In this document: piece by piece, positions 1-24,102 of the stretch | Position numbering within the stretch: the stretch's first letter is position 1 | Layout: each line of letters begins with the position of its first letter | NCBI GenBank assembly: GCA_964581585.1 | Contig: CAZOPG010000001.1 | Span: 1-24,102 of the forward strand | Reading direction: 5' to 3' | Length of the DNA stretch: 24,102 bases | DNA from: an uncultured Planctomycetaceae bacterium | Lineage (GTDB): Bacteria; Planctomycetota; Phycisphaerae; Sedimentisphaerales; UBA12454 | Notes under the pieces: model-generated | Database searches by the model: none | What the model was told of the DNA's origin: nothing | The model's input: the letters and a program-made list of their open reading frames with translations, nothing else | Position numbers and translations under genes: made by a program

Positions 1-223
1 CGGATATGTTTGCCAATGCAATTCCGGAATGACCGCGGCAGGCCGCTATCAGATTCACAAATAATTCCGGTGCACTCGTCCCAAAAGCGACCAGTGTAAC
101 GCCAACCACCACTTTCGGAAGGTTCAGACTCCTGGCAACTGCTGAAGCCCCCCTTATGAGCCATCCTGCCCCATAATACAGAAGAACAAAACTAACTAAC
201 AACAATATAAGATTGAGAACCAT
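1..223 (-). CDS. yrbG: Calcium/sodium antiporter (YrbG/CCX family), N-terminal part; runs off the left edge of the window
   Basis: Manual translation from ATG at 223: MVLNLILLLVSFVLLYYGAGWLIRGASAVARSLNLPKVVVGVTLVAFGTSAPELFVNLIAACRGHSGIALANIS. It has hydrophobic TM segments and the alpha-1 repeat motif GTSAPEL. Not in the supplied ORF track. Confidence 0.9.
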   Translation of the reverse strand, partial: MVLNLILLLVSFVLLYYGAGWLIRGASAVARSLNLPKVVVGVTLVAFGTSAPELFVNLIAACRGHSGIALANIS

Positions 224-226
224 ACC

Positions 227-304
227 TTATTTACTATGACGTACTTTCCAGCGAGCACGACGTTTTTTGCTACCCACTTTTCGCCTTCGTCTCGGCTTAG
301 CCAT
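227..304 (-). CDS. 25-aa highly basic micro-protein MAKPRRRRKVGSKKRRARWKVRHSK
   Basis: ATG at 304-302 and TAA at 229-227. SD-like GGAGA lies about 7 nt upstream and a sigma70-like promoter lies at 378-350. 14 of 25 residues are K/R. The stop is 3 nt before the antiporter ATG. Confidence 0.7.
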   Translation of the reverse strand: MAKPRRRRKVGSKKRRARWKVRHSK

Positions 305-349
305 TAAATATCTCCAAAATAACATTTTATATTAAACATTTGAGCCAAC

Positions 350-378
350 AGGATATATACTATTATCAGAAAATGCAA
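350..378 (-). promoter_or_regulatory. sigma70-like promoter for the micro-ORF/antiporter unit
   Basis: TTGCAT (378-373), 17-nt spacer, TATCCT (355-350). Confidence 0.5.
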
Positions 379-401
379 GCGATTTTAATTTTGAGGTATA
401 A

Positions 402-710
402 ATGATGATACAATGCAAAGACTGTGAATTTTGCGAAATCGCCCCTGGAAACCATAGAACGTTCAAATGCGACCCTTTCATCAACATCAAAGAGCCCGAA
501 TGTATCGCTAAATGGCAGCTAATCCGCCTTGATATGCTGCTGGCAAGCTATCACGGAATGCAGAAATGGCAGGAAAAGCTCGCGCCGCTCCAGGACAAGA
601 TATTCAAATATATGCAGCGTGAGATCGAAGATATTGACGAAACGGACAAATGGAAGCTCGACGAAAATGACCAAAGTGATGAAGACGACAAGCCGGACAC
701 CAAATACTAA
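402..710 (+). CDS. Hypothetical protein with Cys-rich N-terminus and acidic tail
   Basis: 102 aa. CKDCEFC-x11-C-x10-C, then a helical middle and a D/E-rich C-terminus. SD-like GAGG upstream. The stop overlaps the next start (TAATG). Confidence 0.8.
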   Translation: MMIQCKDCEFCEIAPGNHRTFKCDPFINIKEPECIAKWQLIRLDMLLASYHGMQKWQEKLAPLQDKIFKYMQREIEDIDETDKWKLDENDQSDEDDKPDTKY

Positions 711-1570
711 TGGCCTCTGACCAGAAAAAAACGACTATGCAGATCGCAATGATAGGCGAGGAAATCCTCCCGCTGGCGAATGTGGCCTCTGAACATCTTG
801 ACCGCGGAATATTCTTCGGTGACGGTGTGTATGAAGCCATGCGCAGCTATAATGGCAGGCTCACAACTCTCAGCGAGCACCTGGCCCGTTTTGAGCGAAA
901 CCTCAAAGCAATCGATATAACCGCCATCGACATTACCCAGATTCGCAGCAGAGTCGAAAGAGCATATTCGGCATCCAAAATTCCAAATGCGATAATTTAT
1001 TTCCATGTAACTCGCGGCGCAGGATATCGGTCTTATCTTTGTGGTGACCTCAAGCCGAATTTCTTTCTGACGGTTGCTGAACTGCCGGACTATACAGAAA
1101 TCAAAAAGAACGGCATCCGCGTTATGACCTGCCCAGATTTGCGATGGAAGCGGTGCGATATAAAAACGCTCAACCTGCTACCGAATGTTCTGGCCAAACG
1201 GGCCGCGGTTGCAGGTGGATTCGACGATGCGATTCTTGTCGGCGACGATGGGCTGATAACCGAAGGTGCTTCATCCGCATTTTTCGCTATTTGGGAGGGT
1301 TCTCTACGGACTACACCCCTTTCCGCCAACATACTTGGCTCTGTAACTCGCCAGTTTATTCTCAAGCTTGCCAAAAAGATCGATCTGTCCGTTATTGAAA
1401 AAAGCCTGACAGTCGCCGAGGCTGGCGACGCAGAGGAGCTTTTCATCGCGACGAGTCCAAGGGGTATCATACCAGTTGTAAAATTCAACGCTGAAACGAT
1501 AGATGCCGGCAAAATCGGCAAATATACAAAACTGCTAAGCGAATCGCTCGACAAATTCGAAGATCACTAA
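710..1570 (+). CDS. dat: Class IV PLP aminotransferase, D-amino-acid aminotransferase-like
   Basis: DRGIFFGDGVYE, RWKRCDIKTLNLL (PLP-binding Lys), ITEGASS, ILGSVTR and ELFIATS match the DAAT/BCAT fold. RCDIK favours DAAT. Confidence 0.8.
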   Translation: MASDQKKTTMQIAMIGEEILPLANVASEHLDRGIFFGDGVYEAMRSYNGRLTTLSEHLARFERNLKAIDITAIDITQIRSRVERAYSASKIPNAIIYFHVTRGAGYRSYLCGDLKPNFFLTVAELPDYTEIKKNGIRVMTCPDLRWKRCDIKTLNLLPNVLAKRAAVAGGFDDAILVGDDGLITEGASSAFFAIWEGSLRTTPLSANILGSVTRQFILKLAKKIDLSVIEKSLTVAEAGDAEELFIATSPRGIIPVVKFNAETIDAGKIGKYTKLLSESLDKFEDH

Positions 1571-1651
1571 AAAAAACATCTTGCCGAATCTTCTATCTTC
1601 ATTCTTAAATTTTAAATTTTGATTTACGAAACCTTATTTCAGGAGAATTAA

Positions 1652-2971
1652 ATGCCATTTAAAACAATGGGCCTTGCTGACCCGCTGCTACAGGGAATCC
1701 TTGCTACTGGCTACACCGCCCCAACCGAAATCCAGTCCCAGGCCATCCCGGCCATATTAGAGGGAAAGGATATCATCGGCTGCGCCCAGACGGGTACGGG
1801 CAAAACCGCCGCGTTTGTACTACCCATCCTCAGCCGGATCGAGACTATCCCTCAAAAATCCAAAAAAAAGAAAACTCGTGCCTTGGTAGTAACCCCGACC
1901 CGCGAACTGGCGGTTCAGATCGAAGAGGCCGTTCGCGGTTATGGCCGGTTCATGAACCTCAAAACAATCGCGATTTATGGCGGCACACGGATTGAGACGC
2001 AGATCAAGTTTCTCCGACGCGGCGTCGATGTCATCGTTGCCACTCCAGGTAGGCTGCTGGATCATATTCAACGCGGAACCGTGAACCTGTCCATGGTCGA
2101 GGTGCTGGTACTGGATGAAGCTGACCGCATGTTTGATATGGGCTTTATTGAAGACATCCGAAAGATCATCAAAGAACTTCCTGAAGAACGACAAACCCTG
2201 ATGTTCTCAGCCACGATGCCTGAAGCGATAAAAAAACTGACCAAAAGCATACAGAAATCACCAAAGATGATTCAGATAGGCGCTCAGCACAATCCGATTG
2301 AGACTATAACTCAGCATGTTTTTCCCGTCGCGCAACCTCAGAAGATGGAACTGCTTTTGCATTTGATTGAGCGTGAAGCAATGGGCAGCGTCCTGATCTT
2401 TTCGCGAACTAAACGTGGTGCCGACCGGATATGCAGGCAACTGAATAAAAGCGATGTCCAGGCCATTGCGATTCACTCGGACCGAACCCAACGCCAGCGT
2501 CTCGCTGCTTTGCAAGGCTTCAAACGCGGAAAATATCAGGTGATGGTCGCCACCGATATTGCTGCACGAGGGATCGACGTTGAAGGAATATCGCATGTGA
2601 TAAACTTTGATGTGCCTATATATGCCGAAGATTATATACATCGGATCGGGCGAACGGGCCGAGCTGAGGCGACCGGCGATGCGATGACGTTTGTTTCACA
2701 GGAAGAGGTACTGAGTCTGCGCAAGATCGAAAGGTTTATCGAACACAAATTCAAACCGAAGATGGCGGATGGATTCGCGTATTCCCATCGGGTGGACCTG
2801 GAATCAAAGCCAAAAAGCAGCAAAGACGGCAAACGTTCAAAGCCCGGCTCATCCCAACGCCAGCGAATGAAAGCCAAAAACGTTAAACAATCCGATAAGA
2901 CAAAATCCAAAAGCGGCAAAACGACCTGGGGTAAAAAATCCGGAAAAACCAAGACTTACTCCAAGAAATGA
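1652..2971 (+). CDS. rhlE: DEAD-box RNA helicase, RhlE-like
   Basis: Q motif (PTEIQ), AQTGTGKT, PTRELA, TPGRL, DEAD, SAT, ARGID, YIHRIGRTGRA and a Lys-rich tail. SD AGGAG. Confidence 0.9.
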   Translation: MPFKTMGLADPLLQGILATGYTAPTEIQSQAIPAILEGKDIIGCAQTGTGKTAAFVLPILSRIETIPQKSKKKKTRALVVTPTRELAVQIEEAVRGYGRFMNLKTIAIYGGTRIETQIKFLRRGVDVIVATPGRLLDHIQRGTVNLSMVEVLVLDEADRMFDMGFIEDIRKIIKELPEERQTLMFSATMPEAIKKLTKSIQKSPKMIQIGAQHNPIETITQHVFPVAQPQKMELLLHLIEREAMGSVLIFSRTKRGADRICRQLNKSDVQAIAIHSDRTQRQRLAALQGFKRGKYQVMVATDIAARGIDVEGISHVINFDVPIYAEDYIHRIGRTGRAEATGDAMTFVSQEEVLSLRKIERFIEHKFKPKMADGFAYSHRVDLESKPKSSKDGKRSKPGSSQRQRMKAKNVKQSDKTKSKSGKTTWGKKSGKTKTYSKK

Positions 2972-3022
2972 TTTTTTAGTAGCAAAAAAACGTATTTTTT
3001 ATAGGGTTGTCCGATAAAAACT

Positions 3023-3051
3023 TAAAGTTTTCCCGCTTTCTCTGCCGAAAA
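3023..3051 (+). promoter_or_regulatory. Possible sigma28 (FliA)-like promoter upstream of the ParA fusion
   Basis: TAAAGTTT (3023-3030) and GCCGAAAA (3044-3051). The TAAA-to-GCCGA spacer is 17 nt against the canonical 15. Confidence 0.25.
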
Positions 3052-3136
3052 AATAAGAAGAGCTGTTTCTGCGGTTGTGGGTACAGTCGCTTGTTTTCAG
3101 TGGTGATAGAGCTGTTTTTTTGAGCATGGAGGCATT

Positions 3137-4441
3137 ATGAGAGTTATTGCGGTAATTAACCAAAAGGGCGGTGTTGGCAAAACGACGGTTTCTATCAACT
3201 TGGCCAGTTGCCTAGCGGAAGCTGGTAATCGCACTTTGCTGGTCGATATGGACCCTCAATCGCATTGCGCGGTGGGTCTGGCGGTTCCTGAAGAGCAGGT
3301 TGAGCAGAGTATTTACGATGTTCTGATAAGTGCCAGCAGAGACGAGTCGATCAATCTGAGTGAAATTCTCTGGGAGATATCCGATAGACTCTCGCTGGCC
3401 CCGGCCAGTATTGATCTGGCCGCTTTCGACCAGCAGATGTCAGGCATTATCGACCGTGAAAATAGTCTTGCCGAGGTCCTCAATCCAGTCAGCGGCAAAT
3501 ATGATTATGTCATCATTGATTGTCCGCCGGCAGTAGGGTTGTTGACGTTTAATGCAATTCGGGCAGCTACCGACGTAATTGTTCCGGTAGAAACAGGTTA
3601 CTTTTCGCTGCATGGGCTTAGCAAACAGCTCGAAACCCTGAACATTCTTTGTAAGCAGTGTTCTCAGCAGATCAATGTTATGGTTCTTGCCAGCATGTAC
3701 GATATTCGCACGAAAATGGCGAGAGAAATACTTGGTGAGCTTCGTAAGCATTTCTCTGAGAACATGTTCAAAACTATTGTTAATTTCAATACTAAGCTGA
3801 AAGAAGCGACCAGTCTTGGACAACCTGTGAATGAATATTACCCTACGTGTAAGGGGCACAAAGATTTCCAGGAACTGGCCAATGAGCTTACCAGTTCCGA
3901 TAGCAGTGTTAGCAGGCTTAGGCTTCCCGAAAGAGAAGTTGCAACTATCGAGCCCGCCACAAAGCCTAAAAAAGCTGTTGTGCCTTTGGCGAAAGAGAAA
4001 TTGGTATCACCCAGAGAAGAGACTATTCGTACGCTAAGTGACGAACTCGCGGCGATAGGCGCCTCTGCCGATGAGCTTCTGGGTACGATGGAAATTGAAA
4101 AGCAGAAAAAGCAAGCCCCTCTCGCTGCCAGCGCAACGCTCGATGAGAAACTTGCAAATTTCTATGGTATTCGTCAGAGCGGCGGTGCTGTGAGTTTCGT
4201 TACGCTTTATCCGCAAGCCAAGAATGTTCAAATTGCTGGAGATTTCAATAGCTGGCAGCCGGAACTGACGCCGATGCAAAATCTCAATGATGACGGCAAA
4301 TGGCAACTTACGCTTCCGCTTGGGCCGGGAAAATACCGGTATCGGCTGGTAGTTGACGGACAGTGGCAGCAGGATCCTTACAACGAACAGTTAGAGGTGA
4401 ATCCCTTCGGTGAATTCAACTCTATTGTTGAGGTAAAATAA
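3137..4441 (+). CDS. ParA/Soj-family ATPase fused to a C-terminal AMPK-beta/CBM48-type glycogen-binding domain
   Basis: Deviant Walker A NQKGGVGKTT, Walker A' VDMDPQ and Walker B YVIIDCPP, then a charged linker of about 90 aa. The C-terminus reads AKNVQIAGDFNSW...GKWQLTLPLGPGKYRYRLVVDGQWQQDPYN...NPFGEFNSIVEV. SD GGAGG. Confidence 0.9.
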   Translation: MRVIAVINQKGGVGKTTVSINLASCLAEAGNRTLLVDMDPQSHCAVGLAVPEEQVEQSIYDVLISASRDESINLSEILWEISDRLSLAPASIDLAAFDQQMSGIIDRENSLAEVLNPVSGKYDYVIIDCPPAVGLLTFNAIRAATDVIVPVETGYFSLHGLSKQLETLNILCKQCSQQINVMVLASMYDIRTKMAREILGELRKHFSENMFKTIVNFNTKLKEATSLGQPVNEYYPTCKGHKDFQELANELTSSDSSVSRLRLPEREVATIEPATKPKKAVVPLAKEKLVSPREETIRTLSDELAAIGASADELLGTMEIEKQKKQAPLAASATLDEKLANFYGIRQSGGAVSFVTLYPQAKNVQIAGDFNSWQPELTPMQNLNDDGKWQLTLPLGPGKYRYRLVVDGQWQQDPYNEQLEVNPFGEFNSIVEVK

Positions 4442-4503
4442 ACGGGAATTGTTGCTGGAGATTATTCGTTCCGCTGGGGGTATTGTGGGATGATCACAGG
4501 TGC

Positions 4504-5139
4504 ATGATGGAACTGTTCCGAAGAGGCCTGTATGGTGTGTTGGCGGTTTTTATAATCGCTATGGCGGTTTCTTATCCCGTTTACGCGACACATCTTTATT
4601 CTTCCGGGGGTGATTTTGATTTAGCAATACCTCCGCAAGAGTTGGGTAAGGGCTGGATGGAAGATGCGACAATATTTGTGCTGACCAAGGGGGTGGTGTT
4701 TGATGTTGATATTGCGTTAAATCTTACACACAGCAGTGCCTGTGATCTGAAGATTTATCTTCAGAGCCCTGCCGGGACAAGGGTTTGTCTGAACCGGTAC
4801 GATGTGGACGATTTTATTCCTTTTGAGCAGGATTTTTTGTGGACAATATTTGATGACGAGGCCCAGGTTGCTATCGAAGAGGGACGTGCCCCTTTTACGG
4901 GACGGTTTCGTCCGAAATCGCCGGGGCTGCTGTCTGTGTTCGACGGTGAAAATACTTATGGGCTTTGGCGCATTCAGATTTATGACGCAGTCTATGTCAA
5001 TCGCGGGACGTTTCATAATGCTCGTCTGGATTTTGTTGTCAATCCTGAGCCAGGCACGGTTGTTTTTATGATAATGAGTGTATTTTGGAGAAAAGTACAA
5101 TGTCAAAGAAAAGCAAAGCGGCAAAAAAAGTTCTGTTGA
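4504..5139 (+). CDS. Exported proprotein-convertase P-domain protein with PEP-CTERM-like sorting tail
   Basis: Signal peptide (MMELFRRGLYGVLAVFIIAMAVSYPVYA). P-domain motifs LNLTHSSACDLKIYLQSPAGT and GRFRP...LSVFDGENTYGLWRIQIYD. C-terminal NPEPGT, a hydrophobic stretch and a basic tail. The ORF is open from 4483; ATG 4504 is the likelier start. Confidence 0.8.
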   Translation: MMELFRRGLYGVLAVFIIAMAVSYPVYATHLYSSGGDFDLAIPPQELGKGWMEDATIFVLTKGVVFDVDIALNLTHSSACDLKIYLQSPAGTRVCLNRYDVDDFIPFEQDFLWTIFDDEAQVAIEEGRAPFTGRFRPKSPGLLSVFDGENTYGLWRIQIYDAVYVNRGTFHNARLDFVVNPEPGTVVFMIMSVFWRKVQCQRKAKRQKKFC

Positions 5140-5888
5140 TAATTGTTGTTTTAATAATTCTTGTAATAATTATGATTTATTCTTTTGGTAATCAGATGCT
5201 CAAGGCCGGAATTGAAAGGGCGGCAACTAAAAGTCTAAATGTTGGGGTCGCTATCGATGATGTTGACCTCTCTATTCTTGGCGGAAAAGTTAAAGTTGAA
5301 GAGATTGTAATTGATAATCCACCCGGATATGAACATGATAAGTTGCTTGAAATCGATAAGGTCAGAGTCGCAGTTAGTATCGGCTCTTTTTTGAGCGATA
5401 CGGTCAATATTAAAGAAATTGTGCTTGACGGCATTGAGGTTGTAGTTGAACAAAAAGGGCTTAGTAACAATCTGCAAGAGGTTATTAAATCGATACCCAA
5501 GTCAAAGAAAAAAGAGGAAACTGAAACAAAAAAACCTGCGAAAAAGCTTCATATCGATAGCCTTGAAATTACGAATGTTACCGTTAAGGTTAAGCTTTTG
5601 CCGATTTCCGGCAAGTCTGATACGATCCCGCTGAAGCTTGCTCCTATCCGAATGACCGATCTCGGCGGTAAAGACGGGGTCGATACAGCTAAACTAACTG
5701 GCAAAATTCTATTGGCTATTACCAAAGCTATAGCTGAACAGGGCACCGAAGTTTTACCCACAGATATGATCGATGGGTTGGAAGATTCTCTGGCACAAGT
5801 TGCAGAATTAGCGGAAGAAGGAGAAAAACTTCTAAAAGAAGGTGAGAATATCATCGAGGGTATCAAGGGGCTATTAAAAGGTAAATAA
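5100..5888 (+). CDS. AsmA-like (DUF748-type) membrane-anchored protein
   Basis: Basic N-terminus, one TM anchor, then the pattern DVDLSILGGKVKVEEIVIDNPPGY...VNIKEIVLDGIEVVVE. GGAG SD before ATG 5100; the ORF is open from TTG 5085. Confidence 0.7.
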   Translation: MSKKSKAAKKVLLIIVVLIILVIIMIYSFGNQMLKAGIERAATKSLNVGVAIDDVDLSILGGKVKVEEIVIDNPPGYEHDKLLEIDKVRVAVSIGSFLSDTVNIKEIVLDGIEVVVEQKGLSNNLQEVIKSIPKSKKKEETETKKPAKKLHIDSLEITNVTVKVKLLPISGKSDTIPLKLAPIRMTDLGGKDGVDTAKLTGKILLAITKAIAEQGTEVLPTDMIDGLEDSLAQVAELAEEGEKLLKEGENIIEGIKGLLKGK

Positions 5889-5897
5889 TACTAAATA

Positions 5898-5946
5898 AAC
5901 CTGGCCAAGCAGGTTGGCGTTGAAGAACCACTTGCAGTGCAGGTGG
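5898..5946. terminator. Tandem stem-loops after the AsmA-like gene, possible (bidirectional) terminator
   Basis: AACCTG/CAGGTT (5898-5915) and CCACTTGCA/TGCAGGTGG (5928-5946, one G-U pair). No clean plus-strand U tract. Confidence 0.35.
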
Positions 5947-6170
5947 CTAAAAATAGATGAATAATGTGTTGTGGGGCAGATGGTTGTTTTTGTTTTAAGA
6001 AGATAAATTCTCGAATAAATCGAGGGGCTAAGGATTTATTTATTGAAAAGAGACTTTTTCTGCTACGTCTTCTGGGGAATTCTTATCTGTTCTCTCTGAC
6101 CGTCAGGACAAACCCCTTTAATCCGGAAGCTTCGGTGGAGATTAAGTAGTACAACGGGCTGGTTTGGATT

Positions 6171-6347
6171 CTATTTGCGTCTTTCGGAACTGCTTCTACG
6201 GTCCTGTTCCTCTTGCCGGTCGTTGGAGTTTCCTCTTCGTTCTGCGTTCACAGGATTATTTTGTTTTCTGCGTTCCTCGCCTTTTCGGCGATCATTCTGC
6301 CGACGATCATCATCTGACCTTCGATTTTGAGAGTCATTTTCTGTCAT
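6171..6347 (-). CDS. 58-aa disordered micro-protein made of (D/E)RR repeats, candidate c-di-GMP-binding protein
   Basis: MTENDSQNRRSDDDRRQNDRRKGEERRKQNNPVNAERRGNSNDRQEEQDRRSSSERRK*. ATG at 6347, TAG at 6173-6171, SD GAGG 7 nt upstream. The repeats use varied synonymous Arg codons. Not in the ORF track. Confidence 0.75.
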   Translation of the reverse strand: MTENDSQNRRSDDDRRQNDRRKGEERRKQNNPVNAERRGNSNDRQEEQDRRSSSERRK

Positions 6348-6390
6348 AATTTGGCCTCATTGCTTAAAGATTTTTTTATACCCGATGTTT

Positions 6391-6419
6391 TAGTCGGCAT
6401 TATACCCTTAAACCCTTTA
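6391..6419 (-). promoter_or_regulatory. Promoter region of the (D/E)RR micro-gene: perfect TATAAT and/or a sigma28-like element
   Basis: TATAAT at 6404-6399. TAAA (6419-6416), 17 nt, GCCGACTA (6398-6391). GGGTATAA occurs twice (6407-6400 and 6383-6376). Confidence 0.35.
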
Positions 6420-6460
6420 ATTAAGTAATGTTTTCATTGGGATACGGTGCTGAGAAATTC

Positions 6461-6489
6461 TTGACTTTTAAGCTCAAAATCGCTACTCT
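6461..6489 (+). promoter_or_regulatory. sigma70-like promoter of trpS-scpA
   Basis: TTGACT (6461-6466), 17 nt, TACTCT (6484-6489). Confidence 0.6.
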
Positions 6490-6541
6490 CATAGCGTAGG
6501 GAATTTTAGAATCATTATTTGTAAAGATTCAGGAGTAAAAG

Positions 6542-7507
6542 GTGAGAGTTCTTTCTGGAATACAGCCGTCTGGCAAGCTTCATATAGGTAATTATTTTGG
6601 TGCAATGAGGCAGCATCTCAAGTTGCAGGCCGAAAATGAAAGTTTTTATTTTATTGCGGATTATCACGCCTTAACAGGCTGTCCAAAGCCGGACGATTTG
6701 CGTCAGTACCGCCTTGATGTGGCGATGGACTACCTGTCGCTGGGGCTTAATCCCGACAAGACTGTGTTTTGGTGTCAATCGGATGTGCCGGAAGTTATCG
6801 AGCTGAGCTGGTTGCTCTCCTGTGTTACGCCGATGGGACTGCTGCAGCGATGCGTCAGCTACAAGGACAAGGTTGCTCAGGGGTTGAGTCCTAATCACGG
6901 GCTTTTTGCTTATCCGGTGCTTCAGGCAGCCGACATTCTGATTTTTGACAGTGAGCTTGTTCCTGTCGGCGCCGATCAAAAACAGCACATCGAAGTTACG
7001 CGTGATATTGCTCAGTACTTCAATAATACATATAACGAAGTTTTTGTTATCCCTGATGAATATATTTTGGAATCGGTCGCAGTTGTTCCAGGAGTTGACG
7101 GCAGAAAGATGAGCAAAAGTTACAATAACGCTATAGAGATATTCGAGCCTGAAAAACAGGTTAAAAAGAAAGTGATGCAGATAGTTACCGATTCTACGCC
7201 GGTAGCTGAACCGAAGGACCCCGAAAAGTGTAACGTATTTGCGATTTTGAAACTGGTTGCCTCAGAGGATGAATTGGCTGAGTGGGAAACAAAATATCGG
7301 CAGGGCGGTATGGGCTATGGAGATGTCAAAAAAAGGGTTGCTGAGTTGCTGATAGAATATTTTGCTCCGTACCGCCAGAGGCGTGCTGAACTTGAAAATA
7401 ATATTGATTATGTTGAGCAGGTATTGGCAGACGGTGCTGTTCGTGCTAAAGTTGTGGCTAAAGCTGTTCTTGCAAAGGCACGAAAAGCGGCTGGGCTTTC
7501 GAGTTGA
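6542..7507 (+). CDS. trpS: Tryptophan--tRNA ligase
   Basis: SGIQPSGKLHIGNY, YPVLQAADIL, VPVGADQKQHIE and KMSKS. GTG start with SD AGGAG. Confidence 0.97.
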   Translation: MRVLSGIQPSGKLHIGNYFGAMRQHLKLQAENESFYFIADYHALTGCPKPDDLRQYRLDVAMDYLSLGLNPDKTVFWCQSDVPEVIELSWLLSCVTPMGLLQRCVSYKDKVAQGLSPNHGLFAYPVLQAADILIFDSELVPVGADQKQHIEVTRDIAQYFNNTYNEVFVIPDEYILESVAVVPGVDGRKMSKSYNNAIEIFEPEKQVKKKVMQIVTDSTPVAEPKDPEKCNVFAILKLVASEDELAEWETKYRQGGMGYGDVKKRVAELLIEYFAPYRQRRAELENNIDYVEQVLADGAVRAKVVAKAVLAKARKAAGLSS

Positions 7508-7531
7508 CAAAAAGAGAGGTGATGTGAATAT

Positions 7532-8419
7532 ATGAGCGACTATCGTGTGAATCTTGATATTTTTTCCGGGCCTTTAGATCTACTGCTCTATCTTGTTCGC
7601 AAGGAAGAGGTGGATATTTATGATATATCGATTGCCAGTGTTACCACCGAGTATATTCGGTACGTTGAGGTTCTGAAGATGTTGAATATGGAACTGGCTG
7701 GGGATTTTTTGGTGATGGCGGCGACGTTGATGGAGATCAAGTCGGCAATGCTTTTGCCGGCGGACGAGATCGACGCTGTTGATGAGGAGCAGGGAGTTGA
7801 TCCGCGTAAGGAATTGATTCGGCAGCTTCTCGAATATAAAAAGTTCAAAGATGCCGCTAACATGCTCAAAAGTTCTTCTGATATTCAGGCTCAGCGTTAT
7901 CAACGCAGCGATGTGATTCTGACGCAGTTGGGTGATGAAACAGAGCCGGAAGTTGATATGGAACAACTCAGTATCTGGGATTTACTCAGTGCTTTCGATA
8001 CGGTTATGAAGTCGATTGGCACTGTGATGGATATCAGCCGTATCAGTGATGATACTCCGATTGATCTGTATCAGATTGAGATTTTACATCGTCTTCAGAG
8101 CGAAGGGGCTATGAGTTTTGAGCGAATTTTTGAAGGCAAAAAAAATAAACTTGTAATGATAGGTCTGTTCCTTGGGATCCTTGAGCTTGTGCGTGAAAAA
8201 CTTATTACCGCTGAACAATCTGAGGAAACAGGGGCGATATATCTGCGTTCGTTGACGGATATCCCGGCAGAAGAAGCGGTTCGCAGCGCAATTTTAACCT
8301 CTACCGATGAAGAAACTGCTGAGAAAGATGAGGTTCAGCAACCTCGAATTCGTATTGAAGAAATTCCCGCAGAAAAGATGCCGCAAGAGCAGGAAAATGT
8401 ACCCTTGAACGGTTCATAA
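7532..8419 (+). CDS. scpA: Segregation and condensation protein A (SMC kleisin)
   Basis: FSGPLDLLLYLVRKEEVDIYDI, AGDFLVMAATLMEIKSAMLLP, DPRKELIRQLLEYKKFK and FLGILELVR, plus an acidic C-terminal extension. Confidence 0.93.
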   Translation: MSDYRVNLDIFSGPLDLLLYLVRKEEVDIYDISIASVTTEYIRYVEVLKMLNMELAGDFLVMAATLMEIKSAMLLPADEIDAVDEEQGVDPRKELIRQLLEYKKFKDAANMLKSSSDIQAQRYQRSDVILTQLGDETEPEVDMEQLSIWDLLSAFDTVMKSIGTVMDISRISDDTPIDLYQIEILHRLQSEGAMSFERIFEGKKNKLVMIGLFLGILELVREKLITAEQSEETGAIYLRSLTDIPAEEAVRSAILTSTDEETAEKDEVQQPRIRIEEIPAEKMPQEQENVPLNGS

Positions 8420-8436
8420 GTGGACGATTTAATTGT

Positions 8437-8465
8437 TTGACATATCGTGGGTTTGTAACTACAAT
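8437..8465 (+). promoter_or_regulatory. sigma70 promoter of trxA-aspS(-kinase)
   Basis: TTGACA (8437-8442), 17 nt, TACAAT (8460-8465); near consensus. Confidence 0.75.
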
Positions 8466-8505
8466 TACTGCCTTGAGTCAATAAGGTATTGGAAAGGATT
8501 TAATA

Positions 8506-8844
8506 ATGGCGGGTAGTTTGACAGAATTGACTGATGCGGAATTTGATACTCTTGTACACAGCTCCGCAGAGCCGGTATTGGTGGATTTCTGGGCTCCGTG
8601 GTGCGGGCCATGTAAAATGCTTGCGCCTGTGATCCAGGAGATCGCTGATGAATATGCCGATCGGGCTAAAGTATGTAAGCTGAATACTGATGAGCATCAC
8701 GAAGCAGCAGTGGAATTTAGTATAAATGCGATCCCGACAATTATTCTGTTTCACAATGGGCAGATGGCCAAAAAATGGGTCGGACTTGTGAGCAAGAACG
8801 ATATTGTTGAGGGGATTGACGAAGTCCTTCAGGATCAAAGCTAA
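8506..8844 (+). CDS. trxA: Thioredoxin
   Basis: VDFWAPWCGPCKM active site and cis-Pro motif AIPT. Confidence 0.97.
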   Translation: MAGSLTELTDAEFDTLVHSSAEPVLVDFWAPWCGPCKMLAPVIQEIADEYADRAKVCKLNTDEHHEAAVEFSINAIPTIILFHNGQMAKKWVGLVSKNDIVEGIDEVLQDQS

Positions 8845-8848
8845 AAGT

Positions 8849-10615
8849 ATGCTGAAGAGAACACATAATTGCGGCCAGCTCTGCATAGATGATGTTGGCA
8901 GCAAAGTTTCGCTTGCTGGCTGGGTTCATTCCTATCGTGATCATGGCAGTCTGGTCTTTCTCGACCTTCGTGACCGCTATGGGATTACTCAATTGGTTTT
9001 TGATGCTGAAAAGCAGTCCGACCTTCACAGACAGTCTCAACAGATACGCTGCGAATGGGTTATCGCTATTTCAGGTGTTGTCGCTGGTCGAGGTAAGAGT
9101 AATCCGAAATTGCCGACCGGAGAAATCGAAGTAGCGATCGATGATCTGGAAATTCTGAACAAGGCCAAGACCCCTCCATTTGAGCTGGATGCCGCTGAAA
9201 ACGTTGACGAAGAACTTCGGCTGACTAATCGGTATATTGATCTACGCAGGCCGGCGATGCAAAATAAATTGCGAGTCAGACACAGGGTGGCGAAAATTGT
9301 TCGTGATTTTTATGACAGCGAGGGTTTCTGGGAAATTGAAACTCCGTTTCTTGGCAAAAGTACGCCTGAGGGGGCCAGAGACTATCTTGTTCCGAGCAGA
9401 CTCTCGGCGGGATGTTTTTATGCACTGCCGCAATCTCCTCAATTGTTTAAGCAGCTTCTGATGGTTAGTGGCGTCGATAAATATTTTCAGATCGTTCGCT
9501 GTTTTCGTGATGAGGACCCGCGTGCGGATCGGCAGGCGGAGTTTACGCAGATCGATGTGGAGATGAGCTTTGTTGACAGTGAAGATGTGATAGACATAAA
9601 CGAAAGACTTGCCGCGCAGATATGGAAAGAAGTGCTCGGAGTCGATGTTGAATTGCCAATGAAACGTATCAGCTATAAACAGTCGGTGGATGAATATGGA
9701 ATCGACAGGCCTGATATGCGTTTTGATATGAAGCTTAAAGATATTTCCGATATCGCAAAAGAGAGCGGCTTTGGGGTGTTTACTTCTACTATTGAAAACG
9801 GTGGAGTTGTGAAGGGCCTTTGTGGGCCGGGAGCGGGGAGTTATTCGAGGAAGGATATCGAAAAGACGCTGACGGGATTTGTGGCGGATTACGGAGCCAA
9901 GGGTCTGGCGTGGTTTAAGATTGCCAAGGCAGGCGAACTTGCTGGGCCTTCTGCTAAGTTCTTTGACAGTGATCAGCAGCAGCAGATAATAAGCCGCTTC
10001 GGCGCAACTGAAAATGATCTGATACTTCTGATCGCTGACAAGGAGGGTAATGCTAATAAAGCCCTTGCGCCATTGCGTGTGAAGTTAGGTAGAGATCTGA
10101 AGCTGTACGACGATGATGCTTACTCATTTGTATGGGTTGTGGATTTTCCATTGTTTGAATGGAACGAAGATGCTCAGCGATACGACTCTCTGCACCATCC
10201 TTTTACAGCACCGGTAGCTGAAGATATTGAAAAACTTGATACGGACCCTGGCAATATCTGCTCGCAGGCATACGATATTGTTGTCAACGGTTCGGAAATC
10301 GGCGGAGGCAGTATTCGTATTCATCAGCCGGAGATGCAGGCCAAAGTTTTTGATCTGCTTAATATTTCCAAAGAGCAGGCTAATGACCGGTTCGGTTTTT
10401 TTCTCAAGGCTCTTGAGTATGGTGCGCCTCCTCACGGCGGAATTGCATTTGGGCTTGACAGGCTTGTTATGCTACTGACCGAGACCGAAAATATTCGTGA
10501 TGTTATTGCTTTTCCAAAGACTCTTCGTGGCCAGTGTCTTATGACGGATGCTCCCGGGCTGGTTGAGCAGGGGCAATTGGACGAACTTAATCTGCGAACA
10601 CAAAAACACCATTAG
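8849..10615 (+). CDS. aspS: Aspartate--tRNA ligase, probably non-discriminating Asp/Asn type
   Basis: MLKRTHNCGQL start at ATG 8849 (the track extends to 8804). RDHG, motif 2 FRDEDPRADRQAEFTQ, GAD insert and motif 3 GGIAFGLDRL. Confidence 0.97.
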   Translation: MLKRTHNCGQLCIDDVGSKVSLAGWVHSYRDHGSLVFLDLRDRYGITQLVFDAEKQSDLHRQSQQIRCEWVIAISGVVAGRGKSNPKLPTGEIEVAIDDLEILNKAKTPPFELDAAENVDEELRLTNRYIDLRRPAMQNKLRVRHRVAKIVRDFYDSEGFWEIETPFLGKSTPEGARDYLVPSRLSAGCFYALPQSPQLFKQLLMVSGVDKYFQIVRCFRDEDPRADRQAEFTQIDVEMSFVDSEDVIDINERLAAQIWKEVLGVDVELPMKRISYKQSVDEYGIDRPDMRFDMKLKDISDIAKESGFGVFTSTIENGGVVKGLCGPGAGSYSRKDIEKTLTGFVADYGAKGLAWFKIAKAGELAGPSAKFFDSDQQQQIISRFGATENDLILLIADKEGNANKALAPLRVKLGRDLKLYDDDAYSFVWVVDFPLFEWNEDAQRYDSLHHPFTAPVAEDIEKLDTDPGNICSQAYDIVVNGSEIGGGSIRIHQPEMQAKVFDLLNISKEQANDRFGFFLKALEYGAPPHGGIAFGLDRLVMLLTETENIRDVIAFPKTLRGQCLMTDAPGLVEQGQLDELNLRTQKHH

Positions 10616-10624
10616 AATTGAACT

Positions 10625-12241
10625 ATGGTTGATAGCAAATCCAAGACGTTCGGTTTTGTTGCAAAGCTGCTTCGTTTGTTTTATCCACATTCGATGTCCC
10701 TGGCGGGTAAGTGCCGTCTCCTCTTTGGCGCAGCAGTTGTTCTGATATTAGCTCTGGCTCTGCTTATTCCATATTTCTGGATGGGCAAACTGACCGAAAG
10801 AGTAATGCTCGATTCGGGGCAGGCGGTTGTCAATACGGTTTATGAAAATCACTTTAAGTTTGATTCCCAACCCGGCGAGGGGCTTGTGTCTTTGGACGAG
10901 ACAGGCTCGGCGATAACTGTTTCTGATAGTATGGTCAAATGGCTGCGATTTGGGGATGAGAACCAAAAGCAGAATGTTGAATTTACAGAGAAACAGACCC
11001 AAGCCATTGAATCACTTAAAGACAATGAGCGAATTAATGCGACGGCTTGGACTCAAAAATATGATGGAGTTGCGAAAATAAATTATGTTAATATTGTCAG
11101 GGCTAACAAGAATTGCCTGCAATGCCATAATCCGGATGGTTCGGCTGCCGCTTTTAATCAGAATGAACCGGTCGGTGCTGTAATAGTCCGTATGCCTGGT
11201 GTGAAAATCAAAGAAACACTTTTGATAAATCGTATCTGTATTATTGCAGCCGGGCTGCTGGCCGGTGCCGGTGCGATCATAGCTTTTTATGTGATTGCTC
11301 AACGCGTTATCCTCAGTCCAATCAGACAACTGCGTGCACTGGTTACTAATGTTTCTGAGGGTAATCTCGAAGTTCGCTGCGGAATAAAAACCAATGACGA
11401 ATTTGAAAGGCTTGGCGAAGCACTTAACCAAATGCTTAATGGTCTGGCGGAGGGACAGGGGAAACTTCGCGAGGCAAACCGACAGTTAGATACGAAAATA
11501 ACTGAACTTTCGGACCGTAATATCGAACTTTTCAAAGCAAACAAACTCAAGAGTGAATTTCTGGCAAATATGAGCCATGAATTCAGAACGCCATTAAATG
11601 CGATCCTTGGCTTTGCTGAGATTTTGCACGAGAAGTCAGGCGATGATATTGCCAAGAGTAAACGATACGCTGAGAATATTATCAGCAGCGGACGTAGCCT
11701 GCTTGGTATGATTAACGATCTGCTTGATTTGGCAAAAGCTGAGGCTGGCAAAATCACACTACGTCCGGAAAATACGAATATTGTCGAACTGTGCAGGGGG
11801 CTTGTGGCGTTCTTTTCGCCATTGACAGAAAAGCAAAAGATTAAAGTTCGCCTTACTGGTGACGATAATATTCCGATTATCAGGACGGACCCGGGAAAAG
11901 TTCAGCAGATATTGTATAACCTACTCAGCAATGCAGTTAAATTTACCCCGGAAAACGGCAAAATTGAAATTAAGACAACTATGCCCGATGAGACCACCGT
12001 CCGTATCGCGGTGAGCGATACCGGGGGTGGGATAGCTGAGGCGGACAAGGAAAAAATATTTGAAAAATTCCGCCAGGGGGATGGCTCAATTACTCGCCAA
12101 ACAGAAGGTACCGGCCTTGGGCTGGCAATCAGTACCGAACTTGCCCAGCTTCTGAGCGGGGAAATATCTCTTAAAAGCGAGGAGGATAAGGGGTCAACAT
12201 TCTGGCTGGACCTGCCGGTTATTCGTGGCGAAGTGTCTTGA
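10625..12241 (+). CDS. Membrane sensor histidine kinase with a periplasmic c-type heme (DUF3365-like) domain and HAMP
   Basis: Two TM segments flank a domain containing CLQCH. HAMP (SPIRQL...DEFERLGEALNQM), H box MSHEFRTPLNAI, N box NLLSNAVKFT and G boxes DTGGGI / GTGLGL. An alternative start is ATG 10694. Confidence 0.9.
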   Translation: MVDSKSKTFGFVAKLLRLFYPHSMSLAGKCRLLFGAAVVLILALALLIPYFWMGKLTERVMLDSGQAVVNTVYENHFKFDSQPGEGLVSLDETGSAITVSDSMVKWLRFGDENQKQNVEFTEKQTQAIESLKDNERINATAWTQKYDGVAKINYVNIVRANKNCLQCHNPDGSAAAFNQNEPVGAVIVRMPGVKIKETLLINRICIIAAGLLAGAGAIIAFYVIAQRVILSPIRQLRALVTNVSEGNLEVRCGIKTNDEFERLGEALNQMLNGLAEGQGKLREANRQLDTKITELSDRNIELFKANKLKSEFLANMSHEFRTPLNAILGFAEILHEKSGDDIAKSKRYAENIISSGRSLLGMINDLLDLAKAEAGKITLRPENTNIVELCRGLVAFFSPLTEKQKIKVRLTGDDNIPIIRTDPGKVQQILYNLLSNAVKFTPENGKIEIKTTMPDETTVRIAVSDTGGGIAEADKEKIFEKFRQGDGSITRQTEGTGLGLAISTELAQLLSGEISLKSEEDKGSTFWLDLPVIRGEVS

Positions 12242-12281
12242 GCAAGGAGAATACGTCCCCTCGCCCCCGAAAACTGATCCA

Positions 12282-12320
12282 TTCAAAATTCGAAAAAAAT
12301 TGTTATAATTCGATTTTGAA
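12282..12320. terminator. AT-rich inverted repeat between convergent genes, possible terminator
   Basis: TTCAAAATTCGAA (12282-12294) and TTCGATTTTGAA (12309-12320), with one bulge. Confidence 0.3.
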
Positions 12321-12393
12321 AGGACCAAACTGCCGAAAATTCTCAATATTTAACAACTTCATGGTCTTTGATATGTAATTGCAGCGACACGAT

Positions 12394-14334
12394 TTATGGT
12401 TTGTGATTTTCCTCGGAATCTACCCAGCCGTCATCATGCGCATCTCGTTTTATAGTTCTCAAACGGCGGAACATTTTCCTGACATCTAACAATCCGCCTA
12501 TCGACATCCAGACTACCATGATTACTGCAAGGATAAGCGAAATTGGTATGTAATATTTCCAGTATGTCAGCCAGAATTGTTCACTGGTTCCAAATGCAAA
12601 GTGATAGATCGTGCCTACGATGAAAATCAGGAACCAGAAAGATGAAATGCCCAGAAGCGAGAAGAATATGACTTTATCTCCCCTGCTGAATTCTTTGCTC
12701 AAACCAAGTTTGGCCCATGCACTTTCTTTTTCAGAGGCTCCTTTGACGACATCACCTTCAACAGCATACTTCCCGCGATGCAGGAGTTTATCGAGATTGT
12801 ACTCTTTTTGTTTAGGGCCAAGAAGCGAAACGGTTACATATAACAGAGAAGCAACTAAGACGGCGATGAAGCTCATCTGCATACCGTTCAGGAAGAAATC
12901 GGGGTTAATTTGTGTTATGACTATGCCAGTTAGTGCCAGCGTCGAGCCGGCAATCATTGAACAAAATGCTGCCGGCGTGGTGCCCTTTTTCCAGTAGAGA
13001 CCGCCAAGCATAACCGCACCTGCTCCGCCGGTATAAATCGCACCAGTTATCGAGAACCACAGTAAAATAGCCTGGGTCTGTCTCCAGACCATACTAAAAG
13101 CAAAAATAAATATAGCCACACCGAGAATAGAGGCACGCAATAAATGCATATGTGTTTTTTCGCTGAACGGTTTTTTGCGGAACGGCATAACTACATCCTG
13201 TATAAAAATACTCCCCCATGAATGCATATAAGTATCGTGTGTGCTTATAAACGCCGCCAGGAACACCGCCGCGAAACAGCCCATCAAACCAACTGACAAC
13301 ATCTTGCTCATCATCACCGGGACTATCATCTGGCTACGAACCTCTTCATTCGCAATGGTGTCAAGAGTAGTGTTAATCTCCGATGCCAACGGTGTGAAGT
13401 TATTATGACGTAATATAACATATGCCGCTACCGGAACAATAAATGAGGTCGCGCCTCCCACCATACCTCGCAGCGATGCCAGGATACCGCCCATCTTTGC
13501 TTCGTGCGGCGTAAGAGCGGAACTGTTATAGCCTTGTGTTCCCTGCCATGTACGAGTGCCGTACAAGCTGATAGCTACGCCCATCACAAAATACCAGACG
13601 TTGAAGTCTTTGATACTCTCTCCCCGGAACGGATGGATCATATGGACGTTCTCAGGTTTTACAAGCACCTCTTCCATCGGAGCCCAACCCACTTTGAAGA
13701 AAATGAATACAACTATGCCAGTAAGAACAATGGAACAGAAGAAGGCCTGTATAAAATCTGTAATTGTTACTGCGATCTGGCCGCCCATATAGGTGAAATA
13801 TAGAGCTGCTATTAGAAGAACGGCCATCACAGTGGGATAGCTGGAAAGGGAGATTCCCAGAACATCAAAGGTTGGGGGAAATCCGCAGAAATGGATGAAA
13901 AACTTTGCACCAACTGCAGGGAAAATTCCAAAATTAAGGATACCCGAGCCAAAAATGATAAAGCCCATAAAGATACGAAATTTTCTGCTGTATCTTCGTT
14001 CAAAAAACTCCGCTATCGTCAACGAGCGGGTTTGCCGGAAACGGTATATTACAAACCCTGTAAGTGCCACAACAATACCGACCGGAATAGCCATACCCTG
14101 CCACCAGGACACGGTGAAGCCTGCCTGATAATACAGCTGATACATACCCACAAGTGAAATAGCCCCCATATTAGCCATGTCGCCGGATACAGTTAAAAGG
14201 TATCGGCCCGCACAACGATTGGCGGACAGAAAATCCGCTACACTTTTGGTGTATCTTCGCGTGTAAGTGGCAACGGCTGTAAGAGCAAAGAAGAACACTC
14301 CAATAATTAACCAATCGATCCAGTGTAAATTCAT
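12394..14334 (-). CDS. Sodium:solute symporter (SSS) family, probably a sugar importer
   Basis: 646 aa, many TMs. Motifs SVADFLSANRCAGR, TIAEFFERRYS, YTYMGGQIAVTITDFIQ, AAFISTHD and GLYWKKGT. Confidence 0.9.
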   Translation of the reverse strand: MNLHWIDWLIIGVFFFALTAVATYTRRYTKSVADFLSANRCAGRYLLTVSGDMANMGAISLVGMYQLYYQAGFTVSWWQGMAIPVGIVVALTGFVIYRFRQTRSLTIAEFFERRYSRKFRIFMGFIIFGSGILNFGIFPAVGAKFFIHFCGFPPTFDVLGISLSSYPTVMAVLLIAALYFTYMGGQIAVTITDFIQAFFCSIVLTGIVVFIFFKVGWAPMEEVLVKPENVHMIHPFRGESIKDFNVWYFVMGVAISLYGTRTWQGTQGYNSSALTPHEAKMGGILASLRGMVGGATSFIVPVAAYVILRHNNFTPLASEINTTLDTIANEEVRSQMIVPVMMSKMLSVGLMGCFAAVFLAAFISTHDTYMHSWGSIFIQDVVMPFRKKPFSEKTHMHLLRASILGVAIFIFAFSMVWRQTQAILLWFSITGAIYTGGAGAVMLGGLYWKKGTTPAAFCSMIAGSTLALTGIVITQINPDFFLNGMQMSFIAVLVASLLYVTVSLLGPKQKEYNLDKLLHRGKYAVEGDVVKGASEKESAWAKLGLSKEFSRGDKVIFFSLLGISSFWFLIFIVGTIYHFAFGTSEQFWLTYWKYYIPISLILAVIMVVWMSIGGLLDVRKMFRRLRTIKRDAHDDGWVDSEENHKP

Positions 14335-14368
14335 GGCTATCCCTTCTGAAGATTTAATTTCTATAACT

Positions 14369-16915
14369 TCATTTACGTCCTATCCATAGTGTGGCGTATT
14401 TGTCCTCGTAAAGTTTCCGAGGTTTTGCAGCCTCATAGCTTGATGGTTCCTGGCATGTATCGCAAGCTTTTTCGAGGCCGCTGGCGGTTAGAACAATATC
14501 GACGTTCGCATCGAGTGAAAGTGTTTCAATCTTTTGTGTCCATGGAGATAGAACTTTTATTTGCGTCGAGGCGCTGTTGCGAGATTTAAGTTTAATAAAT
14601 TCAACTTTGCCTATAGAAATTTTTGAAGATACAGCAATGTTTCCTTCCGCGACAAAATCTACAAATTGAGCATCCTTATCCTCTGGCCATCCGGGGAATA
14701 CTCGGATAAGGCCATTTTGACTTTGAAGCAGTGTTTCGGTAACCATAGTTAGATAATCGCTGCTTCCCTCTATCAAGGACACGCTGCGTTCTTTAGTCTT
14801 GATATTAGGGCTGGTTTTGTCACCATTGTGCCAGGGCTCCCGTTTCGGCATCATTTCATTTACATCTACTAAAGATTCATCAGGGATATTATTTATATTC
14901 TTTTCACTTAAATCACTTGGGCATACAACCGCTGCGTCATGACTAATCGTACCATTGGGCTTTGAATAGCATCGAAGGAACATCGGCAAATATAAATCCC
15001 AAAAATCATCTTTTCTTCCAAGACGCAGTGCCGTCATCGCCCGGAAGAAACACTGCCAGACACACCTGAAATAAAAACCCTCATCACAGGCGTATGAGGT
15101 CTCCGGTGTTTTCCAGAGAACAGAGTCCAACGTATCGTTGTACAATTTCACTTCTTCCGGGGTCGAGGCTGCATCTACCTGCCCACAGGGATAAACCGGA
15201 TACAGACAGCCTGCCTGACCGACATGATGGTTTGGGTCGATACCATCGCCATCCAGAATAATATTCCGTCCCTTGGCGTCTGTGCCTGTTGGATATGAAG
15301 GGAAGTTGTCCAAAACATCCTTCCATTGAGCCACATACGCGCCATTATCATTCAGTATTCCAGCAGCCTCGGTTGCGGTTTGCAGGCACACCTGCAATGT
15401 CGAAGTTGTCAACACGGCGTCTGCGACATCCGCAACATCAAGCTCACATGCGTGACAGGGCCATAAATGATATGTCCCATCTTCGTCTTTTTTCATAATG
15501 TTCAGATAGAAATCCAACACCTCTTTAAGGAACGGATAAATTTTTGTTCTTAGCTGCTCAACATCTCTGCGATAACGCCAGCAAAGACAGTGCATCAACG
15601 CTACATAGGAGCCGCCATAAAAGAAGCGATAATTTCCTACCCCCCCCATTACAGACTTACCAACAGCATTGAAACACATATCAAAATGAGCGCCGCTTAC
15701 GCCCCATATTTCCAAAGCAAGCCGGCGGGCTGTAGGCAGGAATGATTCGTACATGTCAAGGAAAGACTCAAACAATTCACTGTGATTCAGAGCATGAACA
15801 GGGTAGAACGGGCACTGTACATTAAGATCGTTATGCATATCACCTGTCCATGGACTGATTTGAACCGGGCCGGTACTTGGGCCATAAAGAAGCCCCAGCA
15901 ATCCAGGCATCGGCGCTTTCCTATAGTTGCTGCCGATTATATACAGTGAACTGTAGAATAGCTGCTCCAGGGCCTTGTCGCCGAGTTCTACCCACGATTT
16001 CTGCCAGTAATCGTGCCACCAGGTGGTGTGAGTTTTCTTTTGCTGTTCGTGGCTTTGGGCTATTATGCTATCCAGTTTTTCGTGTGCATGTTTAAGTGGA
16101 TCATCACATTCGCGGCCGGAGGCAACTGTGATAAAAACATCAAAATCGCCGGTTACACTTATAATGCCGAAACGGCCGACGACTTCGTTTTTTACCTGGC
16201 CTAATTCTGGTGGCCGCCATTTAGGACGCAACAATTTTTCAGTTTCGGCCCTTAAAGCATTCGATTTTCTGGGGATTACCTGGATAGCCGCGACATAATC
16301 GCCGCATTCGGGTACTGACATTTTCATTACAATACGCCCATTTTCACTACTAAGAACCGCTTCAGGCAGTTCGATGTCATAAGGCTTTGAAAAATACAGC
16401 TTTGTCATAAATGAAGACAGCGGTGAAACATCACGAACATTTATTACGAGTACATCTTCGGCGGCGTGCATGAACGATTCTACTTTAGGATGACAAAGAT
16501 GCTTATCAAGCTGCAAATATAAAGTGGCATCGTGCAGACTCATCCTGCTATGCACGTTCGGCGGAGCTGCCAGTGTGCCTGCCCCAGCACTGGTTGCAAG
16601 GTCCATAGTCAGAAGGCAGCAGCTCTTCGGGCCCAGACCTAATATTTCTGAGTTAATCATCTCCCTGTCACGGAAATCTCTTATGGAAGCTCCGTCGCGA
16701 ACCATCTGTTCGGCTTCATCGGGCGGTATTATCTCTCTAACATCATGAACTCTGCCATCGATTATATCCGTTTTATTCACCACCCACTGGAGGGACTGGT
16801 CGGCATAAAAGACAGAGCCCATACTTCCATTGCCGAGCAGAAAGCCGTCCTGCCAGCAGCTTGGCGGCGTTTCGTAAATAATGTCATATTGAGATATGAA
16901 TTTTTTCCAGTCCAT
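14369..16915 (-). CDS. GH95-like (alpha/alpha)6-barrel glycoside hydrolase, no signal peptide
   Basis: N-terminal WQDGFLLGNGSMG, then PMPGLLGL..W..DMHNDLNVQ, GVSGAHF, IYPFLKEVLDFY, and C-terminal IEG...ETLLQSQNGLIRVFPGWP...FVAEGNIAVS. All are GH95-type landmarks. Confidence 0.75.
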   Translation of the reverse strand: MDWKKFISQYDIIYETPPSCWQDGFLLGNGSMGSVFYADQSLQWVVNKTDIIDGRVHDVREIIPPDEAEQMVRDGASIRDFRDREMINSEILGLGPKSCCLLTMDLATSAGAGTLAAPPNVHSRMSLHDATLYLQLDKHLCHPKVESFMHAAEDVLVINVRDVSPLSSFMTKLYFSKPYDIELPEAVLSSENGRIVMKMSVPECGDYVAAIQVIPRKSNALRAETEKLLRPKWRPPELGQVKNEVVGRFGIISVTGDFDVFITVASGRECDDPLKHAHEKLDSIIAQSHEQQKKTHTTWWHDYWQKSWVELGDKALEQLFYSSLYIIGSNYRKAPMPGLLGLLYGPSTGPVQISPWTGDMHNDLNVQCPFYPVHALNHSELFESFLDMYESFLPTARRLALEIWGVSGAHFDMCFNAVGKSVMGGVGNYRFFYGGSYVALMHCLCWRYRRDVEQLRTKIYPFLKEVLDFYLNIMKKDEDGTYHLWPCHACELDVADVADAVLTTSTLQVCLQTATEAAGILNDNGAYVAQWKDVLDNFPSYPTGTDAKGRNIILDGDGIDPNHHVGQAGCLYPVYPCGQVDAASTPEEVKLYNDTLDSVLWKTPETSYACDEGFYFRCVWQCFFRAMTALRLGRKDDFWDLYLPMFLRCYSKPNGTISHDAAVVCPSDLSEKNINNIPDESLVDVNEMMPKREPWHNGDKTSPNIKTKERSVSLIEGSSDYLTMVTETLLQSQNGLIRVFPGWPEDKDAQFVDFVAEGNIAVSSKISIGKVEFIKLKSRNSASTQIKVLSPWTQKIETLSLDANVDIVLTASGLEKACDTCQEPSSYEAAKPRKLYEDKYATLWIGRK

Positions 16916-16929
16916 TTTTGCTCCAAAGA

Positions 16930-18978
16930 TTACTTTTTATAGGGAATACGAATTATCAAAGGCCTAAATGCCTCACAAAGGTGTTTTATCGTCCAGGTTT
17001 GCCGATTATCATTTGTTTGCTGAGAAGAGACATTCAACTTTTCTAATTTGCCCTGATCCGAGACATAAAGGGCTTTGTCGGCAGGCAGAGTGGTTTCGTG
17101 TACAAAGGTTACCTTGATTTCGGAACAAGAATCATAAGACGGATTGGTCAGGCACGCTGTCAAAATTTCGCCGTCATCCCAGCACTGTACAAAAAAGTCT
17201 GTAGGCTCTTCTACAAATACTGGCAAAACTGATTGGTCCATCCATTCGATTATTTTTCTCAGCATAAAGCCACGCTGATAACACAGCAAATGTCGAGCAT
17301 CACCGTCGTCGGCTGATATCCGATGGGGCAGCACAGCGACTTTGCCTCCACGTGAATTCTCATAAAGAACAACACCATTACAAACATCCTGACGCTCGGC
17401 ATCAACGATGGTAGAGATAACTTTTACATCTTTACAGCGTGGTAGCAGATTGGAAATACCATCTACGTTATTCTTAAGCGTTATGTAGGTATCGGTGTAC
17501 GGGCCGTTGAACTCTGCATCCTTACATTCCTCCGCCATCCAGGATTGGGGTGTCTCTCCGATAGTTACACCGATGTCATTGCTATAGCCTATATCCGCCA
17601 ATGTTTCGGCGGCGACGGCATCGAGAATTACGCCCTGGCTGAGAATCTTTTCTATTCTATCTTTGGATATCGCTCTGACGGAGTCGCCGGCCAAGAGCTT
17701 TACGGGGGATTCGTCAAGAGTATAACACAGGCCCAAGCCACCAAAAATTCTGGCCAGAACAAACGCCGGCCAAACCAGATCACTGGCGGCGTTTACTTTT
17801 AATTTTGACTCTTTCGCTGAGTTAAAATCAAAGATCATCTGTATGCCCTGCTTGGTACCGTTTTTGGGTCTTATCTTGTAAACCGTATCAAAGAATGGTT
17901 TTTCTTTTGGCAGGTTCTCGCGATATGCTGGCTCGATATCAACATGGTCACCTACATAGCCGGCTAGCGAAATCGCCATATTCGGCATCCCTTTCAAAAG
18001 CGATTGTAAAATATCAAATCGTACAACAGTCATACTTTTGGACATGCGAGTAAAGGGAGCTGTCTCTATCTCTGGTGTATATTCAAAATCCAGGCCAGAT
18101 AGATAATAATTTGTCATCTCCATATATATTGTACCTGCTGGAATTTGGCGGTGGTTGTCATCGGAATACGGGCCGATACAGGGTCGAATTATCGGCCTGA
18201 CACCATCTTCCAGCTTTTCGAGAACATTGGTCAGGGTATGACCTACGACCGGCAGCGGATGAACACATGGAACCATCATTCCCATCGCAATATCAGGATT
18301 AACCTCATGAACGGCACGAGCCAGGTCGTCTGCCCAGCCAACAAGACTTTCTCCGAGCATTTCAATCCATTGCTTTCTGGTATCAGGGTCGTTATAAAGA
18401 GCCCCTTTCAATTGTTCAGGGTTCCATTGCCGGCCGGTAACCTCAGAAAACAAGCTCAGATGTAACGGGCAGAAACAGCCCCAGTGCGTTTTAGTCGCTT
18501 CATAACGCAAATCATCATCAATGTAGAAATATTCGGGGTTACATTCAGCGTAAATTTTATATATCTCTAAGACGTGCTTTTTGAGAGCCGGGTCTGCGGG
18601 ACATGGACTGGTATAGGTGAATTGGCCGTCAACGTCGGTCTTCCAGTATTTAATATCGGGGAATCTCTCGCGGTGATCCCATCGGCACATATCCATCCCG
18701 AATGTAACGCCCATAAAGAGGCCGAGTTTTATGCCGTGTTTGCCGAGTTCTTCGCTTGCATATTTGAGCGTTTCGGTTTCTTTGCGGGCTATATCAGTGG
18801 GGATCATGTTCCAACCCATGTGCTGATGGGCACACATGAGCATTACATGCTCGGTGCCAGTAGCCTTGCAAAAATCGATCATTTCCCCGACTCGCTGCTC
18901 AGCGCACCAATACGGAAGATAATAGCGGAGAATATAATTAACGGTGTCAGGTTTAAATATACGTTTTTGTTTTGCCAA
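16930..18978 (-). CDS. Unclassified putative glycoside hydrolase (TIM barrel with GATase-like/trimerisation C-domain)
   Basis: 682 aa, no signal peptide. SPCPADP, YFYIDDDLRY, WGCFCPLHL and TPEIE, then a GATase-like region (RIEKILSQGVILDAVAA; YENSRGGKVAV). The family assignment is inferred. Confidence 0.55.
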   Translation of the reverse strand: MAKQKRIFKPDTVNYILRYYLPYWCAEQRVGEMIDFCKATGTEHVMLMCAHQHMGWNMIPTDIARKETETLKYASEELGKHGIKLGLFMGVTFGMDMCRWDHRERFPDIKYWKTDVDGQFTYTSPCPADPALKKHVLEIYKIYAECNPEYFYIDDDLRYEATKTHWGCFCPLHLSLFSEVTGRQWNPEQLKGALYNDPDTRKQWIEMLGESLVGWADDLARAVHEVNPDIAMGMMVPCVHPLPVVGHTLTNVLEKLEDGVRPIIRPCIGPYSDDNHRQIPAGTIYMEMTNYYLSGLDFEYTPEIETAPFTRMSKSMTVVRFDILQSLLKGMPNMAISLAGYVGDHVDIEPAYRENLPKEKPFFDTVYKIRPKNGTKQGIQMIFDFNSAKESKLKVNAASDLVWPAFVLARIFGGLGLCYTLDESPVKLLAGDSVRAISKDRIEKILSQGVILDAVAAETLADIGYSNDIGVTIGETPQSWMAEECKDAEFNGPYTDTYITLKNNVDGISNLLPRCKDVKVISTIVDAERQDVCNGVVLYENSRGGKVAVLPHRISADDGDARHLLCYQRGFMLRKIIEWMDQSVLPVFVEEPTDFFVQCWDDGEILTACLTNPSYDSCSEIKVTFVHETTLPADKALYVSDQGKLEKLNVSSQQTNDNRQTWTIKHLCEAFRPLIIRIPYKK

Positions 18979-18990
18979 AATTGCAGCTCC

Positions 18991-20163
18991 TTATTTTTTA
19001 ATTTTCCATTTCTTTTTCATAGCCAACATCTCTTTGTTTAGCTTGATTTTACGAGAGGTGATCTGATTTTTCTTATCATATATCCAGTTGCCTTGAATAT
19101 CACGCAATACTGGCATACGTTTGGCTACTGCCGGAACCTTCTTAGCTCGGCAGGGTTTGTCAGCGTACCAATACGCGGTACTGCTCATCTCATTACAGAC
19201 ATGATTGCCGTGGCCGTGCTCAATGGTAACCTTAATTTCCTTTTGAAATCGGACGGGGTTTTCGATGTGATGGACATAGCTGCTCTGGTAGCCTCCGCCG
19301 GTAGAGTGCCTCGGACAAAGTAAAGCATTTTCGCCCTGCAGGGTGTTCTTCTCAAAGATCGAGGAACCGTTATGCAGAAAGGCATTATCCTGCATTCCCC
19401 AAGCCTGATTGAGATAATCTTCTCCTCCGGTGCCATGCAGATCGGGTGGCCATTTATACCCGTCAACCCAGATCATATCATCGCCTTCACCCCACCAGGT
19501 ACCCTGAAAATTACTGACACTGATATTGCAGCCGATATAATGGCCGCGACCTTTGGTTTCAAGGATAACATAATTATTATCCCACGCAGTGCGCTGCTTG
19601 TTGGCAATATCTGCTTCCGGCGTGTTAACTAATATCTCATGTGCCCAGCCGCCAAATGGGTTTTCTCTGTGCCATTCGGTGTGGAAATAACCAACCCTAT
19701 CCGGAATTTCATCGTATGTTTCGTAGTCAACATAGAAAAATTGTCGGTGGTCTTCTTTGCTCTCATTGATAAGCTCTACTACAGCCCGCTTTGCAAAAGG
19801 CATCTGAACATAGCAGTTTAACGCACAGCCTTGATTAAACTGGTTGTCAAAAAGTGTTGATGCTGAAAATAGAAGGGACTGATAGGAATTGACTATCCCA
19901 TGGCCAAGACCAAAAAAATCGCCCAGCGGACAAAGCACGCTTGGGTACTTTGCATCATCCCAGGTTATTTTCAGCAAGCACTCGCGGTAGTGATTGGGCT
20001 GCGTCATCCATATATGCGTAATGCAGCCGGGGCCTTTGATGTCTGCCAAAACTTTGCTCTGGCCAGGCTTGATAAGCCAACTATCTGCGTTGCGTCCCGT
20101 TTTGTCCCAGGAAGAAAACCTTCCTGTTTTATGCCTCTTGATTTTTGTAAGTTCACTAAGCAT
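18991..20163 (-). CDS. DUF2961 / GH172-family glycoside hydrolase, no signal peptide
   Basis: RFSSWDKTGRNAD, GPGCITHIWMT, PLGDFFGLGHG, WWGEGDDM and HGTGGEDY (both putative catalytic Glu present), and VTIEHGHGN. Confidence 0.9.
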   Translation of the reverse strand: MLSELTKIKRHKTGRFSSWDKTGRNADSWLIKPGQSKVLADIKGPGCITHIWMTQPNHYRECLLKITWDDAKYPSVLCPLGDFFGLGHGIVNSYQSLLFSASTLFDNQFNQGCALNCYVQMPFAKRAVVELINESKEDHRQFFYVDYETYDEIPDRVGYFHTEWHRENPFGGWAHEILVNTPEADIANKQRTAWDNNYVILETKGRGHYIGCNISVSNFQGTWWGEGDDMIWVDGYKWPPDLHGTGGEDYLNQAWGMQDNAFLHNGSSIFEKNTLQGENALLCPRHSTGGGYQSSYVHHIENPVRFQKEIKVTIEHGHGNHVCNEMSSTAYWYADKPCRAKKVPAVAKRMPVLRDIQGNWIYDKKNQITSRKIKLNKEMLAMKKKWKIKK

Positions 20164-20184
20164 AATTAAAAAACCTTTTAGGTT

Positions 20185-20212
20185 AAGATGAGAATTTGTG
20201 TGAGTCTGTCAA
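20185..20212 (-). promoter_or_regulatory. Possible internal promoter upstream of GH172
   Basis: TTGACA (20212-20207), 16 nt, CATCTT (20190-20185). The -10 match is weak. Confidence 0.35.
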
Positions 20213-20223
20213 CTGTTTCAGAT

Positions 20224-21270
20224 TCATTGAATCCTTAGTTGCTTAAATTCGTCCTCGATATGGGGCTGCATAACCCAAAAAGTTTTCGGGTCATTTTGGG
20301 GATTAGCGAAAGTTAAATAAGCTGTTCCGTGATTATGCCTATTGATCGTACCCTGACTTGTCTCATCGCAGGTCGATATAAATTTCATGACCTCTTCAGC
20401 TGTGCATTTACCACCATGCTGTTGAGCGAAATTGATAAGATTATCACGCCTTGCGTGTGTTGTCTCTGATTCTGGGAATTCACTGGCACCCATAGCGGCC
20501 AATTGTTTTTTGATCTCATCATCGACAACATGATTTGTTATCGCGGCACAGTCCTGGGCCGGTATCTCAAATAAACCGGCAGTGGTATTGTGGGCACAGA
20601 AAATTCCGCCGTTTGCATCGACACAAACCATATTCATCGTAAATGGATGCTCCTTGCAAAAATCTCTGACCTGGTCCACTGTTGTGCAAGTCTGCATTAT
20701 TATTCTTATCGCCAAATCCTGATTGATCGCATTGTCAAGTTTCTTTAAGTCAGGAAGAACCTGGGACGAAATGCCTATAGAAAGGCCTTTTTCATTAGTG
20801 GTTCTGGAAGCCCAACTTGTTCCTGTAATAGGGAATGTAATCATAGCATAGCCATCATCAGGCTGGAAACACACGGGACCACAATATAATTCAACAGGAT
20901 CGTCCAATGCCCCTGTGCAAGCCACGGTGCCATCATCGAGAGTAATTGCGAAGCTTGAACAGGCTCGCCCAGGCTTGCCGTAATAGCTGTATTGCCATGC
21001 GCGTAAATTCAAAAAAAGTATATCCTTAAAACTGACGTCCAGAGCCTGTCCAACGCCTGCCATTTCTTCCAAGAGCCAGGGCCAGTTATCTGACAAAATA
21101 GACTCCTGGTTGTTGACCCATTTGTGAAAATCAGGATCATCCAGCGGCAGGGGGTCGGGTGGTAGGCAATTTCGTTCGACGAGGATGCTTAGATTTTTGC
21201 GGATTCCATCGGCACATACTTTACCATATTCTTGGCCAATTTGGCCGGGGGTACCTTTAAGTGTAATCAT
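20224..21270 (-). CDS. Peptidase C45-family Ntn-hydrolase (acyltransferase/amidase)
   Basis: TLKGTPGQIGQEYG, LLEEMAGVGQA and ILFLN, then RA-C104-SSF (candidate autocleavage nucleophile), TTNEKGLSIG, ITNHVV and RRDNL. SD GGAGA. Confidence 0.75.
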   Translation of the reverse strand: MITLKGTPGQIGQEYGKVCADGIRKNLSILVERNCLPPDPLPLDDPDFHKWVNNQESILSDNWPWLLEEMAGVGQALDVSFKDILFLNLRAWQYSYYGKPGRACSSFAITLDDGTVACTGALDDPVELYCGPVCFQPDDGYAMITFPITGTSWASRTTNEKGLSIGISSQVLPDLKKLDNAINQDLAIRIIMQTCTTVDQVRDFCKEHPFTMNMVCVDANGGIFCAHNTTAGLFEIPAQDCAAITNHVVDDEIKKQLAAMGASEFPESETTHARRDNLINFAQQHGGKCTAEEVMKFISTCDETSQGTINRHNHGTAYLTFANPQNDPKTFWVMQPHIEDEFKQLRIQ

Positions 21271-21324
21271 AATATTGTCTCCGGAATTGAATATTTTTTT
21301 GAAAGAAAGGTTGGAACATTATTG

Positions 21325-22263
21325 TTATTTGAACTCTCCTCTGATTACCATAAGCCTTACTGTCTTAAGAACCTCCTCAGCTTTCTTCTGCCGGTCAAGC
21401 ATATCTTTCATTGTCGCGAGCATGTCAGCTTCTTCAGTGATTTTGCACTGATTCATTTCTGCGCTCGGCTGGAGTTGTTTGAGAAATTCGCCTCCATTTG
21501 GAATACTTTTGGAAAATTTTTTGATTATCGTCCGCAACTGTTTTTCAATTATCCGCATATCCATGCTATATTTTGTTTTTTTCCAGTTATCAAACGACCC
21601 AAAAAGCAACTGCCCGAATGCCGCAGGTTCATGAAAAGAACCGCTAGTCTGGGACCAGCAGTCTAAAGAAATAGGTGCAACAACAGATCGTGTACGATTC
21701 AGATTTAATCCCCACAACTGGCCCGTTTTCGGTGTGTCACCAATTAACGAAAATGGTATCGTCGCTTCAACTATCCATGCATCCTTTTCATAACTAACTG
21801 CTGCCCTGAAGTCCTCTACGTTGCCTCCGTGTGGCCCGCCATATCCTTTATGCGCCAGAAGCGATCCGCCACTGCTGACGAGGTATTGGTTATAAGTAGA
21901 GCGGTCAAGATTAATATCGATAAAGACCTCAACAGATTCACTGAAACCATCTTTGATTTTTAGCGCCTGCAATACCTTGTCCATCTGGGGCTCGCAACAT
22001 CTAAAAGCCACCAGCAAATCTTTTTCTGTCATTCCGATTTTTACATAAGTCTGAGCCTCAGCCAGGCCGGAACGTGTCCGTAGACAGGTGAAATCGCTCG
22101 TTTCAACCAGGCCCTGCCAGCAAGCATCGTCAAGTTTTCCGTCAATTACCGGCGACTCCTTCACGGATGGAACGGTATAAATTCTCTGGGGAACTTCCTG
22201 GCCTGAAACGAATGACACTGCTACCAGAAAAATAATCGCTATTAGAAAAATTTGTTTAATCAT
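21325..22263 (-). CDS. Exported CBM9-like (DOMON-type) sugar-binding protein with a helical C-terminal extension
   Basis: Signal peptide, then SPVIDGKLDDACW, LLVAFRCCEPQM, ESVEVFID, WIVEATIPFSLI, WGLNLNR and FHEPAAFGQL. SD AAGGAG. Confidence 0.8.
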   Translation of the reverse strand: MIKQIFLIAIIFLVAVSFVSGQEVPQRIYTVPSVKESPVIDGKLDDACWQGLVETSDFTCLRTRSGLAEAQTYVKIGMTEKDLLVAFRCCEPQMDKVLQALKIKDGFSESVEVFIDINLDRSTYNQYLVSSGGSLLAHKGYGGPHGGNVEDFRAAVSYEKDAWIVEATIPFSLIGDTPKTGQLWGLNLNRTRSVVAPISLDCWSQTSGSFHEPAAFGQLLFGSFDNWKKTKYSMDMRIIEKQLRTIIKKFSKSIPNGGEFLKQLQPSAEMNQCKITEEADMLATMKDMLDRQKKAEEVLKTVRLMVIRGEFK

Positions 22264-22293
22264 TTTTTATCTCCTTGCTGAGTTGAATTATAT

Positions 22294-24102
22294 TTATCTT
22301 TTCACCTTCACTTGGGCTGTTACACCGCTGGTTACATCGCGAACTTTTATAGTAAATTGGCCTTTATCATTCCAGGCAAATGGAATCTCTGTCTTTGCTT
22401 TGCCGTTTGTCGCAAGAATGTTTTGTGAATACCAGCGGAGTTCTTTGCCGTCCGGGCCAGATACGGAAAGATGAAATACATGCCTGGCCGGGGCGACTTT
22501 GCTATTGGTTTTAAGAGCCATATCAACAGAGTTTCCATTAGTAGTGAGACTTATACCGTCTACACGGTAAGGGCTGACCGCAAACAATTGAGCCTGATAA
22601 TCAAGTTTGACCGGCATCGTATTCATATGGCCGAGAAGTTTGCCCTGGCGGACATCATAGACGTAACCCTTACGACCAAAATCAATCGTTGCGGAGTATT
22701 CGCCATTGTCATATAGGAAATACGACCGAATCAGCCCGACAAGTTCCACACCGCCGGCATCAAAACGCGTAATCTCCACAGGTGGAATATCCTGGCCTGT
22801 AACTCGCACAGCGGGTTTGATATTGGCGTTTTCCGCCAGCAGTTTTACCATCTCATTCCATCGGCCTTCAAGTTTTCTCCAGTCTTTGCTCGTTGATTTG
22901 TGAATTGGACCATAATCATTCCAGGACTCACCGTAAATGACCGCCTTTTTGCCGTCTGTAAACAGCTCTTTCAGAAAGCTTTGTTCTTGCTGTGCACCTT
23001 TTTCATTATGCAGAGCCGGGGTAATATCAGCAAACACAACACCGCCTTTCTCGGCGAATGAAATAATCTGCTCAGCTTCCTTTTTAGAGATGGCTCGACT
23101 GTGCGGCATAAAGAAAGCTTTGAATCCATCCTTGGCAAGCTTACCGTTTTCTACCTGCTCATAAGAAACGAATTCATACTGGAGGCCGGCATCTTCGAGC
23201 ATTCGCGCAACCGACATAACGGCATCGACCCAGCCGTTGCACCAGCTATTGGTGGTCTTTTGGTAGAAACATTCAGTTATTCTGGAACTCTCAGAGAAAT
23301 GAATCGCTATCTTGTCGTTTTGTCGTTTACCTGCCAAAAGCAATTTGCCAATGCCGCCTTTAATCTGGCGAAGCGCTCGTGTGCGAGCCTCCATAAACGG
23401 CAGAGCCGTCATATCCTGAGCATGCCCGCTCATTGGCCCGGGTGAACCGTTTGTCCAGAACCACGAGGAGTTAAGCGAATGAAACAGGCTGTACCAGGGG
23501 TGATAATGGCAATATTCGATAGTGCTCGGCCCAATGCACCACGTCGGGCCGTATGTGCCGTACCACAGGCCTCGAACAGTATCAGCAGGTGCGAACGAGC
23601 GAAAGATTTCCATCTGGAGGTTTTCAGAATGATAAGAATGAAAAAGCTGAACATGTTTAGATAGCCGCCACAAGTCGCTGCCGATGTTTGGCTGAGTCAG
23701 TGAAAGGCCGCCGTCAAAACCAGTTCTGGCTCCGGGGTCATTAGCCCGCAGAGAATCGCCAACTGCTTCATAAAATTCTGCCCAGATAGCATCCGAGGCA
23801 AGCCGATGAACTACCCAAGGCGCATAATTGTTTGAATCTGTTGCCTGTTCAAGTGTTAACGGCATCACCTCTTACCAGTTAGCGTAAGCAGTCATCCATT
23901 CTTTGTTCAAGTCTTCAATACTACCGCCGTACATATGTTTTGCTTCCTGACGAAAACGCTTCAGGGCGTCTGGACCCCAGTCTAAATCCGGATCATGTGA
24001 ATAAAGGCTCTCGTCTCCGTGAGACCAGACATAAGGGCCGTAAGGAGCATAAACCTTTGAATCAATCAGGAAGCTCTTTTTATGCTTCGACACGTACTGT
24101 TC
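22294..24102 (-). pseudogene. Large GH42-like glycoside hydrolase with beta-galactosidase trimerisation-like domain, interrupted by an in-frame TAA at 23874-23872; the 5' part lies outside the window
   Basis: The track ORFs 23872-24093 and 22294-23868 share one frame, and that frame is open to the window edge (EQYVSKHKK...). The joined sequence reads RFRQEAKHMYGGSIEDLNKEWMTAYANW*EVMPLT...NYAPW. Downstream are IAIHFS, LEDAGLQYEFVS and a C-terminal Ig-like domain. Confidence 0.75.

What the first reader, a model, noticed from the sequence alone, without database searches (positions are those of the whole stretch)
227..304. Unannotated 25-aa Arg/Lys-rich micro-protein with its own promoter, possibly a lineage-specific small ribosomal protein or leader peptide
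Seen: a clean ORF MAKPRRRRKVGSKKRRARWKVRHSK (14 of 25 K/R) with a GGAGA SD, a TTGCAT-17-TATCCT promoter, and a stop 3 nt before the antiporter ATG. Known: the smallest ribosomal proteins (bL37, bS22, bTHX, eL41) have this size and charge and are often missed by annotation. It lacks their signatures as I recall them (KANHGKRP in bL37, GSVIKKRRKRM in bS22). Inference: a new rRNA-embedded protein of this lineage, or a translationally coupled leader that controls the antiporter.
Basis: partly seen in the sequence, partly recalled or inferred. Interest (0 to 1): 0.6.

Follow-up and report, generated by a model that had tools for sequence, protein, structure and literature searches.

The report
Unannotated conserved Arg/Lys-rich 25-residue microprotein gene
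A 25-codon gene for an extremely basic peptide, missed by annotation, is conserved under strong protein-level selection in hundreds of Planctomycetota species. It looks like the tiny proteins buried in ribosomal RNA, it does not control the neighbouring antiporter, and whether it sits in the ribosome is untested.

Summary
The ORF is real. It lies on the minus strand at 304..230 (stop 229-227) and encodes MAKPRRRRKVGSKKRRARWKVRHSK. The genome is a Sedimentisphaerales (Phycisphaerae, Planctomycetota) MAG.

- **Distribution:** one copy is found in 39 of 41 related genomes. A profile finds it in most sampled Phycisphaerae families and in a few other Planctomycetota lineages.
- **Conservation:** thirteen positions are invariant. 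Invariant Arg columns use all six Arg codons. pN/pS is 0.20 in the sense frame and 0.38-3.4, with stops, in the other five frames.
- **Expression signals:** a GGAG box 6-7 nt before the start and a TTGCA(A/T)-17-TATxxT element are conserved.
- **Leader-peptide idea rejected:** the downstream gene differs between lineages.
- **Neighbours:** the only conserved neighbour is a divergent Cys-rich acidic ~100-aa gene. This pairing is specific to Sedimentisphaerales, and the two genes' distributions are uncoupled.
- **No known family:** nothing matches in Pfam, NCBIfam or PDB sequences. The models for bS22, bTHX, eL41, bL34 and bL32 all miss it. Public calls say only 'hypothetical protein'.
- **No replacement:** bL32, bL36 and bS21 all coexist with it, and so does bL34 in most of the class, so it replaces none of them.
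- **Natural losses:** two 99%-complete genomes of the order lack it.

Best reading: a new family of arginine-rich RNA-binding microprotein, most plausibly an accessory ribosomal protein. This rests on resemblance and conservation only.

The parts
227..304 (-). Micro-protein gene: ATG 304-302, 25 codons (MAKPRRRRKVGSKKRRARWKVRHSK), TAA 229-227
   Evidence: Searches show the ORF. Homologues were found in 39/41 relatives, 223/301 class genomes at E<=1 and further Planctomycetota lineages. Sense-frame pN/pS is 0.20 with no stops in 127 sequences.
311..315 (-). Shine-Dalgarno GGAGA, 6 nt before the ATG
   Evidence: A GGAG-type core lies 6-7 nt before the start in most of the 111 of 117 distinct homologous upstream regions that have one, although the surrounding bases differ.
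350..378 (-). Promoter-like element: TTGCAT (378-373), 17-nt spacer, TATCCT (355-350)
   Evidence: Below the threshold of the generic scan. An equivalent element at the same position occurs in 77/132 homologous upstream regions against 12/132 shuffled.
402..710 (+). Divergently transcribed gene for a ~100-aa protein with four invariant Cys, one long helix and an acidic tail. It is the syntenic neighbour of the micro-gene in Sedimentisphaerales only.
   Evidence: Adjacent in 19/20 and 78/79 testable loci. No Pfam family or fold match. AF2 pLDDT 67. Its class-wide distribution is uncoupled from the micro-gene.
2..223 (-). 5' part of a CaCA Na+/Ca2+ exchanger gene that starts 3 nt after the micro-gene stop. 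This downstream neighbour is not conserved.
   Evidence: PF01699 E 5.5e-19 and TIGR00367. The downstream gene and its spacing vary between loci.

Best explanation
Window 304..230 (minus strand) is a real, translated, stand-alone gene for a 25-residue peptide with a charge of about +14. It belongs to a previously unnamed family of 24-31 residues, restricted as far as searched to Planctomycetota and found mainly in Phycisphaerae.

**Anatomy.** An extended N-terminal arginine run (K-P/S-R-R-R-R-K) is followed by an invariant (I/V)-G-S-K-K-R hinge. A short basic helix follows, whose tail differs by lineage: RARWKVRH in this order, RERRNRRKK or KARRDRRKR elsewhere.

**Inferred mechanism.** The peptide acts as an arginine-rich RNA-binding peptide that is stably bound to a structured cellular RNA. 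The most likely target is ribosomal RNA, making it an accessory, dispensable ribosomal protein of the kind represented by bL37, bS22, bTHX and eL41.

**Shown here:** coding status, purifying selection, conserved translation and transcription signals, phyletic range, and independence from its neighbours. **Inferred only:** RNA binding and ribosome membership.

The confidence given is for the whole statement including ribosome membership. That it is a real translated gene I hold at about 0.95.
For: **A conserved, translated gene.**
- One strong copy per genome in 39/41 relatives, at 72-96% identity and a constant length of 25-27 aa.
- The profile finds it in the sampled families f109, f110, f112, f114, f117 and f119 of the class. 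It also finds it in f67 and two further lineages of the phylum.
- Thirteen columns are invariant. All six Arg codons, and both AGY and TCN Ser codons, are used inside invariant columns. pS is 0.77 against pN 0.15. Only the sense frame is open in all 127 sequences.
- The GGAG box at 6-7 nt and the promoter-like element are conserved. Strong intrinsic terminators follow the gene in some loci.

**Consistent with a tiny RNA-bound protein.**
- The AF2 model of a 31-aa homologue has an extended N-terminus and a helix at 14-30 with pLDDT near 90.
- The nearest named look-alikes by language-model features are all tiny ribosomal proteins: COX24_C/bS22 0.87, eL41 0.86, bL37 helical region 0.84. These scores are leads only.
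- Lineage-specific small ribosomal proteins missed by annotation are an established phenomenon (PMC10618245; PMC11851116; bioRxiv 10.64898/2026.07.03.736309).
Against: - No direct evidence of expression or of ribosome association was obtainable. No RNA run holds the locus.
- No linkage to ribosomal-protein or translation operons was found in any lineage examined. Neighbours include an antiporter, a 2Fe-2S-like gene, MetK, a radical-SAM enzyme, DprA, PdxJ, ArgH and a secretin; trigger factor appears once.
- Two 99%-complete genomes of the same order (G522, a single contig, and G334) have no detectable copy. Several Phycisphaerae families also lack it, so it is dispensable.
- There is no sequence relationship to any known ribosomal protein.
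- The resemblance to tiny ribosomal proteins is largely compositional.
Confidence: 0.45

Rival explanations
1. A non-ribosomal polyanion binder. The peptide could act as a protamine-like nucleoid-compacting protein, as a general RNA chaperone, or as a subunit of another ribonucleoprotein such as RNase P, SRP or tmRNA. It could also bind polyphosphate.
For: The composition and arginine-run architecture suit DNA or any RNA equally well. There is no linkage to translation genes. The gene is dispensable in G522 and G334 and is not found in several families.
Against: Thirteen invariant positions, including G-S and a near-invariant Trp within the order, over class-level divergence suggest a specific, structured binding site rather than generic charge neutralisation. 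There is one copy per genome, with no arrays or length variation as seen in protamine-like proteins.
Confidence: 0.3
2. A functional pair with the divergently encoded Cys-rich, acidic-tailed ~100-aa protein. The acidic protein would serve as a dedicated chaperone or antagonist of the basic peptide, in a chaperone-client or toxin-antidote arrangement.
For: The two genes are adjacent and divergent, 100-226 nt apart, in 19/20 and 78/79 testable Sedimentisphaerales loci. Their charges are opposite: +14 against about -8, with an acidic tail on the larger protein.
Against: The distributions are uncoupled. Families f112 (0/27) and f114 (0/27) have the peptide but not the Cys-rich gene. Families f111 (9/9), f116 (7/7) and f120 (7/9) have the Cys-rich gene but gave only weak matches or none to the peptide profile. 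In f109 and f110 both are present but lie on different contigs. G522 and G334 keep the Cys-rich gene after losing the peptide.
Confidence: 0.08
3. A leader peptide or upstream ORF whose translation controls the downstream antiporter.
For: In this window the stop lies 3 nt before the antiporter ATG, and the ORF contains a run of four Arg codons.
Against: The downstream gene is not conserved. Where the antiporter follows, the gap ranges from 3 to about 200 nt. The full peptide sequence is under purifying selection, not just the Arg run. No Rfam element was found and no terminator/antiterminator stood out.
Confidence: 0.02
4. Not a gene: a chance ORF, or conservation due to a DNA or RNA element or a gene on the other strand.
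For: It is very short and is absent from most annotations. Antisense frames are open in some loci.
Against: Sense-frame pN/pS is 0.20 with 0/127 stops, against 0.38-3.4 with stops in 22-86 sequences for the other frames. The ATG or GTG start, the stop position and the SD box are conserved.
Confidence: 0.01

Closest known systems
bL37 (tiny helical 50S protein of Actinobacteria)
   Same: Similar size (my own knowledge puts bL37 at about 24 aa; this family is 24-31 aa). Both are very K/R-rich, begin with M-A/G-K, are predicted helical, are lineage-restricted, and are stand-alone genes often missed by annotation (PMC10618245 for the description of bL37).
   Different: No detectable sequence similarity: NCBIfam and PDB-chain searches were empty. 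The Pfam bL37 model is not in the local library. Different phylum. Ribosome binding is not shown for this peptide.
bS22 / mitochondrial mS38 (COX24_C, PF08213)
   Same: A small basic 30S protein that is lineage-restricted, was found unannotated in Borrelia, and can be missed even by mass spectrometry of purified ribosomes (PMC10618245). It is the nearest named look-alike by language-model features, at 0.87, which is a lead only.
   Different: The PF08213 model does not match the peptide or its locus in six-frame genome searches.
bTHX (Thermus) and eL41 (eukaryotes/archaea)
   Same: Peptides of about 25 residues made mostly of Arg and Lys, embedded in rRNA.
   Different: The PF17070 and PF05162 models do not hit the locus. 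There is no shared motif.
Arginine-rich-motif RNA-binding peptides (HIV Rev and Tat, lambda N) - comparison from my own knowledge
   Same: Short Arg runs and a basic helix that recognise structured RNA. The RERRNRRKK-type tails of families f109, f119 and f67 look much like such motifs.
   Different: Those motifs are segments of larger regulatory proteins of viruses. This is a free-standing chromosomal gene product, and no RNA target is known.
Amino-acid-sensing leader peptides of attenuators
   Same: A very short ORF with a run of identical codons just upstream of another gene in this window.
   Different: There is no conserved downstream operon and no alternative hairpins. The whole peptide is conserved.

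Membership tests
bS22 / mS38 (PF08213 COX24_C) | Match to the family HMM | tested here: not met
   hmmscan of the peptide found no hit at E<=10. A six-frame search of 5 genomes with PF08213 did not hit the micro-ORF loci. The control rang over the cut-off in 1 of 14 well-known control genomes.
bTHX (PF17070) | Match to the family HMM | tested here: not met
   No hit in hmmscan. The genome search hit only an unrelated weak site in G555, at 24.8 bits and below the cut-off.
eL41 (PF05162) | Match to the family HMM | tested here: not met
   The genome search gave only weak hits inside long unrelated frames and none at the micro-ORF.
bL37 | Sequence similarity to bL37 (family model or solved chains) | tested here: inconclusive
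   The NCBIfam scan was empty. Profile and single-sequence searches of all PDB chains were empty at E<=10. PF26427 is not in the local Pfam. HMMER's composition filters may suppress such short basic matches.
bL34 (PF00468), as a shortened or replacing form | HMM match, or a complementary phyletic pattern with bL34 | tested here: not met
   The peptide does not match. bL34 is present in 270/301 class genomes, including most that carry the micro-gene. The absence of hits in some Sedimentisphaerales is not complementary.
bL32 N-terminal segment | Profile similarity to the genome's own bL32 | tested here: not met
   hhalign probability 0.25%. A normal bL32 gene is present in all 5 genomes tested.
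Bacterial ribosomal protein (generic) | Physical presence in purified ribosomes | not testable with these tools
   No structure, proteome or RNA data are available for this lineage.
Bacterial ribosomal protein (generic) | Gene linkage to ribosomal or translation operons in at least some lineages | tested here: not met
   Neighbours are unrelated and variable across six lineages.
Bacterial ribosomal protein (generic) | Single-copy, near-universal presence within its lineage under strong purifying selection | tested here: met
   41 of 43 sampled Sedimentisphaerales have a strong match. The family tallies were f114 43/43, f112 38/44, f109 36/42 and f110 18/22. pN/pS is 0.20. Two natural losses qualify this.
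Attenuator leader peptide | Conserved downstream regulated operon and alternative RNA structures | tested here: not met
   Downstream genes differ between loci. There is no Rfam match.
Toxin-antitoxin-like pair with the adjacent acidic protein | Co-occurrence of the two genes | tested here: not met
   The distributions are uncoupled across families. The peptide has no hydrophobic segment.

The most novel reading that the evidence does not exclude
The peptide is a previously unknown, Planctomycetota-specific ribosomal protein that would receive a new bS/bL number. It would be embedded in rRNA through its invariant RRRRK-(I/V)-GSKKR core, with lineage-specific C-terminal tails tracking lineage-specific rRNA features. 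It would be the first lineage-specific ribosomal component known from the PVC group.
Probability: 0.4. Interest if true: 0.7.

Novelty: new member of a known kind. Interest (0 to 1): 0.55.

Why it matters
No ribosome structure paper for Planctomycetota turned up in the paper search. Lineage-specific tiny ribosomal proteins such as bS22, bL37, bL38 and bS23-25 have repeatedly turned out to affect antibiotic access, assembly or initiation.

This study provides a candidate with exact sequences, a defined phyletic range, natural loss strains and a predicted mass. That makes a simple experiment possible: top-down MS or cryo-EM of ribosomes from a cultured Sedimentisphaerales strain.

Even if the peptide is not ribosomal, it is a clear case of a strongly selected 25-codon gene that standard gene callers skip or mis-extend. 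In the protein library most called versions carry spurious N-terminal extensions. It therefore serves as a benchmark for microprotein annotation.

Tried and rejected
1. **bL34 replacement.** PF00468 found nothing in G000 or in four complete relatives, which suggested the peptide might be a shrunken bL34. A class-wide search then showed that bL34 coexists with the peptide in most genomes. Rejected.
2. **Displacement of bS21, bL36 or bL32.** All are present in genomes both with and without the peptide.
3. **Resemblance to the bL32 N-terminus.** hhalign probability 0.25%.
4. **Family and sequence searches.** Pfam, NCBIfam and PDB sequence searches, and the bS22, THX and L41 models, found nothing. 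PF26427 (bL37) is not in the library.
It was replaced by a profile search of 1.84 billion representative proteins. That gave 41 hits, all the same family, mostly the true ORF with a spurious upstream extension. Where a name is given it is only 'hypothetical protein'.
6. **Exact look-up** of 10 family members: not in the collection.
7. **Rfam** on 1-1000: nothing.
8. **Sequencing runs:** no RNA holder listed, only salt-lake metagenome DNA.
9. **The Cys-rich neighbour.** Its fold and families were uninformative.
10. **A bS22-like alignment recalled from memory** was not used. No tool supplied a bS22 sequence, so a direct profile-profile test against bS22 could not be run.
11. **rRNA comparison** between carriers and the two loss genomes was not attempted. 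One or two loss events give too little power.

Full report
**Observation.** The ORF is on the minus strand. Its ATG is at 304-302, it has 25 codons (MAKPRRRRKVGSKKRRARWKVRHSK), and its TAA is at 229-227.
- GGAGA lies at 315-311, 6 nt before the ATG.
- TTGCAT (378-373), a 17-nt spacer and TATCCT (355-350) lie upstream.
- The stop is 3 nt before the ATG (223) of a CaCA Na+/Ca2+ exchanger gene (PF01699).
- The peptide has 8 Arg, 6 Lys and no acidic residue. Its pI is 12 and its mass is 3159.8 Da, or 3028.6 Da without Met1.

**Organism.** Record titles of related loci name Planctomycetota, Phycisphaerae and Sedimentisphaerales MAGs. The window's genome is a 2.35-Mb MAG of 481 contigs, 89% complete. 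Its DNA is held by salt-lake metagenome runs.

**Is it a gene?** Yes.
- A six-frame search with the peptide found one strong match in 39 of 41 genomes of the same order. Identity was 72-96%, the ATG start was kept, and the length was constant at 25-27 aa. The in-frame upstream extension is not conserved and is often closed by a stop.
- From 149 loci I collected 126-127 distinct nucleotide versions.
- Thirteen residues are invariant: M1, K3, R5-R8, K9, G11, S12, K14, R15, K20 and R22.
- The invariant Arg columns use all six Arg codons, and the invariant Ser column uses both AGY and TCN. Mean pairwise pS is 0.77 (saturated) against pN 0.15.
- As a control I computed the same for all six frames. 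Only the annotated frame is open in all 127 sequences, with pN/pS 0.20. The others show 0.38-3.4 and stops in 22-86 sequences. This excludes a chance ORF, an antisense gene or a purely nucleotide-level element.
- A GGAG-type core occurs in 111 of 117 distinct upstream contexts, mostly 6-7 nt before the start, although the surrounding bases differ.
- A TTGCA(A/T)-17-TATxxT element ends 40-65 nt before the start in 77 of 132 upstream regions, against 12 of 132 shuffled. The generic sigma-70 scan did not list the window's copy.
- Strong hairpin-plus-T-run terminators follow the ORF in 37 of 131 loci, against 29 of 266 control windows. Textbook examples occur where the next gene is convergent.

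**Range.**
- With a single sequence, only the order is reached.
- With a profile of 64 members, 223 of 301 sampled Phycisphaerae genomes match at E<=1. This tally includes one unpublished genome, G688; no specific claim rests on it.
- Strong matches cover the Sedimentisphaerales (41 of 43) and the coded families f112, f110, f109, f114, f117 and f119.
- Families f9-f12, f111, f115, f116, f118, f120 and f123 gave only weak matches or none. One such weak match that I inspected was spurious.
- The N-terminal core M-x-K-(P/S)-RRRRK-(I/V)-GSKKR is constant. The tail is lineage-specific: RARWKVRH-type, HMRWKRRH, RERRNRRKK or KARRDRRKR.
- In a phylum-wide sample a broader profile added family f67 (MAFKPRRRRKIGSKKRR...). 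It also added two single genomes with longer N-termini (...KKTG(K/R)GRRKIGSKKRR...), each with its own SD box.
- A profile search of 1.84 billion representative proteins returned 41 hits, all this same family. Most are the true ORF at the C-terminal end of a spuriously extended call, and a few are correctly called 24-28-aa proteins.
- Where a source gives a name it is 'hypothetical protein', from JGI/IMG. Ten exact look-ups of family members were negative.
- The family is therefore effectively unannotated, and was found only in Planctomycetota among the genomes searched.

**Context.**
- The leader-peptide idea fails. The antiporter follows in only some loci, with gaps from 3 to about 200 nt. 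Elsewhere a 2Fe-2S-like gene or convergent genes follow.
- In other families the neighbours are MetK and a radical-SAM enzyme, DprA and PdxJ, argininosuccinate lyase, a secretin, and LeuA with trigger factor. No translation operon recurs.
- The one conserved neighbour is the divergent gene at 402-710. It encodes a ~100-aa protein with four invariant Cys, a predicted hairpin knuckle, one long helix and an acidic tail. It has no Pfam family or fold match.
- This gene sits 100-226 nt from the micro-gene in 19 of 20 and 78 of 79 testable Sedimentisphaerales loci.
- The pairing is order-specific synteny. The Cys-rich gene is not found in f112 (0/27) or f114 (0/27), which carry the peptide. It is present in f111, f116 and f120, which gave only weak or no matches to the peptide. 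It is unlinked in f109 and f110.

**Losses.** Two 99%-complete genomes of the order have no detectable copy anywhere: G522, a single contig, and G334. At the usual position G522 has the Cys-rich gene followed directly by the 2Fe-2S-like gene. The gene is therefore dispensable in nature.

**Comparison with known families.**
- Pfam, NCBIfam and all PDB chain sequences gave no hit at E<=10, with single sequences or with a profile.
- Six-frame genome searches with the bS22/mS38 (PF08213), bTHX (PF17070) and eL41 (PF05162) models miss the locus. The Pfam bL37 model is not held locally.
- A striking lead was that PF00468 (bL34) finds nothing in this genome or in four complete relatives. It did not hold up: bL34 is present in 270 of 301 class genomes, including most carriers of the peptide.
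- bL32, bL36 and bS21 are present in all genomes tested, and bL36 and bS21 were tested in both carriers and non-carriers. The genome's own bL32 shows no profile similarity to the peptide. The peptide is therefore an addition, not a replacement.
- bL38 is a larger beta-strand protein (PMC10618245, PMC11851116).
- By language-model features the nearest named clusters to a 31-aa homologue are COX24_C (0.87), eL41 (0.86) and the bL37 helical region (0.84). All are below the 0.9 level at which such hits are more than leads.
- AF2 on that homologue predicts an extended N-terminus and a helix over residues 14-30 with pLDDT near 90.

**Interpretation.**
- Shown: a translated, strongly constrained, stand-alone micro-gene with its own expression signals, conserved across much of a bacterial class.
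- Inferred: the peptide has no hydrophobic core or acidic residues, and it has an Arg run, an invariant G-S hinge and a basic helix. Such a peptide can only be folded on a polyanion. The degree of positional conservation argues for one specific structured partner.
- Ribosomal RNA is the most likely partner by precedent: bL37, bS22, bTHX, eL41, and the continuing discovery of unannotated lineage-specific ribosomal proteins.
- I put that at about 40-50%. Another nucleic-acid or RNP partner is at about 30%, a functional pair with the acidic neighbour at under 10%, and the leader-peptide reading at about 2%.
- No literature on such a protein or on a Planctomycetota ribosome structure turned up.

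**Verdict.** It is a new family of a known kind, tiny basic RNA-binding and probably ribosomal microproteins. It is of moderate to good interest because it is directly testable.

Noticed in passing
whole genome G000 and relatives G031, G037, G534, G038, G555, G522: The bL34 model (PF00468) finds no gene in this MAG or in several complete Sedimentisphaerales genomes (coded families f8 0/4, f2 1/4), although 270 of 301 Phycisphaerae genomes have it. Their rpmH is either very divergent or missing.
   Followed up: partly
window 402-710 (+): A Cys-rich ~100-aa protein with invariant C4, C7, C22 and C33, one long helix and an acidic tail. It is found in 105 of 201 sampled Phycisphaerae genomes and in more than 500 loci of the species collection. 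It has no Pfam family and no structural match. Its stop overlaps the start of the class-IV aminotransferase gene (TAATG at 708-712).
   Followed up: partly
G522:C1 around 2613428-2613709 (L216) and G334:C111 (L210): Two 99%-complete genomes of the order have lost the micro-gene but keep the Cys-rich neighbour. They are natural knock-outs that could be compared with carriers.
   Followed up: partly
G555:C1:643385-643462 (-): A weak bTHX-like match (24.8 bits, below the 29.7 cut-off) in a 62-aa open frame, unrelated to the micro-gene locus.
   Followed up: no
L143:1-1179 (-) next to the micro-gene at L143:1501-1578 (+): In one genome of coded family f112 the micro-gene is divergent from trigger factor (tig), a ribosome-associated chaperone. 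This was not seen in the two other f112 loci inspected.
   Followed up: no
protein library hits P0007, P0014, P0018, P0021, P0033: A few database proteins carry the micro-protein sequence at their N-terminus followed by unrelated residues. These are probably frameshifted or read-through gene calls rather than fusions.
   Followed up: no

Follow-up and report, generated by a model that had tools for sequence, protein, structure and literature searches.

The fusion gene and its architecture

The window, i.e., the whole stretch of 24,102 nucleotides analysed here, originates from an uncultured member of the Planctomycetota and contains a gene in which a ParA-type ATPase is joined through a linker to a CBM48 module. 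The gene and its main parts are as follows:

3137..4441, + strand: ParA-linker-CBM48 fusion gene with an ATG start, 434 aa and a stop codon (open reading frame and two-module Pfam architecture)
3137..3907, + strand: Soj-type ParA ATPase module, aa 1–257 (Pfam AAA_31, PDB matches, AF2 model, Foldseek)
3902..4165, + strand: flexible linker, aa 256–343 (composition, pLDDT, motif conservation)
4166..4438, + strand: CBM48/AMPK-beta-type module, aa 344–434 (Pfam, phmmer, pLDDT, conservation)

That both modules are encoded by a single open reading frame had been proposed in the original prediction, and both score above the Pfam thresholds. All the motifs quoted there were located, KGGVGKT (aa 10–16), MYDIRT (187–192) and NTKLKEA (218–224) in the ParA part, and GDFNSW (368–373), GKW (387–389), YRLVVDGQW (402–410) and NPFG (422–425) in the C-terminal domain. 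The Walker A motif begins at residue 10, leaving no signal peptide, and the ligand of the fusion must therefore be intracellular. The architecture is far beyond chance, since the identical two-module layout recurs in hundreds of genomes. Scans for promoters and terminators around the gene gave counts not above those obtained with shuffled sequences; a hairpin at positions 3071–3090, between the upstream helicase gene and the fusion gene, can be considered a lead only.

The ParA module

The N-terminal module matches the Pfam families AAA_31 (aa 1–180, E 1.4e-52) and CbiA (aa 4–231), and its top sequence matches in the PDB are chromosomal ParA/Soj proteins: 8ray (1.8e-50), TtSoj of T. thermophilus (1wcv, 3.8e-41) and HpSoj of H. 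pylori (6iub, 8.5e-37), all by phmmer. The AF2 model has a pLDDT of 70–93 across this module, and a Foldseek search with the full-length model returned Soj structures as the best matches, at 1e-24 to 1e-20 and with target-normalised TM scores of 0.83–0.89. With the NCBIfam model ParA_partition (NF041546) the fusion scores 108.3 bits, below the cut-off of 180. The catalytic motifs are located at:

3164-3184 (aa 10–16), + strand: deviant Walker A, KGGVGKT
3245-3259, + strand: Walker A' with D37 and D39 (DMDPQ)
3512-3529, + strand: Walker B with D128 (IIDCPP)

K10, G11, G12, K15, T16, D37, D39, Q41 and D128 are invariant in 134–135 of 135 divergent members of the family. The module can thus be regarded as an intact ParA ATPase, as originally claimed, with the signature lysine and the Walker A' and Walker B aspartates all in place, and the invariance of the catalytic residues makes the predicted ATP-dependent dimerisation well supported.

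Two surfaces of the module deserve separate attention:

3707..3862, + strand: alpha8-alpha10 basic surface, the candidate non-specific DNA-binding patch (Soj alignment)
3263..3304, + strand: loop between alpha2 and alpha3 (L23), aa 43–56, HCAVGLAVPEEQVE (HpSoj alignment)

The first contains the basic residues R191, K193, R196, R203, K204, K220, K222, K239 and K242, and its dense basic character persists across the divergent family. Residues of the fusion were mapped onto TtSoj by HMMER alignment, and the equivalences among the patch residues of TtSoj, B. subtilis Soj (BsSoj) and HpSoj have been published (PMC6393308). R191 corresponds to TtSoj R182 and BsSoj R189, and K220 to TtSoj R211 and BsSoj R218, so that the earlier assignment of basic residues to these two BsSoj positions was correct; R203 aligns with TtSoj R194. 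Three of the four positions of the TtSoj patch (R182/R194/R208/R211) are thus basic in the fusion, the HpSoj patch consisting of K199/K227/K230/K247, and on this retention DNA binding by the fusion is plausible. The fourth, normally highly conserved position (HpSoj K227, BsSoj R215, TtSoj R208) is occupied by Phe217, and in the clade of the window the ATP-contacting proline preceding it is replaced by Asn216; with both conserved sites changed, DNA binding in this clade could therefore be weakened or altered. The Phe217 substitution had been overlooked in the original prediction.

L23 corresponds to the clamp of HpSoj for the N-terminal peptide of ParB, in which L50, G51, F52, R53 and K56 make the contacts (PMC11229316). 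It belongs to the most conserved segments of the fusion: 10 of its 14 residues are invariant in the clade alignment and two further ones nearly so, and among the 135 divergent family members H43 is found in 134, G47 in 127, L48 in 125, V or I at position 50 in 127, and P51 in 100.

The CBM48 module and the linker

CBM48 domains bind glycogen. The C-terminal module of the fusion matches both AMPK1_CBM (aa 360–434, E 8.3e-13, 48.8 bits against a cut-off of 26.8) and CBM_48 (aa 351–415, E 3.2e-10, 40.6 bits against a cut-off of 22.4) in Pfam, and its closest sequence relatives are the AMPK beta2 and beta1 CBM structures (3e-8 to 1e-7, phmmer). A residue-by-residue alignment to 1z0n equates W373, R403, W410, F424 and N428 with the AMPK beta1 sugar-contact residues W100, K126, W133, L146 and N150. 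Across 135 divergent members, W373 is retained in 134, R or K at position 403 in 132, W410 in 129, F, Y or L at position 424 in 110, and N or D at position 428 in 117. The aromatic motifs first recognised in this domain are therefore accompanied by sugar-contact positions that are under strong purifying selection in about 135 divergent members, and since all five of these positions are conserved, glycogen binding by the C-domain is a well-supported prediction. The AF2 model shows six beta-strands in this domain (pLDDT 80–92); the top 50 hits of the fold search, for which the query was the full-length model and not the C-domain by itself, were all ParA matches. In the Sedimentisphaerales, glycogen-type CAZyme clusters are commonly predicted (PMC11266412).

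The linker of 88 aa is 32% charged with a net charge of 0, and in the AF2 model the pLDDT falls below 50 at aa 256–291 and 321–332. It contains one structured element:

4010-4108 (aa 292–324), + strand: clade-specific conserved linker helix (AF2 helix, motif conservation)

The helix carries the motif L..EL.AI..SA.ELL, in which A311, E313 and L314 are invariant in the clade. Its role as a family-wide interaction motif was rejected, as it is confined to the clade of the window; beyond this clade the linkers range from 6 to 282 aa, are rich in Ala, Pro, Glu and Ser, and do not contain the helix motif.

Distribution and phylogeny of the fusion family

Relatives turned up in at least 564 stretches of species-representative genomes, and the best 80 of them, from Phycisphaerae/Sedimentisphaerales, are all full-length fusions. 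The ParA and CBM48 architecture is shared by all 120 of the 120 best database matches, and a domain-architecture search, the check suggested along with the original prediction, found both modules in 141 of the 150 best cluster representatives at 50% identity. Hundreds of Planctomycetota species have retained the family, which is large, ancient and phylum-wide. A full-text literature search retrieved no description of a ParA-CBM48 fusion, in agreement with the initial statement that no characterised example was known.

In a subsampled tree the fusion ParA modules form a separate clade in 100 of 100 bootstraps. They are 35–40% identical to canonical ParAs, compared with 43–67% for canonical ParAs across phyla. 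This separation fits a specialised paralogue and a divergent orthologue equally well. Two complete chromosomes, CP070728.1 and OY775912.1, place the fusion gene 137 kb into a record of 2.27 Mb and 115 kb before the end of one of 4.90 Mb, distances that are suggestive of proximity to oriC only if the records start at dnaA.

Genetic neighbourhood and partner genes

The absence of parB noted earlier holds for the entire 24-kb window, as judged by Pfam searches with all large open reading frames and a tblastn probe, and no parS with up to three mismatches is present in it. A parB gene is likewise absent from beside the fusion in 79 of the 80 clade loci. In one lineage only (loci L077, L081, L086 and L119), parS and parB immediately precede the fusion gene, giving the order parS-parB-fusion; the chance of such adjacency in one of 80 lineages was roughly estimated at about 0.04.

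The clade does encode ParB. Nearly all of about 30 clade ParB loci examined contain one or two canonical parS sites 100–600 bp upstream, and the protein retains the sequence KPKHLGRGLxSLLGPI, the N-terminal ParA-stimulating peptide. In six such loci with flanks of ±6 kb, tblastn revealed no plain parA on either side of parB, and a scan for KGGxGK[ST] in 46 loci of ParB relatives (L081-L126) identified the fusion as the sole deviant-Walker-A ATPase beside any clade parB. The clade of the window thus possesses an intact but solitary parS-parB locus, not accompanied by an adjacent plain parA.

Partner genes occur elsewhere in the phylum. Two divergent lineages have, immediately downstream of the fusion, a gene whose product starts with MKRKKLGRGI or MEKKRKLGRSL, i.e., with a ParB-like peptide, which suggests that the fusion family responds to an activator of this type. 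The pairing of the fusion gene with an uncharacterised gene, partner X, is conserved in the long-linker Planctomycetota subgroup (L132-L135 and a fifth contig). The downstream partner proteins in these other subgroups match no Pfam family; a reading of partner X as a degenerate ParA-like pseudo-ATPase was considered and rejected (hhalign probability 0.1%, no PDB relative). Neither an LGRGL-type open reading frame nor a homologue of partner X was found near the fusion in the clade of the window, and no recurrent cytoplasmic partner was present within ±6 genes of the fusion in the 80 clade loci.

The designation of the fusion as an orphan and self-contained system is accordingly doubtful, given the solitary parS-parB with its conserved ParA-stimulating peptide, the adjacency of parB and the fusion in one lineage, and the conserved downstream partner gene in other Planctomycetota subgroups. 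On these grounds the ATPase is likely to have an external activator, and the fusion may be a ParB partner, not a ParB-independent cargo system.

No glg or other CBM48 genes accompany the fusion in the window, in 1.5 Mb of locus sequence or among the listed genes of the fifth long-linker contig, and no glg genes are linked to it in the 80 clade loci or in eight contexts of divergent members. The neighbours in the window (DEAD helicase, TrpRS, ScpA, AspRS and others) are syntenic in none of the 80 loci, so the ScpA gene 3 kb downstream can be considered coincidental. Distant ParA-like matches upstream in loci L002/5/8/11/12 proved to be Wzc-type tyrosine autokinases and are irrelevant. The recurrent neighbour at position +1 in the clade is a P-domain protein (18 of the 80 loci), predicted to be exported, for which the NCBIfam models gave no PEP-CTERM match.

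Proposed mode of action and alternative explanations

The fusion can be viewed as a Soj-like ParA ATPase of the cytoplasm with a permanently attached glycogen-binding module, a combination that probably ties the sugar store of the cell to the chromosome. In the ATP-bound state two ParA modules would form a sandwich dimer through the signature lysine, and the basic alpha8-alpha10 surface of the dimer would make non-specific contact with the DNA of the nucleoid. A single dimer would display two CBM48 modules on flexible tethers of about 90 residues, gripping glycogen particles, and many such dimers would keep glycogen on the nucleoid surface, so that the store would be spread along the chromosome and co-inherited with it. 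ATP hydrolysis, with an N-terminal LGRGL peptide of the ParB type docked on the L23 loop as its most likely trigger, would free the tether. As chromosomal, parS-bound ParB is the sole known source of this peptide in the clade, the fusion probably also acts as the partner of ParB in chromosome segregation, or takes the place of that partner. The steps that we infer are binding to DNA and, in vivo, to glycogen, activation by ParB, and tethering or segregation as the outcome, and the overall reading of a nucleoid-bound dimer that tethers glycogen to the chromosome, is released most likely by a ParB-type peptide and is probably also a ParB partner seems to us evenly balanced between right and wrong. 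This mechanism would account for tethering but not for true positioning, because with the cargo-binding element fused to the ATPase the usual cargo-generated ParA depletion gradient cannot form. That parB adjoins the fusion in a single lineage, and that no glg gene is linked to it in any of the loci covered, also speak against this reading.

A bolder version of the tethering model, which is possible but for now rather doubtful, would hold that in Phycisphaerae, and perhaps in most Planctomycetota, the glycogen-binding ParA is the only partner of the solitary parS-ParB, so that chromosome segregation is mechanically coupled to the inheritance or sensing of glycogen. If so, glycogen granules would ride on, or gate, the ParABS machinery. 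Planctomycetota lack FtsZ, divide in unusual ways and have an atypical cell biology. A fusion that is also a ParB partner would mean a rewired ParABS system in such a phylum, with parS-parB devoid of an operonic parA, and would connect carbon storage directly and physically with chromosome inheritance.

An unlikely alternative is the strict form of the original prediction, i.e., a ParB-independent, self-contained orphan system with a fused adaptor that positions or segregates glycogen granules and has no role in chromosome segregation. It would agree with the absence of parB or parS from the window and 79 of the 80 clade loci, with the monophyly of the fusion ParA modules, which are further from canonical ParAs than those are from each other, and with the partner gene of the long-linker subgroup, reminiscent of dedicated orphan systems such as McdAB. 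However, ParA-family ATPases need an activator; relatives of the fusion have partners, two of which start with a ParB-like peptide, but the clade of the window shows none of this kind around the gene, and its ParB keeps the ParA-stimulating peptide with no other known ParA and adjoins the fusion in one lineage.

Regulation instead of tethering is envisaged in a further alternative, for which we see only a slim chance: a partition ParA, possibly involved in replication control, could use CBM48 as an AMPK-like regulatory input that links the carbon reserves with chromosome segregation or with the cell cycle, glycogen or maltodextrin binding sequestering the ATPase or modulating it. AMPK beta CBMs, the nearest relatives of the C-domain, are glycogen sensors in eukaryotes. 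The evidence for a partnership with ParB (adjacency, solitary parS-parB, conserved peptide) applies to such a sensor as well, and the clade-specific linker helix could pass a signal or dock on the ATPase. Linkers that vary so widely in length and are not conserved across the family are more in keeping with a passive tether than with allosteric coupling, however, and the model predicts no confident contact between the CBM and the ATPase (low-pLDDT linker, pTM 0.56).

CBM48-like E-set folds can also mediate protein contacts, but that the C-terminal beta-sandwich recruits the ATPase to a non-glycan target such as an envelope or division component, as the missing linkage to glg genes and the recurrent P-domain neighbour might suggest, is very improbable, since the conservation or conservative replacement of all five AMPK beta1 sugar-contact positions would be hard to explain without glycan binding, and the fusion is cytoplasmic, in contrast to the predicted export of the P-domain protein.

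Comparison with known systems

The fusion shares with the chromosomal ParA/Soj proteins of B. subtilis, T. thermophilus and H. pylori the deviant Walker A with its signature lysine, the A' and B motifs and the fold, as well as the U-shaped L23/L34 region, which in Soj binds the N-terminal peptide of ParB. As in ParABS systems, canonical parS and ParB are present in the clade, and the candidate DNA-binding patch is basic at three of its four positions. Unlike chromosomal Soj, the fusion has an added linker and CBM48, lies outside a parA-parB operon in the window, belongs to a separate clade with the moderate identity given above, and carries Phe at the K227/R215-equivalent position and Asn in place of the adjacent Pro.

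With respect to its C-terminal part, the fusion resembles AMPK beta1 and beta2 in that its CBM48 lies at the C-terminus and displays the sugar-contact set W/K(R)/W/L(F)/N. The plant PTST proteins combine a coiled coil with a C-terminal CBM48, and the fusion is similar to them in that a helix-containing spacer and a C-terminal CBM48 would bring a partner activity to alpha-glucan. In contrast to AMPK and PTST, this activity would be a predicted DNA-binding partition ATPase, not a kinase or starch synthase, in a bacterial, cytoplasmic protein.

The tethers PhaM of Ralstonia eutropha and PhaF of Pseudomonas putida, histone-like or phasin proteins with no ATPase activity, attach PHB/PHA granules to the nucleoid. 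The concept is the same, one protein on both DNA and a carbon-storage granule, so that granules are distributed with the nucleoid, but there is no homology, and the attachment by the fusion would be nucleotide-switched.

ParA/MinD ATPases are a general bacterial means of placing large cytoplasmic objects, as exemplified by the orphan systems in which the adaptor is a protein of its own, McdA-McdB for carboxysomes, and ParC-ParP and PpfA-TlpT for chemoreceptor arrays. To our knowledge, every ParA/MinD case studied uses a separate adaptor and none serves polysaccharide stores, and the distribution of glycogen between bacterial daughter cells is essentially unstudied; in the fusion family the cargo-binding element is built into the ATPase. 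As in the orphan systems, the ParA-type ATPase encoded in the window has no linked parB, and the nucleoid would be its matrix for handling a non-DNA, cytoplasmic cargo; relatives in other Planctomycetota have a dedicated downstream partner as McdAB-type systems do. The differences are that the cargo would be a polysaccharide, that no adaptor gene lies beside the fusion in the clade of the window, and that the cargo-binding element resides on the ATPase here and on the activator in McdAB-type systems. McdA itself is 21% identical to the fusion (E 6e-15, Foldseek), which is much closer to Soj.

Architecture and surroundings of the ParA-CBM48 fusion

The protein begins with a ParA/MinD-type P-loop domain (Pfam AAA_31, aa 1-180, E 1.4e-52; CbiA, aa 4-231), followed by a spacer of 88 residues (aa 256-343, 32% charged, net charge 0) and a C-terminal region matched by both AMPK1_CBM (aa 360-434, E 8.3e-13, 48.8 bits against a cut-off of 26.8) and CBM_48 (aa 351-415, E 3.2e-10, 40.6 bits against 22.4); the overlapping matches are two models for one glycogen-binding fold. 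The ORF and the Pfam matches confirm the originally predicted order of ParA module, charged linker and glycogen-binding domain, and all the motifs quoted in that prediction are found at the expected positions. Since the Walker A strand opens the protein and a signal peptide is absent, the fusion is cytoplasmic. The main features of the window are:

3137..4441, plus strand: ParA-CBM48 fusion gene, ATG start, 434 aa
4483-5139, plus strand: exported P-domain protein, 218 aa (proprotein-convertase P-domain, Pfam 8e-10)
5085-5888, plus strand: AsmA/DUF748-like N-terminal ORF, 267 aa, well below the 600-1200 residues of the family profiles
7532-8419, plus strand: ScpA (SMC kleisin), Pfam 5.8e-38, 3 kb downstream of the fusion
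Further annotated ORFs, plus strand: class-IV aminotransferase, DEAD-box helicase, TrpRS, thioredoxin, AspRS, histidine kinase
12394-23868, minus strand: SSF sodium:solute symporter, GH95-like protein, DUF2961 protein, AAT-like acyltransferase fold, CBM9-like protein, and two ORFs of 682 and 524 aa without a Pfam match

Apart from the fusion, the window is ordinary chromosomal DNA. As had been noted from the sequence, it contains no ParB gene, and no parS site at up to three mismatches. The P-domain and AsmA-like ORFs overlap by 55 bp as listed, and their true starts are uncertain because both have a TTG start; the AsmA-like gene could be a short variant or truncated. The tail of the P-domain protein is PEP-CTERM-like by eye (NPEPG, a hydrophobic stretch and a basic end), with no NCBIfam match. 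The minus-strand block resembles a glycan-utilisation cluster. GC skew turns from positive to negative at about 12200-12400, where the plus-strand genes (to 12241) meet the minus-strand genes (from 12394), and its cumulative maximum lies at about 12-13 kb; the probable cause is coding-strand bias where the two gene sets converge, rather than a replication landmark.

A large and old planctomycetal family

All of the 120 best database matches share the two-module architecture (59-85% identity, 396-470 aa); their named carriers are Phycisphaerae, Sedimentisphaerales, Anaerohalosphaeraceae or Planctomycetota MAGs, and their annotation goes no further than 'AAA family ATPase' or 'chromosome partitioning protein'. 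When one genome was scanned for each GTDB species, at least 564 stretches were found to encode relatives; the best 80 of these, two complete chromosomes among them, all carry full-length fusions from the window's own Phycisphaerae/Sedimentisphaerales group (hereafter the clade). Of 1.84 billion 50%-identity cluster representatives searched exhaustively with HMMER, 2,939 matched below 1e-30; the domain-architecture search proposed earlier finds both modules in 141 of the 150 best representatives, joined by about 15 to 290 linker residues, and the divergent members bearing names are again from Planctomycetota. A neighbour-joining tree unites the ParA modules of 46 sampled fusions in a monophyletic group apart from seven canonical ParAs in 100/100 bootstraps, which points to a single ancient fusion passed down through the phylum. 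ParA-CBM48 is thus a large, old family, not a chance fusion.

Synteny around the gene is poor. Across the 80 clade loci the window's housekeeping neighbours recur nowhere else, and no recurrent ParB-like or glycogen-related neighbour was found; the proximity of ScpA looks coincidental, being conserved in 0/80. The only frequent +1 neighbour is the P-domain protein (18/80 loci, the window included); its homologues occur in 20/80 (18 by clustering), mostly immediately downstream of the fusion, and it is unlikely to be a cytoplasmic partner. ParB and glg genes are both absent from the contexts of eight divergent members. Carriers of the fusion plausibly make glycogen, which anammox planctomycetes reportedly store. 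Sedimentisphaerales are commonly predicted to have glycogen-type CAZyme clusters (PMC11266412).

The ATPase module and its DNA-binding patch

In sequence and predicted structure the ParA module is nearest to chromosomal Soj-type ParAs. Phmmer against the PDB returned 8ray (1.8e-50), Thermus thermophilus Soj (3.8e-41) and Helicobacter pylori Soj (8.5e-37), and Foldseek with the AlphaFold2 model (pLDDT 70-93) matched the Soj proteins of Bacillus subtilis, H. pylori and T. thermophilus at 1e-24 to 1e-20 (target-normalised TM 0.83-0.89), with McdA at only 6e-15 and 21% identity. The module is 35-40% identical to canonical ParAs, which share 43-67% among themselves across phyla; by these comparisons it is Soj-derived, yet a clearly separate lineage. 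In 134-135 of the 135 members of a divergent family alignment the signature lysine K10, Walker A residues G11/G12/K15/T16, D37/D39, Q41 and Walker B D128 are unchanged, so ATP binding, sandwich dimerisation and hydrolysis are expected.

The experimentally defined DNA-binding patch comprises K199/K227/K230/K247 in HpSoj, with counterparts R182/R194/R208/R211 in TtSoj and R189/K201/R215/R218 in BsSoj (PMC6393308). Mapped by HMMER alignments, the fusion keeps R191 (TtR182, BsR189), R203 (TtR194) and K220 (TtR211, BsR218), so that the two basic BsSoj positions named in the original prediction, R189 and R218, hold as R191 and K220. At the highly conserved K227/R208/R215 position, whose residue in HpSoj (K227) links ATP and DNA binding, the fusion has Phe217, and Asn216 takes the place of the ATP-contacting Pro just before it; both substitutions are fixed in 57 clade sequences ('VNFNTKLKE' versus 'IPRNVRLSE'). 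The near-universal I-P-[KR]-[SN]-V-[KR]-L has thus become V-N-F-N-T-K-L in the clade (window 3785-3799, plus strand, aa 217-221), and the wider family mostly has I-R-R-D-V-K-L. Further basic residues surround the patch (K193, R196, K204, K222, K239, K242), and a basic surface is maintained family-wide although positions drift. DNA binding is therefore plausible but not certain.

The CBM48 module and the linker

In phmmer, residues 360-434 align with the carbohydrate-binding modules of AMPK beta2 and beta1 at 3e-8 to 1e-7; matches to the CBM48 of pullulanases and GlgB are weaker. The modelled module is beta-rich (pLDDT 80-92). The five sugar contacts of AMPK beta1 in the 2005 structure, W100, K126, W133, L146 and N150, align with W373, R403, W410, F424 and N428 in the 1z0n register (chain position + 67). 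In the 135 divergent members, the conserved positions and their counts are W373 (134), Y402 (135), R/K403 (132), W410 (129), D413 (134), N416 (129), F/Y/L424 (110), G425 (130) and N/D428 (117). Purifying selection has acted on precisely the glycan-contact residues of a protein located in the cytoplasm, which argues strongly that the module binds an intracellular alpha-glucan, i.e., glycogen.

Within the clade the linker contains a predicted long helix (aa 292-324) with the motif L..EL.AI..SA.ELL (A311, E313 and L314 invariant), which was not found outside the clade; there the linkers are Ala/Pro/Glu/Ser-rich, unconserved and 6-282 residues long, and a flexible tether fits such sequences better than an allosteric connector.

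A solitary parS-parB locus in the clade

One clade locus, L077 (1-1282), carries a bona fide ParB (ParB_N, HTH_ParB and ParB_C; N-terminus KHLGRGLQSLLG) preceded by non-coding DNA, with the fusion gene 323 bp after parB. A further 46 loci around ParB relatives were then gathered. Clade ParBs, 64-100% identical to that of L077, are represented by about 30 loci, six of them with flanks of +-6 kb; in these six, tblastn found no plain parA near parB, and in a motif scan no deviant-Walker-A gene other than the fusion adjoins any clade parB. The order parB-fusion recurs in three more loci (L081, L086, L119), which together with L077 represent one lineage. In other lineages, with ParBs about 40% identical, a classic parA lies immediately upstream in six loci (L109, L114-L116, L121, L124). 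In the clade that position is taken by canonical parS, present as one or two sites (TGTTTCACGTGAAACA, 0-1 mismatch) at a distance of 100-600 bp from parB; solitary parB with upstream parS is seen in L081-L105 and in L077. This seems to be an undescribed, rewired ParABS layout, parS-parB without an adjacent plain parA.

Every clade ParB has the strongly conserved N-terminal peptide KPKHLGRGLxSLLGPI. Such peptides stimulate the ParA ATPase, and in H. pylori Arg9 docks on ParA loop L23, contacting L50/G51/F52/R53/K56 (PMC11229316). The corresponding loop in the fusion (aa 43-56, HCAVGLAVPEEQVE) hardly varies within the clade, and family-wide it ranks among the most conserved parts of the ATPase (H43 134/135, G47 127, L48 125, V/I50 127). 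Clade genomes thus have a ParB-parS system that looks functional, with a ParB built to act on a ParA, and across the loci around fusion and parB the fusion is the only Soj-like ParA found. The description of the protein as an orphan stands for the window itself, but is doubtful for the clade, in one lineage of which the fusion directly adjoins parB.

Divergent relatives with partner genes

In two short-linker relatives (L130, L131) a gene 12-25 bp downstream encodes a Pfam-less protein starting MKRKKLGRGIEDFIG and MEKKRKLGRSLDDVADL, respectively. A long-linker subgroup of Planctomycetota shows the gene order RsfS - AroB - fusion - partner X in L133, L134, L135 and, from the gene listing without sequence, the contig of protein P0275; partner X likewise lies directly downstream of the fusion in L132, as in every case found. 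ClpX follows on the opposite strand in L134 and L135.

Genes downstream of divergent fusions (locus coordinates)
L130 7122-8108; L131 4354-5259: Pfam-less proteins with a ParB-like peptide start, otherwise unlike ParB
L132 2453-4567; L133 7971-9686; L134 7827-9404; L135 7806-9338: partner X, Pfam-less, 510-704 aa

The first two are candidate dedicated activators, in which a ParB-like activating peptide would sit on a non-ParB protein. The four sequenced copies of partner X are homologous to one another (1e-10 to 1e-45); they share the motif L[AT]DLFL at the N-terminal end and a conserved domain, CPYxPE...GRLHLL, at the C-terminal end; no homologue is detectable in the window or the 80 clade loci, and no relative in the PDB. 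A likeness of partner X to ParA was considered and is not detectable. These partner genes show an external factor to be the rule in the family, against the earlier idea of a self-contained system.

Proposed function and alternatives

The fusion is most likely an ATP-switched tether linking nucleoid and glycogen. ATP-bound dimers on DNA would display two CBM48 modules on long flexible arms; multivalent binding would keep glycogen particles on the chromosome surface, to be spread and inherited with the chromosome; and a ParB-type peptide would trigger hydrolysis and release the glycogen. The trigger in the window's clade is most probably the chromosomal ParB, and the chance that the fusion there also serves as the functional ParA of a ParABS system falls just short of even. 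As the glycogen-binding element sits on the ATPase and not on the activator, no classic cargo-driven depletion gradient is expected, and hence tethering or hitch-hiking rather than equidistant positioning.

The main alternative is a dedicated system independent of ParB, which in all its versions together is possible but distinctly doubtful; for it speaks that, given their partner genes, some subgroups at least resemble two-gene systems. Its strict partner-less form, as originally proposed, is unlikely. Glycogen sensing as in AMPK, a regulatory role, is a weaker reading than the tether, as is a non-glycan ligand, against which stands the selection on the glycan contacts.

The proposed tether resembles Soj in its ATPase, its DNA matrix and its site for the ParB peptide, McdA and other orphan cargo ParAs in its non-DNA cargo, CBM48 targeting proteins (AMPK beta, plant PTST) in its C-terminal glycan anchor, and the PHB-granule tethers PhaM and PhaF in its predicted outcome. 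The fusion has the catalytic residues and fold of the ParA family and the sequence hallmarks of CBM48; it scores below an NCBIfam equivalog threshold, lacks in the window the operon of a chromosomal ParA and, unlike McdAB-type systems, has no separate adaptor gene beside it in the clade loci. The full-text literature searched contains no description of such a protein, in line with the original prediction, and the sequences sit in public databases under generic names. Being phylum-wide, unstudied and directly testable, ParA-CBM48 is of high interest.

Of the two complete chromosomes, one (L050, CP070728.1, 2.27 Mb) has the fusion gene 137 kb from coordinate 1, the other (L034, OY775912.1, 4.90 Mb) 115 kb before its end. 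Both places fall within 2-6% of the record start and would be close to the origin only if the records begin at dnaA. Among the best search matches there is also a protein of 1,812 aa without a ParA domain (P0128), which carries 17 tandem CBM48-like modules (aa 333-1806) and would be a giant multivalent glycan binder.

Follow-up and report, generated by a model that had tools for sequence, protein, structure and literature searches.

A microprotein gene divergent from trpS in Phycisphaerae and the wider occurrence of its arginine-rich [DE]RR/RRKQNxP core

The spacer upstream of trpS in the planctomycete genome studied here raises two questions: whether a 58-codon reading frame on its minus strand is a gene and, if so, what its arginine-rich product might do. 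A sequence-only reading of this DNA had described a hidden microprotein, missed by gene callers, which would bind c-di-GMP through an array of [DE]RR triplets and serve as a stand-alone receptor or buffer (a 'sponge'). We have taken up both questions in the whole stretch of DNA that was analysed, 24,102 nucleotides in length and referred to below as the window.

The reading frame, its signals and its orthologue

The frame lies inside a 654-bp spacer, with a convergent AsmA/DUF748-like gene on one side and the divergent trpS on the other; scpA and aspS lie downstream of trpS in the window. The best TrpS matches among species-representative genomes, at 72–80% identity, are MAGs labelled Planctomycetes, Phycisphaerae, Sedimentisphaerales or Anaerohalosphaeraceae, which places the lineage in Planctomycetota, with a Phycisphaerae/Sedimentisphaerales-like affinity. 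The features of the locus are listed here; L086 is the metagenome contig that carries the orthologue, P0001, described below.

5085-5888, plus strand: AsmA/DUF748-like gene, convergent with the microprotein gene
5898..5915, minus strand: second terminator-like hairpin, whose tail is T-rich only on the minus strand, between the microprotein and the convergent AsmA-like genes (consensus scan and sequence)
6010..6024, minus strand: candidate terminator-like hairpin ~150 nt beyond the stop codon, its tail T-rich (consensus scan; weak 5-bp stem)
6171..6347, minus strand: microprotein coding sequence, ATG 6347-6345, TAG 6173-6171 (open reading frame list and translation; gene call on ENA contigs; 58-codon orthologue P0001 in L086)
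6355..6358, minus strand: Shine-Dalgarno-like GAGG, preceding the ATG by 7 nt; L086 has the same AATGAGG block at the same distance
6399..6404, minus strand: -10-like TATAAT of the microprotein gene, ~52 nt upstream of the ATG; conserved block TTA.GGGTA.AATGC, with TAGAAT in L086
6455..6469, plus strand: conserved block AAATTCTTGACTTTT with a -35-like TTGACT for trpS; 15 of 15 bases are the same in L086, the surrounding spacer having diverged
6542..7507, plus strand: trpS, the divergent neighbour that anchors the synteny but lies outside the element (Pfam tRNA-synt_1b, E 1.7e-65); same arrangement in L086

The translation of 6171..6347 (minus strand) is a protein of 58 aa, MTENDSQNRRSDDDRRQNDRRKGEERRKQNNPVNAERRGNSNDRQEEQDRRSSSERRK. 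In a full scan of 1.84 billion representative proteins with HMMER the only match was P0001 (E 4.6e-4), which is also 58 aa long and aligns with the window protein ungapped over the full length, at 49% identity. It is encoded on the 11-kb contig L086, 188 bp from trpS and divergent from trpS-scpA-trx-aspS, in an organism nearer to that of the window (85% identity in TrpS and 82% in ScpA) than any reference genome. DNA alignment showed that the ATG, the TAG, the AATGAGG, the -10-like block and the 15-nt TTGACT block are common to the two loci. Differences within the ORF are distributed over codon positions 1, 2 and 3 as 18, 12 and 32 (chi-square ~10, P ~0.006), 11 of the 28 identical residues are encoded by different codons, and dN/dS is ~0.37 (Nei–Gojobori). 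A 58-codon orthologue with conserved start, stop and Shine-Dalgarno sequence, change biased towards third positions and this dN/dS uphold the earlier view that the coding sequence is genuine, and from these comparisons we consider it very probable that 6171..6347 (minus strand) is a real protein-coding gene. The microprotein evolves fast, being 49% identical between the window and L086 as against 82–87% for its neighbours.

The gene was not missed by gene callers, as had been supposed, because callers of the Prodigal type have already reported the ORF on at least four ENA metagenome contigs, which are of the same strain as the window; the orthologue and more than 160 clusters of motif relatives have been called too. 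The gene had also been credited with its own Shine-Dalgarno sequence and promoter, divergent from trpS. The conserved GAGG and the divergent orientation hold, whereas the promoter is plausible only: the TATAAT at 6399..6404 is a plausible -10 by its sequence, but the consensus promoter scan reported neither a -10 nor a -35 for this gene and we saw no convincing -35.

Might the ORF encode no functional protein? It could be a chance frame where the spacer is rich in purines, it could belong to a non-coding RNA, or it could be a regulatory leader, rich in Arg codons, whose peptide is of no consequence. Most relatives lack the gene, and its seven Arg-Arg codon pairs bear a superficial likeness to attenuator leaders. 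Nevertheless, start, stop, length, Shine-Dalgarno sequence and frame are conserved in the orthologue along with the third-position bias, and so are residues other than arginine, namely K28, Q29, N30, P32 and the D/E positions. An Arg-codon attenuator leader was rejected because no gene that it could regulate follows on the minus strand; the next gene is convergent, and the microprotein gene is monocistronic. A riboswitch, a T-box or another RNA in the spacer was likewise rejected, as the 654 bp contain no Rfam match at E ≤ 1 and no tRNA, and RNA folding energy shows no excess over shuffles on either strand (z -0.62 and +0.17). We therefore regard a locus with no functional protein as highly improbable. 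An antisense ORF (6175..6330, plus strand) was also considered. Its amino-acid identity to L086, 0.60, is above that of the sense frame, as expected for a frame that shares the wobble position. In L086, however, a stop codon falls inside this frame, and neither of its ends is conserved; it was rejected as a by-product of the sense frame.

No microprotein gene was found next to trpS in 80 GTDB representative genomes (TrpS identity ≤ 80%) by tblastn, a composition filter, a profile search and inspection, and ~600 kb of DNA from the 80 related genomes held no ORF of like composition in any frame. Adjoining trpS, the gene is so far seen only in a narrow Phycisphaerae clade. A word-indexed homologue search and an exact look-up with the single protein gave nothing, although the protein is on record on contigs, and a metagenome scan with the single protein gave 598 pattern matches of which none was confirmed, low-complexity masking being suspected. 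There was no match for the window microprotein in Pfam (E ≤ 0.1), NCBIfam, Rfam, PDB or the literature.

The [DE]RR array and the distribution of its core

The 58-aa protein contains six [DE]RR triplets, at residues 14, 19, 25, 36, 49 and 55, together with NRR (8-10) and DRQ (43-45), and 14 of its 15 arginines fall in seven RR pairs. The paired strings RRSDDDRR, DRRKGEERR and DRRSSSERR are all present, as are one RxxxR string (R16-R20) and three RxxD strings (R9, R10 and R16), and the only hydrophobic residues are M1, V33 and A35. Every feature listed in the initial description is thus present; there are, in addition, no aromatic residues. Because none of 20,000 composition-preserving shuffles gave six [DE]RR triplets (mean 0.9, P < 5e-5), the array is not explained by composition; the seven RR pairs compare with 3.7 expected in the same shuffles (P = 0.03).

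A DNA tandem repeat could be rejected as the source of the protein repeats. TRF found none, and there are just two 10-nt direct repeats, one matching a D-R-R unit in frame and the other out of frame. The repeats are therefore a feature of the protein, DNA repeats being essentially absent. This agrees with the original observation of mixed arginine codons: all six types are used in the 58-codon ORF, and the syntenic 58-aa orthologue keeps the exact [DE]RR positions.

An AlphaFold2 model built on a 39-sequence alignment had a mean pLDDT of 59, a pTM of 0.12 and no secondary-structure elements, with every residue below a pLDDT of 70. The charged fraction of the window protein is 0.55, with 18 basic and 14 acidic residues and 26% Arg; its net charge per residue is +0.07 (+0.02 in the marine relatives) and kappa is ~0.09. 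As modelled, the microprotein is a disordered, nearly neutral, well-mixed polyampholyte. Its near-neutral charge speaks against indiscriminate binding to polyanions, nucleic acid included.

What the two orthologues have in common is precisely the triads and a central RRKQNxP, which define the following element.

6234..6293, minus strand: core motif, residues 19-38, DRRKGEERRKQNNPVNAERR, of the form [DE]RR-x3-[DE]RRKQNxP-x3-[DE]RR (21-sequence alignment; pattern scan, 27 loci)

JGI metagenomes were scanned with a degenerate DNA pattern for [DE]RR-x3-[DE]RRKQNxP, which carries ~39 bits, so that few chance matches are expected (an estimate, the size of the collection not being given). The scan found 27 loci, all in frame within ORFs and of four architectures. 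Nearly all 27 carry a continuation that was not part of the search, P-[VI]-x-x-[DE]RR, and one more triad upstream. Across 21 sequences from five groups, R20, R21, R26, R27, K28, Q29, N30 and P32 never vary and R37/R38 hardly do; the invariant core positions, R37/R38 excepted, were imposed by the search pattern itself. At the conserved arginine positions both CGN and AGR codons are used, in contigs of 35–67% GC. The four architectures are these.

Group A: free-standing proteins of 41-44 aa on low-GC marine contigs, for example MNNNSNSGSDRKDNERRASEDRRKQNVPVNDDRRVVKDDRRND
Group B: proteins of ~160 aa on high-GC contigs; after the motif comes an invariant segment, RRRQIDPTTCERDY..EIEFM.A.D.YKR.SGRMFPTCSEILEV...LGY, and neither Pfam nor PDB gave a match
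Group C: membrane proteins that carry the motif on the N-terminal side of DUF5658
Group D: a 103-codon ORF, also present on a contig classed as viral

For the putative viral contig that carries a motif protein, annotation with PHROG was uninformative. A profile of all groups, run against an index of 5.8 billion proteins, matched at least 167 clusters, the best 120 of which are proteins of 40-60 aa, unnamed or 'hypothetical'. The free-standing marine microproteins with the core have 40-46 aa. In the marine lineage the gene sits between a TPR/BamD-like gene and a GDSL lipase gene, with cspA beyond, and the hosts are probably, we infer, bacteria of the FCB group because the contigs carry T9SS-type sorting domains.

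With a marine-only profile the window protein scored 17.0 bits, whereas the best of 20,000 shuffles reached 5.3. Once the 14 residues that defined the search were left out, similarity to the marine group was marginal for the window protein (P ~0.011) and nil for P0001 (P ~0.5). Common descent of the Phycisphaerae and marine groups is not demonstrated, because the flanks are similar marginally or not at all, and the shared core could be convergent. The genomic contexts differ as well, the Phycisphaerae genes lying by trpS and the marine genes in the TPR-GDSL-cspA setting. The marine proteins show a pN/pS of ~0.77 and no bias towards third positions.

Searches of Pfam, NCBIfam and PDB with the microproteins and the fused proteins gave DUF5658 only, in the membrane group, and the literature on the motif strings, on DUF5658 and on disordered c-di-GMP binders offered nothing beyond the Cle/CSP papers considered below. 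What is new, then, is a widespread motif and a group of microproteins, both absent from Pfam, NCBIfam, PDB and the searchable literature. The window protein has the features by which we propose to recognize a [DE]RR/RRKQNxP group: a length of 40-60 aa, no hydrophobic core, and the core motif flanked by further [DE]R[RK] triads (alignments A3 and A4).

Another account of such a protein would be that it is a non-specific hydrophilic polyampholyte, either a hydrophilin-like stress protectant or a modulator of condensates, whose function resides in composition and charge patterning. The low kappa, the lack of a fold, the fast turnover (49% identity as against 82–87% for neighbours) and the pN/pS near 0.8 in the marine group all fit this. 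However, the positions and spacing of the triads and the uncharged KQNxP are invariant across groups and across 35–67% GC, and the number of [DE]RR triplets is far above that in composition-matched shuffles, which leads us to consider a purely compositional role very doubtful. Small hydrophilic stress proteins of the KGG-repeat type (YciG/PA2146) are likewise small, disordered, hydrophilic and bacterial, and have short repeats, whereas the repeat of the window protein is not KGG, gives no Pfam KGG match and differs in composition. The RD/RE mixed-charge domains of eukaryotic RNA-processing proteins are long and dipeptide-based, with alternating Arg and Asp/Glu and well-mixed charges. The window protein resembles them in its alternation of arginine with acidic residues and in its mixed charges, but it is bacterial and built of [DE]RR triads and a KQNxP core.

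Candidate partners of the core

The case for c-di-GMP had been argued in part from two motifs of folded proteins, the RxxxR of PilZ and the RxxD of the I-site. The RxxxR string, R16-QND-R20, is kept in P0001 as R16-QIE-R20, while marine relatives have K or E at the first position; one such string is expected by chance, because the protein is 26% Arg. The second PilZ half-motif, (D/N)x(S/A)xxG, is absent: the only glycines are G23 and G39, neither of which has [DN] at -5 plus [SA] at -3. Nor was there a Pfam match to PilZ (PF07238) at E ≤ 0.1, and the AlphaFold2 model has no strands. With single-domain PilZ receptors (MapZ/PA4608) the window protein shares the concept of a small stand-alone receptor and the RxxxR string. 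PilZ, however, is a folded beta-barrel of ~100 aa that contains (D/N)x(S/A)xxG, and with the second half-motif, the Pfam match and the predicted fold all missing the PilZ argument fails. The I-site argument fares no better, because the three RxxD strings are lost in the orthologue, where R9, R10 and R16 begin or are replaced in DxxD, RxxI and RxxE. The I-site belongs to a folded GGDEF domain, which the window protein lacks, and the RxxD strings of the latter are a by-product of its composition.

The idea of c-di-GMP binding nonetheless has a real basis, because the [DE][RK]R triads of Cle/CSP peptides contact guanines. The Cle ARR/CSP motif has been given as a tandem [YF]xGP[DE][RK]R (PMC5677366) and also as DRR-x11-[R/K]RxxD (PMC7382256). 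In CleD, D154, R155, R156, R169 and D172 contact the guanines of an intercalated c-di-GMP dimer; CleD-derived peptides hold this dimer with the D154-R155-R156 triad and a second [RK]R...D element, and are unfolded when free and portable when grafted (PMC5677366, PMC7382256). Apo CSP1 was unfolded by NMR, and among CSP mutants Y163A showed a 25-fold loss and G165A a 43-fold loss, while R169A abolished binding (PMC7382256). By analogy, the acidic residues and arginines of the [DE]RR array would read guanine edges.

The resemblance extends to several features. Like the Cle ARR and CSP1-CSP4, the window family is short and linear, unfolded alone (here by prediction) and portable, occurring also as a terminal add-on to other proteins, and its core sets tandem acidic-Arg/Lys-Arg triads around a Pro-containing loop. 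Residues 25-43 read [DE]RR-x9-RR-x3/4-D, a two-triad span of 18-19 residues that is like the 19-residue minimal CSP peptide. Cle/CSP peptides have [YF]xGP before each triad and an 11-residue spacer and are strongly basic, and the Cle ARR, found almost only in Alphaproteobacteria, extends a CheY-like receiver domain at its C-terminus. The window protein comes from Planctomycetota, is free-standing and nearly neutral, and has a 9-residue spacer with KQNxP; its fused relatives carry the motif N-terminally, on DUF5658 or an unannotated domain. Neither Tyr/Phe nor Gly-Pro occurs in the window protein, in P0001 or in the marine consensus, so that [YF]xGP[DE][RK]R is not matched. The spacing DRR-x11-[R/K]RxxD is not found either, the nearest string being [DE]25RR-x9-R37R38-x3/4-D42/43. 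We conclude that the microprotein may act as Cle peptides do, without belonging to the Cle family.

These differences tell against c-di-GMP binding in so far as Tyr163 and Gly165 of CSP are needed for its affinity and the core family has neither an aromatic residue nor Gly-Pro. The loop is two residues shorter than that of CSP, in which single-residue deletions already cost 2- to 11-fold (PMC7382256), and the net charge is near zero as against +0.26 per residue for the CSP peptide. RxxD and RxxxR are not conserved in the relatives. No GGDEF, EAL, HD-GYP or PilZ gene is present in the 24-kb window or in the neighbourhoods examined, where no c-di-GMP enzyme lies beside any motif-bearing gene; these neighbourhoods gave no functional hint of any kind. 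A sponge would, moreover, need very high expression. The sequence-only reading had pointed to small arrays of this sort as c-di-GMP sinks. The papers found describe the Arg-rich C-terminal peptide of CleD, and peptides engineered from it to sequester c-di-GMP, rather than natural arrays with such a role (PMC5677366, PMC7382256). By its analogy with the Cle peptides, c-di-GMP as the ligand of the microprotein is a reasonable, if weakly supported, hypothesis that we think unlikely to be correct, and we judge the stand-alone receptor or buffer first proposed to be unlikely to the same degree.

The microprotein might alternatively be an RNA-binding peptide of the arginine-rich-motif kind, associated with the ribosome, a tRNA or an mRNA and folding on a specific RNA. 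Being short, disordered and 26% Arg, with conserved Asn and Gln, it would suit such a role. Genes of translation lie near it (trpS and aspS in the window; rplU and thrS by one fused homologue), and cspA lies near the marine genes. Arginine-rich-motif peptides (lambda N, HIV Tat/Rev) are short and disordered and fold on binding, and ERR strings occur among them, as in lambda N; they are strongly net-positive and have no regular acidic partner. The window family shares their brevity, disorder and richness in arginine but is charge-balanced. With 18 basic and 14 acidic residues, the window protein lacks the strong positive charge and the scarcity of acidic residues typical of that class; a net charge of ~0 to +4 and an obligatory acidic residue before each RR are unlike the known, strongly basic RNA-binding peptides. 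The neighbours, besides, vary between lineages and are ordinary housekeeping genes. We consider this kind of RNA-binding role improbable.

A possible portable module and its meaning

For the reading that we prefer, that the microprotein is a stand-alone copy of a portable, disordered, short-linear binding module, we put the chances at about even. We favour it because the triads, at fixed spacing, and KQNxP are invariant while the remainder of the protein turns over, and because the unit is found both alone and at the ends of unrelated proteins. On its own the module would be unfolded; it would become ordered when bound to one specific partner, making its contacts through paired guanidinium groups and the adjacent carboxylate, with the uncharged KQNxP as a turn between triads. 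The free-standing proteins would then have an adaptor- or effector-like output and would not serve in bulk sequestration.

That binding is specific, and what is bound, we infer. Of the candidate partners, a protein is a tangible though minority possibility; a guanine-containing nucleotide messenger such as dimeric c-di-GMP is rather unlikely, and a specific RNA is unlikely. That the core unit serves in nature as a linear receptor, free of aromatic residues, whose ligand is dimeric c-di-GMP or a cyclic (di)nucleotide related to it appears to us quite unlikely. If that were true, the free-standing proteins of 40-58 aa would be natural counterparts of the engineered c-di-GMP-sequestering peptides, and the DUF5658 membrane proteins and the conserved, unannotated ~160-aa protein would be under second-messenger control, in phyla with few known effectors.

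Annotation of bacterial microproteins lags behind, and a mechanism has been assigned to very few of those that are disordered. In the present case an ORF that resembles low-complexity noise is conserved and syntenic, and its motif is common to hundreds of unnamed marine microproteins and to the N-termini of two uncharacterised protein groups. Because the motif is only ~20 residues long, it is open to direct synthesis and testing. Should it bind c-di-GMP, it would represent a new minimal type of receptor and a ready-made natural sequestering peptide; should it bind a protein or RNA, it would offer a compact, testable short-linear-motif system that is reused by bacteria of different phyla.

Gene order around trpS and the microprotein gene

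The order trpS-scpA, often with aspS, was kept in Phycisphaerae-like relatives (window 6542-10615 compared with L006-L086, their trpS loci), and the upstream side of trpS was a synteny breakpoint, the adjacent gene there changing from nearly every genome to the next. The microprotein gene (window 6171-6347, minus strand) remains with trpS in both genomes of this comparison that possess it (n = 2).

Downstream of the microprotein gene lie 280 bp without genes (window 5889-6170), with no match in Rfam. In L086, the metagenome contig of a closer relative, only 26 bp separate the microprotein stop from the end of the next gene. The gene-free stretch of the window contains two hairpins:
window 6024..6010, terminator-like hairpin, T-rich tail on the minus strand
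window 5915..5898, terminator-like hairpin, T-rich tail on the minus strand
Judged from the position of these hairpins, the microprotein transcript may have a 3' UTR of 150-280 nt.

Elsewhere in the window (3137-4441, plus strand) is a ParA/MinD-type ATPase (AAA_31, CbiA, BcsQ-like) with a C-terminal glycogen-binding module (AMPK1_CBM / CBM48). The fusion is unusual and might link a positioning ATPase to glycogen granules.

Searches with the 58-aa protein

The window protein had no exact-sequence match in the protein collection, and a word-indexed search returned zero candidates; nevertheless, the gene-position index lists it on at least four contigs. In the first metagenome scan with this protein, none of 598 pattern matches was confirmed. 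Negatives from such searches should be read with caution for low-complexity microproteins.

Metagenome proteins bearing the core motif

Loci bearing the core motif, [DE]RR-x3-[DE]RRKQNxP-x3-[DE]RR, encode several kinds of protein. On high-GC contigs (L087, L089, L090, L092, L093, L095, L096, L100, L104, L108, L109 and L113), proteins of one family, ~120-230 aa long, contain the RRKQNxP core as well as DRR triads (three or four), followed by a near-invariant segment, RRRQIDPTTCERDY..EIEFM.A.D.YKR.SGRMFPTCSEILEV...LGY. The family is without a match in Pfam, NCBIfam, PDB or the literature. One example adjoins rplU, with thrS close by:
L096:2624-3178, minus strand, high-GC family gene

In a marine lineage (L098:9086-11864, L114:3976-6784, L088, L099, L111 and L115-L117) the order is fixed: a TPR/BamD-like gene, a 40-44-aa microprotein gene, a GDSL lipase and a cold-shock protein, with a fucosidase and T9SS-sorting-domain proteins nearby.

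Two further contigs carry identical 103-codon ORFs, ending in ...DRRLSSDRRKQNYPISIERRRKRTNGDRRNRNEMCHV:
L105:4280-4591, minus strand, on a 64-kb metagenome contig
L118:3633-3944, plus strand, on a 48.5-kb contig, viral by IMG/VR class
Among the neighbouring ORFs, the only PHROG match was one ParB-like protein.

The motif also occurs, as ERR-x3-[DE]RRKQNxP, in DUF5658 membrane proteins:
L107:2043-2738, plus strand, with a response regulator among the neighbours
L112:10337-10867, plus strand, with OsmC and DsrE-like genes among the neighbours
In both it is located in the N-terminal tail, which is presumably cytoplasmic.
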